Part shown: piece by piece, positions 1 through 64,000 of the stretch | How positions within the stretch are numbered: position 1 is the stretch's first letter | Layout: each line of letters opens with the position of its first letter | DNA from: a virus | Taxonomy: Duplodnaviria; Caudoviricetes | Virus record (IMG/VR): IMGVR_UViG_3300037067_006130 | Span: 22,413 to 86,412 of that record | Strand: one strand, 5' to 3' | DNA length: 64,000 nt | The notes under the pieces: model-generated | Told to the model about the DNA's origin: nothing | The model's input: only the letters and a program-made list of their open reading frames with translations | Database searches by the model: none | Position numbers and translations under genes: made by a program

Positions 1-2
1 AC

Positions 3-3000
3 GATTTTGATGATTATCTTCTTTCATCACTATATGAGAATAATGTAAACTGGGATACATTCCTAAGTTACCTTAACTTCTATTCAACAGTTGACTTACA
101 TCGTTTTGAATCAATTAAGATATTCATTAACGGTAAGGATGCCAATAAATATGAAAGAACATTCCTCAATCCTGAGTTTGACCTTGATTCGCTGATTAAA
201 CCATTCATGTCGAAGATTAATAACTTTAGGATTGACCATAAAGACGGTACGCATAGTGAGGGCGAAAAAGCATTATCTACTCGTATTGGACAGTATATCA
301 ACGAGCATAATAAATTTGTTAGAGAGTACGACCATGAGAATCCTAATAAGGCCAAAATATTCGAACATGATTTACAGTTCCTAGAAGATGTCACAGGGAT
401 TAGCAAAGAGATTTGGAGGGATCATTACTTCTATGATAATGATAAGAAGGAGAATGAAACCCTTATGCGTGTTGTGGATGAGAAAGGTAATGAAAAGTAT
501 GTTAAAACAGTATTCAATAGTTTTAAAGACATCATTGACTTTAATCACTACAAGGCTAATGAAAGCATAGAGGATTTAACATCTCTAGGAATTAAAAAGA
601 TTGACCTACCAAAAGGTTCAACCTTTGTAGATAGCAAACCTTACTACGCACCTGATAAAACAAGTCTATCCTCTAAGATGATGGGTTCGTTTGCGGGTAA
701 GTATAATACCCAGGTTGGTAAAGAAAAGAAGTCGAACAAAGAGTTTATGTTTGATTTCATGACCAAAGGGGTTAAGGGTGTCTTTGCGAATATCGTTAAG
801 CTTAGCACCTCTAAAAAGGGTGGATTAGGATTAATGGTTCGTGACCTTGATGGGAAACAGTTCGCAGCTTACGTGCAAGATTTTCCTGCTCTTAAAACGC
901 TTAAAAAAGCATTTGATGTTCAAGAGCATCCTTTTATGCAGAAGTTAAAAAAACTTGGTGTCCAACCAACCATTATGTATCAACAGGGTATCAAAGGGTA
1001 TGACTTTGAGAAGGGAAATAAGAAAGAAAATTCTATCGAGAATCAACATATTTCGCCTGAAGATTTTTGGGTATCTCAGATGATTCAATTTTTTGATGGG
1101 GATAAAACGTATTATGCTAATGCTGGACAGTTCAGTGATCGTAAGATGTTACTCCATGTGAATGCTCCAAAACTCTCAAGAACTAAATCACCGGTAGCGA
1201 GTGAAAAATGGTTAACCGAAAATCTACCTGACTACGAAGATGTAGTACAGGCTTATATTAGTGATTATGGTGAAAGAATAAAGACTACTTTTAATATTGA
1301 CCATGCTGGACTTGAAAATTTTGTAAAGGATTTTGTTTACAACTTCGCAAGGAATACCAAAGACTTGATGGAGATTATTCATGGTAATCTTAAGCAGTAC
1401 GATGGTGGTTTTATTCAGATTCTAAAGCGTGGTGCGACAAGAACTTCAACAGGTCTAGGAACTATACCTACATCAGGTATTCCACGAGAATTTAAGGTAA
1501 TGGTTGCTGAAGATCTAAAAGAACTTGGATTCAACGATTCTGAATTCGCTGTAATGGATGGTCTTGCCATTGGTTCTAGTAAATTCATGGCGAATTATGG
1601 TAAAAATCTTGGTTCTATCTATAATAGGGTTCTAGAACTAGGTGACTTTAAAACATCAAAATCATTGGTTGACTTCCTTGATGATAAAGGAATGAGGACT
1701 ATCTGCAAGGCAAACTTTGTAGATATCAGTGTGTTCGTTGATACGTTTGGTGGTGCTAAATGGAAGGCACTAGCTGACTTTATGGATAAGAATGGGATTG
1801 ACGTATTCACTACAGATAAAGCGGTAAAACTTAATGGTAGTAAACTATTAGATAATCCACATTCTTCCAGTAAGGGTTCACTAGCACTATTCAAAAAGGA
1901 TGGTACATTAAATGATATTCCAACCGAACATATTGAGAAATTCAAACAAACTTGGAGTTTAGATAATGTTATCTCTCAGCAAGAACTTCGTAAGAAAGTA
2001 GGTGCTGAAGGTAAGGGTAAGGTTCCTATTCAGCTTAAAACAAATCTTATCGCTCTTCCAAGTTTTTCGGGTTATCTCGAGCATGTAAATAAACAGATTG
2101 ATATCACATTAGCGGAACTTGAAAAGAAGTTCAACGGAATGACTAAACCTGAAGAGATTAAATCTTTCGTTATCGAACTATTCACCAAGGAATTCGCAAA
2201 TGTAACCATCGATCCTGATACTGGTGAAGAGAATATACTCGATTCTGAAGGTAGTAAATTAGATCCAAAAAATCTCGAGGGAAATGCTTTACTTGTATAT
2301 AGAAGATTATCGTCTGGTGCAAGTATCAATGAACCATTCATTCGCGAATCAATCGTTAGAAAGGTTCTTTCCTACATTGAACGTGAGGGGTTAACTCTAG
2401 ATGGTAATCGTCAGGGAACATATCTTATTCCCGACGTATTCGGACACTTAAAAGATTATAGACCATCTAAGGATAGTCGATACACTTTACTTCCACAGGT
2501 AGCCGCAAATCTTCCCGGAGGTAGATATCCTAAATTTTTCGTCACGGAAAAAGAAGCGATATCACATATTGAAAAGAATAGCAAACAGCATTCCGATTTA
2601 TATAACGATAAAGGAAAACTAAACGATTGGGAGGTTGAAGAGGTTGATGGTAAATTTATGGTTCCCGGTGAAATGGTATTCGTTAATTTTGTACCAGGTA
2701 CTAACTATCATAGTCATCCACTTGGAAGATTAACTCTTCGCTCTGTTGGTAACTCTAGTTCTGTTAGCGCTACCCTTGCAAGTAGAGCAGGTAAAGATTT
2801 CGATGCGGATGGAGCATATTTACTATTCCTATTCAAGGATAAACAAGGAAATATAATCCTAGACGAGAGCAAAAAAGGTCGTTCTAATCAATCAATCCTT
2901 GCCATTAAAAAAGACTTCAATGATTCAAACAATCTTCAGATGTTGATGAATCCTATTGATACGGAAAAATATGACGTTCCTGTACTGAAGGTAATCGACA

Positions 3001-6000
3001 AATTATATCCACCTGATAAGTCAAGAACTTTTGATAAGAAATTATACTGGCATCCCTGGGCACTTCAAGAGGCAAGAATAATCAGTTTAGATGGTGTTAA
3101 TCTAAAGGCCATTGCAACCAATCATGCAACAACCTATAGCTATCTAAATGCGATTAAACCTGATATCAAGAAATTTACCGCCAAGAATGGTAAGCAGTAT
3201 ACTACATCATTTCCTATTCCAAGATATGATGATAAAGGAAAGCAACAAGGTTCTATTAAGCTAGATGGTATTCCTGAAGATGTATTCAATGTTTATAAAG
3301 AACATCATGGGAATATTACCAATTTATGTTTCGATAATATGACCGATCCTAAGATTGGAAGGATGGGATATAATGTTTGGACATCTAACCTATTTGAGTT
3401 TGCTCTTATCAATGATAGCTCATTATCATCTAAGAACTACAAAACTGCTCAACTTTTAGATAAAGCGGTTACCCAACGAATTAAAGAGCTTTCAATCTTC
3501 TTTAACCGTCCAGTATTTAAAATGTTTGCAGTAGAGTGTGATCGATTTAATAAATCAAACGAATTCTACTCTACATCAGAGGTTCAAAAACTTGCATTTA
3601 CTGAGGTTGAAAGAATGTTTAATTCAAAAGAACCTGCAGATGTTGTTGCTCTAGATAAGTTAATGAAGTATTCCAGCGACCTAAACGTGATTAAAGGTGT
3701 TCAGAAGTTAACCGAGCAGACACCAAAAAGTTACGAAGAATACGCTGCTTCATTGGATTCGATAAAGAGATTAATGACCAATGGACTTTATTTCTATGAT
3801 ACTCGTGCATTTTTAAACGATACCCAAAGAGAGTTAACCCCTCTTCTCGAGAATGCCATTAAGTCATTAATGGCTGCAGAAAATCTTGCATTCAAAAAGA
3901 GCATCGAAACATCGAAGATTGCTCAGTTTGTAGTCCATGAGATTAAGAACAAGATTGCTTTAGAGAAGGGTTCAGAACGTGGAGTATGGCTTGGAACCGA
4001 AACGGTTAAGAAAATTATGAATAACCTTCAGGCATTCATCTCCCTTAACGCATTGGTTAAAGATGTAGAACCGGGTACTATCGCGGATAAACTGATTAAC
4101 GATTTCCCTATGTACAAAACAAAATTTATGAATAACAAATTCATGGATTTTGTGCAGGTTGAGGATAGAGCAGATATTACCGACATTAAGAACATAAAAC
4201 TTCGCGAGGAAAAGACGATACAAGTTCCAACTATCTTTAGAACCATTAACCTAACACCAGAACAGCTTAAAGAAATTCATGATGATTTTGATGCTCTTCC
4301 TGCAGAGTTAAAGGATGCTTTGTATACCTACATGATATATGAGCATGGTATTAAGAATGCAATAACTACAGGAACTTACTATCAGTTCATGAGTGACAAG
4401 TTTCTTAACGAAAAAGCAAAAGTTATTGAATCCGAGATGCAACGTTGGGAACAGAATGATTTTGGCGAGTTAACTGCAGGTCAGATATCCCAAGTACTTG
4501 TTGATAACATAAAGGAATTCCTTAAGGGTAATCGTGGTAAGGTTCGATTCAAATATGAAACAAAACACAAGTACGATGTTCAGGATCTCAAGAATAATTT
4601 CTCTGAGTTTGTAGGTTCGTTTAGCCTTGCTGACCATCAGAAGTATGCTAACATAAAGACTGAAGCACAATTCATCAAGTTTATCGAGGCAAAAGGAGTT
4701 ACTTACGAAGACTTTAAGACTGCTCTAATCTATCATATCACCGAGAATGGAATTAAGGTTAATCCTAAAACCATGATTTCGGACTACTTTTCTAACCCTG
4801 AGAACTTTGTCAAGGTCGAAAAGATGGATCATAAGATGGCCTCAGCCGATAATATTACAGGTAAAGATACGACCACGTTAGTCGAATCAGAGAAAGGTAA
4901 TAGAACAGCAAGTACTCGCTCTTTCCCGCTAGGTTCGTTTAAGAATGAGAATTTAGCCTACGCTGAGAAGGATATCCCAGGTCGATTAATCCGTCTTGAA
5001 GGAGGTAAAGAATTATACGTTGTAGAAAAAGTAGAACAGCTTACCAAAGATGTTCTCGCTGATCCTACGTTCCCTGAACGTTGGAGCAAGAAAGAACTTT
5101 GGACACCAGAATACTTCAAGAAAGTGTTAGGTGGACCAACCGTTCACGAAGGTTCTTGGCAGACCACATGGAGAAAAATAGATAGAAGTGAGTTAAAGAT
5201 GGCTCATGCTGGTGGAAATAAAGTTGCCAATGAACTACCTATTGACTATCATGGTTCTATTGTATTCGCTTCCATTGGTACTGGTAAGTCAGTATTCGTT
5301 TCTCAAAAACAAGGTGTACTCGATGCGGATGATTTGCTTAGAGAAATTCTTGACGATCATGGAATCGAGTATGATGTTAATAACTTCGGACTTAAAGGAT
5401 ATGAGAACATCGATACTATTTGGGATGATTTAAGACAGTTATTAACCGATAAACTTAATGAAGGACATACAATTTTTGGTAGCAATTTCTTTTTACTTCA
5501 TGAGGATCTTGGAAAGGATTTAGTGAAGTATGCTCTTCTCGAAAAAGACACGAATCTATTACACGACAGAACAACACAAAGAGCAAAAGCAGAAGGAAGA
5601 AATGAAATACAGATTGATTACCTAAATCGTAGAGTAAGACAGGAAGTAGATGCTTTCAAAGACCTTGGTAAGAATAGAAAAGAACTAGGTGGTAAATTTG
5701 TATCAGATCATTTTAACCCTGAAACACAATCGAAATTAGGTAATATAAGTGAGAAAGTAGTATTCGGTAAACTTGAGGTAATTAATACTAATCAGGGTAG
5801 AACGAATGAGTTATCCCTAAAAGATTTATCAGAACGTATATTAACGATGAATCCTGAGATTGAGAAGTTAGTTAATAAACTCATTTTATCCTATCCAAAC
5901 AGTAAGGTTATCCTTTACCTAGATAAGATTGATCCTCTTGGAAGTGCCGCATTGGGTACCGACAATAATATTGAGATGTACAAGGATTCCGTTGGCGAAG

Positions 6001-9000
6001 GATTTGAACAGAGATTATATCATGAACTAGCACATCTTGAAACAAAAGATAAGATTAACAAGGATAAACAGCTTCGTTCAGAACTTGAAAAATTGCTTGC
6101 TCTTTCTCGAAAGGAAACAACTACTCCTGGTCTATATGGATATAGTAATGTTCACGATTTTGCTGCAGAGTACATATCAAACCCTGAGTTTAAGAAGGAA
6201 CTATCCGGTGCTATCGTAAATAAATTAGATAAACTATTTAAGGATAAAGAGATTAAAAATCAGTATACAAATCAAACGACAACTGGTATAATAAAAATAA
6301 TATCTGGCGGTCAATTAGGTGTTGATATGGCAGGACTCGATGCAGCAAAAGAAATAGGAATTGAAACAGGAGGTACAGCTGCTGCTGGATATAAACAATC
6401 AGTAAGTAAAGAGAAAAACATAAATAATAAAAATCTTAAAATAACTTATGGTTTAAAAGAAGGAAAAACAACAAGAAGGCAAGGAAAATTTGGAGAATAC
6501 AATGACGTTTACCATCAAAGAACAATAGATAATGCACAAGAAGCAGATGGTACTATTTGGTTTGGAAAAGAAGATAGCCCAGGAGGAAAATTAACATTAG
6601 GTAGAGAAGCACAAAGAGGCAAACCAGAACCATTGGTTAATCCTAATAATGTTAAAGAAATAAAGGATTGGGTAATCAACAATAATATAAAAATATTAAA
6701 CGTTGCAGGAAACAGAGAGTGGACTAATCCTGGTATTTATAATAAAGCTAGAAGAATACTTGTAGATGCTCTAAAATCAAATGGGGATATTATAAAAAAT
6801 CAGTTACCAAAAACTGCTCACGAGGCATTGCTTACCAATGATCCAGAACTGGCAGAATTTATGATTGACCATCTCGTTAAGTCATTCCCTGAGATTGAGA
6901 TGTTTAAAAGCAGAGATAACTTTATTAAATTCTGCGAAACAAACGCTAAAAGAGGACTTGTTTTCGATACCAGAGCCATTGGCCATGCTTTTGCCAACGC
7001 TGTCTATATCGATCCTAAAAAGGCATTCCAATCAACTCCTGTACATGAGTACGGACATATCTACTATGATTCATTACCCGATTCGAATACATCAAAGAAA
7101 ATTCTTCGTCAGCTATTCACCGAAAATGGTTTATCTCTAAGCGAGATTGACGAGAATATCGTATTCGAGATAGGTCGTGCCGGAGTAAAACTAGCAATCA
7201 ACCAGTTAGAACTATCCAAGAAAAATAAGTTGGAAAAAGAGTTACCTAAGTTTTGGGAAAGCGTTAAAAAGGTGTGGTCTAAACCTAAGTTTAAAACGAA
7301 GGATGATTTCATTAATGATATCGTCGAACAGATGTGGAATCGTGAACCTAACGAGAATGACCGTTTCAATCAACAGGTAGTTCGTAATATGATTGTTGAG
7401 CAGGATCCTAATGGTGATCCAACCTTTGAGGAACGAACGGAACCCGATGGTCATAACTCTCTTTGGGAGAAAGGTGGTAAGCGATTAATTACTCCTTCAG
7501 GATTAAAATCTATCCTTACTAGCGGTAATCGTTTCAACGAAGAGGACTATATCAAGATTAAACTTCGTCAAACACAACTTGGCGATAGAAAATCGGTAAC
7601 CCTTGCTGAAACAAAACGGTTAGAAGCCCAAGTTAAATTTATTACCGAAAGTGGTAATGACGTTCATAGTCTTTGTGCTGCTTACTTCGAGGAAGATCCT
7701 TTCATCAGCAAGGCGCTTATCGCTGAAATTTTAAAGAAAAAAGTAGTTGATGCTAATGAGGTTCTAAAAGGATTGGTAAACCTAAGAAAGTTTATCGAAA
7801 CTAAATGGGGTAAAAACGTTAAGTACTATGCAGAACATACTTTTGCTAATGTAAAGAATAGACTTGCAGCAAGACCTGACCTAATCATTGAGGTTGCACC
7901 AAACGAGTTGGTGTATATGGACTTTAAATCCTCAGACGCGTCTTTCTTTAACAAGGATGGTTCTTATAACGGAAAGGTAACTGAAACACATGGACTATTT
8001 GGAAAGCCATTAGAATTTGTACCAAACACCATCGAGAATCAGCGTAAAGTACAATTCTCATTGACTAAATATATTCTCGAGAATCAAAACAACGGTTCTA
8101 AGGAAAAGAACAAAATCGTCGGAATGTATGTAGTACCAATTTCCACCAGCCTCAACATTACTCAAAACGAGGATGGTGATTGGAACTACACTATCGAGAA
8201 CGTGGATATGAAGAAACCTATCCCAATAACTCCGATGACTGATCCAGCGATGAGAGGGATTCAGAAGTTTATCGATAGAACTAAAGACCTTGGAAAAAAC
8301 TATTTAAAACTTAAGAAAGAGTTTGGAAATACCCATAACGATTACGATTTGCACAATACTGGCCAGTTAATGGATATGATGGAAAACATCACAAACACAA
8401 CGCTTGATAAGACAAGTATGTTTGATGTGATGAATATTAACAAGACCGGTATAGCGAATATTGAAGATACTCTTTTAAGCATTTCAGAGGATGAAGGTGG
8501 TAAATCTTATCTTCCTTCAGATATTCATGGCGACAAATCGTTACCATTCGAGGAAATACTAGCAGCATCTAATCCTGAGAATCCTTTGAATAGAAAGAAG
8601 CTTGAGGCGAGTATTTCAGATAATGTGGTGGAATCTATAAAGAGAAAAATAGCACCACTAGAGCATGAGAATTGGGTTGAAAATAGTACTGGTCACTTCT
8701 ACGATCCGATTAGTAAGAAAGGATTTGAAGCGATTGGATATAAGGATTTAGTATCAGAGATAACATCTCCGGCCAAAGTATCGGAAGGTGATTCTATCGG
8801 TATTCCTATTCAATATACAGATTCATCAGGGAATAAACGATTAATCACTGAAATCGCTACGATAAAAAGTATTCATCATGATAGTAAATCTCCATCTAAA
8901 TCGTATGTTATCGCTGAGTCAGAGAATGGAGAGTTTATTCGTCTTGATAGTTTAGATCCTCATGATGGTATTCTACGTGAAGTCAAGAAGTGGATTACTA

Positions 9001-11972
9001 CAAGTGCTTTTGAAAAGAAAAGAATGCAGGAAAGTCTTGATGCGGTAGAGGAAGCAAAACAATTCCCATACCAACCAACAATGGGATATCAAGAGGTTTA
9101 TAAAAGAAGTAGGCATGTAGTTCCTGAAGGGATTGATATGAATACTCCAAAATCAATGCGGGAATATTCTAGATATCTCGAGATGATTAAGGAATTTAAA
9201 ACGCTTAACGATTTTTCTGATATCATAAACAAGGAACCAGAACGAATACTAAAGATTTTCAGAGAGATTCAGTTTAATGATAAGAAGTACATAACACCTT
9301 TCAAAAAACTTATCATTGAATTAATGCATGCCAAGATGCTTGCTGAACGTATTCGTTTTGAGAATAGAGAAGGTCAACGTGCTTTCCCTTTGATAACAGG
9401 AATGCTTGGTGATTGGATGGTTAATCCCGGTGATAAAATTCTTGAACGCTTATTCGGGCAAATCATTACTAATCCTTCATGGAGAATGATTCATACCATT
9501 CCTAACTACTTCGTAGCAGAAAACGTTGCGATGGACCACATGACTCATGCTCTATACAAAGAAAACTATGAAATGTCAATGGTTAGTGATGAGTTGGCTA
9601 AATGGAATTCAAAGATTAAGGCAGATCCAATGTTTAGAATGTCAGATATCATTACAATTCGTAATGGTTCTTGGTATCTTAAACATCCATCAACCATAAG
9701 TGGAAGCGGATTAGATTCTGAATTTGCGAACTATATCTATGAGAAATGGGAGAAATACGAAGGGGTAAGCCATGATGTTACAAAACCTATTCGCATACCA
9801 TCTCAGTCAGCATCAGTTAGTGAGTTAAATGAACGATATGCAAGTTTAAATCTAGGACCATTACTTACCAGAAGAATTAGAAATGCATCACTACCTGATC
9901 CATGGGATAATGAATCAGTAACCTATAAAGGACAAACCAAACGCTTAATTGATTGGAAGAAATATTTTATAGCACAACTCGTTACAACCAAACAGTACGA
10001 CGAAATTTATGGTACTGGCGCTCGTCAGGTTCTATCTCTTGGTGGAAAATTAATGACGATTAATGATGGTGTTCTTAACCAGTTAAGGTACGAAGCGAGA
10101 AAAGAGTACAAAAAGTCAAGCGTAGAGATACTAAGATTAAACTTTGGTAAGGCAAGAGAAACAGCAATTCCTAGCGACAAGGTAATCCGAGATTTTGAGC
10201 AAGGTTTTAAAAAGTTAATTCATGCCTATGCACATGAAGAATCGAATGCAGTTGTAGACTACCTGGCAACTAAAATTCGCAAGATTGAGCAGGAAAAAAA
10301 TTCTTCCTATCAGGCAACTGCTGAATACATCAGCAATATGCTTCGCATTATTGGCCATGAGAAAAGGGATATCCCTAACGATTATTTTAAAGTATTCGAT
10401 TCGTATATACGATTTACGAACAGAATGTTTTCTCATGTTGTTCTTGGTGCGAATCCAATCGTTCAGTTAGGAAACTATGTTGCTGGTGATGCTACTACGC
10501 TAATCAGTATGCCTGAAATGCTTATGAAAGGATATAAGGAGGCGATTATCAATCCTAAAAATCTTAAAAAAGCATGGATTCTAATGACAGCCTATAAGGT
10601 TTTAAACCTAAGTCATAGTTTAAGACTTGAAGATGCTAGTCGTTTAAGACAATGGTTGGATAATAAAGAGTACTGGTTCTTAGATAAAACAGAAAAAGCC
10701 GTTGCTCTTAAAGTATTCCTTGCCCTATGCGGAAAACAACTTGATGCATACGACAACAATGCTAAACTTATTAAAGGTCGTGAAAAAGATGAGATAAGCC
10801 TTGAACAGATTAAGTATATCGTTGACATCATGGCTTTCACACAAGGCCCATATAGTACATCATCAAAACCACCTGCAGCGTATTCAACAGGTGGAAATCT
10901 TGCATTACTATTTAAAGTTTGGATGCTTACTCGTAAGCACGACATGTTTGCTCGACCATATACCGATAAACGAGGTATGGAAAGAGCAGGATTTATCTCG
11001 AGAGAAACAATCGGACTATTGGCCATTGCAAACTTTAACAAAAAGTCTTTTGAGGAAAGGAAACGACTAACCGAAGAGGCCGATCAGAAACAGTTTAAAG
11101 GCTATTTTAGCTACGAAACGTGGTTAGAGCATAAGATGAGGCAGAGTAAATATGAAAAAGGTTCTAATGGGGATTATAAGATTCCTTATGATAGGAAAAC
11201 GCTTGAGAATATTACCAAAGCATCATTAGCGATTGCCTATACCGCACTTGTGTACTATCTAATTCATAAAAAAGAGGATGATGATCCTTACGGAGAAAAG
11301 GCTTCAGCAGATTACTGGTTTAGAACGATAATTCTAGGCCCAGTGGCAACGTTTACTTTCTTAGATCCTGATAAGATCATGAACCCATCAAAGCTAAAAG
11401 CATCTGATTTTTTTCCTCAGATTAGAGTTTGGGAATCAATGATGAGAGGTGCGTCTGATTTTGGTGGACTTGTATATGAGTTCTTTAAACGTCGTTCAGA
11501 TAAAAATTATCGTAATCCGAATTTATACTACGGAAAAGATAGTAAATCTAAGATGGGTACCGAAGGAGAATCTAGAATTCCTGAAGATTTCTTTAATCTG
11601 ATTGAAATGGGTGGTGTTATGAAGCAAATAGCGATTGCCTACCATCAATATGAATTAGACGATAAATTTCCGTTCTATAAAAAGAAACAAACGGTGCTCG
11701 ATAAGGAGGGTGCCAAGAAATTTAATACTTCAATCGATCTGATTAAGGAGCAACAACGACTAAAAATGACTCCTGAAATGCTCGAAAGATATGAGAAAAT
11801 GCGGATAAAGAGAGATTCTGTAATTAATGCAAGAAAAACTCAGCTATTTGATGCTAAGTTTAAAGAAAATCCGACTAAATTTGAAGAAATTAAGAAAGAG
11901 GTCGATGATAAGGGTAAACTTTCGGTAAGAAAAACCCAGGCACGTATTAACGCACTACAAAAAAAGAAATAG
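3..11972 (+). CDS. Giant virion-associated RNA polymerase / polyvalent protein (5'-truncated, >=3989 aa)
   Basis: The frame of ORF 207..11972 is open back to the window edge (codons from nt 3, no stop). Motifs: AGKDFDADG (DxDxD, 2796-2810), Walker A ASIGTGKS (5268-5291), HELAH (6021-6035), SLOG-like IISGGQLGVD (~6288-6776), HEYGH (7044-7058), PD..DFK nuclease (7875-7928). Lies upstream of tail genes, as do crAss-like virion RNAPs. Confidence 0.8.
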   Translation, partial: DFDDYLLSSLYENNVNWDTFLSYLNFYSTVDLHRFESIKIFINGKDANKYERTFLNPEFDLDSLIKPFMSKINNFRIDHKDGTHSEGEKALSTRIGQYINEHNKFVREYDHENPNKAKIFEHDLQFLEDVTGISKEIWRDHYFYDNDKKENETLMRVVDEKGNEKYVKTVFNSFKDIIDFNHYKANESIEDLTSLGIKKIDLPKGSTFVDSKPYYAPDKTSLSSKMMGSFAGKYNTQVGKEKKSNKEFMFDFMTKGVKGVFANIVKLSTSKKGGLGLMVRDLDGKQFAAYVQDFPALKTLKKAFDVQEHPFMQKLKKLGVQPTIMYQQGIKGYDFEKGNKKENSIENQHISPEDFWVSQMIQFFDGDKTYYANAGQFSDRKMLLHVNAPKLSRTKSPVASEKWLTENLPDYEDVVQAYISDYGERIKTTFNIDHAGLENFVKDFVYNFARNTKDLMEIIHGNLKQYDGGFIQILKRGATRTSTGLGTIPTSGIPREFKVMVAEDLKELGFNDSEFAVMDGLAIGSSKFMANYGKNLGSIYNRVLELGDFKTSKSLVDFLDDKGMRTICKANFVDISVFVDTFGGAKWKALADFMDKNGIDVFTTDKAVKLNGSKLLDNPHSSSKGSLALFKKDGTLNDIPTEHIEKFKQTWSLDNVISQQELRKKVGAEGKGKVPIQLKTNLIALPSFSGYLEHVNKQIDITLAELEKKFNGMTKPEEIKSFVIELFTKEFANVTIDPDTGEENILDSEGSKLDPKNLEGNALLVYRRLSSGASINEPFIRESIVRKVLSYIEREGLTLDGNRQGTYLIPDVFGHLKDYRPSKDSRYTLLPQVAANLPGGRYPKFFVTEKEAISHIEKNSKQHSDLYNDKGKLNDWEVEEVDGKFMVPGEMVFVNFVPGTNYHSHPLGRLTLRSVGNSSSVSATLASRAGKDFDADGAYLLFLFKDKQGNIILDESKKGRSNQSILAIKKDFNDSNNLQMLMNPIDTEKYDVPVLKVIDKLYPPDKSRTFDKKLYWHPWALQEARIISLDGVNLKAIATNHATTYSYLNAIKPDIKKFTAKNGKQYTTSFPIPRYDDKGKQQGSIKLDGIPEDVFNVYKEHHGNITNLCFDNMTDPKIGRMGYNVWTSNLFEFALINDSSLSSKNYKTAQLLDKAVTQRIKELSIFFNRPVFKMFAVECDRFNKSNEFYSTSEVQKLAFTEVERMFNSKEPADVVALDKLMKYSSDLNVIKGVQKLTEQTPKSYEEYAASLDSIKRLMTNGLYFYDTRAFLNDTQRELTPLLENAIKSLMAAENLAFKKSIETSKIAQFVVHEIKNKIALEKGSERGVWLGTETVKKIMNNLQAFISLNALVKDVEPGTIADKLINDFPMYKTKFMNNKFMDFVQVEDRADITDIKNIKLREEKTIQVPTIFRTINLTPEQLKEIHDDFDALPAELKDALYTYMIYEHGIKNAITTGTYYQFMSDKFLNEKAKVIESEMQRWEQNDFGELTAGQISQVLVDNIKEFLKGNRGKVRFKYETKHKYDVQDLKNNFSEFVGSFSLADHQKYANIKTEAQFIKFIEAKGVTYEDFKTALIYHITENGIKVNPKTMISDYFSNPENFVKVEKMDHKMASADNITGKDTTTLVESEKGNRTASTRSFPLGSFKNENLAYAEKDIPGRLIRLEGGKELYVVEKVEQLTKDVLADPTFPERWSKKELWTPEYFKKVLGGPTVHEGSWQTTWRKIDRSELKMAHAGGNKVANELPIDYHGSIVFASIGTGKSVFVSQKQGVLDADDLLREILDDHGIEYDVNNFGLKGYENIDTIWDDLRQLLTDKLNEGHTIFGSNFFLLHEDLGKDLVKYALLEKDTNLLHDRTTQRAKAEGRNEIQIDYLNRRVRQEVDAFKDLGKNRKELGGKFVSDHFNPETQSKLGNISEKVVFGKLEVINTNQGRTNELSLKDLSERILTMNPEIEKLVNKLILSYPNSKVILYLDKIDPLGSAALGTDNNIEMYKDSVGEGFEQRLYHELAHLETKDKINKDKQLRSELEKLLALSRKETTTPGLYGYSNVHDFAAEYISNPEFKKELSGAIVNKLDKLFKDKEIKNQYTNQTTTGIIKIISGGQLGVDMAGLDAAKEIGIETGGTAAAGYKQSVSKEKNINNKNLKITYGLKEGKTTRRQGKFGEYNDVYHQRTIDNAQEADGTIWFGKEDSPGGKLTLGREAQRGKPEPLVNPNNVKEIKDWVINNNIKILNVAGNREWTNPGIYNKARRILVDALKSNGDIIKNQLPKTAHEALLTNDPELAEFMIDHLVKSFPEIEMFKSRDNFIKFCETNAKRGLVFDTRAIGHAFANAVYIDPKKAFQSTPVHEYGHIYYDSLPDSNTSKKILRQLFTENGLSLSEIDENIVFEIGRAGVKLAINQLELSKKNKLEKELPKFWESVKKVWSKPKFKTKDDFINDIVEQMWNREPNENDRFNQQVVRNMIVEQDPNGDPTFEERTEPDGHNSLWEKGGKRLITPSGLKSILTSGNRFNEEDYIKIKLRQTQLGDRKSVTLAETKRLEAQVKFITESGNDVHSLCAAYFEEDPFISKALIAEILKKKVVDANEVLKGLVNLRKFIETKWGKNVKYYAEHTFANVKNRLAARPDLIIEVAPNELVYMDFKSSDASFFNKDGSYNGKVTETHGLFGKPLEFVPNTIENQRKVQFSLTKYILENQNNGSKEKNKIVGMYVVPISTSLNITQNEDGDWNYTIENVDMKKPIPITPMTDPAMRGIQKFIDRTKDLGKNYLKLKKEFGNTHNDYDLHNTGQLMDMMENITNTTLDKTSMFDVMNINKTGIANIEDTLLSISEDEGGKSYLPSDIHGDKSLPFEEILAASNPENPLNRKKLEASISDNVVESIKRKIAPLEHENWVENSTGHFYDPISKKGFEAIGYKDLVSEITSPAKVSEGDSIGIPIQYTDSSGNKRLITEIATIKSIHHDSKSPSKSYVIAESENGEFIRLDSLDPHDGILREVKKWITTSAFEKKRMQESLDAVEEAKQFPYQPTMGYQEVYKRSRHVVPEGIDMNTPKSMREYSRYLEMIKEFKTLNDFSDIINKEPERILKIFREIQFNDKKYITPFKKLIIELMHAKMLAERIRFENREGQRAFPLITGMLGDWMVNPGDKILERLFGQIITNPSWRMIHTIPNYFVAENVAMDHMTHALYKENYEMSMVSDELAKWNSKIKADPMFRMSDIITIRNGSWYLKHPSTISGSGLDSEFANYIYEKWEKYEGVSHDVTKPIRIPSQSASVSELNERYASLNLGPLLTRRIRNASLPDPWDNESVTYKGQTKRLIDWKKYFIAQLVTTKQYDEIYGTGARQVLSLGGKLMTINDGVLNQLRYEARKEYKKSSVEILRLNFGKARETAIPSDKVIRDFEQGFKKLIHAYAHEESNAVVDYLATKIRKIEQEKNSSYQATAEYISNMLRIIGHEKRDIPNDYFKVFDSYIRFTNRMFSHVVLGANPIVQLGNYVAGDATTLISMPEMLMKGYKEAIINPKNLKKAWILMTAYKVLNLSHSLRLEDASRLRQWLDNKEYWFLDKTEKAVALKVFLALCGKQLDAYDNNAKLIKGREKDEISLEQIKYIVDIMAFTQGPYSTSSKPPAAYSTGGNLALLFKVWMLTRKHDMFARPYTDKRGMERAGFISRETIGLLAIANFNKKSFEERKRLTEEADQKQFKGYFSYETWLEHKMRQSKYEKGSNGDYKIPYDRKTLENITKASLAIAYTALVYYLIHKKEDDDPYGEKASADYWFRTIILGPVATFTFLDPDKIMNPSKLKASDFFPQIRVWESMMRGASDFGGLVYEFFKRRSDKNYRNPNLYYGKDSKSKMGTEGESRIPEDFFNLIEMGGVMKQIAIAYHQYELDDKFPFYKKKQTVLDKEGAKKFNTSIDLIKEQQRLKMTPEMLERYEKMRIKRDSVINARKTQLFDAKFKENPTKFEEIKKEVDDKGKLSVRKTQARINALQKKK

Positions 11973-11973
11973 T

Positions 11974-12531
11974 ATGGCAGCACCAGCAGGAACTTCAGTA
12001 AGAATAGAGACCGATATCTTTAATGATGCGTCTAAACTTATCATCATTGACAAGTCGGTATGGATGTCCGAAGCGAGTACAGTTAAGGATGTTCAGTTAA
12101 CCATTGTGTCGAATACATCTATGAATGGTTACTATCATGACATTGTTCTTAACAGTGGCAGTAAGGTAGAATTGACCGCCTTTATTTCACAAGGATTACA
12201 ACTAGCTCCTTCTACATTCTTTAAAGATGGTGTTCAGTGTGATTTAGACGCATTCCCTGATGGTCGCTACGAGATAACATTGTCGGTAAAATATTCTAAC
12301 GATTGGGTTTCAACCTATACCGACAACCAAGGATTTATACCATTCGTGGAGAATGCGATTCAACGCGTCCAGATCGATATGAAAGGAAGTGCATTGGAAC
12401 GATTCGTAAATATTCACATATACGCTTATGGTGCTAAAGCAGCAGGTTCAGTCGGTAAGATCGAACAATTTGATACCTTAGTTGACTTAATCAATGCGAA
12501 GCTGAATAATTACCTAATCTCCTATCCATGA
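11974..12531 (+). CDS. Hypothetical virion/tail protein (185 aa)
   Basis: Tightly coupled ORF in the structural block; beta-rich; no recognised motif. Confidence 0.6.
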   Translation: MAAPAGTSVRIETDIFNDASKLIIIDKSVWMSEASTVKDVQLTIVSNTSMNGYYHDIVLNSGSKVELTAFISQGLQLAPSTFFKDGVQCDLDAFPDGRYEITLSVKYSNDWVSTYTDNQGFIPFVENAIQRVQIDMKGSALERFVNIHIYAYGAKAAGSVGKIEQFDTLVDLINAKLNNYLISYP

Positions 12532-12827
12532 CAACTGCTGATTTATACAATGCCATACTAAATGCTCGGTGGTATATCGCTGAGCATGCTACCATTCTCA
12601 GTCAGTACGAAGAGAATGATGATCCAAACCTTAAAAAACAGCAAGAACGTATAATGAATGTTATTCTTAACACAAAACTGTTAGAGAATCATTATACCCA
12701 AATTCTTCAGAAATCAGGTGGAGATGTAAATGCTTTAATTGATAGCGTTACGTATTTGAGCGTCGAAGAGATAGTCCTACTGGTATCACGTAACCAAGAA
12801 CTATGCGATTTGCCAATCAAAAACTAA
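12528..12827 (+). CDS. Hypothetical protein (99 aa)
   Basis: ATGA overlap with the previous ORF. Confidence 0.6.
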
Positions 12828-12831
12828 TGCT

Positions 12832-13641
12832 ATGAGTAAAAAAGTTCCTATTCTTAACCCCGATATGAATCTTGGGCAGGATTTTAGCGGGAACGTTGCT
12901 ATAAGTCCTGATGAAGAGTTCGTTAATAAAAAGATTCCTAGTCAAACCCAGCCAATCTTTAATCCAGAAGTAGGTAGTGGGCAACAACAGATTGTTGTTG
13001 GGCCTCCTGGCCCTTCGGGTGCCGACGGTGCAGACGGACAAGACGGAGCTGATGGAGCTGACGGTGCAACCGGCCCTGTCGGACCTGATGGTAGACCAAT
13101 CGAACTTCAAAAATCAGCAACTCATATTCAGTGGAGATATGTCGGTGATGTATCATGGACTGATCTAGTCGCGCTAGAGGATATTACAGGCCCTTCGGGT
13201 GAAACTGGTCCGACTGGTCAGACAGGAGCCACAGGAGCCACAGGAGCTACTGGTGCTACAGGGGAAACAGGTGCAACAGGAGCCGATGGGCAAACTGGCC
13301 CTGCAGGTGCGGATTCATCTTCGCTATACTGTTATAAAATTGTAGTTCCAACTGGTGCAAGCGTTACTGCGAGATGTGCCGCAATGATTCCGGGAACAGA
13401 ATACCCTGATGATTGGTTGTTAGAAGTAAGTACGAATACTAATGACCTTAAGATTACCCATTCGCTTGCAGGAAAGCAACTCGCAATGGTTAGCGTATTT
13501 GAGGTAACAAGTGGTGTATCTATGCTTCTAATTGGTACCGCAGCCTATACTGGTGTAAAGAATCTATCCGATTACGTTGTGGAGATTAATGGGTTCTGTA
13601 CGGTTCAGAAACAACTTATTTTAAATCTCATTTTTATTTAA
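12832..13641 (+). CDS. Collagen-like (Gly-X-Y) tail/collar protein
   Basis: Two G-X-Y tracts ([16 protein letters not shown]...; [16 protein letters not shown]...) separated by the [23 protein letters not shown] spacer common in phage collagen proteins. Confidence 0.8.
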
Positions 13642-13651
13642 AATATTTTTT

Positions 13652-16600
13652 ATGGAATATACCTCTGAAGTTGCTTGGAGTTCGGTCATTCGGAACGTAG
13701 TCATGATAGATTCGATTACCTATCAGATCGATCTATCCCATGACGATCCCAATGAACCAGGAGCAACACAAGAACTTTGTCAGGTGGGGTATTACCTTAG
13801 AGATTTTATCGGTCATACTTATTTTGTTACTCAGATTAATGGTACGAATCCACTTCAGATTGAGGTTGAGGATTTCCTAGAATGTGGTATTGGGCCACAA
13901 CTTGATCAGACTGGGTACGTTTACGCTACCGTAGATGATAATGATGCATACCTTATCGCACCGATAAAGTATGGTCGACTAGATCCTACTGCTCGAGATT
14001 ATGCTCTCGCTTACGAGATGGAAGTGCTTTGGAAACATCGTGGAGTTTCACTATGGGATAAGAATGCATCTCCTTCTGCAAAGTATGTCGATAATATTAC
14101 ACGGTTAAAGTTTTCAGATGAATTTTCGATAAGTATAAACAATACTGATACCGGATGGAAGGGTGGAAATGTTTACGATGTTAGCATTAAACCGTGGAGA
14201 CTTTATCAACCAGATGGAACGAACCCATTCGTGTATACCGATAATAACGGTAAACTTCATATAGAAGGGGATATTATCAATACAGGTGAACCATGGATTA
14301 CCCATGCAGAGCATGTTTATACAACCGATAATGAGATTGTACTTCGTGATGGTGCCGTAGCTGCTTTAGGAACGAATGAGTATGTGGGATTTCGTGCAAA
14401 ACTTTACGATGGTGTAAACGATGGACACCTAGTTTTTGATAAAGATGGTATTGCTCGAGTAGGTGATGTGGGAAGTACTCAGCCATTAACAACAAGGATT
14501 GAAGCACCTACCAATAACTATTTTGCTTATTGGGAAAACGCAAATACAAGATTAAATTTTAAGGCAATATCAAAATCAGATTTGCCTAATACAATCGTAT
14601 ATACTGATCAGGTCAATGCGTATGGGGATTATGCCCAAACGTTCAAGGATAATATTATTCGAATAAATAATCCTGCTGATACTTTTTATTACACCTTAAC
14701 TGCAGGTGCTATCGGGGATAATAGAATCCTAAATATTCCGGTTATCACCGCAAATGATACCTTGGCTGTTCTTGGACTAGCACAAACTTTTACAGGTACA
14801 AAAACGTTCTACTCAAGTAGATTTAAGATTAATAATCCAGGTAATACTTTTGCCTATACTTTTATCGGTGCAGCATTAGCAGCAAGTTATAATATTACAC
14901 TACCATTGCTAACCAGTAACGATACACTCGTTACAGAGGCATTTGCAGCCACGATAACGAATAAAACGCTTAATGCGACTAATAATACCATTACGGATAG
15001 TTCTACCGAATTAGGTGATCTATTCAAGAGTAATGGAACTAAGTTTGTAAGGTTTGCGAAGGGAACATCACTTCAGGTTTTAAGGGTTAACGTAGGAGGT
15101 ACTGATCTTGAATGGGGAACTATCGGAGAAAGTATGACCTATCCTTCAGGAACAGGATTTACTATTGTTACATCAGGAACTTCTTGGGGAACAACAATAC
15201 CCGCCAATCAGGTAGCCTATTTTGGTTCAGCCATAACCGGAACACCATCATCGTCAACCTATCTTAGAGGCGATGGTACGTGGTCAACTCCAAGTGGAGG
15301 TGTTACTCCTGCAGCTTTGACAAAAACAGACGATACCAATATAACCTTAACACTTGGAGGAACGCCAGCAACGGCTCTTCTCCAAGCAACATCGTTAACT
15401 CTTGGTTGGACAGGAACCCTAGCCGATGGTAGAATTGCTAGTGCCGCTACTTGGAATGCTAAACAAGCAGGGCATACAAACCTAACCTCTTTAGCAGGTT
15501 TGTCATATGTTTCTACCTCTTTCGTAAAAATGACTGCAGCCGGAACGTTTGCATTGGACACGAATACCTATTCATTAAGTTCACATACACACTACACCGC
15601 CGCCGCACTAACTAAAACAAATGACACTAATGTTACCTTAACGTTAGGTGGTACACCCGCTACTGCTCTGCTTCAGGCAACCTCTTTAACGTTAGGATGG
15701 ACTGGCACGTTAGCGGATGGTAGAATTGCTTCAGCAACGACTTGGAACGCCAAGCAAACTGGTCATGCCAATCTTACTTCTCTTGCAGGATTGACCTACG
15801 CTTCTGCTTCGTTTGTAAAAATGACTGGTGCGAATACATTTACCCTTGACACGAACACATACCTCTCTAATACTCCATCGGCACTAACTAAAACAAATGA
15901 CACGAATGTTACGCTAACTCTAGGAGGAACACCAAATACTTCTTTACTACAAGCTGTTTCGTTGACATTGGGTTGGACAGGTACATTGGCTGATGGCAGA
16001 ATAGCCTCTGCAGCAACATGGAATGGTAAGCAAACAGGACACGCGAATTTAACATCACTTGCCGCTTTATCTTATGTTTCCGCATCATTCGTTAAGATGA
16101 CTGCTGCAGGTACGTTTACTCTTGATACCAATACTTATTTAACTAGTGCTGTTACATCAGTTGCCATGACTGTACCTACTGGTTTAACTGTTACTGGGTC
16201 TCCTATTACTACTTCTGGTACTTTAGCGTTAACATTTACATCTGGTTATTCAATACCTACAACTGCTAATCAAACTAATTGGAGTTCTGCCTACACATTT
16301 ACTAATGGATATACAACTAATTACCCAGATTTAGTTGCAATTGAAGCATTATCAGGTACTAGTGGATTACTTAAAAAGACTGCCGCTGATACGTGGGCTT
16401 TGGATACCAATACTTATTTAACGGCTATTACTAAAAGTATGGTTGAGGCTGTGCTAACCGGGGCAATTACTACCCATACCCATAGCTATCTGCCCTTAAC
16501 AGGTAAGGCTGCTGATAGTGAATTACTAGATGGGATTAGCTCGATTGGATTTGGTCGTGCTTATTCGGGTGGTTCTGCTTTTGGTACAGGGGTAGCTATG

Positions 16601-17983
16601 ACGACTGCCGAATTTATTACAATGTTAACCGATTTACACGCATTTAGCTACCCTTATTGGGTAGCTAGAGGAAGCTGGAATTATGCTGGGAATAACTATA
16701 TATCTGATAGTGGATTAGGAACTATTCATTTGGCAGGAGCGGTAGTAGAGGTAATGGGAAATACTGTATATCATACAATAAGAATTACAACACCTACTAC
16801 TTCTCCACTTGGAGTTACTAACGCTGAATTTATTTACGTAAATAACGGTAGTAGTTTTTCTCCCGGTTGGCGAAAAGCATGGAATACGGCTAATTTTAAT
16901 CCTTCTGATTATTCATTAACTACCCACACGCATAATTACCAGCCAGTAGATGCCGATTTAACGGCAATTGCTGCTTTATCGGGTACATCGGGGTTACTAA
17001 AGAAAACCGCTGCCGATACCTGGGCGTTGGATACGAGTGCCTACCTAACATCAATAACCAAGGCTCAGGTAGAGGCAGTGCTAACAGGTGCAATTACTAC
17101 CCATACGCATAACTATCTAACGGCTATTACCAAGGCACAGGTAGAGGCAGTGCTAACGGGTGCAATTACTTCGCATACACACGCTTATGAAGCATCTTTA
17201 GGTAATCCTTCCGCTACTAATTATGTTTTAACATCGACTACTGCTGGTGTTAGGAGTTGGACAAATGTTAGTACCCTTATTAGTTGGTATGCACTAACCG
17301 ATAGTGCTAGTCCTTTTAATACAGAACTCGGATATGTGGAAGCTATGGGTAATGGTACGTATAATACTATTATTGGATATCTTGCCAAAAGTAGTGGGGG
17401 TTCACATAATGTAATTATTGGCGACAGTACTGGTCATTATGGAGCAAGTTATAGTGTTATAATTGGAAGTAATAGCGGTCATGTAGATTGTACTGAATGT
17501 CTTCGAAATGTTATTATAGGTTATAATGCAACTACTGGGTGGGATACTAGAATTGATGGTACTCTCCAACCATTTAATGATAAACTTGTAATAGCTAATT
17601 CTAATACGATCAACCCACTTATTTATGGTGATTTTGTAACAGGGTTAACTACACTTGTTCGTCCAACAACAGACCTTACTATTAGTTACACAAATATATA
17701 TACTGGCTTTTCAGAAATTAACATACACGGCAGAAGAGAAGGAAAAACAAATACTATTTCTGGCTATTGTAATATGAATGAAAATGGTAGTACAACTGCT
17801 AGACTTGCAGGTACTATTACAAATTATATTAGTCCTGGTTATATTGTTTATTTTCCACTTAATATTAGACAATTATATGAAGGTGCAGTCGGATATATTA
17901 ATACAAATGGTACTATATACATATTATGGGGTAATTATTCAAGTGAACGTTATTATTTTACTGCAACATGGATAACATCATAA
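13652..17983 (+). CDS. Long tail fibre / receptor-binding protein (1443 aa)
   Basis: T/S/G/A-rich, internal tandem repeats, HTH (His-Thr-His) metal-binding fibre motifs, position in the tail module. Confidence 0.8.
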   Translation: MEYTSEVAWSSVIRNVVMIDSITYQIDLSHDDPNEPGATQELCQVGYYLRDFIGHTYFVTQINGTNPLQIEVEDFLECGIGPQLDQTGYVYATVDDNDAYLIAPIKYGRLDPTARDYALAYEMEVLWKHRGVSLWDKNASPSAKYVDNITRLKFSDEFSISINNTDTGWKGGNVYDVSIKPWRLYQPDGTNPFVYTDNNGKLHIEGDIINTGEPWITHAEHVYTTDNEIVLRDGAVAALGTNEYVGFRAKLYDGVNDGHLVFDKDGIARVGDVGSTQPLTTRIEAPTNNYFAYWENANTRLNFKAISKSDLPNTIVYTDQVNAYGDYAQTFKDNIIRINNPADTFYYTLTAGAIGDNRILNIPVITANDTLAVLGLAQTFTGTKTFYSSRFKINNPGNTFAYTFIGAALAASYNITLPLLTSNDTLVTEAFAATITNKTLNATNNTITDSSTELGDLFKSNGTKFVRFAKGTSLQVLRVNVGGTDLEWGTIGESMTYPSGTGFTIVTSGTSWGTTIPANQVAYFGSAITGTPSSSTYLRGDGTWSTPSGGVTPAALTKTDDTNITLTLGGTPATALLQATSLTLGWTGTLADGRIASAATWNAKQAGHTNLTSLAGLSYVSTSFVKMTAAGTFALDTNTYSLSSHTHYTAAALTKTNDTNVTLTLGGTPATALLQATSLTLGWTGTLADGRIASATTWNAKQTGHANLTSLAGLTYASASFVKMTGANTFTLDTNTYLSNTPSALTKTNDTNVTLTLGGTPNTSLLQAVSLTLGWTGTLADGRIASAATWNGKQTGHANLTSLAALSYVSASFVKMTAAGTFTLDTNTYLTSAVTSVAMTVPTGLTVTGSPITTSGTLALTFTSGYSIPTTANQTNWSSAYTFTNGYTTNYPDLVAIEALSGTSGLLKKTAADTWALDTNTYLTAITKSMVEAVLTGAITTHTHSYLPLTGKAADSELLDGISSIGFGRAYSGGSAFGTGVAMTTAEFITMLTDLHAFSYPYWVARGSWNYAGNNYISDSGLGTIHLAGAVVEVMGNTVYHTIRITTPTTSPLGVTNAEFIYVNNGSSFSPGWRKAWNTANFNPSDYSLTTHTHNYQPVDADLTAIAALSGTSGLLKKTAADTWALDTSAYLTSITKAQVEAVLTGAITTHTHNYLTAITKAQVEAVLTGAITSHTHAYEASLGNPSATNYVLTSTTAGVRSWTNVSTLISWYALTDSASPFNTELGYVEAMGNGTYNTIIGYLAKSSGGSHNVIIGDSTGHYGASYSVIIGSNSGHVDCTECLRNVIIGYNATTGWDTRIDGTLQPFNDKLVIANSNTINPLIYGDFVTGLTTLVRPTTDLTISYTNIYTGFSEINIHGRREGKTNTISGYCNMNENGSTTARLAGTITNYISPGYIVYFPLNIRQLYEGAVGYINTNGTIYILWGNYSSERYYFTATWITS
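15311..16140 (+). repeat. Three ~90-aa repeats in tail fibre (ALTKTNDTNVTLTLGGTP...GWTGTLADGRIASA..W..KQ.GH.NLTSLA.L.Y.S.SFVKMT..GTF.LDTNTY)
   Basis: Visible in translation; nucleotide copies differ at synonymous positions. Confidence 0.9.
16328..17190 (+). repeat. Second repeat family in tail fibre (DL.AI.ALSGTSGLLKKTAADTWALDT x2; ITK..VEAVLTGAIT.HTH x3)
   Basis: Visible in translation; near-identical DNA copies around 17059 and 17130. Confidence 0.85.
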
Positions 17984-17997
17984 AAATAAATATAAGT

Positions 17998-18214
17998 ATG
18001 AAAAAAACAAAAGTCACAACCAACAACGCTAACAGATATTGATGGTAATATATATCCAGTACTTAATTTAGGAATAAAACTTTGGACCGCTACCAATCTA
18101 AGGGTAACAAGATTAAATGATGGTTCAGGTATCTCTAAGGTAACTGATCCGACGACATGGATGGGATTAACAACAAAAGCCTACTGCATTTATAACAATT
18201 TAGAGTTAGGATAA
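17998..18214 (+). pseudogene. Frameshifted, truncated Fib_succ_major (FISUMP)-like ORF
   Basis: ATG 17998 is followed by an A7 tract. Removing one A gives MKKQKSQPTTLTDIDGNIYPVLNLGIKLWTATNLRVTRLNDGSGISKVTDPTTWMGLTTKAYCIYNNLELG*, resembling the FISUMP N-terminus. Confidence 0.65.
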
Positions 18215-18256
18215 CAAATAATTTTTAACTTTGTATAAACTAATACCTTAAAAGTC

Positions 18257-18505
18257 ATGACGATTAAAACGCTTAAGAATGTAGGTGATACGGTATATAC
18301 GTTTCTTGACAATACCCTGACAATCGTTGGTGGTAAAGTGGAGATGATCAATACCGAATCAAGGTCGAATGGTACGACAGTTGAAACTGTTGTTAGGTAC
18401 CACGTAAAAACCGAAACCAACATGGTTTTTAAAGACGAGAAGGACATCTATGCTTCTGCAGAGGAAATCCTTGCAGTAATCAAAACTAACAGTAATCTAG
18501 TTTAA
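18257..18505 (+). CDS. Hypothetical protein (82 aa)
   Basis: ORF with AT-rich leader, in operon. Confidence 0.65.
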   Translation: MTIKTLKNVGDTVYTFLDNTLTIVGGKVEMINTESRSNGTTVETVVRYHVKTETNMVFKDEKDIYASAEEILAVIKTNSNLV

Positions 18506-18516
18506 AAACGACATCT

Positions 18517-19053
18517 ATGGTAAAGACAGACAAGAAGGATGAAAAATCTAAACTACCTGGTCTGATTTTTGTAAGTCCAAGCGACTTGGCAAATATGAAT
18601 CAGGCCATCGAAAAGATGAATGGGCTTAATAGCTCAGACCTTGGGGCGAAACGCGCTAAGCTTCGTCGCTTAATCAAAGAGGACATTGATAGTCTTAACG
18701 ATTTCATGGAAACAACAGAATGGAAACGAATCAATGACCTCTACGAAAAGATTGACGAACAATTTGCTCGTAAGAACGCATCAGGGGATGCTAGGAGGAC
18801 GGAGAAAGGACAGATCCTAATCGATCCTACTAAGATTAAAGAGCGTGAACTTGCCATTGCTAGAATGGAAGAATCCGAACGAGAAGCTGTTGATAAACGT
18901 AAAGAGATTATCAAGGCGTACTATAGTGACATGGATAAGAAAAAGGTGGATATTACCCACTACATTCGTATTCCATTCGATATGTTCCCCAAAGACACAA
19001 CTCCAACCGAAGTAATCGACTGGCTAGATCCAATCATCGATTACGAAGATTAA
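18517..19053 (+). CDS. Hypothetical coiled-coil protein (178 aa), possible tail assembly chaperone
   Basis: Charged helical ORF between tail and lysis genes; function inferred from position only. Confidence 0.55.
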   Translation: MVKTDKKDEKSKLPGLIFVSPSDLANMNQAIEKMNGLNSSDLGAKRAKLRRLIKEDIDSLNDFMETTEWKRINDLYEKIDEQFARKNASGDARRTEKGQILIDPTKIKERELAIARMEESEREAVDKRKEIIKAYYSDMDKKKVDITHYIRIPFDMFPKDTTPTEVIDWLDPIIDYED

Positions 19054-19063
19054 CTAATAGTCT

Positions 19064-19576
19064 ATGCTACCCTACGAAGATAAAATAACCACGGATAAGG
19101 ATAAGTTTCTTGCGAAGCTTTCCATTATCTGTCAAAATCTTGGGATTAAACCGGAATGGTTAATGATCTGTATGGCCATCGAGTCGGCTAAAACATTTCT
19201 TCCAAGTATTCAGAACGCATCAACAGGTGCGACAGGGTTAATCCAGTTTATGCCAAGTACTGCTAAAGGCTTGGGAACTACTTGTGATGCTCTAAAAGGA
19301 ATGAAAAATTATGAACAGCTCGACTGGGTGTTCAAATACTTCAAGCCATGGACTGGCAAGATGAGATCCTTCACGGATGTTTATCTTGTCATTTTTTATC
19401 CTATGGCCGTAGGGAAACCTGATAGTTATCCTTTAGGGTTAACACCTGAACAGCAACATATCATTGCTAAGTATAATCCTGCATACGATATTAATAAAGA
19501 CGGAATGATACAGAAAAGCGAGATTAAAGAGATCGTTTCCAAGTTCATTCCGACTGCTTGGAAAGACAAAGTTTAA
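19064..19576 (+). CDS. Endolysin, lytic transglycosylase (SLT/lysozyme-like)
   Basis: MAIES catalytic Glu and GATGLIQFMPSTA motif; adjacent to a TM protein. Confidence 0.85.
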   Translation: MLPYEDKITTDKDKFLAKLSIICQNLGIKPEWLMICMAIESAKTFLPSIQNASTGATGLIQFMPSTAKGLGTTCDALKGMKNYEQLDWVFKYFKPWTGKMRSFTDVYLVIFYPMAVGKPDSYPLGLTPEQQHIIAKYNPAYDINKDGMIQKSEIKEIVSKFIPTAWKDKV

Positions 19577-19593
19577 CCCTAAAAAACAATTTT

Positions 19594-19851
19594 ATGAAGT
19601 TAAGTGCAAAACACGTATTTGAAGAGTGGGTATCAACCATATTTGGTTGTCTTATTCTTGCTTTCGACCTAATCTATATCGGAAAATTGGTATGGTTTAC
19701 ACCCGAAATTGTAACGATGGGGCAGATTGGGATGACTGTTGCTCTCGGTGCTGTTGGTATAATCTTTGTTTTCGTCAAGATTGACGCAATCATAAGATTC
19801 CTACCAAGAGGTGCTGAAGGAGGACAGCCATCAGAAGATTTGCCCAAATAA
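19594..19851 (+). CDS. Putative holin (2 TM helices)
   Basis: Two hydrophobic segments, directly after the endolysin; ATG 19594 preferred over the overlapping start at 19558. Confidence 0.6.
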   Translation: MKLSAKHVFEEWVSTIFGCLILAFDLIYIGKLVWFTPEIVTMGQIGMTVALGAVGIIFVFVKIDAIIRFLPRGAEGGQPSEDLPK

Positions 19852-20037
19852 TTGAATTATGCCTGTCAACAAGATAAGATTAAGTGTAGGGGTAGGTTTA
19901 CTGTTTTGGTCAAGACCAACCAATTATGCCTCTTCATCATTTTCTTATCTTGCTGATAAGGATTCACAACGGCCATATCAATCATGATGCTCAAGTAGAA
20001 CGATTATTTATTCCATTGCTCGTAAAAAAAGTGTAAT

Positions 20038-20068
20038 AAAAAACCCCTCAAATGAGGGGCTTTTTTTT
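20038..20068. terminator. Bidirectional Rho-independent terminator
   Basis: A6-CCCCTC-AAAT-GAGGGG-C-T8 between convergent gene blocks. Confidence 0.85.
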
Positions 20069-20579
20069 ATCTTCTTTCGTTACCGCATTTATCGCATACC
20101 CATTTCTTATACTCATCCCTATACTTATAATCAGGAATAGTACAATCACAGAATGTTATTTCACTAAACTTAGAAGGATCTCGTTTCTTCCAACCGAAAA
20201 TCTCAGAGTCATGGATTACGTTCATCTGAATACCCTTATTATCCCAATCGGTAATAACAGGTAGATTAATTGGTGTGATACCATCCCAAATTAGAGGGAA
20301 TACCTCGTCACCCATCTCAAGTTTGATATCAGGTTGTGCAGTATCAACATTGAAGTCTTGTGATGCCTTAACCACGTAATATCTTCTTGATTCTATCTTA
20401 ACAGGATTCTGATTGTGATCCTTAGTAAGATTAAAGTCAGGAATGATAAACCCTTTATCGGTCTTTAAATCACCTACTGCAGTAGAAATGATTAGGGCGC
20501 GATGCTGGCCGGGATTAATAGTAGTCTTAGGGATTAAGACCTCTATCTGTTTTTTTTCTAGATCTTTATTCTCTTTCAT
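20067..20579 (-). CDS. GroES-like co-chaperonin with C-terminal Cys4 extension
   Basis: INPGQHRALI..KTDKGFIIP..YYVVKA..MGDEV..IHDSEIFG follows the GroES pattern; C-terminal CDC...CDKC. Confidence 0.55.
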   Translation of the reverse strand: MKENKDLEKKQIEVLIPKTTINPGQHRALIISTAVGDLKTDKGFIIPDFNLTKDHNQNPVKIESRRYYVVKASQDFNVDTAQPDIKLEMGDEVFPLIWDGITPINLPVITDWDNKGIQMNVIHDSEIFGWKKRDPSKFSEITFCDCTIPDYKYRDEYKKWVCDKCGNERR

Positions 20580-20596
20580 TTTTTATTTTTTACGGA

Positions 20597-20911
20597 TTAG
20601 ATAATTCCATCAAGTTTCTCAGAAATATATCGTAACCTATCTTTAAGGACAAGTAATGATCTAATATTTCCTTCAAGCAAATCTACGAAACAATTTGGAT
20701 CTTTCGATTTTCCTTCCTTAATGTCTCTATCCTCGGGTTTAGGCTCTCGGATATCCTGAATCTTACAAATCTTTAGTAAGATATCATTGGTGTGTTGATG
20801 ACAAATATCCATGTTAGCATCAAGTTCTCGGTAAAGTTCCTCGAGCACTGCTGGTTTTTTTTCACATTTTTCTTCCATAAAATTATTGTTTAGGTTTAGT
20901 TGAAAAATCAA
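20597..20911 (-). CDS. Hypothetical protein (likely start 20878)
   Basis: Helical ORF in operon. Confidence 0.55.
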   Translation of the reverse strand: MIFQLNLNNNFMEEKCEKKPAVLEELYRELDANMDICHQHTNDILLKICKIQDIREPKPEDRDIKEGKSKDPNCFVDLLEGNIRSLLVLKDRLRYISEKLDGII

Positions 20912-21755
20912 ACATGTAGGTTAAATCCCAAAAGTAATCATCGCTTAGGATTCTCCGTATCTCTTCGATACGTTTTTTCGCATCATCAAATGGTATATGC
21001 CCTGTACCTACGGATTCCTTGATCTTTTTGATGATCATATCCATCTGTACGTATGGTCGTATATCGATTGAATACTTTCTAAGGCTATCATCGTAGTACT
21101 TACACTCCTTAAAGAACGTGTGCATTTCGGAGAAATGCTTACAGCCAAAAAATCCTTTTGCTGCAGAGAGAGGTGATGGGTGTACCGATTCAAGGATAAG
21201 ATGATGCTTTCCTTTTATCAGGTGTTTTAACCCTCGAGCGTTGTTTCCCCAAAGTAGGAATACAATCGGTCTTTCCTCTTGTCCTAGTTTTTCAATGACC
21301 AGGGATGTTAAATCCTCCCAACCTTTGCCTTGATGCGAGTTAGGTTTGTCCTTCTCAACGGTCATGACTGTGTTCATTAATAGTATGCCTTGTTTTGCCC
21401 AATTTTCAAGCGAATTGGATGGCATAAAGTCTTTCCACGTTGGTTCGGCCATATAAGAGTATAGATTACTCTTAAGCTCTTTAAAGATGTTTCTAAGGCT
21501 ATCCGGTGTAGTGGTACTTCGGGATGAAAAAGCAAGTCCATCTGCAGTACCATTGTAGTAAGGATCCTGCCCAACGATAACCGCCTTGATGTGACGGTAA
21601 GGACAGGTTTCTTCCTTGAATACTCGCATCATATCCTTCTTATCAGGATAGACCGTAGTAAAGGAACGCTGTTCCTCTACGAATCGTTTAAGCGCTAATC
21701 CTTTTTCGCTATGCAAAAATGGGGCGACGATATCAGTCCAATCGGTAGGTTTCAT
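20883..21755 (-). CDS. ung: Uracil-DNA glycosylase, family 1
   Basis: GQDPY, GLAFS, LLMN and HPSPLS motifs. Confidence 0.95.
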   Translation of the reverse strand: MKPTDWTDIVAPFLHSEKGLALKRFVEEQRSFTTVYPDKKDMMRVFKEETCPYRHIKAVIVGQDPYYNGTADGLAFSSRSTTTPDSLRNIFKELKSNLYSYMAEPTWKDFMPSNSLENWAKQGILLMNTVMTVEKDKPNSHQGKGWEDLTSLVIEKLGQEERPIVFLLWGNNARGLKHLIKGKHHLILESVHPSPLSAAKGFFGCKHFSEMHTFFKECKYYDDSLRKYSIDIRPYVQMDMIIKKIKESVGTGHIPFDDAKKRIEEIRRILSDDYFWDLTYMFDFSTKPKQ

Positions 21756-22096
21756 ACAAAAAGGTATTTAAGCCAAGCGTAATGCTTGCGTTTATACGCA
21801 TAGGAACCATCTCTTTCAAACTTATAGGCTTCCTGCTCGAATGATAACTTCATGTAAGCACCTTTACCGTACTTGATGAATTTAATCAGGTACTCGATAA
21901 TATACCAAGCATAGAAGAAGATGATTAACATCTCAAGCTGTTGTTTCCAATGAATCTCTTCGTGGAATAAGGTTACGATACTACCTTCTGGTTTCGAGTA
22001 TATTCCGAATGGAGCAATGGTAATCGCTACAACATTCGCGGGAAGTATCCATATCATCCAGTTCGGCATATGGTGGAACTTACTAATAGTACTCAT
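21752..22096 (-). CDS. Small HExxH zincin-like protein
   Basis: AITIAPFGIY...HEEIHWKQQ...SFEQEAY. Confidence 0.65.
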   Translation of the reverse strand: MSTISKFHHMPNWMIWILPANVVAITIAPFGIYSKPEGSIVTLFHEEIHWKQQLEMLIIFFYAWYIIEYLIKFIKYGKGAYMKLSFEQEAYKFERDGSYAYKRKHYAWLKYLFV

Positions 22097-22397
22097 CGGG
22101 ATCTACTCTTTTAGCGTTGATTGACTGGTATCCTAGTATCTTTCCCACATCAATTCGTTTGATGCGAAAATTCTGCTTGAAATGAACTATCTTCTCAGCA
22201 GTTCTCATTCCTTTACCAACACAACGGCTAGTGATGAAGGACATATCCACATCGTTATCCAAAAACTCTTGGATTGTCGTGCTGGTCGATGGTATTTCCA
22301 TAGAGAATAGTTCCTTCTCCGTAATGGTATTACCCCTCTTGGTAATCTCACATACGGTCACATTGTTGTAATAAATCGGTTTTCCTTGGTCCATCAC
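22083..22397 (-). CDS. Hypothetical protein (104 aa)
   Basis: ORF in operon. Confidence 0.55.
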   Translation of the reverse strand: MMDQGKPIYYNNVTVCEITKRGNTITEKELFSMEIPSTSTTIQEFLDNDVDMSFITSRCVGKGMRTAEKIVHFKQNFRIKRIDVGKILGYQSINAKRVDPDEYY

Positions 22398-22542
22398 ATT
22401 CTATTAAGTGTTCACCAATATTAAATAATCCTCTCTTAACAATTTGGTCGCAAAGCCTACACCGATACACATCGGTTTCATGGATATAGTCGATATCACT
22501 TGTAACCGTGAGTAGTTCTAAATCCTTGATTGATGCAGACAT
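22348..22542 (-). CDS. Small putative Zn-finger protein
   Basis: CRLC...HLIEC. Confidence 0.45.
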   Translation of the reverse strand: MSASIKDLELLTVTSDIDYIHETDVYRCRLCDQIVKRGLFNIGEHLIECDGPRKTDLLQQCDRM

Positions 22543-22866
22543 TTACGCTTCTTTAATCTGTTCCGCTTTAAGCAAGGCATCTGCTTCAGATTCCTCAACA
22601 AGACTTGCCTTTAACCTTACGTTTATGCTATACCGGGCACAGAGCCAAAGAATATCTCGCTGAGTCGGAAATCCTAGAACAGGAACATCGTTATTCAGGT
22701 ATCGGGATAACTTTTCTTTGGTAATCGTTTTCATCCCCCTTTCATTGGCATCCTTCACCACATCGGAAGGTTTTAGGTTCTTTCCCTTGAATACCAGTTT
22801 AAGGTACTCCTTAATGGTTAAACTGTATAGTACAATGTCAACCTTTTTTTGCTCGTTCGAACTCAT
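22543..22866 (-). CDS. HTH-like DNA-binding protein
   Basis: XRE-like pattern (LKPSDVV...ITKEKLSRYLN...PTQRDILWLC). Confidence 0.55.
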   Translation of the reverse strand: MSSNEQKKVDIVLYSLTIKEYLKLVFKGKNLKPSDVVKDANERGMKTITKEKLSRYLNNDVPVLGFPTQRDILWLCARYSINVRLKASLVEESEADALLKAEQIKEA

Positions 22867-22969
22867 TTTCTCGGATTATAATTTGATGTTTAACAGCATA
22901 TTCTCTAAACCTTGGATCATAAGCATCCCTTAGGGTTATTATATCACGACGTTCATCGTGGTTTATAGC

Positions 22970-23446
22970 TCATTTTCGGGTTAGTCTTATCTTGTCAATA
23001 TGATACATCTCGTAGTCCTTAACGATTATCCCAAAGTTTTCCTCGAGATACCATATAAGGTCAGTAAGGTATAGGGCGAAATTTGCCTGATCGTAGGATA
23101 GAACATCCTCAACAGCATTCTCGGCTCTAACTCCTGTATTACCCTCTAAAGGGGCGAGTAGTTTAACGTAGGAACGAAGTTTGGAAGCAAACATGTAGTG
23201 CAACTCCATCTCGTTAAAATAGGTTTTAAATGCCTCTGACGACATGACCTCTTTTCGGATGATAATTCCGAAGTAGAACGCATAAAGGTCAGGAGTAACT
23301 GGTTGCGAAACATCGTCAAACGTAACGGTAATGGTCTTTCCCTTGTACGCATTACACGCATGAAGAAAAGCGGTTTGATTCAAGAAGTGTAGGGAATTAT
23401 TCTCTATCTTTGCTCTCAGTTTAGGTTTTCTGTTGATAATTGCCAT
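22970..23446 (-). CDS. NinB/YbcN-like recombination protein
   Basis: FYFGII...ELHYMF...FALYL..I..L...FGI pattern. Confidence 0.55.
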   Translation of the reverse strand: MAIINRKPKLRAKIENNSLHFLNQTAFLHACNAYKGKTITVTFDDVSQPVTPDLYAFYFGIIIRKEVMSSEAFKTYFNEMELHYMFASKLRSYVKLLAPLEGNTGVRAENAVEDVLSYDQANFALYLTDLIWYLEENFGIIVKDYEMYHIDKIRLTRK

Positions 23447-23476
23447 TGTCGATGAGTTAGTTTAAGGGTTAGTAGT

Positions 23477-23512
23477 AAATCCCCCATCGGATGATTCCTT
23501 TGGGGGATTTTT
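23477..23512. terminator. Hairpin / probable terminator
   Basis: AAATCCCCCA-N14-TGGGGGATTT followed by T's. Confidence 0.55.
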
Positions 23513-23525
23513 AATACTAGGGGCG

Positions 23526-24491
23526 TTAACCCCAGCTGTCACTACCTGCGTTTCCCTCTTGTTCGGGTTCGTTCCCTTCACCATCTTTAGGTTCTAGGTA
23601 ATCCTCCAAGCGGTGCCCTTGTGCCTTAAACTCATCTGACTGGGCGACTATCTTCATTACCCATCCGGGTAGCATCTTAAACTTCTCTTTATCCCACTCG
23701 TTGATATCGAAGATAAACTTTTCCTTCTTAGTCTTAGGAAGAGGCATCCCTTTAGGAAGGGTAGTAATACCAACTAGGTTAGTATATGACTTACCGTTCT
23801 TTCCGGGTTTTGTTTCAATCGTGATCAGCGCTGTTTTCCCAACCATCATTGCCACATCGAAATTCTTAATCTTCTCTTTATCTATTACACCACCACTCCA
23901 AGGATTAAGTAACTTTAAAAGGTTACCCTTTGGGGATGGAGTAAAGGTAATCTGATGGCTAATAACATGAGATTTTGTAATCTCTTCACCGTCTTTTTCG
24001 TAGGTGTATTCCTCACCGGGGATATCAAAGAATATCCTGATGTAAAGTGATTTGCTTTTCTTGCCCTGGAAATCCTTTTCTAAGGTTCCGACAATAGCGA
24101 TTCCATAGCACACTGCGGCGTATGGAGCGTTTGGTAAACTCTTAAAGTCCACCCCTGATGATTCAGGTACTTTTGTACTCATGGTTTTTTTTCTTTTTAC
24201 GTTAACTTTTGGTAGTGATATTTTGTTGTTCAAAATTACAATTTTATTTAGTTTCTCCAAAGAGATTCCCTTGTATTTTTTAGCAACTTTAATTTTCTTT
24301 TTTTTTCTAACAGCCTTAAATAATTCTTTGACCTTCCGTTTATAGTCAGGTCTAGGGGATAACGTTCCAAGTCCGGGAACCTTCACATCTAAACCGATAG
24401 CGAAATTCCGAAAAGTAAAGAGTCTGCTTACTAGGAATTCAGCAAACTCTTTCTCTTCAGGGTTCAATTTACGATTTGACGACTTTGACAT
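23526..24491 (-). CDS. ssDNA-binding/replication protein (probable true start 24182) with an in-frame HU-like basic N-terminal extension
   Basis: From MSTKV onward: OB-like phage SSB pattern with acidic tail (EPEQEGNAGSDSWG). N-terminal part has VKVPGLGTL (HU-like) and a Lys-rich linker containing a promoter. Confidence 0.6.
   Translation of the reverse strand: MSKSSNRKLNPEEKEFAEFLVSRLFTFRNFAIGLDVKVPGLGTLSPRPDYKRKVKELFKAVRKKKKIKVAKKYKGISLEKLNKIVILNNKISLPKVNVKRKKTMSTKVPESSGVDFKSLPNAPYAAVCYGIAIVGTLEKDFQGKKSKSLYIRIFFDIPGEEYTYEKDGEEITKSHVISHQITFTPSPKGNLLKLLNPWSGGVIDKEKIKNFDVAMMVGKTALITIETKPGKNGKSYTNLVGITTLPKGMPLPKTKKEKFIFDINEWDKEKFKMLPGWVMKIVAQSDEFKAQGHRLEDYLEPKDGEGNEPEQEGNAGSDSWG
24231..24261 (-). 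promoter_or_regulatory. Bacteroidota sigma70 promoter
   Basis: TTTG-N19-TAATTTTG on the minus strand, ~50 nt upstream of ATG 24182. Confidence 0.75.
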
Positions 24492-25488
24492 TGTTGAAGA
24501 ATTTAACGCCTTTAATCGCTTCTACGCTCTCATGGGTAGCAAGCATCTGTTTCAGTTCCTCACGATGGGTAGCAAGGTAATCGTCAACCTTCTTTTCATC
24601 CAAACAGAGATAGGTCAATGGTACTTTGGTGATATCGATTAGTTCATAATCAATGGTCTTACGAGTACCCTTCATTACCGACTGAACACTTTTACCAATG
24701 GTTTTAACTTGCAGTTTATTCTCTTTCTCGAGTTGTTTAATCTCCTTCTTCAGCTCTACCTGAAACTTCTCTTCGAGTTTAATCTTGCCAAGGTTAAAGT
24801 CATACCCAGTTCCTTTCAAGCCAATCTCTATCTCGTTGATTGATTGAATGGCCAGTTCCTTTGCCATGATAACATTCGCTGCGAATTTACCAAAGGTATC
24901 GGGATTAGGAAACTTTTCCTCGAATACCTTTCGCATATGCTGTGCGGCTTCAACACTATTAAGTTGGGTGAATAGGGTTTCTTTTCCACCAACAACAGCG
25001 CTACCACCGAATATCCTGCATACGCTAATAACGCATAGCTTCTCTAGCTTATCAAAGTTATCCTTGTTCTGCTTAAACTCGTTGCTGACATCTTCAAGCT
25101 GCTTATTCGCGGCTTCCTTAACCTTTTCAGCCTCCATTGTTTTGTAGTTAAGGATTTTGTTTCCGGCTATCTCAAGGTTCTTGGTAAGCGGAGAAACAAA
25201 TGCATTGAAGTAGGACTGAATTCGATTGGCTGTTTCGGTGAACGGTGCTTTTAGTTCTGCCGAAAACTTGACAATCTCATCCTGTATTTCCTTCCCCCGA
25301 TTAAAGGTCATCTGTGCTGAATTAAGGGATATCTCATCCTCAACCTTAAGTTCTAGCAGGTTCTTTTCAACCTCTTCCTTCTTAACGCGAAAGGGAGTAA
25401 AAGATTTACTCACCTCTTCAGCGTCAAAAGTGTACTTCGTTAGTTTTGTACTTGCTTTTTCTGTCATATACGTATAGTTAAAATTCAA
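24469..25488 (-). CDS. Coiled-coil phage protein (Gp157/Gam-like C-terminus)
   Basis: Long coiled coil; C-terminal YELIDITKVP..YL.LDEKK...IKGVKF. Confidence 0.45.
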   Translation of the reverse strand: MNFNYTYMTEKASTKLTKYTFDAEEVSKSFTPFRVKKEEVEKNLLELKVEDEISLNSAQMTFNRGKEIQDEIVKFSAELKAPFTETANRIQSYFNAFVSPLTKNLEIAGNKILNYKTMEAEKVKEAANKQLEDVSNEFKQNKDNFDKLEKLCVISVCRIFGGSAVVGGKETLFTQLNSVEAAQHMRKVFEEKFPNPDTFGKFAANVIMAKELAIQSINEIEIGLKGTGYDFNLGKIKLEEKFQVELKKEIKQLEKENKLQVKTIGKSVQSVMKGTRKTIDYELIDITKVPLTYLCLDEKKVDDYLATHREELKQMLATHESVEAIKGVKFFNNVKVVKS

Positions 25489-27367
25489 ACTCCATTTGTT
25501 CTGTTTTATCCTTTAATGCATCCTCTAGCGGATCGAACCCATCCTTATCCTCAAACCGATTACTTCTTCGGTTAAAAGTTAGCAGTACTGGGCTCTCTCT
25601 CGGCGTAGGTACTCCTGTTGTTTTATGATGCTTTACTTTCTGTACGTGCACCTCAACATCAGTATTCTGAAAGTCATCACTTGACCTATGAAAGCAAAGA
25701 ATCTCATACATCTTCTTCGACCAGGCACCACCACCCTCGATGTCAAACATGGAAGGTGCATTGTAGATCTTCGTGGAAGTCTTTTCTGGTGTTGGTGGAT
25801 GAACCCCGATAAGAACCATCGTGTTATTGTTGGTCGCAAATCGGTTGATATTCGATAACCTTTTCTTTAGGTAGTCATCAATGTTATAGTGTGATTCCCT
25901 ACGATGGTCAAGTGAATTCCATGGATCGAAAGAGCATACCCGAACGCCATACCGTTTTACCGCATTGGCGAAGATAGAAAGGATTTTCTTCACGGAATAC
26001 CCCTCATCGGTTTTATCCTCGATAAGATAGATATTATTCTTGATGAACTCTGCTCCACGTTGGTACTCTATCATATTCATCCGATCACTCGCATCTGCCT
26101 TTGCTGACTTACCGATGTATATCTCGATTAGGTGTTCGAATACCTGTTCTACCGGATAGTTCTCGGGGGTGTAGCAAATGCTTTTCCACTTATAAACCAC
26201 TGCGAAGTAAACGAAACAGTAAAGTATCCATGATGTCTTGCCCATTGTTGGGTAACCATTCACTGCAATTGAATGGCCAAGATGCCACGAAAAATGTGGA
26301 TCAAGGGATGGGAATCCAGTGGACATGCCATGAGTAAACACTTTATCATAGTTGGCCATGAGCTGATCGTAAACTTGATCGGCTGAGATGATTTCCTGTA
26401 CTGGAAAGTACTCTGCCGTATCAACAGTCTTGAGCAGTTCTTTCGGACCATGAAACATAAGCACATCATTCCCGTCCTTACATGGTTCACCATTCTCTTT
26501 TTTCCAAATGGAAAATTTGATGTATCTACACTTGTCCTTTCCTAATCTACGAGCCAACTCCTCACGAAGTTTTATACCTGCAGGATCATCATCGGTTGCA
26601 ATGATTATCTCAGGTATTTCATCGAATAAGTCGATATGCGCATCAAGATAGGTCAGATTTAACGGTTTAAATTCTGTCAACTTACCTGTCGCCTTAAATA
26701 TCTCAAGTTCCTTTGGTGATATTGTCGCACCATTCGGAACAGAAACGACTGCGGTAAAAGTTGCCTCATGGTAGGACATACAATCAATATACCCTTCAGT
26801 AATAACTGCCTGTTTAATCCCTTTACCCTTCAGCGCATCGATATTAAAGAGAATCTTTTCCGCTTTCGGTTCCATCGAGAAATTCTTATCCTGATCCCTG
26901 TACTGAACGTTGATTAGTTTGTTATCGTTAAGCAAAGGGAAGGCAATACAGCTTCGTTCTACCCATTGACCTCTCTCAGCATCCTTATTCGTATGAATCT
27001 GTAGAATCTTCTTATTAGCCTGTTTAATGCGAAAGTAGTCTACGGTTGCCTTGGATATCCTTCTAGAGTTAAAGAATTTGTAAATACCATCAGTAACAAT
27101 CTTACCTGGTGGGGAGTAGGTTAATGGTTTAATCTTATCCTCAATATCCTTGTCGGTATGAAGATACCCTCCTTCGCCACAATGGTTACAACGCCAAACC
27201 ATCTCCTGAATGTTTACTGCGAATTTTTGTTCGCCACGATGTTCGGGTTTACGGTGCATGGTGCAGATAGGACACACCATGTACCGTTCCCCGCTTGTAT
27301 CAGATTTTGCGTGTAGAGCAACATCAAGCTCTATCATTCCTATTGAGGTAAATATCTTATACTTCAT
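25478..27367 (-). CDS. DNA primase-helicase (T7 gp4/Twinkle-like)
   Basis: Zn finger CPIC...CNHC, TOPRIM ITEGYID and ATDDD, helicase Walker A GYPTMGKT. Confidence 0.92.
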   Translation of the reverse strand: MKYKIFTSIGMIELDVALHAKSDTSGERYMVCPICTMHRKPEHRGEQKFAVNIQEMVWRCNHCGEGGYLHTDKDIEDKIKPLTYSPPGKIVTDGIYKFFNSRRISKATVDYFRIKQANKKILQIHTNKDAERGQWVERSCIAFPLLNDNKLINVQYRDQDKNFSMEPKAEKILFNIDALKGKGIKQAVITEGYIDCMSYHEATFTAVVSVPNGATISPKELEIFKATGKLTEFKPLNLTYLDAHIDLFDEIPEIIIATDDDPAGIKLREELARRLGKDKCRYIKFSIWKKENGEPCKDGNDVLMFHGPKELLKTVDTAEYFPVQEIISADQVYDQLMANYDKVFTHGMSTGFPSLDPHFSWHLGHSIAVNGYPTMGKTSWILYCFVYFAVVYKWKSICYTPENYPVEQVFEHLIEIYIGKSAKADASDRMNMIEYQRGAEFIKNNIYLIEDKTDEGYSVKKILSIFANAVKRYGVRVCSFDPWNSLDHRRESHYNIDDYLKKRLSNINRFATNNNTMVLIGVHPPTPEKTSTKIYNAPSMFDIEGGGAWSKKMYEILCFHRSSDDFQNTDVEVHVQKVKHHKTTGVPTPRESPVLLTFNRRSNRFEDKDGFDPLEDALKDKTEQMEFEF

Positions 27368-27606
27368 TAAAGTATTGGTTTTAAGATATTAATAAGATCG
27401 TAGAAAGTACCCTCGAAAATAACATCCTTATCCTCTAGTATTCTGATGTGTGTTTGTTTTCGTCTATGATAGGCATTACCATCTCCCTCGAAGTCATCGA
27501 AAGTAATCCTATTTATACTGTATTCTGGTCTTACCTCTACGAATCCGACTTCCTTGAAGTTAGATAGAGTTTTTCCTTGAATTCCTTGTGTTCTTATGTT
27601 AAGCAT
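27367..27606 (-). CDS. Hypothetical protein (79 aa)
   Basis: ORF in operon. Confidence 0.55.
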   Translation of the reverse strand: MLNIRTQGIQGKTLSNFKEVGFVEVRPEYSINRITFDDFEGDGNAYHRRKQTHIRILEDKDVIFEGTFYDLINILKPIL

Positions 27607-27608
27607 AG

Positions 27609-28268
27609 TTAGAATTTATTACGTACATCTTCTTTGGTTATCTTAGGTTGTATTTTTACCTCTTGAATAACATCCTTGTTTATCTGCTTGCCCCAATCCT
27701 CAGAGTAACGTTTCGTTTCTATGTTGAGGAATACAGAGCAACCCATTACCTTTCGAAAATCGCTACTCGCAATCATCTTAAAGTATAGCTCTCTTTGGGC
27801 CATAAGATACTCAAACGATTCAATCTTTCTCGTCTTGACAAATTTATTATAGGCATCCTGCTTGGAACCTGCCCACGAGATGTTCTTTTTCCCATTGGCG
27901 GTGCTATACACCTTAGATGCCCAAAACTCTTCAAACTCGATCTTAACGGTGGAGAATCCATCAAACCATTTGCTCGTCGGTTTGAATTTCGATACAGAAT
28001 TACAAGCCTGTATGAAATCATCATGCCATAGTGATGCGAATAGTTCTTTCGCCTCGTCATGGTCTACCCCTGTTTTCTCGTAGATAGAAGGGTAGTTTAT
28101 GGGTATGGAATCACGAGTACACTTTTCAACGTACTCCATGATTGCATACTCTATCATCGTTAAGCCTAGTTTAATACGAATTTGATGGTTAATAATGCTC
28201 GTGCCGGTGATTGGTCGGACTGACGAAAGTTCGGGTATCTTCGCCTTGATATCTATCTTCTTGGTCAT
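27609..28268 (-). CDS. Putative replication initiator-like protein (wHTH + 'FEEFW' domain)
   Basis: N-terminal wHTH-like segment and EFEEFW...K..A..KF motif seen in phage replisome organisers; upstream of the primase. Confidence 0.45.
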   Translation of the reverse strand: MTKKIDIKAKIPELSSVRPITGTSIINHQIRIKLGLTMIEYAIMEYVEKCTRDSIPINYPSIYEKTGVDHDEAKELFASLWHDDFIQACNSVSKFKPTSKWFDGFSTVKIEFEEFWASKVYSTANGKKNISWAGSKQDAYNKFVKTRKIESFEYLMAQRELYFKMIASSDFRKVMGCSVFLNIETKRYSEDWGKQINKDVIQEVKIQPKITKEDVRNKF

Positions 28269-28307
28269 AGTCGTTGTGGTTGGTTCAAAAGACTAAATAA
28301 TTTCACG

Positions 28308-28586
28308 TCAATCCTTCATCAGGATATTCTGAACCAGCCATCGTAGGCCAGGTTTAATCCACTTCTCTTTGCGAATCTGAAATACCTTATTCGCCTTGGG
28401 AAAGAACTTAATCATGCCGTACTTGCTATGCTCAATAAAATAGCACCACTGCTTCTCATTGTACTCGATGGAAATACACTTCTCCTTTAGGGTAGGAAGC
28501 CATTCCGCAAACTTTTTATCACGCTCTTCGCGCAGGGAACGTCGAGTATGATGTAACCCATAATCATTATGCTCTTCGCTGCTCAT
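28308..28586 (-). CDS. Hypothetical protein (92 aa)
   Basis: ORF in operon; F(F/Y)PKANK motif. Confidence 0.6.
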   Translation of the reverse strand: MSSEEHNDYGLHHTRRSLREERDKKFAEWLPTLKEKCISIEYNEKQWCYFIEHSKYGMIKFFPKANKVFQIRKEKWIKPGLRWLVQNILMKD

Positions 28587-28915
28587 AGTATTTTATAATC
28601 TTTAGGATCAAGGTAAACGATTAGAGGTTTTTTTCTAAATTTAGTCGGTGGTAATTCTTTACCGACAATTTTCTCGCCAATAATCGGCCAGTCAAACATT
28701 CCTACTGCCTCTTTAATAGTATATTTCTGCAAGATGTATCTTGCCTACCCGGAACGATAGATAATCATCTTGTACTTTTCCTGAGAATCGTACTTCATAA
28801 CCATTAGTCCATTCCATAAGGTTATCGTTTCGCATGGCGTATTTTTGTTGCAAAGCTCATCAACTCGATTCTGCTTATACAACCACTTTTTCAGCGCATC
28901 CCATGTTATCTTCAT
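28583..28915 (-). pseudogene. 110-codon ORF with one internal TAG (28745-28747)
   Basis: MKITWDAL...IIYRSG*ARYILQ...DYKIL*; fills the gap exactly and its TGA overlaps the next ATG. Confidence 0.6.
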
Positions 28916-28924
28916 AAAGTTAGC

Positions 28925-29374
28925 TTATAAGTTAATTTCTTTAGGTTTTCCTACTCCAAGTGATTCGTTCTCAGGAATAGGTTGTGCGTTTGGAAATTTT
29001 CTTCTATCCACAATCATTCCTGAAGGAAGTATGCCAGCGTAACCCTCTTTTGATATCTCTGCTAGTTCTAAAATAGTATCGATATAGATTTTTTGTATTC
29101 GATCTATCTCAGCAGCAATCATAGCACCTGCAACTATTAACTTCTGCAGATCTGATTTACCTTCTATTTTAGCACAAACATTTTCATCCCAGTGTTCCGG
29201 CCAGGGTAATCCGCTAACAGTACCAATACATTTTGTAATTCCTATGCGTAATGGGAGTATCTTAAATGGTCCTGATGGAGTTGAATTCTCAGCAACATCT
29301 CGTATAACCGAATGACCATGTTTCTCAATCTGTTCTGCCCTTTCAATGGCAATCAGTTCAATTCCTGTTTTCAT
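28925..29374 (-). CDS. Hypothetical phage protein (149 aa)
   Basis: MKTGIELIAIER..Q...WP..W...L..AGA.IAAEIDR pattern common in phages. Confidence 0.65.
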   Translation of the reverse strand: MKTGIELIAIERAEQIEKHGHSVIRDVAENSTPSGPFKILPLRIGITKCIGTVSGLPWPEHWDENVCAKIEGKSDLQKLIVAGAMIAAEIDRIQKIYIDTILELAEISKEGYAGILPSGMIVDRRKFPNAQPIPENESLGVGKPKEINL

Positions 29375-29377
29375 CGT

Positions 29378-31918
29378 TTAGATTTTAAAGTTAGGATCAT
29401 ACTTATGATCGGATATCATCTTTTGTTTAATCTTGGAATACTGTCCGTTAAGAACCGTTCCTGATACATCATAACCCCATTCTGATAACTTCTTTAGCTG
29501 CCAGTACTGGGCAGGTTCATTAGAGATTAGTTCGTTACACATACCCTTAGTGTATTCCACATCGGGTTCCCATAGACCAAGCTTCTTTAGATAGTCTAGC
29601 TGAGCAGGTGTAGCTAAGTCCTGAGTCCACTCACCACCGTAAATCTTTAGTTCTGGTAGTTTAAGTAGGTTGATACGACCATCCTGTTTAACCTTAGTGT
29701 CAATCTTCGCTTCTCTACGCTGCTTCTCGGCAAAGAGAAGTTTCTCTTTATTCTCTTTGGTAACAAAGGTTTTTTCTTTTGCGGTCTTGCCCTTATCGAG
29801 AGTCCATGTATTGATTAGGTTGTGCTTGCCGGAATTGTCTACAAAGTCAAGAATCTTACAGTCATTCAAACCGTACTTCGTTCTAAACTCAGGACTTTTT
29901 AAACGGCATCCTCTACCAATCGACTGCATGTAGAAAGTTAGCGATTGGGTAGGTCTAGCCATTAGCACAGCACCTACATCTGCGTAATCCCATCCTTCAA
30001 TGAGAATCTGTACGTTCAAAAGCACCTTCGTTTCTTTGCCCCTAAATCGGCTATTTACGCCTTTACGGTCAGGACAAACGTTTTCATCCGCAACGAGTAT
30101 TTCGCATGAAATTCCGCTTTGTATGAATGCTTCTCGAAGGTGTATCGCATGAAGGACATCAACACAAAAACCGATAGCCTGTCTATCACTACAATATTTC
30201 TGATAGGATTCAACGATAAGCTTATTTCTTTCCTTAGTATCAACTAGGTTAGATAACTCATTAATCTTGAAGTCGCCAGCCTGTCGATGTACCTTAGAAA
30301 GATCTGTTTCTGTCTTAATACGAATACCATCAAGCTCACAAAGAAATCCATCCTCTATCGCTTTGGCGATATTATACTCAAAGGTGATATCGTCAAATAA
30401 ATCCGCAAGAGATAGTCCATCCAACCGATATGGAGTAGCAGTCCAACCAACGGTTAGCTGTGGTTTAAAATGCTGTACCGCTTTCACCCATGTACGAGCA
30501 AGGTATCGATGACAATTATGTACTAATATATTTTCTACGAAATAGTTGTTATTATCTTCTACTTCCAGATTGTAGACAAAATTGTCTGAACCACTAAGTT
30601 TGGATTTAGATCTACTTCTTCGTTTGTAAATCTTAGAACAGTCCAACCCAACGAATTCAAAACGTTCGTTTTCCGTTTGTCTAAGAACTTCCAACGTTTT
30701 AACTTGTGAGTTTTTCCATCTATTTCTATCGCAAGTTTCGAGGGAGGATCGGCTAGATCTACTTTGTAATGATATGGCAAACAAGTTTCTGAAGACGTTT
30801 GATTTTTCGTTAGGATCACATATTCCATTGGAAGTTCTGTCAGGTTGTGAATCATTAATTGTTGCTTCGTTAGTTGACCATTTCCTCCGCGAGAAAGGAA
30901 TGTTTTTCCTTGCATACTTCGAATCATCTTTGTCTTGGCTTCCGGATTGAACATCGGATTGTTTTTCTTCATTCTTTCCGAACAATCCCTTTTGTTTACT
31001 AGTATCATTGATTTTCTTGCAATTCCCTTGAAGTACTCCTTTTTGCATTTGATAGAACAGCAACCAGAACCTCTTATAACTGAAGCCATGAATGTTTTCC
31101 GTTTTCTTCCTTCTTTGGCCCAAGACTCCCAACCAAATATTTTTCCACAGTTGTTGCAAACCAAAGTTGGATTTAATCTTAATTTTGTTTTTCTTGCTTT
31201 TTCGCAAATAGAAGAACAAGTTTCTCTGTGTGTCTGAGAATGAAACTTTATTCCACAATTTTTGCATATACCTGAACGTAATCGAGTCATATAGATAGCA
31301 CATTGATGTATGGCAAGTATATGACAAGTATATTTCTTTTGCAAGGCAATAACCTATTTTGTTTATATAAATAGGATGGTTCTTTGTGCAAGAAAATACT
31401 CCAAAATCGTATAGATACTTTGGTTTTTCTTTAACAATCACATTTATTACTTTTTTTAGTTCAATGCGATTTTCTTGATGATTAAAAGAATGAACATAAT
31501 CACCAATTTCTATGATTTCTATTGGTTGTTTATCAACCAAGGTTCCTGCGGGAAAACATTCGTCAATCTGTACCAAGGCGAAATGGTTTGGGCTAATCCT
31601 ATCCAGTCGGTTAATCAACGTTTGAGGAGAGGCAACCACGACTTTCTTATCAATCTCAAATCGTGATCCCTTGATTACCCCAACGTTCATAAACCCATGG
31701 AACTTCTCCATGTCTTTCACTGCCTGCTCAATCAACTCTTCGCTATGAGCTAAGAACAGGCTATTCTTAAACTTGGTAGATACGTTGACCGCCGCAATTC
31801 GCTTGCCCGTTCCGGTAGCTTGTATAACTAACTGTCGTTTAAGCCCTTTCTCCTTAAAAGCGGTGTGTATCGCCTTAAAGCAGGCAACCTGATATGGTCG
31901 CCAATTTACGTCAATCAT
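29378..31918 (-). CDS. Superfamily II (DExH) helicase, intein-containing
   Basis: WRPYQ, ATGTGK, DE|CH split by intein, TATPYR, ILIEGWD, QSIGRGCR. Confidence 0.92.
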   Translation of the reverse strand: MIDVNWRPYQVACFKAIHTAFKEKGLKRQLVIQATGTGKRIAAVNVSTKFKNSLFLAHSEELIEQAVKDMEKFHGFMNVGVIKGSRFEIDKKVVVASPQTLINRLDRISPNHFALVQIDECFPAGTLVDKQPIEIIEIGDYVHSFNHQENRIELKKVINVIVKEKPKYLYDFGVFSCTKNHPIYINKIGYCLAKEIYLSYTCHTSMCYLYDSITFRYMQKLWNKVSFSDTQRNLFFYLRKSKKNKIKIKSNFGLQQLWKNIWLGVLGQRRKKTENIHGFSYKRFWLLFYQMQKGVLQGNCKKINDTSKQKGLFGKNEEKQSDVQSGSQDKDDSKYARKNIPFSRRKWSTNEATINDSQPDRTSNGICDPNEKSNVFRNLFAISLQSRSSRSSLETCDRNRWKNSQVKTLEVLRQTENERFEFVGLDCSKIYKRRSRSKSKLSGSDNFVYNLEVEDNNNYFVENILVHNCHRYLARTWVKAVQHFKPQLTVGWTATPYRLDGLSLADLFDDITFEYNIAKAIEDGFLCELDGIRIKTETDLSKVHRQAGDFKINELSNLVDTKERNKLIVESYQKYCSDRQAIGFCVDVLHAIHLREAFIQSGISCEILVADENVCPDRKGVNSRFRGKETKVLLNVQILIEGWDYADVGAVLMARPTQSLTFYMQSIGRGCRLKSPEFRTKYGLNDCKILDFVDNSGKHNLINTWTLDKGKTAKEKTFVTKENKEKLLFAEKQRREAKIDTKVKQDGRINLLKLPELKIYGGEWTQDLATPAQLDYLKKLGLWEPDVEYTKGMCNELISNEPAQYWQLKKLSEWGYDVSGTVLNGQYSKIKQKMISDHKYDPNFKI
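30515..31558 (-). mobile_element. Intein (348 aa) in the helicase Walker B motif
   Basis: Block A CFPAGTLV, block B CTKNHP, block F VYNLEV..NYFV, terminal HN followed by Cys(+1). Confidence 0.93.
30559..31344 (-). CDS. Zn-finger + DUF559/Vsr-like endonuclease overprinted within the intein (likely start 31290)
   Basis: CKNC..C..C and CNNC..C..C motifs; YKVDLA...LAIEIDGKTH...D..K...L..LGWTVLRFTN; +1 frame relative to the intein. Confidence 0.88.
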   Translation of the reverse strand: MQKKYTCHILAIHQCAIYMTRLRSGICKNCGIKFHSQTHRETCSSICEKARKTKLRLNPTLVCNNCGKIFGWESWAKEGRKRKTFMASVIRGSGCCSIKCKKEYFKGIARKSMILVNKRDCSERMKKNNPMFNPEAKTKMIRSMQGKTFLSRGGNGQLTKQQLMIHNLTELPMEYVILTKNQTSSETCLPYHYKVDLADPPSKLAIEIDGKTHKLKRWKFLDKRKTNVLNSLGWTVLRFTNEEVDLNPNLVVQTILSTIWK

Positions 31919-32309
31919 GTTTACTTGCTAGTTTAAAGGATGGTATGAAGTACTCGTGTTTGCTCTCTGGCCATCCTTGGATTGTTTTATGCCTGTCTTG
32001 GAGAAGGGGAATTAACTCCTTCCATTTCACATGGGAAATAAAGCACCGCCAAATATTCTCATCCTTTACCCATCTTGGATGGTTCGGATGAATATCTGTA
32101 CGAACGTTAAACTTGTATTTTAGCTTCTCTTTCCCATTATGATCTCCAATACGAACAGAGCACATTCGGCTATCCTTAAATCGGATATATACGCTTCCGG
32201 TGTTAGCGACATGCCATATATACGATTCGATACCGACCTCATCAAGAGCAGCGACTATCTTATTCGCAATACTCTCATGAGTTTCTTTGATCTGTTTATG
32301 CTTTTTCAT
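31911..32309 (-). CDS. Hypothetical protein (132 aa)
   Basis: SVYIRF...VRIGDH...YKFN motif. Confidence 0.6.
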   Translation of the reverse strand: MKKHKQIKETHESIANKIVAALDEVGIESYIWHVANTGSVYIRFKDSRMCSVRIGDHNGKEKLKYKFNVRTDIHPNHPRWVKDENIWRCFISHVKWKELIPLLQDRHKTIQGWPESKHEYFIPSFKLASKHD

Positions 32310-32613
32310 CGGTAATTGGTTCAGGTTTCCAACATCCAGCTTGCTTTAGTTCCTCGATATGCACTCCTATTCGACCTTCAATGACATAGAGGTAGTTCTT
32401 AAAATCTTTACGCATAAACCCTTTCGCCGTTCTACGACCAAGGTTGTTAAAGATAGTGGCTCGTTTCTGAATGGAGAGTAAGTCGTCAATAAACTTTATC
32501 TCCATCATTATCTCTGCAGGATCTTCGGTATCTTCACTAAGAACTTGTACCATGATAGCAACTTCCTCCTTAGTCATTACCTCAATACTTCCAAACTTAT
32601 TCTTGTCTTTCAT
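32296..32613 (-). CDS. Hypothetical protein (105 aa)
   Basis: ORF in operon. Confidence 0.55.
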   Translation of the reverse strand: MKDKNKFGSIEVMTKEEVAIMVQVLSEDTEDPAEIMMEIKFIDDLLSIQKRATIFNNLGRRTAKGFMRKDFKNYLYVIEGRIGVHIEELKQAGCWKPEPITDEKA

Positions 32614-33194
32614 TTTAAGTTTAAGAATTCATCAATCATTCTAACTTCATCAACGTAGACAGTAAGGTGCCCTTTACCATCTTTACGGTTGCGAAATGCG
32701 TAGGCGTTAGGTGTCCAAGTCTTATGGAATAGACACTTCTTCATTGCTCCCGATCCGAATGGTACGATTTTTTGCACGTAGATTTTGTACTTATCGTACA
32801 CCCATTTCTGGTTAAGCGGGAATCGCATATCATTCTTATTCCCTCCGAAAGCGCCTTTTACATCAACCACTGATATTGGTTTCTCGTGGAACATCTGGCA
32901 CTCAAACAGCCCTTCGGCTGCATTATCCCCAATAAACTTGACCAGCTTAATATCAAAGGCTTTCTGCCCCCAATGAATCTTGAAGTCAGCCTTGTACTCG
33001 TGGTCGTTAAGGAGTAGGTTCTTAATCTCTTTCTTCCCTTTCTTCTCAGGGAACGCTATTTCTGGTGAGAGTTTAAAAGGAATTGGTTGATGGGTATATC
33101 CCTCTACCAATTCCTCTTTCATTGCTTCATCCAGCCATGCCGCGAAGTACTTTTCCTCGTCGGATACTTCTAGGGTTACTATTTTGGATTGCAT
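32610..33194 (-). CDS. PD-(D/E)xK endonuclease (DUF1064-like)
   Basis: S.EEKYF...YKADF...VVDVKG...F....KW. Confidence 0.65.
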   Translation of the reverse strand: MQSKIVTLEVSDEEKYFAAWLDEAMKEELVEGYTHQPIPFKLSPEIAFPEKKGKKEIKNLLLNDHEYKADFKIHWGQKAFDIKLVKFIGDNAAEGLFECQMFHEKPISVVDVKGAFGGNKNDMRFPLNQKWVYDKYKIYVQKIVPFGSGAMKKCLFHKTWTPNAYAFRNRKDGKGHLTVYVDEVRMIDEFLNLK

Positions 33195-33331
33195 GTCTCA
33201 CCACATTGGGTACAGGTTAGCATTCCATCTAGGGTTGTCGTCGGTGCATCACAGCAGTCACTATTCGTAATTTGGATGTCGACATCTTCAGGTGGAAAAT
33301 CTTTTAGATCTTCTTCATCTTCTCTTGCCAT
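33179..33331 (-). CDS. Small Cys4 Zn-ribbon protein (50 aa, not in ORF track)
   Basis: MAREDEE...SDCCDAP...CTQCGETC. Confidence 0.55.
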   Translation of the reverse strand: MAREDEEDLKDFPPEDVDIQITNSDCCDAPTTTLDGMLTCTQCGETCNPK

Positions 33332-33366
33332 TGTCGTTAATTTAATATTATTCAAGGGTTAAATAA

Positions 33367-33834
33367 TTAAACGTGTTTTCGGACAGCCATCCAGTAGCGA
33401 ACAACATCAAGTCGATACTTTAACGGTTGTTTCTCGTACCCTTCACCTCCATTCCAAAGGTATGCACCCTTTTCAAGGTCATACTTCGGATTATGCTTAT
33501 CCATGAAGGTAAAGAACATCTCAATCGATTTTAGACTATCCCTTCGGTCTGCAAGGAAGTATTTCTGATATCCAACAATCTCATTACAGGCTCTCACCAT
33601 GATTGGTCTTATCTGAAGTATGCCTACCGCATTCTCTTTATAGTACGCCTGTAGTGCAGCTTTCTTGCTCTTTGGTCGTTCTGCAAGATAGGTTATCCTA
33701 AGTAGGGTTTCCTTACGCTGCGGAACTATTGATATTGGTTTTGATTCCCATACGATAAACGGTTCTAAACCATTCGGGGCATAGCATAATAACGCTATTG
33801 GGATTAATAGTAGTAGTAAGCATAGTCTTTTCAT
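33367..33834 (-). CDS. Secreted lysozyme/transglycosylase-like protein
   Basis: N-terminal hydrophobic signal; ENAVGILQIRPIMV...DR..KSIEMF...WNGG. Confidence 0.65.
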   Translation of the reverse strand: MKRLCLLLLLIPIALLCYAPNGLEPFIVWESKPISIVPQRKETLLRITYLAERPKSKKAALQAYYKENAVGILQIRPIMVRACNEIVGYQKYFLADRRDSLKSIEMFFTFMDKHNPKYDLEKGAYLWNGGEGYEKQPLKYRLDVVRYWMAVRKHV

Positions 33835-33891
33835 TACGTTTAGATTAGTTAATACTATGGTTCTGGCGTTAGCCGTTGGTTATTCTAGCAA

Positions 33892-33922
33892 CAAATTTAC
33901 ACAATAAATCGTATATACCAAA
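33892..33922 (-). promoter_or_regulatory. Bacteroidota promoter with GTATATACG in the spacer
   Basis: TTTG-N19-TAAATTTG; spacer contains GTATATACG. Confidence 0.8.
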
Positions 33923-33923
33923 A

Positions 33924-33950
33924 ATAAGGGATGCAAAATTGCACCCCTTA
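33924..33950. terminator. Hairpin downstream of ORF 33953..34306
   Basis: ATAAGGG-ATGCA-AAAT-TGCA-CCCTTAT. Confidence 0.5.
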
Positions 33951-33952
33951 TC

Positions 33953-34306
33953 CTAAAGTTTATGTAAATGGTTTAACATCATCTTCTTCGGGTTTTGCTC
34001 CATTAGCTCTAACATTTGATCTGCAGTAAACAAAAGATCATCCGTGTAGATACAAGCAATCTTGTGACTACTTCCTTTACTCGGTGATGGATCGTGTTCT
34101 GCGTAAAGTGACCATCGGTACGGAACTTCTCCGAATTCAAGGACAATGTGCTTGTCCTCTTTTACTGCCAGGATAAACGAGATCATTGGTGAGCTAAAAG
34201 GGGCGTAAACTATACACCCTTTCTCTTTTAGCTCAAATGCCATTCCTCTTAGTGTTGTATCCACTCGTTTTAAACGTAGCTGATACGCTGGAAAGAAATC
34301 GCTCAT
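33953..34306 (-). CDS. Hypothetical protein (117 aa)
   Basis: ORF in operon. Confidence 0.55.
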   Translation of the reverse strand: MSDFFPAYQLRLKRVDTTLRGMAFELKEKGCIVYAPFSSPMISFILAVKEDKHIVLEFGEVPYRWSLYAEHDPSPSKGSSHKIACIYTDDLLFTADQMLELMEQNPKKMMLNHLHKL

Positions 34307-34504
34307 TTCTCTTCCTCTTCCATGAATTCATCAGCCATTTCAAATGCCTGTTTCATGGTTATCCCATGATGGTGCGTAAACATTTCTAAAGCGGTACTAT
34401 ACCGCTTTAGAAACACCACATTCATGATCCTCAGTTTCTCCGAATGAACCGTAATTCTTATAGGCTATCGGGAATGCTGGTTCTAATCCTTTCTTGTTGC
34501 TCAT
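34303..34504 (-). pseudogene. Small ORF frameshifted at a perfect 14-bp inverted repeat
   Basis: Removing one G restores MSNKKGLEPAFP...GVSKRYSTALEMF...EEEEK*. Confidence 0.55.
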
Positions 34505-34638
34505 CGTTTTTCCTCCTTTTCTTTTACATCTTTCCAACCGATTTCTCGGTATAATCGTGCTGCTTCATGAGCAACACAAAAGTCAGTGGTATTGACTAGT
34601 TCACTACCACTGACGATTACAAGGTATCTCGTTTCCAT
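34501..34638 (-). CDS. Hypothetical protein (45 aa, not in ORF track)
   Basis: Fills the gap exactly with coupled start and stop. Confidence 0.45.
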   Translation of the reverse strand: METRYLVIVSGSELVNTTDFCVAHEAARLYREIGWKDVKEKEEKR

Positions 34639-35367
34639 CTATACCGTATTAATATTCATTTCACCTAGATTAAAGTAAAGCTGATTGTAGGGTAGGTAAA
34701 GGTTACAGATAAAGTCCTTAATCATCCCTGCAGCAAAGGTGGCCATGTGTAGGTTAATAAATAAATCCTGCTTAGCTAGCGCTTCGAATACAGAACAACT
34801 TGGGCCTTGTTCCTCTTTACTTCCAATCATATCCTCCATGAAGGGGAATACATCGAATACATGGGTTGCCCTACGTTTGGCAATCTCATCTGAGAATTGT
34901 CCAAAGATAATCTGGCCAAAATCACGACCATTCCCAATATCCATCCAGTGCCTAAATAACGGTACTTTCTGAATCATTCTTCGTGCGGGAATATTATCCA
35001 CGCATGAAATGGTTATCCCCTCATCATCATCATCCCAATGACCGATATACTTTGCGACCTCGCTATCAAACATCACCGGAAAGTACTCCCACTGAAATCC
35101 GTAGACATGGTTAATCGATTCAATCAGCGCTTGACACTTCATCTGATCAACCTGGCCATGAGAAAATGGTTGACGACCAACATTGGTTGAGGATATCTTA
35201 TCCCCATCGAAGGCCCAAACTTTTATTCCTTTATAGCCTAATCGGATTATCGTTTCATTCACTGATACCAATCGGTTGATTAGATGTGCTCCTGTTCCAC
35301 CTGTACCTATCACGACTACGTTGATAAGCATCCGTTCGGGTAGTAAATCACCTGCGTATATTTTCAT
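34639..35367 (-). CDS. PRTRC-type ThiF/E1-like enzyme
   Basis: VIGTGGTG, DGDKISSTNVGRQ, SCVDN, WMDIGN, PSCS...ALAKQDLFIN. Confidence 0.88.
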   Translation of the reverse strand: MKIYAGDLLPERMLINVVVIGTGGTGAHLINRLVSVNETIIRLGYKGIKVWAFDGDKISSTNVGRQPFSHGQVDQMKCQALIESINHVYGFQWEYFPVMFDSEVAKYIGHWDDDDEGITISCVDNIPARRMIQKVPLFRHWMDIGNGRDFGQIIFGQFSDEIAKRRATHVFDVFPFMEDMIGSKEEQGPSCSVFEALAKQDLFINLHMATFAAGMIKDFICNLYLPYNQLYFNLGEMNINTV

Positions 35368-36056
35368 CGTATGCTCGTTTTAAGTTGAAATGGTTCCATA
35401 TCCCTCTGCTTATAGGTAAAGGATTTTGCCTTTGCCCATTTGAATCCAGTTGCATCAGCATGACTATTGAATGAGGATGCCCAAAACGCATCGTAGTAAG
35501 CATCCATCGTTTCACCAATGGTCATACCATCCTTTAACGTTACAGAACCTCCCATACAAACATTACCACTCATACCAATATTGGGTAGATTGCAACCAAC
35601 GAACCCTGCTCCTTTACGTTCGTAGACGTACAGCGAACTACCCTCGATTAGATAGTAGAACTTAGGAACATTCTTCAGCAGTTTCTTTTCGCCTTTGTAG
35701 TATATCCACTTTTCCTTTGCAGGTTCATCGACGAACATGATTGACTTTAAACTTCTCGAGAGGAAGAGAACAGGAAATCGGAATATGAGCATCTGCTCAG
35801 GAAGAAAATTCTTCTCCTTCTCCTGCCTGACCACTCGTAGAATGTTCTTGGCAAATCGTACCATAAAGTTAATCGTTACCGGAACGAAATTACCAAGTAG
35901 GCCATGCTTTACTTCAGCGATCTCATAGTACTCTTTTCCGTCTGTTCTCGCGAAACAAGCCATAACATACTTAAGTTTTACCTTCGTGGATATTAGTTCT
36001 GATGCCGATTCACCGAGATACTGTTTATAGTTATATTCTTGTTGGGCTTTTTTCAT
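35364..36056 (-). CDS. PRTRC protein B / prokaryotic E2-like
   Basis: LPNIGMSGNVCMG...FWASSFNSH; immediately upstream of ThiF. Confidence 0.75.
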   Translation of the reverse strand: MKKAQQEYNYKQYLGESASELISTKVKLKYVMACFARTDGKEYYEIAEVKHGLLGNFVPVTINFMVRFAKNILRVVRQEKEKNFLPEQMLIFRFPVLFLSRSLKSIMFVDEPAKEKWIYYKGEKKLLKNVPKFYYLIEGSSLYVYERKGAGFVGCNLPNIGMSGNVCMGGSVTLKDGMTIGETMDAYYDAFWASSFNSHADATGFKWAKAKSFTYKQRDMEPFQLKTSIR

Positions 36057-37521
36057 TGCTATACAGCTCGTTAAAATTATTCATGAATACTAGTGCTGAT
36101 TCCGAAAAGACATCAATGTACTTCCAAATTTTTTTGTACTCCTGGTTTATCTTTTCGTACCGATATGTACCGTTGATCTTTCTAATCTGAAATCCATCCG
36201 CACATATTTCCTCAAACAGGTCAGCGCCATCCTTCCAAATCATATCGTGGTAATGCTCCATTCTCCAATCATCGTAGTAGCTCGATTCGTAGAATATGTT
36301 ATAGTACTGACGAATTCTATCGCGAAAGAATGTTAAAGAACATGCCGATTCGTCTATCCCACTATCATCCTCCTGACTCTCGATTAGAAAGTAGTGAAGT
36401 AGTTGTCTATCCTTACGAACCTTTTCAATCTCTTCAACAAGTAAGGCGGTTAGATTCTCTACCCTAACATTCATGACTAGGTTGGCCTTCATATGGGTTA
36501 ACCATTTTACTAAAAATCCACCTATTCGGTAGAAGTTCTCGTAATACTCCAAGCGTAACCCTTTAGAGAGCATTGTAGTCATTTTCTGTTGGGCTTTGTA
36601 GACAAACCTATTATTCGTCACCATCTCGCCATACTGCCCTGTAATCATTTGGTAGCTGGTATGATCCTGCTCACTTCTACATCGTAATAGGTAGATGAAA
36701 CTGCTATCGATATCATTATCATCATTCCCTTCCAATTCCTCTAGCCATTCCCAAAAGTCAGTCTCATCGAAGTCAACACGCTCTTTGGCCTCTTTGATTA
36801 GCTCTATCATCTTGAGCATATTCGTCTGACAACCATCGTCATCTATACCCATCTCCATCTCCATCAGCTCACTTTGCCGTTGGTCGCTAGAGAAATCGTA
36901 GATATAGGCAATGTATTCGATTGCCCAGGTAATCAGCTTAACTATTTTCTTGTAGGAATACCCTGATTCGAGCATTGATTTTCGGACTAGATCATCCTGA
37001 GCCGGAACATCCTCGTAGACGGATAGTAGTATTTTAGTACTACACCTAAAGACATCCTCTATACCCATTAGGTCAACCTTATACTCGGCTTTAAGGTACA
37101 TCTCGATATCCTTGCCAACACTCGCTTCGTAATGAGTAAGCATATCTGTCGGAATGTGTTTCTTGATTAGCTCTGAAAAAAACTGAATGTACTCCTGAAC
37201 GTTTAACTTACTCGGATCAACCTTAGAGGTTACCAAGTCTTTTTCAGTAGGACAAACTAAACGGTATACCTCGTAAACAAAGATGGCTGCTTCTCGCCAT
37301 CCTTTCGGGGTGTGTAGCTCTAAACGAGAACCCGCTAGATTATACTCTAACGGGTTCCATTTTATCTTACCACCAATAAGTTTTCTTATATCATCGTGCC
37401 AACCGGGTACATCCCGCCAGCCTCCCGAATTGGGTACTTGCTTACTTCGGGAAGTTCCAATCGGCTTTCTAATCCTTTTGAAAACTCTCTTGGCGATTTC
37501 TTGTTCTGTTGCCTCGCCCAT
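36031..37521 (-). CDS. Uncharacterised PRTRC-cluster protein (496 aa, protein F position)
   Basis: Between the Ub-like and E2-like genes; acidic helical protein. Confidence 0.55.
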   Translation of the reverse strand: MGEATEQEIAKRVFKRIRKPIGTSRSKQVPNSGGWRDVPGWHDDIRKLIGGKIKWNPLEYNLAGSRLELHTPKGWREAAIFVYEVYRLVCPTEKDLVTSKVDPSKLNVQEYIQFFSELIKKHIPTDMLTHYEASVGKDIEMYLKAEYKVDLMGIEDVFRCSTKILLSVYEDVPAQDDLVRKSMLESGYSYKKIVKLITWAIEYIAYIYDFSSDQRQSELMEMEMGIDDDGCQTNMLKMIELIKEAKERVDFDETDFWEWLEELEGNDDNDIDSSFIYLLRCRSEQDHTSYQMITGQYGEMVTNNRFVYKAQQKMTTMLSKGLRLEYYENFYRIGGFLVKWLTHMKANLVMNVRVENLTALLVEEIEKVRKDRQLLHYFLIESQEDDSGIDESACSLTFFRDRIRQYYNIFYESSYYDDWRMEHYHDMIWKDGADLFEEICADGFQIRKINGTYRYEKINQEYKKIWKYIDVFSESALVFMNNFNELYSNEKSPTRI

Positions 37522-37548
37522 CGTTTAAAGTGTCGTCTTGGATTAAAA

Positions 37549-37767
37549 CTATCCTTTTTCGCCTGCAACTGTTCGGAATTCATAGTCAACTTCGCCATTC
37601 TTCCCTTGTGTTGGACCGATTACGGTTGCGTTTGTAATTGATGGGTGCTTTCCCGACAGAATCTTTTTCACCTCAATGACTGAACCTCCGGGTAAAGGAT
37701 CTTTCTCGGTAATCTTTGTCTTACCGTCATTGATGATGAAGTTTCTTACTGCTCTTTGTAGTGCCAT
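37549..37767 (-). CDS. PRTRC protein C / ubiquitin-like protein
   Basis: 72 aa; DP.P..S..EV...S..HP.ITNAT..GP...Y.F....GEKG, ending in Gly. Confidence 0.85.
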   Translation of the reverse strand: MALQRAVRNFIINDGKTKITEKDPLPGGSVIEVKKILSGKHPSITNATVIGPTQGKNGEVDYEFRTVAGEKG

Positions 37768-37770
37768 AGT

Positions 37771-38553
37771 TTATCCCCAGTTTTCTTCTGTTTGGTCGGT
37801 TTCTGTTGCTTCGGTAGTTTCTTTAGGTTCATCAGGGTTGGATTCGTTCTGGTTGAACAACTCGTTCTTAGGAGTAGTATCAACAGCTTTACCCTTATTT
37901 ACTGTAGTCTTGGTGGTCGTCTTTGCGGCATCCTCCTTCTTTACATCAGGTTTCTTCGCATCAGCCACTTTCTTCTCGGCTATCTTAACAGCTTCCTTCT
38001 CGAGAGATATCTTCTGCTCGATTAACGCTTGAAGATCGGCAACCTTAGCCTTAACGGAAACGAATTCCTTAATCTGAGGTAGCACGTTCATCATGATTTC
38101 CTGAGCAGTACCGAACATGGTCACATCAATACCAGGTTTAATCGTGATGAGCAAATCAATCCTCTTGGGTTGTGTAGCACTTGGAGTAAGCGTTAACTTC
38201 TCGATGATATCACATACCGATTCCCAACCTGATAGGTCGAAGATAACCCCAACTCCGGGTTTTATTGCAGCATTCCCTTTCTCTTCGGTTGGGCCTTTAA
38301 TGACTTCATTGCTCTTTTCCACAACTTTGTTCTGTTCTGTACTTGCAGCAACTTCGCTGAAGTATAGTTCAAAAGAAGATTGTTTCAGCTTTACTTGAGT
38401 TACACCATCAATGATGGTATACCCGAAGCCAATAGCATCGTTAATCTTTTCCTTTTCAAAACCATACTTCTTACCGATGGTTAACTTGTTTACGGGCGCG
38501 TTAGCGTCATCCGAATGTGAGTTTAGAACACAAAATCCTTTTACAGGTGCCAT
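37771..38553 (-). CDS. PRTRC protein E-like
   Basis: Position upstream of protein C; GTAQEI motif followed by a K/E/A-rich tail. Confidence 0.55.
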   Translation of the reverse strand: MAPVKGFCVLNSHSDDANAPVNKLTIGKKYGFEKEKINDAIGFGYTIIDGVTQVKLKQSSFELYFSEVAASTEQNKVVEKSNEVIKGPTEEKGNAAIKPGVGVIFDLSGWESVCDIIEKLTLTPSATQPKRIDLLITIKPGIDVTMFGTAQEIMMNVLPQIKEFVSVKAKVADLQALIEQKISLEKEAVKIAEKKVADAKKPDVKKEDAAKTTTKTTVNKGKAVDTTPKNELFNQNESNPDEPKETTEATETDQTEENWG

Positions 38554-38571
38554 AAATTTATTTGTTTGTTA

Positions 38572-38829
38572 TTAGAATGGACAATCATCTCTTGGACCTT
38601 GAATAACCAATCTTTGCCAAAAGTCCAAGGTCGTTATATCTACCTTTGGCTTCTCTACTATCTTGCCTGTTCTCGCGAACGTCTTTGCTTCCTCGTCTAA
38701 GGCAAGCATGGATTTTCCGATAGCCCATTTGACATAATTTTTGCCATCTGAGCTATCGAGAACTTCCTTCATCGTTTTCCCTTTAAACTTTCCGAAGAAG
38801 AAAACATCATCAAGGGAATAGATTTTCAT
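38572..38829 (-). CDS. DUF3820/ExoX-C-terminal-like protein
   Basis: FFFGKFKGKTMKEV...YVKWA. Confidence 0.65.
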   Translation of the reverse strand: MKIYSLDDVFFFGKFKGKTMKEVLDSSDGKNYVKWAIGKSMLALDEEAKTFARTGKIVEKPKVDITTLDFWQRLVIQGPRDDCPF

Positions 38830-39815
38830 TACATGAACTCTTGGTCAGGTGCTACTTCGTTTCCTGTTGCTACGAATGCCTGATTCGTTAAATCCTCAAC
38901 TGGTGTGAAATAGGTTTGATTAGCCATTTCCATCAGTACTGGATATTCCTCAAGTATCGCATCGTACCATACTTTAGGGGCATGGTAGATATTCACCATA
39001 TCCACATCGGTTGGCTTGTACAGGTTAGTACCTATATTGTATAGATCCCAAACAGTACCCAATCTCGAATCCTCCTTCAACCGCTTGTTGATATCCTGAG
39101 TTAGCACGCTCATTTGAGTCATAGTAAATGGCGCTACAACGCTACCATAGGCTTGCTCAACCGATTTACGGTATAGGTTACCTACCAAACGGTCTACCTC
39201 TGATACCTTATCAATCTCCACGCTCTTCATTCCTTCAATCATTCTAAGGTCGAATTGCTCCTTCTCTGCCATTGTATCAAGCCAGTGGTTTAACACCTCA
39301 AGCATTTTATCGAAAGGAACCTTATTCTGACCATAGGTAGTCATTAGGTTCTTACCGAATACGCACATGTTTGAGCATATCCTAACGTTTTGTCCAAAGG
39401 CCACAAGCACACCGTTCTTATTGAACGATAAAGCGATTGAGGTATTGGTATCACCTTCCCTTGCAGGGTTCACGTTAATCTTGGTGATAAGCTGGTTAAA
39501 CAGCCACTTTGATATCGGAGTATTCTCTGCAGTGTAGATACCACGTTCTGCTGAGGTAAGAATCTGTTGTGATTCTGACTTCTGCACGTAGATATTATCC
39601 AACGCATGAGGAATTCCTCTTTCGCCAAGCTGGTTGGTAATCCTATCAATCAGCTCCCATGATTGTATGGGGCGAGAAATGATTTCCCTACCATTCTGCA
39701 TACGCACGAGTTGGCTCTCGCGAAGGTGGTCCAGCGAGATTAGACTCGCCTTGCCATCACCTTCAAGTTTGTAAATAATTTCACTATTCTCCATTGGTCT
39801 CTTGAATTGATTCAA
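38829..39815 (-). CDS. DUF932-like protein
   Basis: GQNVRICSNM...WDLYNIGT. Confidence 0.6.
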   Translation of the reverse strand: MNQFKRPMENSEIIYKLEGDGKASLISLDHLRESQLVRMQNGREIISRPIQSWELIDRITNQLGERGIPHALDNIYVQKSESQQILTSAERGIYTAENTPISKWLFNQLITKINVNPAREGDTNTSIALSFNKNGVLVAFGQNVRICSNMCVFGKNLMTTYGQNKVPFDKMLEVLNHWLDTMAEKEQFDLRMIEGMKSVEIDKVSEVDRLVGNLYRKSVEQAYGSVVAPFTMTQMSVLTQDINKRLKEDSRLGTVWDLYNIGTNLYKPTDVDMVNIYHAPKVWYDAILEEYPVLMEMANQTYFTPVEDLTNQAFVATGNEVAPDQEFM

Positions 39816-39827
39816 ATGTGTAAATAA

Positions 39828-40193
39828 TTATACGTCTAACTTCGGATTTGGAATGTACGATACGTCAAACCCATCAATATTCACTCGCTTGAAAGTAGGT
39901 TGAGGGTATGCTCGTTCGTTTTCGAGCTGAGAACGTTTTACTACGAGCAGTTGATGTACGATGAAATTTAGGTTATGATGCCTATTCGTTTTCCAGCACA
40001 TATTCTTGAATAGACGATAGTACTCTTCCGCAATATACCACTGCTCTACTGTTTTACAACTAACGATTACCTTTTGCGCCTTGTTAAACGCTAGATTCAT
40101 TTCCTGATCCTTCTTAGAGTAATCTTCGGTTGGTTGGTTTTTGGAACACATATTCTTCCCTTTCCTGTTTTTTGAGAAGCGCCCAGTTATCAA
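39828..40193 (-). CDS. Hypothetical protein
   Basis: ORF in operon; the true start may be internal. Confidence 0.5.
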   Translation of the reverse strand: MITGRFSKNRKGKNMCSKNQPTEDYSKKDQEMNLAFNKAQKVIVSCKTVEQWYIAEEYYRLFKNMCWKTNRHHNLNFIVHQLLVVKRSQLENERAYPQPTFKRVNIDGFDVSYIPNPKLDV

Positions 40194-40362
40194 TGATGTA
40201 TGATTTTAGATTATCGGGTAGCTTTCCTTGTTCGTATAGGAATATTAAGTACCTAGCGGGCACATTTGCTAGTTTCTTGCCCTTGTGCGTACCGAAGGTG
40301 ATGATACTCTCATCAGTCAATTCCTCCTGTATCGGTTTGTGGTCGCTCAGTCTTGTTGACAT
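40114..40362 (-). CDS. DUF3820-like protein (second copy)
   Basis: ITFGTHKGKKLANVPARYLIFL. Confidence 0.7.
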   Translation of the reverse strand: MSTRLSDHKPIQEELTDESIITFGTHKGKKLANVPARYLIFLYEQGKLPDNLKSYIIDNWALLKKQEREEYVFQKPTNRRLL

Positions 40363-41131
40363 CTAAATGCTTTTTTAATAGTTTACTAAAATCCTTCTGT
40401 TCATCCTCTTCCAGCATGGTCAGCCAGTACCACTTATCGTTAAACGCTTTCTTATACTTCGGTGACAGATTCTTATCCTTCTTGATAAGGTCATTGAAGT
40501 TATAAAACGCGAATACGAGCAGTTCAGCTAAATCAGATTCGCTACACTTCTCAGGGAATAGCATATACCGATTATTGACGATACCCACCTCGTAGTAAAC
40601 CTCTCCATGAGTAAAGTAGGGTACGATATCCATGACAGAAACTCGTTCACCTGCAATCTTCTTGATATCAGCAATCTTCTTGGTGAAATACATGTGTTCT
40701 ACGAAAGCGGCTGATTTTCGGGTTTCATCCTTGAATAGCTCGAATCCTATCAGCTTCAGGATATCCCAATGCTTAAAGTTTTCAAGGTTCATCAATGGGT
40801 AATCCCGGATAAACTGGGCAACGGTACGAACTTCTTTAAGCATCCTTTCGAAGTGTTTTAAGGCGTTCTTTTCGTTGAGGGCGGTAATGTAAAGGAATGA
40901 GTCTTTTGTGATAATCTTGCCCTTTATCATCGGCCCTTTGGTGGCAAAGTCAAACTCTACCTGAGCATCATAAGTCGCCCTCGATATCTCTCCATCCGCA
41001 AGGTTAAGACAGAATAGGCTATGACCTGGATAGACATTCTTTGTTCCGACAAAGGTGTACTGCCGAAACTTCTCCATTTCGGACACCACTTCGATGTCCG
41101 TATGGAGTTGTTCTAGTTGATCTAATTTCAT
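40313..41131 (-). CDS. Hypothetical protein (272 aa)
   Basis: ORF in operon. Confidence 0.65.
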   Translation of the reverse strand: MKLDQLEQLHTDIEVVSEMEKFRQYTFVGTKNVYPGHSLFCLNLADGEISRATYDAQVEFDFATKGPMIKGKIITKDSFLYITALNEKNALKHFERMLKEVRTVAQFIRDYPLMNLENFKHWDILKLIGFELFKDETRKSAAFVEHMYFTKKIADIKKIAGERVSVMDIVPYFTHGEVYYEVGIVNNRYMLFPEKCSESDLAELLVFAFYNFNDLIKKDKNLSPKYKKAFNDKWYWLTMLEEDEQKDFSKLLKKHLDVNKTERPQTDTGGID

Positions 41132-41346
41132 TAGACTGCTAATTTTTTACAAACGTAAATGGGTTTAACTTTCTCCGTAAAATATTTACCTACCGACTTC
41201 TCACGAAGTAGTTGGGTATATACGCTTTTAGGTACCTTGAGGTATTGGTATATACTGTCGTTGGAAAACTTTACCTCGAGAACCATCGTTCTGTCGTCAT
41301 AGCCAATCTCGGCTATCATGTGTGATGTTACTTTAATCCTTTTCAT
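41131..41346 (-). CDS. KTSC-domain protein
   Basis: V.S..I..IGYD....LEVKF....YQY..VP..VY..L....SVGKYF. Confidence 0.9.
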   Translation of the reverse strand: MKRIKVTSHMIAEIGYDDRTMVLEVKFSNDSIYQYLKVPKSVYTQLLREKSVGKYFTEKVKPIYVCKKLAV

Positions 41347-41355
41347 TGGTTGGTT

Positions 41356-41562
41356 TTAGGATTTTGATTTATACTCTCTGCAGTAATCATTATATCCTAC
41401 GTTAAAAGCGATGGGATCGTGCTTTCGCTGGCACGTTCCGTATTTGCCATTCATGAAGTACTTCGTCTGAAGTTTACCATCCATGATGTATGATTCTCGG
41501 TCATGCTCCATCCTGTTCAGATATTACTCGTAATCATCCTTAGTGGGAGTAATGCTATTCAT
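41356..41562 (-). pseudogene. Small phage ORF with an internal TAA (41524-41526)
   Basis: MNSITPTKDDYE*YLNR...YGTCQRKHDPIAFNVGYND; the frame stays open for 55 codons after the stop. Confidence 0.6.
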
Positions 41563-42005
41563 AACATTTCCTCCGTACAATAGTAAGCAAAAATGTAATC
41601 CGCGTACTTCACGAAGATAGTAAATTTTCGATTCCTGTCAATACATATGATTGCACCACAGGCTATTCCTTCGTTGTCTACGCATTGGTAGCTGATGCAA
41701 TCCACTCCGTTTACTGTTCGGATTGAATCAGCAGCGACCTTGCTGAGGGATAACGGTTGCTGTGCGTAAATATTAATGGTATAATCACCTATAATACCTA
41801 AAACACTACAATCCTTATTCTCTTTCCATACAAAGTCTTTATTGGTCACGCTATACTCTGCAGTCGCACATGAGTACGCCCGAACACGAGTAACCTGACC
41901 AACCATAGTCGTTGCTAGTAGCAGCAACATCAAAACAAAGCTTATTCTTTTCATGATTAATTTATTAGTCATTAATACATAAATGTTTCTTTCCTCCAAA
42001 ATCAA
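41559..42005 (-). CDS. Secreted protein (signal peptide from MKRISF)
   Basis: Classical signal peptide followed by a beta-rich domain. Confidence 0.6.
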   Translation of the reverse strand: MILEERNIYVLMTNKLIMKRISFVLMLLLLATTMVGQVTRVRAYSCATAEYSVTNKDFVWKENKDCSVLGIIGDYTINIYAQQPLSLSKVAADSIRTVNGVDCISYQCVDNEGIACGAIICIDRNRKFTIFVKYADYIFAYYCTEEML

Positions 42006-42183
42006 ACTGCTTAATTCGATTATCTTTAGCGTTATAATATGTAGCCCTCTTGCCTTTTCCGGTTATGTCGCAATATTGTTCAATTTGGACCACACCCCAA
42101 CGCTCTTCAATTTCGTGCAAAATTAGCTGACAATCCTCAAAGGAAAGTTTGCTGATGTTGTGTAGTTTTTCTTTGTTAAGCAT
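41965..42183 (-). CDS. Small HTH-like protein (72 aa)
   Basis: IEQYCDITGKGKRATYY. Confidence 0.5.
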   Translation of the reverse strand: MLNKEKLHNISKLSFEDCQLILHEIEERWGVVQIEQYCDITGKGKRATYYNAKDNRIKQFDFGGKKHLCIND

Positions 42184-42236
42184 TGTATTTACTGGTTTGT
42201 ATGGATTGCACAGAATTGCATTACGTTTATATGTAG

Positions 42237-42416
42237 TTACATGCCATTGCTCGCACTAACTTTTGGCTTGTCTTTTAACTCAAATACCTTGCAACTTTTT
42301 ACACAAAACACTTCTGGTTGCAACTTGCTCATACATATCCCTGAAAAATCTGCTCGGTAATGCTTGCAAGTTATTTGCACATCCCATTTTGATTTAGGTT
42401 TTTTCATAAGTCTCAT
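42237..42416 (-). CDS. Cassette ORF, 59 aa Cys-rich (not in ORF track)
   Basis: MRLMKKPK...SASNGM*; the stop TAA lies in the GCATGTAAC core site. Confidence 0.55.
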   Translation of the reverse strand: MRLMKKPKSKWDVQITCKHYRADFSGICMSKLQPEVFCVKSCKVFELKDKPKVSASNGM

Positions 42417-42558
42417 TTTTACTTTTGCCCTTTCGCTACATCCCGCAATGGCATGTAACGATCCGGCGGTTGGGTAGTACGAAATTCTTTAATTCCTATT
42501 CACATTGTTGCGTTTGCTTGCAACAGGTACGTAACAGACAGTTAAACCCATTTAATAA

Positions 42559-42717
42559 TTAAATTTTCTTATTCTTAATTGTAATTGTAAGTAAAAACAT
42601 TAAGCAGCAGATGTATATTTTACCTTTAATATTGTCTATGAATAATCCTATCCATATATCATACCAAGCAAATGATAGTCTACATCTGCTTATTTCAATT
42701 AATTTAAAATCTTTCAT
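42559..42717 (-). CDS. 52-aa ORF inside an attC-like loop (not in ORF track)
   Basis: MKDFKLIEISRCRLSFAWYDIWIGLFID...; the WYDxWIG motif is typical of a small phage protein family. Confidence 0.6.
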   Translation of the reverse strand: MKDFKLIEISRCRLSFAWYDIWIGLFIDNIKGKIYICCLMFLLTITIKNKKI

Positions 42718-42790
42718 GTGGTATCAAAATTTTATTATTAAACGTGTTCAACCGCCGGATCGTTATAAAACATTAGCCACCGCACGGCTG

Positions 42791-43132
42791 TTAATATAAA
42801 TCTTCGCTAAATAACAAGTCAGTATCCCTATAAGTTTGCTTTTGTTCTACCGCCAATATTGCTGATTGTTTGCGGTCTAAAAATCTATCCTTACTTGTTA
42901 AAAAGCCTTGCGTGGCTTTTCCGTTTGCTTCATTCATCCTATGTGCCATACTTTCGTTGCCATTAATAATAAATGCTGTTACATAGCAATTGTGATGCCT
43001 TCTACCGCAAACTACAAAACCACTTTCGATATTCCTTGGCTGGTGTTCGTGTTTAATACCATCATCAAAATGTATTGCTGCACACAAAATGTATTCAGGC
43101 TTTTTAACATTGCTAAACAATTCCTCTTCCAT
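42791..43132 (-). CDS. Cassette ORF, conserved phage hypothetical (113 aa)
   Basis: CAAI...QP.NI..G.V.CG.RH.NC...QGFLT...F.DR...L.SEDLY. Confidence 0.75.
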   Translation of the reverse strand: MEEELFSNVKKPEYILCAAIHFDDGIKHEHQPRNIESGFVVCGRRHHNCYVTAFIINGNESMAHRMNEANGKATQGFLTSKDRFLDRKQSAILAVEQKQTYRDTDLLFSEDLY

Positions 43133-43232
43133 CGCACTTTAACGTTTTATAACAGCAAATTAAAAACATGCTTTGCTGTCTGTTGATACTATGTGCGTTG
43201 CATGTTCACGCACGATTTTTAATTTGCAGCCG

Positions 43233-43457
43233 TTATAGCCAATTAAAAGAAACCGTTGCCACATCTTTAATCTTTGATTCAATTTCAGCGTTTTCAGTTT
43301 CGTAATTCTTAATAGCTATTTCTATTTGTCTTATCCCAATGGACGTTTTCTCCCATCCATTTTCTAACCTATCTTTTAATTCCGAATATTTCAATTTTAA
43401 CGATAGCTTATTTGAGCCATATTTATCACATAGTCTGCATAGTTCTTTTATATCCAT
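43233..43457 (-). CDS. Cassette ORF (74 aa)
   Basis: Stop TAA lies within the GGCTATAAC core. Confidence 0.6.
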   Translation of the reverse strand: MDIKELCRLCDKYGSNKLSLKLKYSELKDRLENGWEKTSIGIRQIEIAIKNYETENAEIESKIKDVATVSFNWL

Positions 43458-43610
43458 TTGATTAAAATTAACTGGCTATAACCCGTGGTATAGTTAATTG
43501 CCGTGTTTGTACTAATTTTAAGCGTTACCACCCGCTTGTAATTTTGTGTAATTTGATAGGAAAGTAGTCCGCAATCGGCAACTAACCATACCACCACCGT
43601 TAACGGCAAG

Positions 43611-43961
43611 CTAAGCAACACCCTCCGATAACCTTTCGTTAAGCCGATTCATTTTGAAATCAACACGCTCATTTACTGGCTCTGAACCAAATATCTTTTC
43701 AGCCTGTTTAATCATTATTTTTACATCGGCAATTTCATCAATAACATTCTTTTCTTTTTGCGTCATATCGCCACGTAATCGCTTTAATTTCTGCAACGCC
43801 AATGCAAGTTCTAAGCATTCCTCAATTACCATTTCTAATTGAGCATCTATTCCCCATGTTTCAATTGCCTTATCGAGAATTTTATCATCAATAAAGCCAG
43901 CCGTTAACACGTGGTTAACGTCATTGCCTTTTTCTTCGTTGATAATGTTCTGGTTTTTCAT
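43611..43961 (-). CDS. MazG-like nucleotide pyrophosphohydrolase (cassette)
   Basis: IEECLEL...K....N..DEIADV.IM..Q. Confidence 0.75.
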   Translation of the reverse strand: MKNQNIINEEKGNDVNHVLTAGFIDDKILDKAIETWGIDAQLEMVIEECLELALALQKLKRLRGDMTQKEKNVIDEIADVKIMIKQAEKIFGSEPVNERVDFKMNRLNERLSEGVA

Positions 43962-44036
43962 GTTTTATGTTTCAATTAAAGTTTGTACTAAATTTTAAGG
44001 TCGGCAACGAACGCCAACCACCAACGTTATAAAACA

Positions 44037-44225
44037 TTAGCCATCCCGCAATAACACCTCAATTTCTTTGCGGTTTAATATTCTTTTTACCTCAGCAACC
44101 CACGCCAATACGGCTTTCTTATTTACTTTATCTATTTGTTCGGGGTCGTATAATTGTAACTTTATTTGTTTCAAAGCTGATTCAGCCTCACGCACCTTCT
44201 TATTAATTTCACTATTATTTGCCAT
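44037..44225 (-). CDS. Cassette ORF (62 aa)
   Basis: Bounded by core-site pair 44026/44246. Confidence 0.55.
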   Translation of the reverse strand: MANNSEINKKVREAESALKQIKLQLYDPEQIDKVNKKAVLAWVAEVKRILNRKEIEVLLRDG

Positions 44226-44524
44226 CGCACTTTAACGTTTTATAACAGCAAATTAAATCTATGCTTTGCTGTTGATTAATAACTAAGTTCATTGTTTGGG
44301 TCGCACATTTTTAATTTGCAACCGTTGTATGCCATTTGCCGCCAATGGTTCTTGTAACTTGAAACCTGATGAAGCGGCAAACGGAAGCCTACGCACAAGC
44401 CTCGCTCCATACAACAGGGTATATAACCAACCCTTTCTAGTTTCATAGTTTTCATTATCGCTTGATAACTAATAATTAAATATTTTTTTGCTTACACACT
44501 TTGTCTGCTATCGCAGCCATAAAA

Positions 44525-45226
44525 TTAAAAACTGCGGTCTTTCTCCATGCGTTTTAAGCAATCCAATGGGTGTTCATTTGGTAGTAATGAATAACTACAT
44601 CCAATTGTTCCACCTTTCCAACTTCTTTTTTCTTTACCGCATTCTTTTGAAAAATGAACATCAATAGTTCTATTAACTGATTTGAATAATCCAGTCCATT
44701 TTAACCATCTAGGTCTCCATTCTCTTTCTTCAACGTAAATAGTTGTAGGTATTATGCTATTGTCGTATTTATCCGTATAGTCATAAGTCCAAGATTTTTG
44801 CTTTTGTTTCCATTCTTCCTTATAAAACTCTTTGTTATTTCCTCTTGTTTCATGCTCCCAAACTTCAATATGCTCAAAAGACTCTGCCTGTACATTTTTC
44901 AACAGGATTGATGTTCTTACCCAATCTTTAGTTATAAAAGGAATATTCCATGTCCACCACTTATTACCACCATTCATATTTCCTTTTCCGCCTTTGTAAA
45001 TCCAAAAGGTATTATTATGAATAGCAATTCCCCATTTCGGAGCAACACATTCATCAGTCCATTTATTTCTAAATGGTAAAATTATTGCAAGGCGAAAAAA
45101 CACCAAGCAAATGTTTATTCGTGGTCTGTTATCAAAATAACCGCACAGTTCAAAACTTATATCAAAACTGTTGGTAAAGTAGAATATCATCCACTTATTC
45201 TCATAAATCCATTTTTCTTTTTTCAT
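44525..45226 (-). CDS. Trp-rich hypothetical protein (233 aa) inside an attC-like loop
   Basis: Flanked by an 18-bp perfect IR and the outer attC arms. Confidence 0.75.
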   Translation of the reverse strand: MKKEKWIYENKWMIFYFTNSFDISFELCGYFDNRPRINICLVFFRLAIILPFRNKWTDECVAPKWGIAIHNNTFWIYKGGKGNMNGGNKWWTWNIPFITKDWVRTSILLKNVQAESFEHIEVWEHETRGNNKEFYKEEWKQKQKSWTYDYTDKYDNSIIPTTIYVEEREWRPRWLKWTGLFKSVNRTIDVHFSKECGKEKRSWKGGTIGCSYSLLPNEHPLDCLKRMEKDRSF

Positions 45227-45340
45227 TGTTCTTTAGTTTAAGATTTTAAAATTGCCCCCTTAAAAAATATTTAATTATTCATTTCGTTTCAAAAGTTAGT
45301 TCCTGCTGGGCTGGTCATATACCCGACCGTTACCGCCCAT

Positions 45341-45547
45341 TTAAAGAAACGGAACTTTGTGAATTGTCCATCCGTTGTGAATAATCGGAAAAGGCTTCGA
45401 TTTTAAAGAATGATATGGTAATATATCAAAGCCTTTAGCCTCACACAACTTTTTAAAATTGCCCCAAACTTCTAAAGTTGGGGCAATTACTACTATTACG
45501 TTTTGGCGGTTCATATTATTTAACAATTGCGTTTGCTTTTTCAGCAT
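45341..45547 (-). CDS. Small cassette ORF (likely start MNRQ)
   Basis: Second gene of the promoter-bearing cassette. Confidence 0.55.
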   Translation of the reverse strand: MLKKQTQLLNNMNRQNVIVVIAPTLEVWGNFKKLCEAKGFDILPYHSLKSKPFPIIHNGWTIHKVPFL

Positions 45548-45803
45548 ACACGGTTAATCTGTCAAATAACTTGCTGTTTACTTCAAGTTCAGCATCTTCA
45601 TTTATTTTGCAAATGTCGCCAGCACCGTTTGCGCCGTTACCTTTTTGGCTTAAAAATAAAGTTCCGTTTTTAAAGCCTTTGCGTACATATAAGCTTTTTG
45701 TAGCAACGCCAATTAGTTTTTCACTATCAATTACTAAGGTTTCACCATGTTTTACAGGTTCGCCAGCGTTGTTTGTTTTTTCGATGATTGTTAAAATTGC
45801 CAT
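45516..45803 (-). CDS. Cassette ORF (95 aa)
   Basis: Downstream of the cassette-internal promoter. Confidence 0.6.
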   Translation of the reverse strand: MAILTIIEKTNNAGEPVKHGETLVIDSEKLIGVATKSLYVRKGFKNGTLFLSQKGNGANGAGDICKINEDAELEVNSKLFDRLTVYAEKANAIVK

Positions 45804-45845
45804 TTTTTTAGTTTTTAGTGAAACAGCTTTGTTGTTGTTTCATGA

Positions 45846-45877
45846 TGTAAATATACAACGCATATTTCTATTTTGCA
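45846..45877 (-). promoter_or_regulatory. Bacteroidota-type promoter inside a cassette
   Basis: Minus strand CTTG-caaaatagaaatatgcgttg-TATATTTA (variant of TAnnTTTG). Confidence 0.55.
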
Positions 45878-46028
45878 AGTATTTTTGTAATTATTTTCAA
45901 AATATTTCTAATTATTTTTAGACAACAAACAAAAACGGGCGGTAACACGTGCTATACGTCAGTTTTGCAGATAGTTTCGTGCTTAATTGATAGTTTCTTC
46001 AAGCAAAACCGAACGTATAGCACCATCG

Positions 46029-46349
46029 TTAGCAACTATTGCGTGATAAATATTGTTTAAGTGCTACTTCGTTGTTATCAACATTGGTTAAAATATTATG
46101 ATTAATCCATAACCAATCTGTATAATCACGCAACAGAGCCTCACGCTCGACATCCTCGCACTTGCTAACAGCGGGTTTATTGCAGTTGCTAGCCTCTTTA
46201 GATACTTTTTGCACACGCTCTCGCATTAACGTAATGCAATCCACATAAGCATCTTTTCTGGCTCTATTTTCTTTTAATCCGTCTGGGATGCTATTTGATT
46301 TATCCCTAAGTATTTCTATTAAGTCTGTTAATGTTGCTATGGTTTCCAT
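46029..46349 (-). CDS. ORF spanning an attC-like arm (106 aa)
   Basis: The arm translates as SNCNKPAVSK; the stop lies in the next core site. Confidence 0.6.
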   Translation of the reverse strand: METIATLTDLIEILRDKSNSIPDGLKENRARKDAYVDCITLMRERVQKVSKEASNCNKPAVSKCEDVEREALLRDYTDWLWINHNILTNVDNNEVALKQYLSRNSC

Positions 46350-46469
46350 TAACGTTAAGTTTTTATCATCGCTCGTAATTGTTAGTTTATACTGTTACTA
46401 TTTATTAATGTAATGGTATCAGCAACCGCCAATTTACCACAGTCACGTTGTATGCCATTTGCCGCCCTT

Positions 46470-46520
46470 AAAAAAAAGGAACAGAGGCTTGACGGGTTTT
46501 AGACCGGTTACCTCTGCTCC
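46470..46520 (-). terminator. Rho-independent terminator upstream of the array
   Basis: GGAGCAGAGG...CCTCTGTTCC-T8 on the minus strand. Confidence 0.75.
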
Positions 46521-46581
46521 ATGTAGGAATGCCCATACATGGTGTGATCAACCAACAGATGTTTGCATGTCAGGCATAGCA

Positions 46582-46782
46582 CTACTTTCTCTTAGCATCC
46601 TCTCTGGCTATCTTAATCGCTGTTGGATCGAGCTCAGATAGTTCCGTCGTGTAGACGAGCAAGGATTTAAAACATTCGGTTGGATCATCCCCTGGTTCGA
46701 GTACTGCGGTTACCTCTGCGGTAATCGTTTCGAAGTTCTGAATGTTCTTAACCTTTCTAGCGGTGATTGTTGTTATTTCCAT
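46582..46782 (-). CDS. Hypothetical protein (66 aa)
   Basis: N.ETI..EVTA.L..G.D motif. Confidence 0.6.
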   Translation of the reverse strand: MEITTITARKVKNIQNFETITAEVTAVLEPGDDPTECFKSLLVYTTELSELDPTAIKIAREDAKRK

Positions 46783-46963
46783 TGGCCTTTAGAATTTGGG
46801 ATTTAGCGTTTGCCATACGAATACGAGCGTAATGCTCAATGCCCATACCCTGTTTTTCGTACACTGAGTAGTCAAAACAGATGGGAACTTTGTCCTTGGG
46901 ATCGAAATGGTATCGAACCCGCACTGAACCTGTGAGTACGTACATAATTGTAAATATAAGCAA
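46757..46963 (-). CDS. Hypothetical protein (68 aa)
   Basis: ORF in operon. Confidence 0.45.
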   Translation of the reverse strand: MLIFTIMYVLTGSVRVRYHFDPKDKVPICFDYSVYEKQGMGIEHYARIRMANAKSQILKANGNNNNHR

Positions 46964-46994
46964 TTATTGTTAGTTTTACCAATACTCTAAATAA

Positions 46995-47294
46995 TTATTC
47001 GCTTAGGTATAACGGTTTCGGTAAATGGAATACAGCGCAAGGATTCGTGATGAGGATATGATCTCCACTTGAAATGTCAATCCCTTCAACCTGTATGGCT
47101 TGCTCTTGGCCATAGGTAATAACGGTTATCCTTGCTCGTTTCAGCACGTAGTATCGGTCAGTCGGCACTGTTTTCATGAATGCGAGATCGTACCAATGAG
47201 CACCATGCTTGACCTTTTTAATCTCAATCTGTTCTAAGAATCCACAAGGAATTTGTGGTTCTACTACTGGAATAGTCGGTTCTGTCATAACCAA
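46995..47294 (-). CDS. Hypothetical protein (99 aa)
   Basis: ORF in operon. Confidence 0.55.
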   Translation of the reverse strand: MVMTEPTIPVVEPQIPCGFLEQIEIKKVKHGAHWYDLAFMKTVPTDRYYVLKRARITVITYGQEQAIQVEGIDISSGDHILITNPCAVFHLPKPLYLSE

Positions 47295-47863
47295 TGTGTC
47301 ATTTTAGGTAATTCAAGATGTCCGTCAAAAATAGGACATATACATTTATCAATATAAACCTTGCCTGTCTTTTCAAGCATTTCTAAGCGATATGAAGATA
47401 AATGACTTCTTAGGTAGATTTTATCATTCTTCCAATCATAGTTATCCCAGTAATGCTCAATACAGTCAAAATCGTCTTTAGATGCCCACTGCCAGCTTCC
47501 CTGCCATGGAACAAAATAGTAATGATACACCTCGGTAAGAATATGGAATGAATCGCTAGCAGGTCTAAAGATAGAAGATGTTGTCCAGTAGATAATTCTA
47601 TCATTAAGGGTTATAATATACAAGTACTGACTGGTATGCTTATAGTCAAAGCTGTAAGTTTTATAAACATTCTTTCCCTTGGTCAACTCGTACTGAACAC
47701 GAATATCCTTTTTATTCACTTTTTTTCCGTTAAGAACAATATCCTCTACTTTTGTTCGCATTAATGGATGATCTAAAAGGTCATTATGATACTCACCTCC
47801 CTTGAGGTATATCTTATCTCTTTCAAACGAGTGACGAATCGCTCTAAATTGATGTTTATTCAT
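47285..47863 (-). CDS. Hypothetical protein (192 aa)
   Basis: ORF in operon. Confidence 0.6.
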   Translation of the reverse strand: MNKHQFRAIRHSFERDKIYLKGGEYHNDLLDHPLMRTKVEDIVLNGKKVNKKDIRVQYELTKGKNVYKTYSFDYKHTSQYLYIITLNDRIIYWTTSSIFRPASDSFHILTEVYHYYFVPWQGSWQWASKDDFDCIEHYWDNYDWKNDKIYLRSHLSSYRLEMLEKTGKVYIDKCICPIFDGHLELPKMTHWL

Positions 47864-48216
47864 GTGTTTATCGGTTTTAGGTAATTCATATACTCTTTAT
47901 AGTCGCTATCCTTTCTAAACTGTGAAGGATGGACAATAAATCGACCTTCAACTTCAGGTTTTAACTTGTTAAGCACTTTCAGCGCCTCTTCAAATGTATA
48001 GATAGGACAGGAAGAATGGTTGTGCTTGTAGTACGCATCGTACAGTAGTTCACCTTGTCCATTTAACTGAGCAACGTGTATCATGGTGTAGTTAAACCCA
48101 TCATCTGATGCGATATATAGCTTACCATCCTTTGATACCCATCGTTCCTGTGTATACGCCTTGTTTATGTAGGTGAAGTGTTCATCTTTTAGCTTTATAA
48201 AATCGTTTTTATCCAT
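47860..48216 (-). CDS. Hypothetical protein (118 aa)
   Basis: ORF in operon. Confidence 0.6.
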   Translation of the reverse strand: MDKNDFIKLKDEHFTYINKAYTQERWVSKDGKLYIASDDGFNYTMIHVAQLNGQGELLYDAYYKHNHSSCPIYTFEEALKVLNKLKPEVEGRFIVHPSQFRKDSDYKEYMNYLKPINT

Positions 48217-48229
48217 TTCCGTAGGAATT

Positions 48230-48260
48230 AAAAGGGATGACCGAGCTATTCAGCCATCCC
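48230..48260 (-). terminator. Rho-independent terminator
   Basis: GGGATGGCTGA-ATAGC-TCGGTCATCCC-TTTT on the minus strand. Confidence 0.7.
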
Positions 48261-48272
48261 TAGTCGGTTAGG

Positions 48273-48320
48273 TTATTTACCTTTACCCTTACCTTTTCCT
48301 TTGCCTTTACATTTTCCCAT
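48273..48320 (-). CDS. 15-aa (GK)n micropeptide MGKCKGKGKGKGKGK
   Basis: ATG after an A-rich leader; synonymous codon variation within the repeat; followed by a terminator. Confidence 0.45.
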   Translation of the reverse strand: MGKCKGKGKGKGKGK

Positions 48321-48350
48321 GGCGTTTAGATTTGGTGAAGGGTAAAGATA

Positions 48351-49154
48351 CTAATTTGTTTTTATCCGTGAAACGCATTTATGGCATTTCAGCTTAGACC
48401 TGACTTTACCTCTCATATGGTGCTGGAACTTCTCTTCCATATACTCATACGAATGGTAACCTGCCCTGCCTACGATACATTTTCCTTGGCAACAAGCTGA
48501 GATGTCTCCATTGGGTAGTAAGCATGGATCTATCCGAATATCATCATCCCAACAGGTCACATTATCCATATCAGGATCGCCAATGTTATTCTTCTTGGCT
48601 CTTCCGATGTACTGGTACGGTTCACGCATTTTACGTCGATTATCTTCCTCCGTTCTGATATCATAGGATTCAATCAACCGCTTTGCTTTTTGTGCGGTAA
48701 ACCCTTCAGGCCAGTACCGTTCGTGGAACGGATCGTCTGATACCATGATGTATATTTTATCATTTCCCATGAAATGCTCAAGGAAATCCTCACCAATCGG
48801 TTTGAATAGCATGGTACCATTGGTCACAATACGAACGCTACCGAATACCCCTGTTAGGTATTCGACCTGCCATACAATATCCGGATGCATAAATGTTTCA
48901 CCGCCTAATAGGTTAATGAACTCATCGTTATACTTGGCTATCTCACGAACAAACTCGATGATATCGGATCTTGACACCATGCCCTTGCGGGTAGGTGAGC
49001 ACGACCATAGGCAATGCTCACACTTGAAGTTACACTTCCAGGTATTAACGATTTGTGGCATACCCATCACGCTCTTTCTTATGAATTCGGTGTTTACTAT
49101 CGTAGTACACTGCAAAGCAGATATCAATGAATGCGATAAGGATAAAGAACTCAT
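48351..49154 (-). CDS. Radical SAM protein (SPASM/twitch-like C-terminus)
   Basis: CNFKCEHC, GGETF, TNG, C-terminal Cys cluster. Confidence 0.9.
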   Translation of the reverse strand: MSSLSLSHSLISALQCTTIVNTEFIRKSVMGMPQIVNTWKCNFKCEHCLWSCSPTRKGMVSRSDIIEFVREIAKYNDEFINLLGGETFMHPDIVWQVEYLTGVFGSVRIVTNGTMLFKPIGEDFLEHFMGNDKIYIMVSDDPFHERYWPEGFTAQKAKRLIESYDIRTEEDNRRKMREPYQYIGRAKKNNIGDPDMDNVTCWDDDIRIDPCLLPNGDISACCQGKCIVGRAGYHSYEYMEEKFQHHMRGKVRSKLKCHKCVSRIKTN

Positions 49155-49983
49155 TACGCTTCTCCGATTCGCTTAGATGGTATAACGTATAACCAATTGT
49201 TAGGATAGCTGCAAAACCACAAAAATAGGTGAATATTGTATCTATAACCATTAAACGTGTAAGCCTATTGTAATGGGTCTTACGAGCATGCTCTTTAAGT
49301 TCTGATTCAATGGCCATGTCAATCTCGCCTTTAGCCTTTTCGATGGGTGCTTCACTACCGTAGTAGCCACCGCACGAATCGAATAGATTACCTTCGGGAT
49401 CAAGAACCTCCATGTAGTAAACTTCTCCACCTAGATACTGATTCCAAGTTTTGATAAGTCCTTCAGCGTAGTATCGAGCAATTTCACCATCTGTTTTACC
49501 AGTTAGATTTGAATCTCTTTTTCTACACTCGTCGAAATCCCACTCCTTCTTATCCACGATAACAAATCCTGTCGTGGATACATCCCATCTTCTATCAGGA
49601 TAATCTCGAGTACCCGCCAATGAAAGATGAACTCCTGAATGAATGTACGCATCCACTGGAAATATGAAACACTCTTTAAGTTTCAGATCAATAGATTCAG
49701 CGTAATCATTGTAGTCCATGTTAAACTCATCGTCATCGGTATAGTTCTCTTTAAGCGGTTCTTTGGCGTTAATATGCTCAAATACCTTCCTCGGTTCAAA
49801 ACCATCCCGCTTAACTGTAAAGTCACGATGGTCGTACACAAGGAACACATCGGTATTCCCCCAGTTGTCAGGAGAATCAGGACACTCATCCTGCTCTAGC
49901 TTGATGGTGTACCCTTTGTATTCTATATCTTCCATGCTACGTGTGTATTGACCAACCATCGGTTGGATCGATTTGGATTGCAA
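49045..49983 (-). CDS. Conserved phage hypothetical (likely start 49935) with C-terminal TM segments
   Basis: YIHSG..LS...WD....G...YL.GEVY...DSCGGYYG motif. Confidence 0.65.
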   Translation of the reverse strand: MQSKSIQPMVGQYTRSMEDIEYKGYTIKLEQDECPDSPDNWGNTDVFLVYDHRDFTVKRDGFEPRKVFEHINAKEPLKENYTDDDEFNMDYNDYAESIDLKLKECFIFPVDAYIHSGVHLSLAGTRDYPDRRWDVSTTGFVIVDKKEWDFDECRKRDSNLTGKTDGEIARYYAEGLIKTWNQYLGGEVYYMEVLDPEGNLFDSCGGYYGSEAPIEKAKGEIDMAIESELKEHARKTHYNRLTRLMVIDTIFTYFCGFAAILTIGYTLYHLSESEKRNEFFILIAFIDICFAVYYDSKHRIHKKERDGYATNR

Positions 49984-50245
49984 ATGTTTGTGGTTTAGTT
50001 CTATCTTCCAATGGTCCGTGGTAGATTAGTCCACCATTCCCTCTAAAACGATGGCCTACCTTTTCCCTACGATAGAACTCGAAGGAAAAGGGTACAAAAT
50101 CGTTGGTTAGCACTGTCTCTATCTCAGGGTTGTTTTTATCCACCTGATCTAGATGCTCAAGCCATTGGTTGAGGTTATCCTCCTTACCAATCCGCTTAGC
50201 GAATTCCTTGGCTTTATCCAAGCCACCTTCAGTTAGGTCAATCAT
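49937..50245 (-). CDS. Hypothetical protein (102 aa)
   Basis: DFVPFSF.F...NGGLIYHG...WSIHT motif. Confidence 0.7.
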   Translation of the reverse strand: MIDLTEGGLDKAKEFAKRIGKEDNLNQWLEHLDQVDKNNPEIETVLTNDFVPFSFEFYRREKVGHRFRGNGGLIYHGPLEDRTKPQTFAIQIDPTDGWSIHT

Positions 50246-50468
50246 TGTTACCCTCCAATTCTTTTAGCTTGGTTAATGCGTTATTATAACGCTTTTGGGT
50301 ATCACAGCTTGGCTCTTCTGTACATAGAGCACATGAAGAGTAATTCTTCTTTGCTCTGCAAAATGAAGCGCACTTTGAGGCAGAACTCATCTTATCCCGA
50401 AAATTACTCATCTTGACATCAGTAGGTAATGTTTTTGGCATTTGTCTGTTGGTTTTAAGTTTTATCAA
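50238..50468 (-). CDS. Small Cys-rich protein (76 aa)
   Basis: C..FC...C..C...C. Confidence 0.5.
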   Translation of the reverse strand: MIKLKTNRQMPKTLPTDVKMSNFRDKMSSASKCASFCRAKKNYSSCALCTEEPSCDTQKRYNNALTKLKELEGNND

Positions 50469-50496
50469 ATCTGCAAATAATTAATCGTCATATAGC

Positions 50497-50531
50497 AAAA
50501 AAAATAAGGTTGGGAGTTAACCCAACCTTAT
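50497..50531 (-). terminator. Rho-independent terminator
   Basis: ATAAGGTTGGG-N6-CCCAACCTTAT followed by a T run on the minus strand. Confidence 0.85.
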
Positions 50532-50557
50532 ACTTTAATGACGAACATCTTTTACTC

Positions 50558-50938
50558 TTAGACTATTAAATTGGCTTCGCACGTTCGCCTTAGTCCATAC
50601 TCAAAATATGTTAGACCTTTACTATTTACATCTGTTAGCAGTATCTTGTCGTTGAATATAAACGTTGTCATAGGACTCGGCCTTGCCGCGAGCACCACAT
50701 CCATTGCTTGCTCCTTAAGCGCACTATATACCCATAATTCGCCTGTGCAGAATGCACTCGGGTTATCCGCTACTTCAAGGATAACAGGCGAAAAGTGGTT
50801 TACGCTCAAATCGGGTTGCACAATATCGGTGCATTGGGTGTTAAATGCTTGCTTTTCGTGCGCATAACCATTTCCAGGTGGCATCACGAGCATTACGGCC
50901 AACGCCAAAAATGCCAAGAAACGATACGTTCCTTTCAT
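50558..50938 (-). CDS. Signal-peptide protein (126 aa) with a strong SD
   Basis: Signal peptide; AAGGAGG at 50946-50952. Confidence 0.55.
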   Translation of the reverse strand: MKGTYRFLAFLALAVMLVMPPGNGYAHEKQAFNTQCTDIVQPDLSVNHFSPVILEVADNPSAFCTGELWVYSALKEQAMDVVLAARPSPMTTFIFNDKILLTDVNSKGLTYFEYGLRRTCEANLIV

Positions 50939-51086
50939 ACTTAGTCCTCCTTTTCGTTAAACTTCGGTTATAAAAATCAATTCAAATGTATGAATAATCT
51001 CTTATCCTTTGCGATTTTTACGCAATAAATGTGAAAGAATTAATCCACCATGCATTGGAACATCTTTAACGGTAACTGGCGTAAAA

Positions 51087-51374
51087 TCATTCTCCATCAT
51101 CAATCCGATTTAAAATTTCTTTAAACTGGTTGTAAGTCTTGGTACTTCTCACCTCGCCTCTGTCAACTCGATCACAAAACAGCTTCATCGCATCATACAT
51201 TTCTGGTGCTGCAGCGATTAGCCTGCCATTCTCTTTAAACTCGTTGATGGATACGTGGCTACAGCTAACAACAGCAATAACTGGTGTATTCTTTGCGCCA
51301 ATAATGATCTCATGGCTCTGCTGATGCCTGCTATGTGCATCCCACGGAGCAGGTGTGTGTTTGTCTTTCGCCAT
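51087..51374 (-). CDS. Phage hypothetical ('HTPGPW...RLIAAAPEL' type)
   Basis: HTPAPW...ENGRLIAAAPEM. Confidence 0.75.
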   Translation of the reverse strand: MAKDKHTPAPWDAHSRHQQSHEIIIGAKNTPVIAVVSCSHVSINEFKENGRLIAAAPEMYDAMKLFCDRVDRGEVRSTKTYNQFKEILNRIDDGE

Positions 51375-51375
51375 A

Positions 51376-51807
51376 CTATTCTGATTTATCCTCGATTGCT
51401 AAACCTCTATCAATTAACTCGAATAGGTCAATCCCTTGCCTGAGTAGATACCACATATCAAACGGACTATGATCGTCTAGCTCAGGATCTCCTTCATTAC
51501 CGAACTCTTTATACTTTCCTTCAACCTGTGCCCATCCAAGATGATTATCAAAATCTTCCTGCTTCAGCGCGGTGAATCTCTTGAGCATTGGCTTCACATC
51601 ATCAAACTCAACGTCTGACTTCACCCAATCGTAGCATATCACTGGTTTATGGGATTTGGTGTACAATGCGTCAAGGGTTCCCTCATTACCATCCTTATGC
51701 TTAAGCTTGCAGCCCAGGTATAGATGGGCCACGTCTTTAAACTCTAGCTTGTGCTTATTCTTCCATAGCTGGAAGTACGCTTCTGTTCTTTTTTCCTGTT
51801 CAGTCAT
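51376..51807 (-). CDS. Hypothetical protein (143 aa)
   Basis: VKPMLK...YLLRQGIDLFELI..GLAI motif. Confidence 0.7.
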   Translation of the reverse strand: MTEQEKRTEAYFQLWKNKHKLEFKDVAHLYLGCKLKHKDGNEGTLDALYTKSHKPVICYDWVKSDVEFDDVKPMLKRFTALKQEDFDNHLGWAQVEGKYKEFGNEGDPELDDHSPFDMWYLLRQGIDLFELIDRGLAIEDKSE

Positions 51808-51809
51808 GG

Positions 51810-52076
51810 CTAGAATTTTAGGTCAAGGGCAAGAAATGTTTTATGCTCTTCTGATACACCCAGTAGCGTATAGAACATGAACATCTCTGCAGGTGATGTA
51901 TTTGTTGTTTTTATCCCTTTGTCAAGGATAAAGGAATCACTACCCCCTTTACCTACGTATGATGCTTGGATAAAGAATTCTTCCTGCTCATCATCATATC
52001 CGTAGACTACTTTAAATATAATGCTTCTACCAGTTGTGGTATTTAGCATACGAGTATTATGCTGGAATTTGCTCAT
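51810..52076 (-). CDS. Hypothetical protein (88 aa)
   Basis: ORF in operon. Confidence 0.6.
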   Translation of the reverse strand: MSKFQHNTRMLNTTTGRSIIFKVVYGYDDEQEEFFIQASYVGKGGSDSFILDKGIKTTNTSPAEMFMFYTLLGVSEEHKTFLALDLKF

Positions 52077-52078
52077 GA

Positions 52079-52318
52079 TTAGAATGGTAAGTCATCGGTT
52101 ACTCGTTTGTGATACGCTTCAAGCAGTGTTTTAACCTCATCTGTGTTATCAAGGATAATATTAACAAAACCACTACGCTCTTCATCACAAACATCTTCTC
52201 TGCTTGCAATTTCGTTTAGCTTATCGGTAAGCAACTCTTTTGCTTCAGTAAAGTTTGCCTGTTCTTGGGTATCAAACAGCTTGCCACTTTCGGTCTTATA
52301 CATGGTTACTTTTTGCAT
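52079..52318 (-). CDS. Hypothetical protein (79 aa)
   Basis: Y.T.SGKLFDT..A motif. Confidence 0.6.
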   Translation of the reverse strand: MQKVTMYKTESGKLFDTQEQANFTEAKELLTDKLNEIASREDVCDEERSGFVNIILDNTDEVKTLLEAYHKRVTDDLPF

Positions 52319-52360
52319 GTCAGTATCGTTATTAGTTAATCAAATCCATAAATAATAAAC

Positions 52361-52408
52361 TGACAAAAGCGGGTATAGACTCTCATCGAATCTATACCCA
52401 TTTTGCCA
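52361..52408. terminator. Hairpin / probable terminator
   Basis: GGGTATAGA-N11-TCTATACCC with flanking A4/T4. Confidence 0.55.
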
Positions 52409-52483
52409 CTTTTAAGACGATTCTAGCCATATTCTGTGCTTGCGACTTGTTAGGAGACATCGTAGTAGTGCAATGGCTTAAAT

Positions 52484-52915
52484 CTATCGTTTTCTTCTGG
52501 TCGGTTTAACCCGCTTAAACTCGTGGTGCTTGATGTTATGCGGTTTAGTTATTTCGATGCGTTTAATCTCAGGGATATTCAACCTGTTATGGATGACGAT
52601 TGGTTCTGGCCTAAACTGCTCGTTAAGTTTTTTAAGCCTTTCAATCTCTTCATTCAGTTCATTACGCTCCTTCTCAACTAACAGTTTGCAAGCCTCAACA
52701 TACTTCATTTTGATATCAGGGTCTAATCGTTCCAGCGCAAGCACTATTCTCTCTGCGGTTAAACTTTCTCTTGACCCAATGATGACAACCTGATTGTTGT
52801 CAGCGAAAGCGATTCTTAACCCTATTTCCGCCGACTGCATACGCCAAGGTTCCTCGCCCTCAGCGTATGTTTTCATGTCAGCATCATGCTTTAGTGCATC
52901 TAAGTTCTCATCCAT
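52484..52915 (-). CDS. Hypothetical protein (143 aa)
   Basis: ORF in operon. Confidence 0.55.
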   Translation of the reverse strand: MDENLDALKHDADMKTYAEGEEPWRMQSAEIGLRIAFADNNQVVIIGSRESLTAERIVLALERLDPDIKMKYVEACKLLVEKERNELNEEIERLKKLNEQFRPEPIVIHNRLNIPEIKRIEITKPHNIKHHEFKRVKPTRRKR

Positions 52916-53201
52916 TACGTTTGTTTATGGTATAGTTGATGATTTTAGTTTTATCTGTTTCCGGGTACACCTTGTACTGCAGGAAATAGATGTTCCTCAG
53001 CACCTCTATTTCCTCGTAGGTATCACGAATTCGCTGCTTGTACGAGTTGTAAAGGTAGCTATTCTTTACCTTTAATCCACGATTAAGGTCTTTAACCCTT
53101 TCGTGGAGAATACAAATACGCTCTCTTACCAATGCTCTCATGGACTTAGGATGGTTTAGATTTAGGTAGAATAATATCGTACTTCCCCTTCGGGTTTTCA
53201 A
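52908..53201 (-). CDS. Hypothetical protein (97 aa; start uncertain)
   Basis: ORF in operon. Confidence 0.45.
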   Translation of the reverse strand: MKTRRGSTILFYLNLNHPKSMRALVRERICILHERVKDLNRGLKVKNSYLYNSYKQRIRDTYEEIEVLRNIYFLQYKVYPETDKTKIINYTINKRNG

Positions 53202-53547
53202 TCTCCTCCAACATCTGTAGCTTACCTTTCATAATCAGGCACTGGTCTCTATCCTTGCGTAGATTGGTCGCCAAGAATTTATTAATGCATCTTCTATACG
53301 CTTTCTCCTTGAAATCGCGTAGCTCGTTTAGCTGTTTTTCGGTCATATGGCTAATCTTTTTCGTGCTAGTTTGGTTTGGTTTTAGATACTCAAGATGCTC
53401 ATCGAACATGTGCTCGACCTCATCCCTGTGAACAACTCTCTTGGGTTCCTTAACGGTTATCCTGGCAACCTCTTGTACGGTGTACCACATTGCCGCGTAC
53501 ACGTAATCAGGAACAAACTTCTTATTCGGTACTGCTACTCGTACCAT
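53146..53547 (-). CDS. Hypothetical protein (133 aa)
   Basis: First gene after the non-coding region. Confidence 0.55.
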   Translation of the reverse strand: MVRVAVPNKKFVPDYVYAAMWYTVQEVARITVKEPKRVVHRDEVEHMFDEHLEYLKPNQTSTKKISHMTEKQLNELRDFKEKAYRRCINKFLATNLRKDRDQCLIMKGKLQMLEEIENPKGKYDIILPKSKPS

Positions 53548-53605
53548 ATACTCTTAGCTTATTTGGTTACAACTTCCGCGCCCTCATGCTTATAAAAAAC
53601 AGCAG

Positions 53606-54167
53606 AAAGGACTGGTAAAGGACTGGTTAATGTATATACGAATAAATACTGACGTTCCAATCGTATATACTAAATGTGTAAATAATAATCCGCTTCTTTT
53701 GAGTATATACGATTAGGACTAAGAAGTTTCCCCTTTAACCCCTTCAAGAAATATATCTATAATGATTACTGAGAAGTATACTTTCTAGTATATATGTATA
53801 TATAGATTCTATAGTTATATATATACTAGAACCTATTATAGTAGTATTAACGTAATATAGACATAATACATGACAGTAGTATACAGTAATACGTCCCATA
53901 TAGAGAATATAGTATACATTCAATATTAACAGTAATACTAGTATCTATTCATTCTATACTAGAGTGTACCCAAGCAATCCTCTAACAACCCCTAAACTCA
54001 TACCTAAAAGAACCTATTCCTTATAGAATCCCCCTCTACCTGAACTGCCTCACTGAGGCACGCTTGGATATGGCTATTCTAGGTACGTATATACGATTTG
54101 GCATGAGTTACTAAATGGTATATACGCTAAATATGGTATAAATTCGCATGATATTTGTGTATATACG
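53606..54167. promoter_or_regulatory. Non-coding region with two GTATATAC triads flanking a TA-rich tract (ori/operator candidate)
   Basis: Cores at 53632/53663/53703 and 54087/54118/54159; 11-bp tandem AAAGGACTGGT x2 at 53606-53627; TGCCTCA-C-TGAGGCA palindrome at 54046-54060. Confidence 0.6.
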
Positions 54168-54280
54168 CACCTATATCATGATTGGCCTATTTTAGGATAG
54201 CGCATAGTTTCGGGGCCTGCGGCAACACGAGTGCGTTGCGCTCCGCCATTGACCGAGGGGTTGGATTGGCTCTTGATTGT

Positions 54281-54310
54281 AAAAAAAATAACCCTCTTTC
54301 GAGGGCTATT
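54281..54310 (-). terminator. Rho-independent terminator
   Basis: ATAGCCCTC-GAAA-GAGGGTTAT followed by a T run on the minus strand. Confidence 0.9.
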
Positions 54311-54315
54311 GGATG

Positions 54316-54954
54316 CTACTTGAAGGATTGGGCTACACCTGCGAGTTCTTGCAGCTGCTCCAATTCCGCTTCAGTTAGAGGATAGAACGATGGTGACAGT
54401 TTAAGCCTGTCTTTCTCGGTACCATCAATGGCATTGTAATGATTCTCCTTCAGTTCGCCTTTGAAGAATCTGCCTTTGAACTCTTCACAATCGCTTGGCT
54501 TGGTACCAACTGGCATACCAATAGCGGTAGTGAATCTCGAGAAGATGTTAAGGACTGCCTCGTATCCATCCCCTTCGTTAGCAGGAATACGATGTAGGTT
54601 ACCCTTTCCATCTTTCAATAGAGCGTAACCATCACGAGGATCATTGATGATTTTATTGTCCTTGATATCAGCAGGTGTAAACTCCTTGAATTTACGGAAT
54701 GATGCCAATGCCATGCGATGTACATGGGTTCTACCTGTAAGGATGTCTTTCAACACCAAGTAGATTTCAGGGGTTTCGTCAACGTAGGAAGGGAGATTGT
54801 CTTTCTCGCTACCATCAGTTTTAACCCTTGAATTGGTCATCTCGGCTTTTACGATTTCGAATGCGTAACGACCTGCTTTAGTAATCATCTCACGAATCTC
54901 AACCTCAATAGCCTCTATTGAAGGTACATTCATGTTAAAATTAATCTTTGCCAT
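54316..54954 (-). CDS. Hypothetical early protein (212 aa)
   Basis: Biased codon usage, own terminator. Confidence 0.7.
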   Translation of the reverse strand: MAKINFNMNVPSIEAIEVEIREMITKAGRYAFEIVKAEMTNSRVKTDGSEKDNLPSYVDETPEIYLVLKDILTGRTHVHRMALASFRKFKEFTPADIKDNKIINDPRDGYALLKDGKGNLHRIPANEGDGYEAVLNIFSRFTTAIGMPVGTKPSDCEEFKGRFFKGELKENHYNAIDGTEKDRLKLSPSFYPLTEAELEQLQELAGVAQSFK

Positions 54955-55058
54955 TGTAGTAAATTTATTAGTTAGTACTAGGCATTATCAATATTCGAAA
55001 TAATCATACGTAGGCGTAAGCAACGCTCCGCCATTGATGGTGTGGTATGAATATTCCC

Positions 55059-55244
55059 CTAATTGGGGAATACTCTTACTCTAGTATGCATATTCTTCAC
55101 CATGTTCAGTATCTCAGCCTTTGAGATAGTCTTATTGGTGAAGGATATCAATGCTTTCGCATCTTTATACTCGTTCAGTCCAATGCCTAATTCCTTGGCA
55201 TCCTTAGCATCTGAACGGTCTTGCCTTGTAATAATCATGTTCAT
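55059..55244 (-). CDS. Hypothetical protein (61 aa)
   Basis: ORF. Confidence 0.45.
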   Translation of the reverse strand: MNMIITRQDRSDAKDAKELGIGLNEYKDAKALISFTNKTISKAEILNMVKNMHTRVRVFPN

Positions 55245-55295
55245 AGCAAATAGTGTTGGTTCAGTAGGCTAAATAATAAAATAAGAGAAGAGGTA

Positions 55296-55487
55296 TTAAA
55301 ACCCCTTCTCTTTCTGTGTATAGTTCCCATCAAGCACGAACCTCTGCTTGCCTATCTCATCCATCTGTCTCATTAAGTCTTTACGCTTAACGTTCTCTTT
55401 ATGGTTGAGATAGGATGTCCATCCAACGAATGCTGCACCTGCTACGCATGATAGGGTGAAACCTACTAATGTCCAATTCATATGCAT
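55296..55487 (-). CDS. Small membrane protein (63 aa)
   Basis: One N-terminal TM segment. Confidence 0.5.
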   Translation of the reverse strand: MHMNWTLVGFTLSCVAGAAFVGWTSYLNHKENVKRKDLMRQMDEIGKQRFVLDGNYTQKEKGF

Positions 55488-55841
55488 ATGTATTAGTGAT
55501 TAATCAAGCAAATCAATAATCAAATGAGTACATGCCAACCAGTGACTCTTAGTACATTCATCATATACGTGCTTGAGCATCACTGGTTGTTATCAAGACT
55601 GCCTTGATACATGGATACATTCTGCTTATCGCCCGATATGTATCAATCAATAAGATAATCAAATGTGCATCATAGCATAAGCATTCTTTTTTCGTACACA
55701 ATATCAGTACTCCGACATGCCCCCCGGATCGGTTTTGGGTCGGCATTCCCGAATTCGGGGTGGCAGGTACCGTCGTTCGTGGTCATCGAAAGAATTGTGG
55801 TGGGTATGTACGAAAAAAGATTATAAATTTTTATTAAAAAA

Positions 55842-55873
55842 TTTGTATATACGGTATATACGATTTATCTTTG
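55842..55873 (+). promoter_or_regulatory. Bacteroidota promoter with tandem GTATATACG in the spacer
   Basis: TTTG-N20-TATCTTTG; motifs at 55845-55853 and 55854-55862. Confidence 0.8.
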
Positions 55874-55893
55874 CTTTTCAAATCGTATATATT

Positions 55894-56460
55894 ATGATGA
55901 ATGGTTTGATTGGTTCGGGAGAGTATGCGTTGATAAGTTCCTTACATGCTCGTGGGTACATTGATGAGGATGAGTGGAAGAAGTGGATACTCTCTGAGGA
56001 TGCTAGTTATAGACCGAAATTAAACAACAAAAGGGTAAACAATGTGACTAAATTAGGAAAGGTTATCGTGCATCATCATAATGGGCTGTTACCAGGTTTG
56101 TTCACAAGGGAGGAAGAGTTTGACTATCTTCTACAATGCCAAGTGCTGAATACCTACCATATGCTACAGTTGCTATTGGGAAAAACGGTGGTTATTCGGT
56201 TTAGTACGGTGAAGGATTTTACCGTTGAGGTGGAGAAGGTTGGTGATATCAAGGAACCACCAATCGGGATAGTGCCGAAGTGGTTGCATGATGAGAACAG
56301 GGCGAAGGAGATTGGTAAGGCGGTAAACCGTTATCTCGATGCGGGGATAGCGATACCTACGGAGTGGCAGGAGGAACTGGATGTGCTGTTAGAATCGATG
56401 CGGAAGCGTAGGGTGGAGACGATGAGAAAAATGATGGATGATTTAAAAAATAGTGAATAA
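55894..56460 (+). CDS. Hypothetical protein (start 55894, not 55717)
   Basis: ATG 20 nt downstream of the promoter; the upstream extension is low-complexity. Confidence 0.55.
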   Translation: MMNGLIGSGEYALISSLHARGYIDEDEWKKWILSEDASYRPKLNNKRVNNVTKLGKVIVHHHNGLLPGLFTREEEFDYLLQCQVLNTYHMLQLLLGKTVVIRFSTVKDFTVEVEKVGDIKEPPIGIVPKWLHDENRAKEIGKAVNRYLDAGIAIPTEWQEELDVLLESMRKRRVETMRKMMDDLKNSE

Positions 56461-56687
56461 TGGCAAAGAAAATTTTTCAGGCGTTGAAGTTTACGGAGGG
56501 GTTGGATGCGGATTTGCACACCTTGGCCGAGATGAAGAAGTTAAGTTACAACACTTACGTTGAGGGGATACTGAGCAACCATGTGTTGGTGCAGAAGAAA
56601 GCGCTAAGGGAGTTGGCTAAGAATCATGAGATACAGGAAGCCCCTTGTGTGCAAACAATAGAGCAGAAAGAGAGTCATTATTCGTAA
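56460..56687 (+). CDS. Ribbon-helix-helix-like regulator
   Basis: ALKFTEGLDADL..LA....LSYNTYVEGIL (strand-helix-helix pattern). Confidence 0.55.
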   Translation: MAKKIFQALKFTEGLDADLHTLAEMKKLSYNTYVEGILSNHVLVQKKALRELAKNHEIQEAPCVQTIEQKESHYS

Positions 56688-56732
56688 TTGACGGTTGATT
56701 ATTTTGTACTTTGTACAAAGTAATCTTAAAAG

Positions 56733-57020
56733 GTGGTTATGACGACAATGAAAAGTTTGGATTCGGTAGGGTTACTTAGGAAGGTGGAGTATATGCTTCC
56801 GGCTACCTATGATCGGGATATGGTCATGGGGTTGGCGCGAAGTTTCGCCAAGGGTATGCCGTACCTCACGAATATATACAAGAAGAGTATTATCAACACG
56901 AACTGCAATCAGGTGGTCATCAAGGTTTATCGGGATGAGCTGAGCATGTTCATGGCGTGTATTCGTGATGGCGGCGATTTGGCTTTCTTCAGTAACAACC
57001 TACCCGACACGGTGAACTAA
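56733..57020 (+). CDS. Hypothetical protein (95 aa)
   Basis: ORF in operon. Confidence 0.5.
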   Translation: MVMTTMKSLDSVGLLRKVEYMLPATYDRDMVMGLARSFAKGMPYLTNIYKKSIINTNCNQVVIKVYRDELSMFMACIRDGGDLAFFSNNLPDTVN

Positions 57021-57033
57021 CTAAAAACGAGAT

Positions 57034-57975
57034 ATGAGCAAAAAGGAAAAGGTTGTTGAGAAAGAGGTGGAGCAGGAAGAGGATATTATCCTAACCGGCT
57101 TTAAGATCAAGAAGAATGGTCTAGCCTTGGAGTACACTACATACGAACCCATGAAAAAGGGTGGTATGATCATGAACGGAGAGGTGAACCGAAAGAGTCC
57201 GTTCCCACCAACGCACGATGTTCTAGTACAGGTGGACCGGCTAAGGTACTTTTTTGCCAAAGCGTGTGGCATGTGGTACGATGGGTTCGATGAGTTTATT
57301 GGTACTGACTTTAAGATTGGTCCTTCAGAAGGCAAAGACTTTAACGAGTTTACGAAAGTCAATAATACCCTAGAAGCGATACACATCGATCAGGTAAAGA
57401 TTGGGGATTACTACAAGATTGGTGCTTCAGTGGAAACGATGGATAAGAAGTACATCCATACGATTACCCCGAATATCAATGAGAACGATGATATCTTTGA
57501 GCTGCTAGATAGCGTTATGAAGGATGTTCTTTCAGTGATGAAGGAGTTTATCAAGGATAGTAAGTACGATATCCGTAAGGAATCCTACGATATCGTTTTC
57601 CGTTCGATACAGAACAATGAGGAACGTTTAGAGGTGATGGCGAATATGACCGAGAGGGATATTCTGCTAAGCGCCGTTGAGATACTAGAGAACAAGGGGG
57701 CGATGCTCATAATGCCCCCGGAGCTTGACCAAGAGATTGTGGAGATGCGGAACGAGAGGGAGATGGAGAAGAGCGTGAAGGAGTTGGGAAGTGTCGAGAT
57801 CACGAGCAAGGATGTGGAGAGCACAGACATGAATGAAGTGAGAAGCTTCGCTGAGAGAGAAACTATCCATGAGTCTAACGCTGAAAAGCATGCCGATCAA
57901 GATTGGGCATCAGGAATCAAGGAGGATGGTGACAATGCCGAGAAGGAGAAGCTGATCGAAAGTGAGTTCATGTAG
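57034..57975 (+). CDS. Hypothetical acidic protein (313 aa)
   Basis: Long ORF followed by a terminator. Confidence 0.7.
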   Translation: MSKKEKVVEKEVEQEEDIILTGFKIKKNGLALEYTTYEPMKKGGMIMNGEVNRKSPFPPTHDVLVQVDRLRYFFAKACGMWYDGFDEFIGTDFKIGPSEGKDFNEFTKVNNTLEAIHIDQVKIGDYYKIGASVETMDKKYIHTITPNINENDDIFELLDSVMKDVLSVMKEFIKDSKYDIRKESYDIVFRSIQNNEERLEVMANMTERDILLSAVEILENKGAMLIMPPELDQEIVEMRNEREMEKSVKELGSVEITSKDVESTDMNEVRSFAERETIHESNAEKHADQDWASGIKEDGDNAEKEKLIESEFM

Positions 57976-58034
57976 GCCGAGTGGTTTGAAGTTAGGGTAA
58001 AGGCATTATCATTGACAACACCACAGGGCATACT

Positions 58035-58061
58035 GGGTAGAGTTTTACCTCTACCCTTTTT
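58035..58061 (+). terminator. Rho-independent terminator
   Basis: GGGTAGAG-N6-CTCTACCC-T5. Confidence 0.8.
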
Positions 58062-58080
58062 CTTATAAACAAATTAATTT

Positions 58081-58989
58081 ATGGGCGAGATAAAAGAATT
58101 CGACGACTACATTATTTTCAAGGAGGATACGCATCAGTACTTCCGCAAGCATGACAACGTGGAGTTTACTTCAGTGAGCAAGTTCCTGAGCAAATTCTCC
58201 ATCCCTTTTGACAAGGCAACCGTATCGAGGAACATGACTTCTTCCAAGGAGGAACAGCAGGAACTACTCGAGGAATGGGAGGCCATTAGCAAGGAATCGA
58301 CAGACCATGGAAAACTACTTCACGGAGAGGCAGAAAATCTTATCAAGTTCGGTCAGGTAAAGGATCGCCAGTTCGCAAAGCTGGGTGCCAACCTATACCC
58401 TCACCTAAAGATGTATAAGCGAAACTTTTCCGAGAAGATTTGCTACAACGATTCTGCTCTAGTGGCGGGTACGGCTGACTGGCCTGCACAGAGGAACCTT
58501 AAGGGTGACCATATCATCCTTGACATCAACGACTTCAAAACGAATATCCGTAATGGTATTCGGAACTACAACGGAAAGATAGATCCGTTAACCAAAGCTA
58601 TCAAGTACTACAAAAAGTATTTCCTGCAGCCAATAGAGTACTTAGAGGCATCTGACTACAACAAGTATGTCCTTCAGCTTTCCATTTACGCATTCATGTT
58701 TGAGCTAATTTGGGATAACGTGAAGATCGGAGCGTTGAACATATTCTACATAGACCAGGAGATGAACGTAACTAAAATGCCTGTACCCTACCTTCGACCA
58801 CAGGTTATCTCGATGTTCGAAAGGTTTGGTGGACTAAAAAGTATAGATCCAGTTGAAACCTTAAAAAAAATTAATGCACACACTAAAGCGATTCATGGCA
58901 GGGTGCCAGAATACTCAGGTGAAAGCCTTGCTGACCTACTTGGGGGCAACTCCAATGGCAACGATACCAGTACTAATGAGTACTGGTAG
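58081..58989 (+). CDS. PD-(D/E)xK exonuclease (RecB/Cas4-like fold)
   Basis: F.EDTHQY, TSVS, G..LH, SE, AGTAD, DFKTN, Y.LQLSIY. Confidence 0.85.
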   Translation: MGEIKEFDDYIIFKEDTHQYFRKHDNVEFTSVSKFLSKFSIPFDKATVSRNMTSSKEEQQELLEEWEAISKESTDHGKLLHGEAENLIKFGQVKDRQFAKLGANLYPHLKMYKRNFSEKICYNDSALVAGTADWPAQRNLKGDHIILDINDFKTNIRNGIRNYNGKIDPLTKAIKYYKKYFLQPIEYLEASDYNKYVLQLSIYAFMFELIWDNVKIGALNIFYIDQEMNVTKMPVPYLRPQVISMFERFGGLKSIDPVETLKKINAHTKAIHGRVPEYSGESLADLLGGNSNGNDTSTNEYW

Positions 58990-59193
58990 ACCAATTGCCG
59001 GGCAAGTTATTGGACTGTTGCTATTCCAACTAATTTGCATATTTTTGTATCTGAAACTATTTACTAACCCTAAAGACTAAAATTTTATGGAAAATCTAAG
59101 CGTAGTTAACTCAATCCTCTTTGGCAAGAGAAGGATCGATGAGCTAGAAACCTTCGTCCAAAATACATTCTTTGGCGAGTTTAACAAGTAACC

Positions 59194-59688
59194 ATGAAGT
59201 CAACTGAAGATGTACACAGCTTACGATTGGCGGTTGGAAATATTCACGTTGAATCGTTAATGGATGCAAATCAGCATCACATTGTAAGTATCCATGAGAA
59301 CCTTTTCCTTGCTGCAGAGTGGCTTGGAATCGTAACGAAACGAATGGGAAGTCCTCTTTCCGCAAGAATTAAGGAGGAACCTATTGTTTTCGATGTAGAC
59401 AGCATTCTTGACAATAAGAATCTTGTTGGAATTCTTGAAGAGTACGAACACCTTGCCGGAACAATAAAATCTGCAGGAGTTCAACCAGTACTCGAGGATG
59501 AACGGTTGAACATCGCGATAAACAATGCGTACATATACATCAAAAACGCAAAATTTCATGCCATGTTTATCTATGACAGATCCATCCTTCAGGAAGAAAA
59601 ATCTGAGCTTGAATCGAAGAAGAGAAAGAGCAAGGAGGACAAGAGCAGGCTTGAACGAATTGCTGCATGGGTAGGAATTAAGTGGTAA
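59194..59688 (+). CDS. Hypothetical protein (164 aa)
   Basis: ORF followed by a terminator. Confidence 0.55.
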   Translation: MKSTEDVHSLRLAVGNIHVESLMDANQHHIVSIHENLFLAAEWLGIVTKRMGSPLSARIKEEPIVFDVDSILDNKNLVGILEEYEHLAGTIKSAGVQPVLEDERLNIAINNAYIYIKNAKFHAMFIYDRSILQEEKSELESKKRKSKEDKSRLERIAAWVGIKW

Positions 59689-59696
59689 CCGAACTA

Positions 59697-59728
59697 AGGT
59701 GGCGAGAAATCGCTACCTTTATTTTTTT
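59697..59728 (+). terminator. Rho-independent terminator
   Basis: AGGTGGCGA-GAAA-TCGCTACCT followed by a T run. Confidence 0.85.
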
Positions 59729-59741
59729 AAAATGACGCACT

Positions 59742-60053
59742 ATGTCAAAGCTGTATAAAATTTTAAATCCTGAACTATCAAGTCCTGACTACTATTTTGA
59801 TTGTCCGGGTTGTAAGTGTTCTCATGGGGTATGGACTACTCGAGAGGAACATCCAAAATGGGATTTTAATGGAAATGTGGATAGTCCTACCTTTAGACCA
59901 TCTATTCTTGTTCAGTGGAACTATGCTGAAAAACAGTTTAGATGTCATTCGTATGTCACGGATGGTAGTATACAATTCTTAGATGATTGCACCCATGAAC
60001 TAGCGGGAAAAACCGTTCCACTTGAAGATATTGAAGAAATAAAACTACACTAA
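59742..60053 (+). CDS. DUF6527-like metal-binding protein
   Basis: CPGC..H...W.FNG..D.PTF.PSIL...CHS.V.DG.IQFL.DCTH.LAG. Confidence 0.75.
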   Translation: MSKLYKILNPELSSPDYYFDCPGCKCSHGVWTTREEHPKWDFNGNVDSPTFRPSILVQWNYAEKQFRCHSYVTDGSIQFLDDCTHELAGKTVPLEDIEEIKLH

Positions 60054-60598
60054 TGGCGTATATTTGGCATGTTAACCTTGATGGTCAGGTAGAACTTCAC
60101 GAGGATGCGATAAAACTTATCCCATCCCTTGCATACTTTGAACCAAAATACGTGAAGTACATCGTGCTCTTCGCTGACTATCGATATTCCCCAATATGGA
60201 ACTTTCCCGATGCCCAGCGAGATAAGATTGCAAAACTAAAAAGTGGATTCTTTGAAACAGAAGATCTAATCAATAACCCTGAGATACAGGCAGCAATATC
60301 CGAGTTTACCAGTTTAATATACGATGAACGTAGGGATATGCGCCAAATCCTTCAGCGACAACTAGAGGAACAGAAGCAGAAACTCCGTAATGGGGTAAAA
60401 GATTTCAAGGAGATGAAGGAGGTCATGGAGCTTTCCAAGTACCTTGAGAACGAGATTGCCAGAATTGAAACCAAGTTATCATCAGAGAATTTCGACGATG
60501 ATCCCGACATAAAGGGTGACAAAACCCTTTCCTACGTAGAGAAGTGGATGCGAAGAAGAAAGAAATACCTAGCACAACTACCTGCAGATGCCCATTGA
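60053..60598 (+). CDS. Putative terminase small subunit
   Basis: Helical protein overlapping the start of the large terminase. Confidence 0.55.
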   Translation: MAYIWHVNLDGQVELHEDAIKLIPSLAYFEPKYVKYIVLFADYRYSPIWNFPDAQRDKIAKLKSGFFETEDLINNPEIQAAISEFTSLIYDERRDMRQILQRQLEEQKQKLRNGVKDFKEMKEVMELSKYLENEIARIETKLSSENFDDDPDIKGDKTLSYVEKWMRRRKKYLAQLPADAH

Positions 60599-62714
60599 CC
60601 AATCAGATATCCCCTCAAAATTTCTCCTACCATCAGGAGAAATGTGGACACCTGCACGATTTGACAGGAAGTACACACCCATCATCAAGAAGAAAGGGTT
60701 TAACCCAACACCGATTGCGGGTAGAGTTCCAGCCTACGCTAACTCAGCGATAGATAAGGATGTGATTGGTACACCTAAGTACGATGAGTTTTGGGAGGAA
60801 CAGATTAGAAGATGCATTGAGGGGTACGAAACAGGTGGACTATGGATACCTGGTCGTTACTACTACTTTTTAAACTTTCAGCCAATCGCAGGGGTAAAGG
60901 GAAATATGTTTCCTCTCTTCTGCGATTTTCATTTGGAACTGGCCTATGCGGTGGAATGGGTAAAGCACTTCAAGATTACCGGATTGATTATCCTTAAGGC
61001 AAGACGTAAAGGATTATCCGAATTCATGAAGGGTGCTATCCTAAACTATGGGTTAACGTTTGGTGATACCTATCGTGGAGCAGTATTCGCTGGAATAGAG
61101 AACTACGTGAAGGGTATCAAGAAAAAAGTCATGAACGGTTTGACCAATACCGTTGATGATATGCGTTTGAATATACTTAAGAACAATGATAAGGAACTAC
61201 GTATCGGCTATGAAGAGCGCGTCAACGGAACGTTTATTGAATCAGGCTCGCTTAACGAAATCCAAATGGAAACGCTCTTCAACTCAGAGTCCAAACTTGA
61301 AGGAGAATACTTCAATGATGTTCTCTCGGAAGAAAGTGGCGAGAATCCAAGAGTTAAAGCGGCGTTTGAAAGTATTAAGCCGTCACTCATGTTCGGATCT
61401 GAAATGGAGGGCACGTTTTATATCTATGGAACTGCAGGAAATATCCTCTCAGGTTCCAAGGACTTCATCGACATGTACCGTAACCATGTCAGCTTCGATC
61501 TCGTCAAAATCTTCGTCGACGGCACAAGACTATATTACCCATTCTTTATTACACCAAACGAGCACAAGGGGGTAAAGAACGAGATTGGCAAAACAGTCGA
61601 TCCTATTCGAAATCTAAGACCACTTATCGCTGAACATGGCCGGGATTGCTTGATGGGATGTGAGGATATCGAAGCGGCTAAGGAGAATATTCGTATGCTC
61701 TACGCCCACTACGAGAAATTACAGGATAAAAAGAATCTAATCGAGCTGAAGAAAAACTTTCCCCTTGATGAGGAAGATGCGATAACCAGTGGTGGTAGTA
61801 ACAACTTTGACAATGAGGCGTTATTCTCTCGCCTACAGGAATTACAAACCAAAGTTCCACCACCAGGTAACTACGTTCTCGAGATAGTTACCGTTGGCGA
61901 AGGAAAAGAATGGAAGCAACCGCTAGAGGTAAAGGCTCGATTGGCTCGACCTGACGATCCTGACTGGAAGGTAATCAATATCCTTCAGCATCCGCTAAAG
62001 GGAATGAGGAACGTGGATGATATGGGTGTGGATAGTTACAACCAAGACCAAACCAATACCTCTCGTTCACTTGGGGGTATCGTTGTGCTAAGGGATGGTC
62101 GGGATATCCCATCCGAAATAAATGGCATTAAGATAAGAAAAGGTATATACCCTGTTGTGTGCTATGAGAAAAGACCACCAAAGAAAGAACAGTTTTATAT
62201 GATTGCTCTTATGTTGGCTATTTACTACGATCTTCCAAAGGATGTAATGATATCTGCAGAGCATGACTTTCTGATTGACTTCTTTAAAAAGAATGGTGGT
62301 CGTAGGTATCTTTCACCAAGGCCACGTAGCTTTGACTCTCAGAATACCGAGGCAACCTACGAGTATGGTTCGAAATTGGCATCCCCTCAGATGATTTCTC
62401 GTGCATTAGGTATTGCTCAATCATGGGTTGATGACCACATTCATTTATGCGATTTCGAGGTGCTTATAAAGGGTTTAATCGCATTTGACGAGATAAACAT
62501 CGGAACAGACTGGGATATAGTTGATGCTCTTATTTACGCTCTAATGCGTATTGTTGACAGAAAAGCAAAACCGAGGTCAGAAAAAGACGATTTAAAAGAA
62601 GAAAATTCTCAGAACTGGACAGAAGATCGTGATGGGAATGTAATTAGTAAAACAACCAACAGCACAGATGAAGAGGATTACGTCATGATGGGAGATAAGA
62701 AAGTGGTTGTCTAA
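60588..62714 (+). CDS. terL: Terminase large subunit
   Basis: GRYYYFLNF, LKARRKG(L)SE, SEESG, YGTAG; RNase-H-like GVDSY and D.VDAL. Confidence 0.92.
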   Translation: MPIDQSDIPSKFLLPSGEMWTPARFDRKYTPIIKKKGFNPTPIAGRVPAYANSAIDKDVIGTPKYDEFWEEQIRRCIEGYETGGLWIPGRYYYFLNFQPIAGVKGNMFPLFCDFHLELAYAVEWVKHFKITGLIILKARRKGLSEFMKGAILNYGLTFGDTYRGAVFAGIENYVKGIKKKVMNGLTNTVDDMRLNILKNNDKELRIGYEERVNGTFIESGSLNEIQMETLFNSESKLEGEYFNDVLSEESGENPRVKAAFESIKPSLMFGSEMEGTFYIYGTAGNILSGSKDFIDMYRNHVSFDLVKIFVDGTRLYYPFFITPNEHKGVKNEIGKTVDPIRNLRPLIAEHGRDCLMGCEDIEAAKENIRMLYAHYEKLQDKKNLIELKKNFPLDEEDAITSGGSNNFDNEALFSRLQELQTKVPPPGNYVLEIVTVGEGKEWKQPLEVKARLARPDDPDWKVINILQHPLKGMRNVDDMGVDSYNQDQTNTSRSLGGIVVLRDGRDIPSEINGIKIRKGIYPVVCYEKRPPKKEQFYMIALMLAIYYDLPKDVMISAEHDFLIDFFKKNGGRRYLSPRPRSFDSQNTEATYEYGSKLASPQMISRALGIAQSWVDDHIHLCDFEVLIKGLIAFDEINIGTDWDIVDALIYALMRIVDRKAKPRSEKDDLKEENSQNWTEDRDGNVISKTTNSTDEEDYVMMGDKKVVV

Positions 62715-62781
62715 AAAAAATGAAAAAAGCATTGTTAATTCTAATAAGTTTGTTATAATTTTACCGTATAAATCTTTAAGG

Positions 62782-64000
62782 ATGGAATTTCCCGATATCT
62801 ATAACCAGGATTTCAAGAAAAAGGACTTCGAGTTGGCAAAAAAAGCAATCGATTTTGCCATCGATACCTACGAAGGTCAGCAGAGTTTACGCCAAGAGTT
62901 AAATAAAGTATATGATTCCTACAACGGAATCGTTGATCCGAAGGCGCATGAATCCCTCACCAAACCATTCGGGAAAAGACTTAAAACCAAGTACATTCAC
63001 TACAATTACGGCTTAAATAAGGTTAAAACCCTTGTTGGCGAATTCTTATCCTCTCCGATGGACCCCACGGTAGAGACGATTGACGATGAGCAAGTGAATA
63101 AAAAGTACGAAAAGTTTCTCGAGCGTAAAGCAATGCTTGACGTTAAACCTCAAATCCAGCTTGCACAGGAACAGGGTTATGATATATTTCCTGGCATGAT
63201 GGAGCAGATGGAGGATGAGAAAGATTTCCTTGCTCCAAATAACTTCAAGACTGAGAACGAGGTGGTCCTCACTAAGTATCTAAAGAAAAAAATACAAAGT
63301 GAAAGATTAAAGTTAAAATTTAAACAAAATATCATAGACGGTATTTGTACCTGTTTGCTTTGCGGTAAGGTAGAAACGTTAAATGGTATTGATTCAGTTC
63401 GTAGGATATCGCCAATCTTGGCCATGTTCCTTGAGTATGAAACAGAAGGATTCTTTGATGAAAGTCCATACCTGGGCGAAAAAAGGTATATGTTCAAACA
63501 TCAAATCATCAAGGAATTCAATATTACAGATAAAGACGAACTAAAGAAACTACAGGATTGGGGAGATAAACCCAATGATTATCTTCGGGATAAATCGTTC
63601 CAGTATAAAAATGGAGTACTTCTTTACCCAGTATACACCATCGAGTTCAAAACTATTGCGAATTCGGTCTACCTAAAGATTGATAGAAGCGCGGAAGTTC
63701 CATATATTAGAGAGATTGACGAGAAAGAATACCTTGATATACTTCGTATCACCGAGAAGAATAAAAACTATAAGGTAGAACCTGTTCGACTATACATTGA
63801 AGAGGTTTGGGAGATAAGCCGTATTGGTGCTGATATGTACAAGAGAATTCAGCGAGTTGTAAAACAAGCCAATGGAACCGAGAATAAAAAGTTAAGAGCA
63901 AAATATAACTACGTTTTCTTTGGGATGGATAACGTGGAAGGTATGAGAATTCCTATCCAATCGGTAATTGCTAAATTGGACAACTCATACAATGACGTTC
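62782..64000 (+). CDS. Portal protein (3'-truncated by the window edge)
   Basis: Open frame from ATG 62782 (MEFPDIYNQ...YDSYNG...HYNYGLNKVKTLVGEF) to the edge, directly after the terminase. Confidence 0.8.
   Translation, partial: MEFPDIYNQDFKKKDFELAKKAIDFAIDTYEGQQSLRQELNKVYDSYNGIVDPKAHESLTKPFGKRLKTKYIHYNYGLNKVKTLVGEFLSSPMDPTVETIDDEQVNKKYEKFLERKAMLDVKPQIQLAQEQGYDIFPGMMEQMEDEKDFLAPNNFKTENEVVLTKYLKKKIQSERLKLKFKQNIIDGICTCLLCGKVETLNGIDSVRRISPILAMFLEYETEGFFDESPYLGEKRYMFKHQIIKEFNITDKDELKKLQDWGDKPNDYLRDKSFQYKNGVLLYPVYTIEFKTIANSVYLKIDRSAEVPYIREIDEKEYLDILRITEKNKNYKVEPVRLYIEEVWEISRIGADMYKRIQRVVKQANGTENKKLRAKYNYVFFGMDNVEGMRIPIQSVIAKLDNSYNDV

Follow-up and report, generated by a model that had tools for sequence, protein, structure and literature searches.

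Our analysis indicated that the intein in the helicase gene of this crAss-like phage was a mobile element composed of two overlapping genes on the same strand: a frame 0 gene whose product is spliced and a separately started homing nuclease gene in the +1 frame. We assigned this reading a probability of about 0.85. The relevant features of the window (i.e., the whole 64,000-nucleotide stretch of viral DNA that was analyzed) were as follows:

29378..31918, minus strand: precursor gene of an SF2 (ResIII/Helicase_C) helicase of a crAss-like phage; 846 aa in a single unbroken frame
31559..31918, minus strand: N-extein, 120 aa, ending in ...VQIDE (the first half of Walker B, or motif II)
30515..31558, minus strand: class-1 intein, 348 aa, with Cys1, block B TxxH, and a terminal His-Asn, then Cys+1
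31289..31558, minus strand: HINT N-lobe, intein residues ~1-90; pLDDT 83-98
30662..31288, minus strand: linker read through in the helicase frame, intein residues ~91-299; pLDDT 37-61, dN/dS ~1, stop-free
30515..30661, minus strand: HINT C-lobe, intein residues ~300-348, with blocks F and G
29378..30514, minus strand: C-extein, starting with CHRYLART
30559..31290, minus strand: putative homing endonuclease ORF in the +1 frame, 243 aa from the ATG at 31290; stop codon at 30559-30561
31045..31266, minus strand: two CxxC...CxxxC motifs resembling zinc ribbons, which presumably form the DNA-binding part of the nuclease
30562..30840, minus strand: DUF559/Vsr-like domain of the nuclease, residues ~151-243
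30562..30660, minus strand: dual-coding stretch in which the C-terminal end of the nuclease (LGW.VLRF.N.EV) lies over the first HINT C-lobe strands

The intein was inserted at DE|CH within the Walker B motif of the helicase. Its Cys1 was helicase Cys121 (TGT, 31558-31556), which came straight after GAC GAA (D-E), and it ended in His-Asn (AAT, 30517-30515) followed by Cys+1 (TGT, 30514-30512; VHN|C, 30520-30512). An earlier sequence-only reading had placed a 348-aa intein with splicing blocks at 30515-31558; these coordinates were exact, and Cys1, a block B of CTKNH, the His-Asn pair, and Cys+1 were all found. The block A nucleophile Cys1 was invariant among 58 aligned inteins, and in block B, T58 was nearly invariant and H61 was invariant among the aligned inteins. 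The C-terminal (H/S)N was followed by Cys in 62 of 65 relatives and by Ser in the other three. The predicted spliced helicase reads DE-CH, and vacant alleles read DEAH. Because an SF2 helicase needs an intact Walker B motif, the window intein is probably removed by protein splicing.

In canonical inteins, the homing nuclease is encoded in frame. A canonical bifunctional intein was rejected as a candidate here because there was no in-frame LAGLIDADG or HNH motif between blocks B and F and because the middle had a pLDDT of 37-61 and a dN/dS of ~1. The only Pfam matches in the helicase frame were ResIII, Helicase_C, and a C-terminal stretch of Intein_splicing; neither LAGLIDADG nor HNH was found anywhere in that frame, including the intein middle, as the sequence-only reading had noted. 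The HINT fold was confident solely at residues 1-90 and 300-348 of the intein model (block-mean pLDDT of 76-98), which matched the BIL, DnaX, DnaB, and RecA mini-inteins with a Foldseek probability of 1.00. The approximately 210 residues of the middle were predicted to be disordered in the helicase-frame model. The description of this middle as a junk frame did not hold for its last ~30 codons, which were dual-coding with the HINT C-lobe. We assumed that splicing proceeds with the disordered insert in place, since the phage would need a working helicase.

The sequence-only reading had also proposed a Zn-finger/DUF559-type endonuclease in the +1 frame (30559-31290/31344), and our searches bore this out. 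The +1-frame ORF, which was bounded by stops at either end within the intein, matched DUF559 (PF04480) with an E-value of 5.9e-14 and 52.3 bits (cut-off, 20.6). An alternative start, TTG 31344 (ORF 30559..31344), would yield a product of 261 aa. The nuclease began with zinc ribbons at the N-terminus, continued with a helical region containing the motifs RMKxNNPM and RGGNG, and ended in the Vsr/EDxHD domain at the C-terminus. Cys45, 48, 78, and 82 were nearly invariant in the family, and D178, E189, D191, H195, D204, and K207 were invariant in 62 sequences, without being matched one-to-one to the Vsr catalytic residues. The nuclease model had a pLDDT of 89.2, and its best Foldseek matches were I-Bth0305I (3r3p), the DUF559 protein 3hrl, and Vsr (1vsr); the TM-scores by target were 0.62-0.69 for 3r3p and 3hrl, with E-values of only 7e-3 to 7e-2. 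Profile searches matched 3hrl at 9e-13 and 3r3p at 1e-3. The +1 product thus models confidently as a zinc-ribbon plus DUF559/Vsr-like (EDxHD-type) endonuclease. Its predicted target is the vacant Walker B coding site, ...ATTGA(T/C)GA(G/A)|GCNCAT....

Two open frames of this length had been judged improbable by chance, and the stop counts were in agreement. The expected number of stops was obtained by re-encoding the nuclease protein with synonymous codons sampled from the extein usage. In the window, the helicase frame had no stops over the nuclease, versus 24.8 expected, and a stop-free helicase frame was obtained in 0 of 5,000 resamples; the third frame had 27 stops over the nuclease. Helicase-frame stops were also absent at all 65 loci that were compared, versus a mean expectation of 18.6. 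A chance origin of the two open frames was excluded.

Because simple dN/dS estimates are biased on overlapping frames, the contrast between frames is informative and the absolute values are not: the nuclease frame had a dN/dS of 0.14-0.26 across the family and 0.18-0.29 in the window's own lineage, whereas the helicase frame had values of 1.0-1.36 and 0.99-1.23, respectively. The non-overlapped HINT N-lobe, which is read in frame 0, had values of 0.17-0.46 in the window's lineage. Substitutions clustered at codon position 3 of the nuclease frame, and the synonymous rate in this frame was about 3-fold lower over the dual-coding stretch at 30562..30660. The per-frame comparison that the sequence-only reading had suggested therefore located selection in the nuclease frame (0.14-0.29) and not in the intein frame (~1.0-1.36). 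These results supported the idea that purifying selection acts on the nuclease frame and that the intein-frame middle is kept only stop-free. The element is a clean natural case of overlapping genes in which one frame is under amino acid selection and the other is under stop avoidance alone.

In the case of nuclease translation, separate initiation and frameshifting had both been suggested, and the sequence features of the family favored the former. In about 33 of 73 distinct relatives (a by-eye count), the nuclease ATG was preceded by an in-frame stop at a distance of 12 nt or less. At four loci (L002, L003, L004, and L007), which corresponded to Vibrio and Pseudomonas phages and one uncultured viral contig, a GAGG preceded this ATG by 7-9 nt. 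Shine-Dalgarno-like motifs preceded the first ATG in 15 of 73 relatives, a census that is noisy because the true start is uncertain at many loci. No such motif was found ahead of the window's ATG 31290; the lack of a Shine-Dalgarno sequence may be normal if the host of the phage belongs to the Bacteroidota. A scan of positions 30400-32000 for sigma-70 promoters and terminators yielded three promoter-like sites versus 4.3 expected and hence provided no evidence; the lone sigma-70-like match upstream of the nuclease start was within chance expectation. Similarly, the Bacteroidota -7 motif TANNTTTG had 64 matches versus 66 expected, none of which lay on the coding strand ahead of the nuclease start. 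Among the sequencing runs listed as containing this stretch, none was recorded as RNA. The +1 frame of the window opens 63 nt ahead of ATG 31290.

The arrangement was not confined to the window. The nuclease was nested at +1 in 84 of the 86 viral loci (IMG/VR contigs, four phage records, and the window) and in 62 of 80 bacterial-genome loci, including those of the isolates Longilinea arvoryzae KOME-1 and Azospirillum canadense DS2. IMG/VR alone contained 443 tblastn-confirmed nuclease matches. In all 40 matching phage records in GenBank, the nuclease match was covered by a CDS annotated as a helicase or as hypothetical, and the phase was +1 in all four phages examined (Corynebacterium phi673, Pseudomonas MR14, Vibrio CP-T1, and Vibrio 159E43-1b). 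The recorded hosts of the carrier phages were Vibrio, Pseudomonas, and Corynebacterium, and the carrier MAGs and isolate genomes were labelled Chloroflexota, Verrucomicrobiota, Planctomycetota, and others. Helicases, SNF2 ATPases, and DnaX-like clamp loaders hosted the composite element. The intein-nuclease composite is inherited as a unit across ~146 loci, with a constant +1 phase; the invasion of the intein by a nuclease gene was not a local or recent event in the window phage. The helicase gene of the window had no blastn match among GenBank phages, and an IMG/VR scan for close relatives with the C-extein returned one distant locus, which was left out of the analysis. In the four annotated phage records that were examined, the outer helicase CDS alone was annotated at the site. 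Gene callers drop the inner ORF, and protein databases therefore largely miss such nucleases.

The sequence-only reading had held that the nuclease could drive homing, and the distribution of the element fits this idea. The DEAH site was vacant in helicase P0002 (86% identical) and in P0003, P0004, and P0007 (65-70% identical), and the element was present in the helicase relatives P0006 and P0012. Presence was thus sporadic among close extein relatives, as judged by site comparison. In other metagenomes, the intein had 0-3 differences per 1.1-1.6 kb, and the flanking extein pieces were 3-13% different; near-identical inteins in diverged flanks point to recent homing. The identities of the non-overlapped HINT region and the nuclease were correlated (rho, 0.59). 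Contigs from four independent sequencing runs reproduced the sequence without indels, and no contig in these runs joined across the intein (i.e., represented an intein-less allele of the same phage).

We propose that frame 0 would be read straight through to yield the N-extein, the HINT N-lobe, an unstructured linker of ~210 residues, the HINT C-lobe, and the C-extein. The HINT halves would excise the whole insert and leave the DE-CH Walker B motif in the helicase, and the sole requirement on the linker would therefore be the absence of a stop codon. A HINT domain seems able to accommodate ~210 arbitrary residues at the site where the nuclease was inserted. Ribosomes starting at the internal +1 ATG would produce the 243-aa endonuclease. 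In co-infections, this enzyme would cleave those DEAH alleles of related phage helicases that lack the intein, and their repair from a copy with the intein would propagate the element (i.e., homing).

Three other explanations were weighed against this model. The arrangement might be real but the nuclease of the window phage might be a silent or dead passenger that is maintained by vertical descent, precise loss being rare. ATG 31290 is preceded by no conspicuous ribosome-binding or promoter signal, and the intein-less allele of the window phage was not seen in the four runs, both of which are compatible with a passenger. We considered it improbable, however, because the ORF is intact with every residue that is invariant in the 62 family members, because its dN/dS relative to the closest carriers was 0.21-0.29, and because an intein that is almost identical where flanks differ by 3-13% fits recent transfer. 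We considered it still less probable, and indeed very unlikely, that the nuclease is made as a fusion with the N-extein and HINT N-lobe via a +1 ribosomal frameshift from the helicase frame. The 63 nt of open +1 frame ahead of the window's ATG does leave room for a shift, but a stop 0-12 nt before the first ATG in ~33 of 73 distinct members would not accommodate a conserved shift site; moreover, no slippery motif was common to the members, and several have a GAGG at Shine-Dalgarno distance from the ATG.

The remaining explanation is an artefact in which the nuclease is truly an in-frame intein domain and the apparent overlap reflects two compensating indels or two programmed frameshifts. Canonical inteins do have such an in-frame domain, and errors are possible in a single metagenomic contig. 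Against this, the same phase occurred at ~146 independent loci, among them finished genomes of phages and genomes of bacterial isolates, and the sequence was recovered in independent runs without indels. In addition, stops within the intein bound the nuclease frame on both sides, and the helicase frame contained 0 stops versus 18-25 expected; a stop-free helicase frame would be pointless if it were unread. We therefore gave an artefact next to no chance of being correct, and we retained the model of a spliced frame 0 and a separately started +1 nuclease.

The sequence-only reading had stated that inteins carry their nuclease in frame, which applies to canonical inteins but overlooks published non-canonical ones. 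Out-of-frame intein nucleases were already in the literature (Gorbalenya 1998, as cited elsewhere), and non-canonical inteins with the nuclease in another frame or strand have been described by Gosselin, Arsenault and Gogarten (bioRxiv 10.1101/2025.01.02.630785) and by Phillips, DeSimone and Gogarten (bioRxiv 10.64898/2026.09.14.751524). The published nucleases are antisense LAGLIDADG, antisense VSR-like, frame-3 endonuclease-VII-like, and +2 LAGLIDADG (dnaX), and the hosts are polymerase, minor capsid, terminase, thymidylate synthase, and cyanobacterial DnaX genes. Like the window family, these inteins have an intact HINT domain, a nuclease ORF between the splicing blocks that is out of the extein frame, and an open host frame; the dnaX intein is also reported to have a low nuclease-frame dN/dS and a raised host-frame dN/dS, and the proposed origin is likewise invasion of a mini-intein by a free-standing nuclease gene. 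Unlike them, the window family has a sense-strand +1 DUF559/EDxHD nuclease, occupies the Walker B motif of SF2/SNF2 helicases and clamp loaders, and spans phages and many bacterial phyla at a minimum of ~146 loci. Full-text literature searches found no report of a sense-strand +1 DUF559/EDxHD nuclease in a Walker B intein. Thus, the family appears to be undescribed, and the kind of element is already known.

The best structural match to the nuclease, I-Bth0305I (3r3p; Foldseek probability, 1.00; profile E-value, 1e-3), belongs to the EDxHD family (Taylor et al. 2011, PMC3239194) and shares its order of an N-terminal DNA-binding region followed by a C-terminal Vsr-fold nuclease. However, I-Bth0305I is encoded in a recA group I intron and binds DNA via NUMOD/HTH motifs (PMC3239194), whereas the window nuclease is overprinted on an intein, carries zinc ribbons, and by sequence lies nearer to DUF559 (3hrl, 9e-13). 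The ShiLan-type hidden HNH insertions in phage methylases (Arsenault et al. 2025, PMC11855218) also combine an out-of-frame nuclease with an unbroken host ORF and raise the same question of how the inner ORF is translated. In contrast to the window insert, which would be removed by the intein, the ShiLan insert has no splicing domain and is retained in the host protein.

At slightly less than even odds, we suggest that inteins targeting the Walker B (DExH) codons of P-loop ATPases form a class that is large, old, and so far overlooked, with the window intein as its first recognized case, and that overprinting locks the splicing domain and the nuclease of these inteins together. If so, conserved codons of the HINT N-lobe would contain the start signals of the nuclease, and strands of the HINT C-lobe would share their coding DNA with the C-terminal catalytic-domain helix of the nuclease; neither gene could then be deleted or decay without harm to the other. 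Such a lock-in would explain the invariant +1 phase at ~146 loci, the persistence of the element, and its hops among helicase, SNF2, and clamp-loader genes. Inteins with overprinted nucleases have been treated as rare curiosities, and this one family has hundreds of members. It may also offer a new set of predicted Walker-B-specific nucleases as possible tools.

The fractured genes described by Dassa et al. (2009, PMC2677866), in which split inteins are parted by a free-standing Vsr-like or GIY-YIG nuclease gene, are alike in having a Vsr-like nuclease with inteins in phage replication genes, in the overlap of the 3' end of the nuclease gene with the downstream intein part, and in the same evolutionary model of a nuclease gene invading an intein. 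They differ in that a stop and a restart split the host gene and trans-splicing restores the protein. A fractured gene or naturally split intein was rejected for the window because its host frame runs on without interruption; only locus L061 had a stop and an ATG restart within the overlap, and it may be a fractured form of the same element. At locus L116, the nuclease is free-standing and adjoins an intein-less helicase. One nuclease lineage thus shows free-standing (L116), overprinted (most loci), and possibly fractured (L061) stages, which are direct comparative material for the model in which splicing comes first and the nuclease invades later.

The helicase gene that carries the element lies in the window, which came from an 86-kb IMG/VR virus record. 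Its features were as follows.

29378..31918, minus strand: SF2 helicase ORF, 846 aa, with ResIII and Helicase_C domains (Pfam)
31558..30515, minus strand: intein insert, 348 aa, with Cys1, a block B Thr-x-x-His, a terminal His-Asn, and Cys at +1
30559..31344, minus strand, +1 frame: nuclease ORF, ATG at 31290, with a DUF559 match (E 5.9e-14)

The helicase chain runs ...VQIDE into the intein start CFPAGTLVD..., and helicase sequence resumes at the 3' junction, ...ILVHN|CHRYLART. The intein occupied exactly the position, and had exactly the length, proposed in a reading made from the sequence alone. That sequence-only reading had described an intein with no in-frame LAGLIDADG or HNH domain and a DUF559-type endonuclease in the +1 frame of the same strand. 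A Pfam search of the insert found neither domain in frame, the C-terminal splicing stretch being the sole part that matched, and the ORF listed above is the DUF559-type endonuclease.

The two long stop-free frames had been judged unlikely to arise by chance, and resampling agreed. Specifically, the 243-aa nuclease was re-encoded by sampling synonymous codons at the frequencies found in the extein. The helicase frame over the nuclease contained 0 stops versus 24.8 predicted, it was stop-free in 0 of 5000 resamples, and the third frame over the same stretch contained 27 stops; therefore, selection holds both frames open. Keeping the +1 phase open is not inherently easier: the helicase frame had a higher expected stop count than the third frame.

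Codon alignments guided by the nuclease (73 distinct sequences) gave a dN/dS of 0.14-0.26 in the nuclease frame and 1.0-1.36 in the helicase frame over identical nucleotides. Differences piled up at the third nuclease codon position (for example, 401 there against 131 at the first and 157 at the second in the band of 80-90% identity). When the window was compared with two helicase homologues that carry the overprinted intein (P0006 and P0012) and with the IMG/VR locus L011, dN/dS was 0.18-0.29 in the nuclease frame, 0.99-1.23 in the overlapped helicase frame, and 0.17-0.46 in the non-overlapped HINT N-lobe as read in the helicase frame. Thus, it is the nuclease frame that is constrained over the overlap (0.14-0.29 across the two comparisons), and the selection on the intein frame that would have spoken against the sequence-only reading was not found. 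The last ~33 nuclease codons overlap the first HINT C-lobe strands, and the nuclease-frame synonymous rate falls there from ~1.1 to 0.38, which is a mark of constraint in both frames.

Compared with solved structures, the nuclease model (62-sequence alignment; mean pLDDT 89.2) best matched the catalytic domain of I-Bth0305I (3r3p), 3hrl (a DUF559 protein), and E. coli Vsr, and a profile search matched 3hrl at 9e-13 and 3r3p at 1e-3. Residues D178, E189, D191, H195, D204, and K207 were invariant, and four zinc-ribbon cysteines were nearly so. For the intein-frame model (58 sequences), confidence was confined to residues 1-90 and 300-348, which match mini-inteins; residues ~100-300 had a pLDDT of 37-53.

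With the nuclease as query, tblastn matched 40 GenBank phage records, each time at a place covered by a CDS annotated as helicase or hypothetical. In the four records that we examined (Corynebacterium phage phi673, Pseudomonas phage MR14, Vibrio phage CP-T1, and Vibrio phage 159E43-1b), the nuclease ORF lay at +1 within an unbroken helicase CDS. Scanning IMG/VR with a profile yielded 443 confirmed matches, 80 of which were retained. Among 86 loci (IMG/VR contigs, the four phage records, and the window), the nuclease was nested in 84, within host ORFs of 2-6.6 kb and in phase +1 in every nested case. Representative bacterial genomes and MAGs showed +1 nesting in 62 of 80 loci, including the isolates Longilinea arvoryzae KOME-1 and Azospirillum canadense DS2. 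The non-nested bacterial loci were 15 ordinary short DUF559 proteins, with a match limited to the C-terminal ~65 residues, and 3 full-length free-standing relatives.

Intein termini were uniform across the family (Cys1 ... (H/S)N followed by C or S), and the insertion site was in the Walker B/motif II codons: DE|CH in ResIII-type helicases, SNF2 ATPases, and DnaX-like clamp loaders, and DEAH|C(S)-KN in a separate SNF2 group. The clamp-loader hosts (viral contigs L064, L074, and L086 and Lachnospiraceae L143) carry DNA_pol3_delta2, AAA, and gamma3 domains. Since the intein and its +1 nuclease also occur in clamp-loader Walker B sites, the element has moved between unrelated P-loop ATPase families.

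In an Oscillospiraceae MAG (L116:3001-3642), a free-standing full-length relative of 213 aa overlaps, at its 3' end, the start of an SF2 helicase gene with a DESH box and no intein, which looks like the presumed ancestral state. A methylase-helicase fusion bearing the overprinted element (L061:2700-3800, IMG/VR 3300006033_000040) has, within the overprinted region, a single helicase-frame stop (3111-3113) followed by a restart ATG at 3120. A naturally split (fractured) form is one possible reading, the others being a pseudogene and a sequencing error. These two loci, taken with the invariant +1 phase, fit the proposal, already made in the sequence-only reading, that a free-standing nuclease gene invaded a mini-intein, and they fit a single old invasion, after which the composite would have spread among Walker B sites. 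A free-standing 225-aa copy in Polaromonas glacialis R3-9 (L096:2749-3426) adjoins a transposase-like ORF, with no intein or helicase frame around it.

The closest homologue of the window's helicase (P0002, L088:1501-4020), at 86% identity, is vacant at the DEAH site, ...ATTGATGAG|GCACAT..., and its Walker A instead holds a canonical intein with LAGLIDADG in frame (ATG|C...HN|TGKR). P0005 was listed with P0002 for this Walker A intein, and Pfam matches suggest that P0102 (1139 aa) has both inteins. The overprinted intein is present in P0006 and P0012, and P0003, P0004, and P0007 (65-70% identical; ~503-507 aa) have no intein. Most ~50%-identical homologues are ~500 aa, and about an eighth are 760-870 aa. 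Contigs over window positions 29300-32000 from wastewater, landfill, and aquatic metagenomes (runs X2, X3, X5, and X6) differed from the window by 0-3 positions per 1.1-1.6 kb in their intein pieces and by 3-13% in the flanking extein pieces, with contig breaks near the intein ends; the extein parts formed at least two strain variants, and the intein part was nearly invariant. A near-identical intein in diverged flanks is suggestive of recent transfer, not proof of it, because the contigs were assembled from mixed populations. Family-wide, the identity of the non-overlapped HINT part correlated with nuclease identity (rho 0.59), which fits their joint evolution as a unit.

The sequence-only observation was thus confirmed and its interpretation was essentially right, and this kind of element is already known. 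Inteins with a nuclease in another frame or on the opposite strand are credited by later papers to Gorbalenya 1998. Antisense LAGLIDADG, antisense VSR-like, and frame-3 endonuclease-VII-like intein nucleases have been described in polymerase, minor capsid, terminase, and thymidylate synthase hosts (bioRxiv 10.1101/2025.01.02.630785), and the dnaX intein of cyanobacteria, whose LAGLIDADG nuclease is at +2, shows the same dN/dS contrast between frames as here (bioRxiv 10.64898/2026.09.14.751524). Related reports cover split inteins with Vsr-like nucleases (PMC2677866), the EDxHD nuclease prototype (PMC3239194), hidden HNH inserts without splicing (PMC11855218), and inteins in crAss-like phages, with no mention of overprinting (PMC7886860). 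In the literature searched, whose coverage was incomplete, we found no Walker B inteins described with a DUF559/EDxHD nuclease on the sense strand in the +1 frame. What appears to be new is this intein family, its size, the invariant +1 phase, and the partial true dual coding.

As for translation of the nuclease, a stop closes the +1 frame shortly upstream of the first ATG, with a gap of 0-12 nt in about 33 of the 73 members by a visual count of the tabulated loci, so a conserved frameshift entry seems unlikely. The Pseudomonas and Vibrio phage loci, as well as viral contig L007, have a GAGG 7-9 nt upstream of the nuclease ATG; in the three phage loci, it sits within conserved intein codons for D-E-V. 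In the window, no GAGG-type signal was evident before the nuclease ATG and promoter scans were uninformative, so nuclease expression there is inferred. L011 (positions 2836-3606), the IMG/VR helicase with the highest similarity, has a 771-nt open nuclease frame whose first ATG comes 324 nt in; a non-ATG start or an N-terminal truncation may account for this. In an SNF2 group (L006, L017, L024, L030, L034-L036, and L042), a conserved AAAGGAT or AAAGGTT abuts the first nuclease-frame ATG, at a spacing below the normal Shine-Dalgarno distance. A second ATG lies ~30 nt downstream, ahead of the first zinc ribbon, and either ATG is a candidate start.

Follow-up and report, generated by a model that had tools for sequence, protein, structure and literature searches.

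The initial annotation of this phage DNA described eight hairpin-bounded cassettes and proposed that they form an integrase-less cluster of integron cassettes (CALIN), served by a host or distant integrase. The locus raises the question of whether these small genes are mobile cassettes and, if so, which enzyme would move them. The window analysed here is the whole 64-kb stretch of DNA, and its sites were compared with those of other phages and of Bacteroidota chromosomes. The array at 42236..46450 (minus strand) is likely to represent recombinase-less mobile gene cassettes in an accessory region of a virulent-type Bacteroidota phage, with the enzyme most likely supplied by the host.

Cassettes of the phage array

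Cassette limits were set from one G|TTA to the next on the plus strand, which gave seven well-formed cassettes and one doubtful unit. The minus strand carries both the genes and the folding strand throughout the array. The block is AT-richer, as had been described, with a GC content of 0.33-0.35 compared to 0.39-0.42 in the surroundings. At the left junction with the phage backbone (42184..42239), a GTTA is present at the end (42236) and no recognisable hairpin was seen; in integron terms, its position is that expected of an attI-like or secondary target half-site. The right junction (46446..46466) reads CGTTGTATGCCATTTGCCGCC, an exact repeat of the beginning of cassette 6 (44323-44343). A terminator-like hairpin followed by a T run lies on the minus strand at ~46470-46515, downstream of the backbone gene 46582-46782.

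Sites were located with R1, a covariance model built from the sites of other phages only and containing no window sequence, and with R2, a model built from ~50 attC sites beside canonical IntI. Five sites were detected by R1, all on the minus strand and scoring 32-106 bits: 43150-43235 (cassette 2; 86 nt, 34 bits), 43479-43602 (cassette 3; 124 nt, 106 bits), 43905-44029 (cassette 4; 54 bits), 44243-44327 (cassette 5; 85 nt, 32 bits) and 45943-46031 (cassette 7; 89 nt, 41 bits with R1, 36 bits with R2, z -3.1). No sixth R1 match was found across the 64-kb window at E <= 1. The matches end exactly core to core, TAAC...GTTA, on the gene-sense strand. These five sites of 85-125 nt span YAAC to GTTR and agree with the definition of attC as an imperfect palindrome of ~57-141 nt with AAC/GTT cores. 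Two further putative sites, in cassettes 1 and 6, have good arms placed around whole genes, with loops of 276 and 886 nt.

All cassettes are described on the minus strand, and all eight end complementarities were confirmed with the match counts quoted earlier. Cassette 1 (42237..42762) carries a 59-aa gene (42237-42416) and pairs its ends at 42236-50/42445-59 (15/15). Its putative site, 42456-42765, is atypical in having perfect 17-nt arms (42456-72/42749-65) and no spacer asymmetry; the loop holds a 52-aa ORF (42559-42717) with its own 27-nt inverted repeat, and R2 matches weakly at 42662-42765. Cassette 2 (42763..43232) carries a 113-aa gene assigned to phrog_839 (42791-43132; end pairing 42762-75/43140-53, 13/14), and cassette 3 (43233..43599) a 74-aa gene whose stop codon lies in the core (43233-43457; 43232-41/43473-82, 10/10). 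In cassette 4 (43600..44026; end pairing 43599-607/43900-08, 9/9), the gene for a MazG-like nucleotide pyrophosphohydrolase (43611-43961, phrog_2245) has its start codon within the loop of its own site. Cassette 5 (44027..44324) encodes 62 aa (44037-44225; 44026-35/44237-46, 10/10). Cassettes 5 and 2 are near-copies of each other at both ends and in the site, and their proteins are unrelated.

In the case of cassette 6 (44325..45329), the end pairing (44324-31/44408-15, 8/8) encloses a 92-nt body without an ORF (44324-44415). The arms of its putative site, 44417-28/45314-25 (11/12, one A.C), enclose the gene for Acb3, a CBASS inhibitor (44525-45226; PF25187, 8e-32); the wider arm region 44412-28/45314-32 brackets this gene, which is flanked by an 18-nt inverted repeat. 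Cassette 7 (45330..46028; end pairing 45329-38/45937-46, 10/10) carries overlapping genes for proteins of 68 aa (45341-45547) and 95 aa (45516-45803). The claim of hairpin-bounded cassettes stood for these seven units, and the eighth (46029..46447; gene 46029-46349, 106 aa) is doubtful because its proposed pairing, 46028-35/46162-69 (8/8), falls inside the ORF and a site to its right lacks model support: neither R1 nor R2 matched, and no clear arms were seen in 46166-46450. Seven of the eight end pairings flank a cassette unit, the exception being this 46028/46162 pair. Stop codons were confirmed within the core at 42237, 43233 and 46029.

Site structure and the pairing of cassette ends

Each site is an imperfect hairpin of 85-127 nt. 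In the gene-sense direction it reads TAAC, a spacer of 4-5 nt, 7 bp, G.T, 4 bp, G.T, at least 6 bp, the loop, the returning arm, a spacer of 1-2 nt and GTTA. On the plus strand, a cassette can be written as G|TTA-x ... minus-strand gene ... x'-TAAC - site - C-G|TTA. Compensatory changes were observed in 16 of 19 stem pairs, and one G.U was kept in 24 of 27 sites. Among 42 site clusters unrelated in sequence, the stem mismatches of the plus strand comprised 43 A.C as compared to three G.T/T.G and one C.A, and many sites have A.C mismatches at stem positions 8 and 13. The extra unpaired bases previously noted in one arm were seen again as a spacer asymmetry, with 1-2 nt following TAAC on the plus strand as compared to 4-5 nt preceding GTTA. 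The strand asymmetry is strong and takes the form of fixed G.T wobbles together with these unequal spacers. These results demonstrate both the structure of the sites, with covariation, and the strand that folds. Loops often hold a start codon and a common motif, CAC-AAA-TATCAAA-TAC.

The bases outside each core had been said to pair with the other end of the same cassette, not with the opposite arm of the site. This was measured in the window and 13 viral loci (34 cassettes), where the perfect inverted repeat between the ends of a cassette has a median of 9 nt and a mode of 10 nt. Across a site the median is 4 nt, i.e. the core only (n=80).

Gain and loss of whole cassettes among phages

Three contigs (L013, L015 and L014) are 99.9-100% identical yet differ by insertions of 610 nt and 1225 nt, the junctions of which lie at C-GTTA-T between sites unrelated in sequence. 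Homologous exchange is excluded by these junctions, since dissimilar sites share only these 6 nt there. Homology blocks between further contigs (L006/L012 and L008/L018) also run from GTTA to GTTA, and a third block (L007/L022) has one such end. Whole cassettes are therefore gained or lost between near-identical phages with boundaries at GTTA, and the comparison of cassette order in relatives places the breakpoints in the cores. This supports the proposed recombination of folded single strands at G|TT.

Copies ~90% identical to the 124-nt site of cassette 3 were present in 18 viral contigs, with unrelated flanks and mostly in unrelated phages, and a copy was also found in the 462-kb phage LR756500.1. 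Four phage genomes compared with one another had almost no genes in common. CALINs in virulent phages have already been reported (Qi et al. 2023, PMC9892861), and one site of that study, P12002L_attC1, belongs to the present family.

Host arrays and the probable source of the recombinase

No tyrosine recombinase (PF00589) was found in 16 phage records, five of which are estimated to be at least 90% complete. The phage's own record, one of the 16, is ~56% complete and could still encode the enzyme. Since the recombinase is absent from this record and from 15 others, the phage array is regarded as an orphan and not as a complete system, and a host enzyme probably acts in trans. The part of the initial proposal that placed an integrase-less cluster in the phage and the enzyme in the host agrees with these data, whereas its likening of the sites to those of integron cassettes needs correction, their nearest relatives being elsewhere.

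Those relatives are sites of ~125 nt in chromosomal arrays of Bacteroidota, next to which a short IntI-like recombinase without the IntI insertion is encoded. Of the 151 Bacteroidota genomes sampled, 80 have arrays with sites that R1 matched over its full length, at 60-108 bits, and these sites have the same sequence and structure profile as the phage sites. One such array is headed by a 347-aa recombinase (NF040815, 225 bits; TIGR02249, 211 bits, cut-off 265), which is 33% identical to a classical IntI with gaps around the extra segment of the latter. Homologues were located ~2-12 kb from the arrays in all five genomes checked. A published system, rAID-1, combines an XerD-family recombinase with integron-like intergenic repeats in 226 of 423 Bacteroidales (Ross et al. 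2019, bioRxiv 10.1101/471110). The short-recombinase arrays are probably this system, judging by matching descriptions and not by sequence comparison. These arrays and that of the phage have sites of one family, with TAAC...GTTA cores, unequal spacers and G.T pairs at the same positions, and both consist of single-gene units with a cargo related to conflict. However, a recombinase is missing from the phage array, where the folding strand carries the genes and each site lies upstream of its gene; in the host arrays, the genes are antisense to the folding strand and the site lies downstream. The phage cargo is counter-defence, that of the hosts defence or immunity.

A classical CALIN would instead consist of ordinary attC sites on which a canonical integron integrase of the host (IntI, TIGR02249 type) acts. 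Of 301 sampled Bacteroidota genomes, 90 encode a canonical IntI that exceeds the family cut-off. The attC sites next to IntI have the geometry of the phage sites, with 1 nt and then 7 bp following TAAC, an irregularity at position 16 and a 5-nt spacer ahead of GTTA, and the end pairing within their own cassettes is 9-12 nt. R2 picked out more than 40 sites in other phage loci, and its top matches in the 64-kb window were six array sites at 15-38 bits, a test that is partly circular because the R2 alignment was selected with R1. However, R1 scored only 10-23 bits on IntI-linked attC as compared to 60-108 bits on the short-recombinase arrays. Of six phage attC sites assayed with IntI1, a non-cognate enzyme for this family, P12002L_attC1 alone failed to recombine (PMC9892861); it is the sole member of the family assayed in the literature. 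The ORFs are also oriented opposite to those of integron cassettes: in four IntI-linked arrays the model strand was opposite to the ORFs, whereas in the window the two coincide. On balance a classical CALIN seems unlikely.

The likeness to integrons and CALINs is nonetheless extensive and includes imperfect hairpins with AAC/GTT cores, the G|TT boundary, mutually pairing cassette ends, strand-specific folding with G.T enrichment and an integrase-less cluster of sites in a phage. The phage sites differ in having fixed G.T wobbles in place of extrahelical bases, spacers of 4-5 and 1-2 nt where classical attC has 5-6 nt in each arm (PMC5027507), end pairing of 9-13 bp and inverted gene orientation. 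The likely enzyme lacks the IntI insertion, and whole-cassette polymorphism is demonstrated here.

Alternatively, the hairpins could act in the RNA, as terminators, processing sites or 5' leaders of a polycistronic early transcript, with shuffling by general recombination between them. The folding strand is indeed mRNA-sense with G.U-compatible wobbles, the start codon and shared motif often fall in the loops, and the PeSL cassettes of T4-type phages show cassette-like shuffling and mini-circles (Arbiol et al. 2010, PMC2839356; PMC4122927). PeSLs resemble the present array in their small non-essential genes, plastic region, stem-loop modules and shuffling of units. However, they combine a promoter with a terminator and exchange by homology between direct repeats, whereas here dissimilar sites cross over within a core of 4-6 nt, and the two ends of a cassette vary together. 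Inspection by eye identified no promoter. Junctions at the 6-nt C-GTTA-T between dissimilar sites, and co-varying end pairing that has no role in the PeSL model, speak against an RNA-level explanation, as does the host member of the family, which folds antisense to the genes and is absent from mRNA. We regard this explanation as improbable, and the sites may have an additional RNA role in phages. Movement by a phage-encoded protein other than a tyrosine recombinase, such as a NinG/Rap junction nuclease, an HNH nuclease or an unknown protein, is the least probable explanation: it would fit the 0/16 count for tyrosine recombinases and the NinG/Rap homologues in five site-bearing sources, but site-carrying phages have almost no common genes, NinG is widespread in phages generally and absent from this record by BLASTP, and in host arrays these sites come with a recombinase of their own.

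For capture by a host recombinase acting in trans, the following route is proposed. The gene-sense strand would fold when single-stranded, and a structure-specific tyrosine recombinase would exchange one strand at AA|C of the 5' arm. Replication would then resolve the product, as in integrons. Excised cassettes would thus be circular, the stem being completed by pairing of x with x', and could be reinserted at any other site. The best candidate enzyme is the host's short IntI-like (XerD-family) recombinase beside arrays of the same family, probably that of rAID-1.

The orientation of the genes may bear on their expression. Phage cassette genes lie on the folding ("bottom") strand and host-array ORFs on the opposite one, so a phage site moves together with the gene downstream of it, which is opposite to the arrangement in integron cassettes. 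A site placed before the gene, and often containing its start codon, may provide a phage cassette with expression signals of its own. Phage cassettes would then be self-expressing, and host and phage cassettes would be mutually silent if exchanged. The cassettes of relatives encode an N6_N4 methyltransferase and Mom. A wider reading, put forward tentatively, is that Bacteroidota phages maintain a separate and inverted cassette pool, using host integron-like machinery in trans, through which counter-defence genes (Acb3, MazG-like, methyltransferases, Mom) would be shuffled between unrelated phages, including 400-kb ones, on the sites with which their hosts shuffle defence and immunity genes; the reversed polarity would make the phage cassettes self-expressing and the two pools silent to each other.

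If true, this would provide a testable mechanism by which virulent phages without other common genes trade small accessory and counter-defence genes: capture would be site-specific, would take place on folded single-stranded DNA and would be borrowed from the host. The sites would serve as boundary markers for candidate anti-defence genes in uncultured phages, and Polaribacter phage P12002L and its host, a cultured pair with the same sites, could be used for experiments. The finding connects work on integrons and CALINs, on rAID-1 in gut Bacteroidales and on the anti-defence islands of phages, three literatures that have so far been separate, and suggests that both sides of the phage-host conflict draw on one recombination system.

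Organization of the cassette block

The 86.4-kb IMG/VR record from which the window derives (its bases 22413-86412) has an estimated completeness of 56% and encodes a large terminase, a primase-helicase, a helicase, a tail fibre and one ORF of nearly 4000 aa. No close phage relatives were found by DNA search or via two flanking proteins, no tRNA genes were found in the region, and Rfam returned no credible match there. Genes run on the minus strand across 20-55 kb, and the 4.3-kb array block is AT-richer than the surrounding DNA. On the plus strand the order is GTTA-x, minus-strand gene, x'-TAAC, 1-2-nt spacer, hairpin, 4-5-nt spacer and GTTA, where x and x' are the complementary ends of one cassette. 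Eight cassettes had been proposed in the initial annotation. All eight end complementarities quoted for them are exact, and seven bracket cassette units, one of which spans 92 nt and lacks an ORF. The eighth cassette is doubtful because its pairing (46028/46162) is internal to ORF 46029-46349 and no recognizable site lies to its right.

The array carries an Acb3 CBASS inhibitor (PF25187, 8e-32), a MazG-like pyrophosphohydrolase (phrog_2245), one phrog_839 protein and six or seven small ORFans; methyltransferases and Mom were found as cargo in relatives. Cassettes 2 and 5 have both ends and the next site in common while encoding unrelated proteins. Two 'sites' with good arms enclose whole genes, a 52-aa ORF (arms 42456-72/42749-65) and the 233-aa Acb3 gene (arms 44417-28/45314-25). 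Within the loop of the latter, an 18-nt perfect inverted repeat (44471-44488/45262-45279) flanks the Acb3 gene and is a second, nested bracketing level. The 52-aa ORF, in the loop of site 42456-42765, is likewise flanked by an imperfect 27-nt inverted repeat (42541-42567/42726-42752) with GTTA/CAAC ends, and the overlap of its CAAC end with the right arm of the outer site may reflect insertion into a site. A 21-nt direct repeat, CGTTGTATGCCATTTGCCGCC, is identical at 44323-44343 and 46446-46466; the first copy opens cassette 6, which lacks an ORF, and the second forms the junction between the array's right end and the backbone. This repeat may be a trace of how block 44324-46446 entered.

Site structure and the folding strand

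A covariance model built from other phages' sites, with no window sequence included (R1), matched five sites in the window, each on the minus strand and with exact ends, scoring 32-106 bits. It gave no further match anywhere in the 64 kb at E <= 1. A second model (R2), built from about 50 integron cassette recombination (attC) sites of Bacteroidota chromosomes, ranked six array sites as its top matches in the window, although the alignment behind it had been selected with R1. A simple site finder returned five matches in 64 kb, four of them inside the array, as compared to a shuffle mean of 1.6. On this excess, and on the lack of model matches elsewhere in the window, a chance origin of the sites was rejected.

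The alignment behind R1, which comprises 27 sites of other phages, defines a 19-bp stem with compensatory change in 16 pairs and one G.U pair in 24 of the 27. Mismatches were tallied in 42 sites, each standing for one cluster of sites unrelated in sequence to the others. On the plus strand, A.C occurred 43 times, as compared to three times for G.T/T.G and once for C.A, and many sites have mismatches at stem positions 8 and 13. The A.C excess on this strand indicates that the gene-sense strand is the one that folds, with G.T wobbles. In 34 cassettes, the ends of the same cassette form perfect inverted repeats with a median length of 9 nt and a mode of 10 nt, and the corresponding repeat across a site is 4 nt, the core alone.

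Cassette polymorphism among phages

The 462-kb uncultured phage LR756500.1 contains a stretch that matches the 124-nt site at 43479-43602 with 93% identity, and a 23-mer from this site is present in 18 IMG/VR contigs with unrelated flanks. Similarity among these contigs ends at GTTA on one side. Several of the loci are arrays of 4-8 sites with the spacer asymmetry seen in the window. Five MAGs also bear the 124-nt site, with no canonical integron integrase (IntI) above cut-off in any of them; the contigs concerned are probably mis-binned phage DNA.

Three viral contigs (L013, L015 and L014) are 99.9-100% identical apart from cassette insertions. L015 has one additional 610-nt cassette, and L014 has a further 1225 nt comprising two cassettes, one of which encodes an N6_N4 methyltransferase. 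The insertion junctions all fall on C-GTTA-T, and the sites involved are otherwise dissimilar in sequence. Homologous blocks in two other contig pairs (L006/L012 and L008/L018) are limited from GTTA to GTTA, and that in L007/L022 has one end at a GTTA. The unit gained or lost, x-gene-x'-TAAC-site-G on the plus strand, shows that a site travels with the gene lying downstream of it in gene sense.

Homologous recombination between repeats was ruled out, as the junction sites are unrelated beyond C-GTTA-T. The inserted segment does not end in inverted repeats, which eliminated a transposon that has such termini and duplicates a GTTA target. Double-stranded Xer modules of the pdif type were also ruled out, given that arm sequences are not conserved and the spacers are of unequal length. 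IS200/IS605 and REP/RAYT elements were set aside by architecture, as judged by eye.

Host arrays, candidate recombinase and gene polarity

Of 301 sampled Bacteroidota genomes, 90 encode a full-length canonical integron integrase that scores above the TIGR02249 cut-off, and arrays beside four of these integrases contain attC sites with the same geometry as the phage sites. Their layout on the ORF-sense strand is x'-TAAC, A, 7 bp, one extra C (position 16) and finally GGGTC-GTTA-x, and their cassette ends pair over 9-12 nt. R1 matched about 50 of them over the full length, on the strand antisense to the ORFs in every case and at only 10-23 bits. In chromosomal arrays of 80 of 151 Bacteroidota genomes, R1 scored 60-108 bits, far above its scores on IntI-linked attC, and these sites resemble the phage sites side by side. 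This chromosome scan favors the family of sites beside a short recombinase over IntI-type attC sites. IntI-type attC sequence gave a single match in the viral contigs.

Phage clusters of attC sites without an integrase (CALINs) have already been published (PMC9892861). Outside the window, seven phage loci gave more than 40 R2 matches, and Polaribacter phage P12002L gave three. One of these (30008-30056) corresponds to 'P12002L_attC1' of Qi et al. 2023 (PMC9892861), the single site of six that was not recombined by IntI1. In P12002L, three of the DNA methyltransferase genes lie in such cassettes (29237-30056, 31311-32281 and 38087-38936), the ends of which pair over 8-9 nt. What was published as 'attC2' (29174-29245) is the junction that terminates one array, not a typical site.

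One chromosomal array is headed by a gene for a 347-aa tyrosine recombinase (NF040815, 225 bits; TIGR02249, 211 bits against a cut-off of 265). This protein shares 33% identity with a classical IntI; the alignment has gaps around the region of IntI's extra segment, and the recombinase has about 75 extra N-terminal residues. In each of the four further genomes checked, homologues with 43-64% identity lie within approximately 2-12 kb of R1-type arrays. Among the cargo of the host arrays examined are an AIPR protein, a UvrD-type helicase, a reverse transcriptase and a methyltransferase. In one host array, a gene for a 278-aa reverse transcriptase (RVT_1; L089:17048-17884) separates the array recombinase from the first recognizable site. 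IS1111-attC elements target integron attC sites, and five 324-aa ORFs in one chromosomal array (L088:3058-4032, 7902-8876 and 10523-11497; L089:3017-3991 and 9799-10773), each near a recombination site, are reminiscent of them; the one scanned in Pfam is an IS110/IS1111-family transposase. By description, the recombinase, repeats and prevalence of the host arrays fit the published rAID-1 clusters, in which a XerD-family recombinase accompanies integron-like intergenic repeats in 226 of 423 Bacteroidales (bioRxiv 10.1101/471110).

No PF00589 tyrosine recombinase was found in the window's own record or in 15 other site-bearing phage records, five of them estimated to be at least 90% complete. 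The four phage genomes compared share almost no genes beyond a tail fibre, a primase-helicase and similar genes, and the comparison yielded no common phage recombinase. Together, these results favor a host enzyme acting in trans, which is the most economical reading.

All host arrays examined have their ORFs opposite the model strand (the strand that the covariance model matches), so that the fold is off the mRNA strand and is therefore a DNA feature. The ORFs of the window and phage loci lie on the model strand; the phage cassettes are therefore inverted, with the site upstream of the gene. GC skew suggests, through a link that we infer, that the gene-sense strand also spends more time single-stranded than its complement. 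The loops of many phage sites hold a start codon (43961 in the window) and a shared motif, roughly CAC-AAA-TATCAAA-TAC, 5-35 nt upstream of it (for example L012:4403-4527, L018:2396-2520 and, in the window, 43479-43602 on the minus strand). This motif may serve as a promoter or leader, although on inspection by eye it does not match the Bacteroidota -7 promoter consensus (TAnnTTTG). By eye, that consensus has only near-matches in the loops, with the wrong spacing and on the wrong strand.

A search of the available literature found no description of dense phage arrays of this site family that combine precise cassette polymorphism with inverted polarity. The initial annotation was right in kind, while its site family, gene polarity and likely enzyme need correction. 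The block in the window is a real, orphan, integron-like cassette array.
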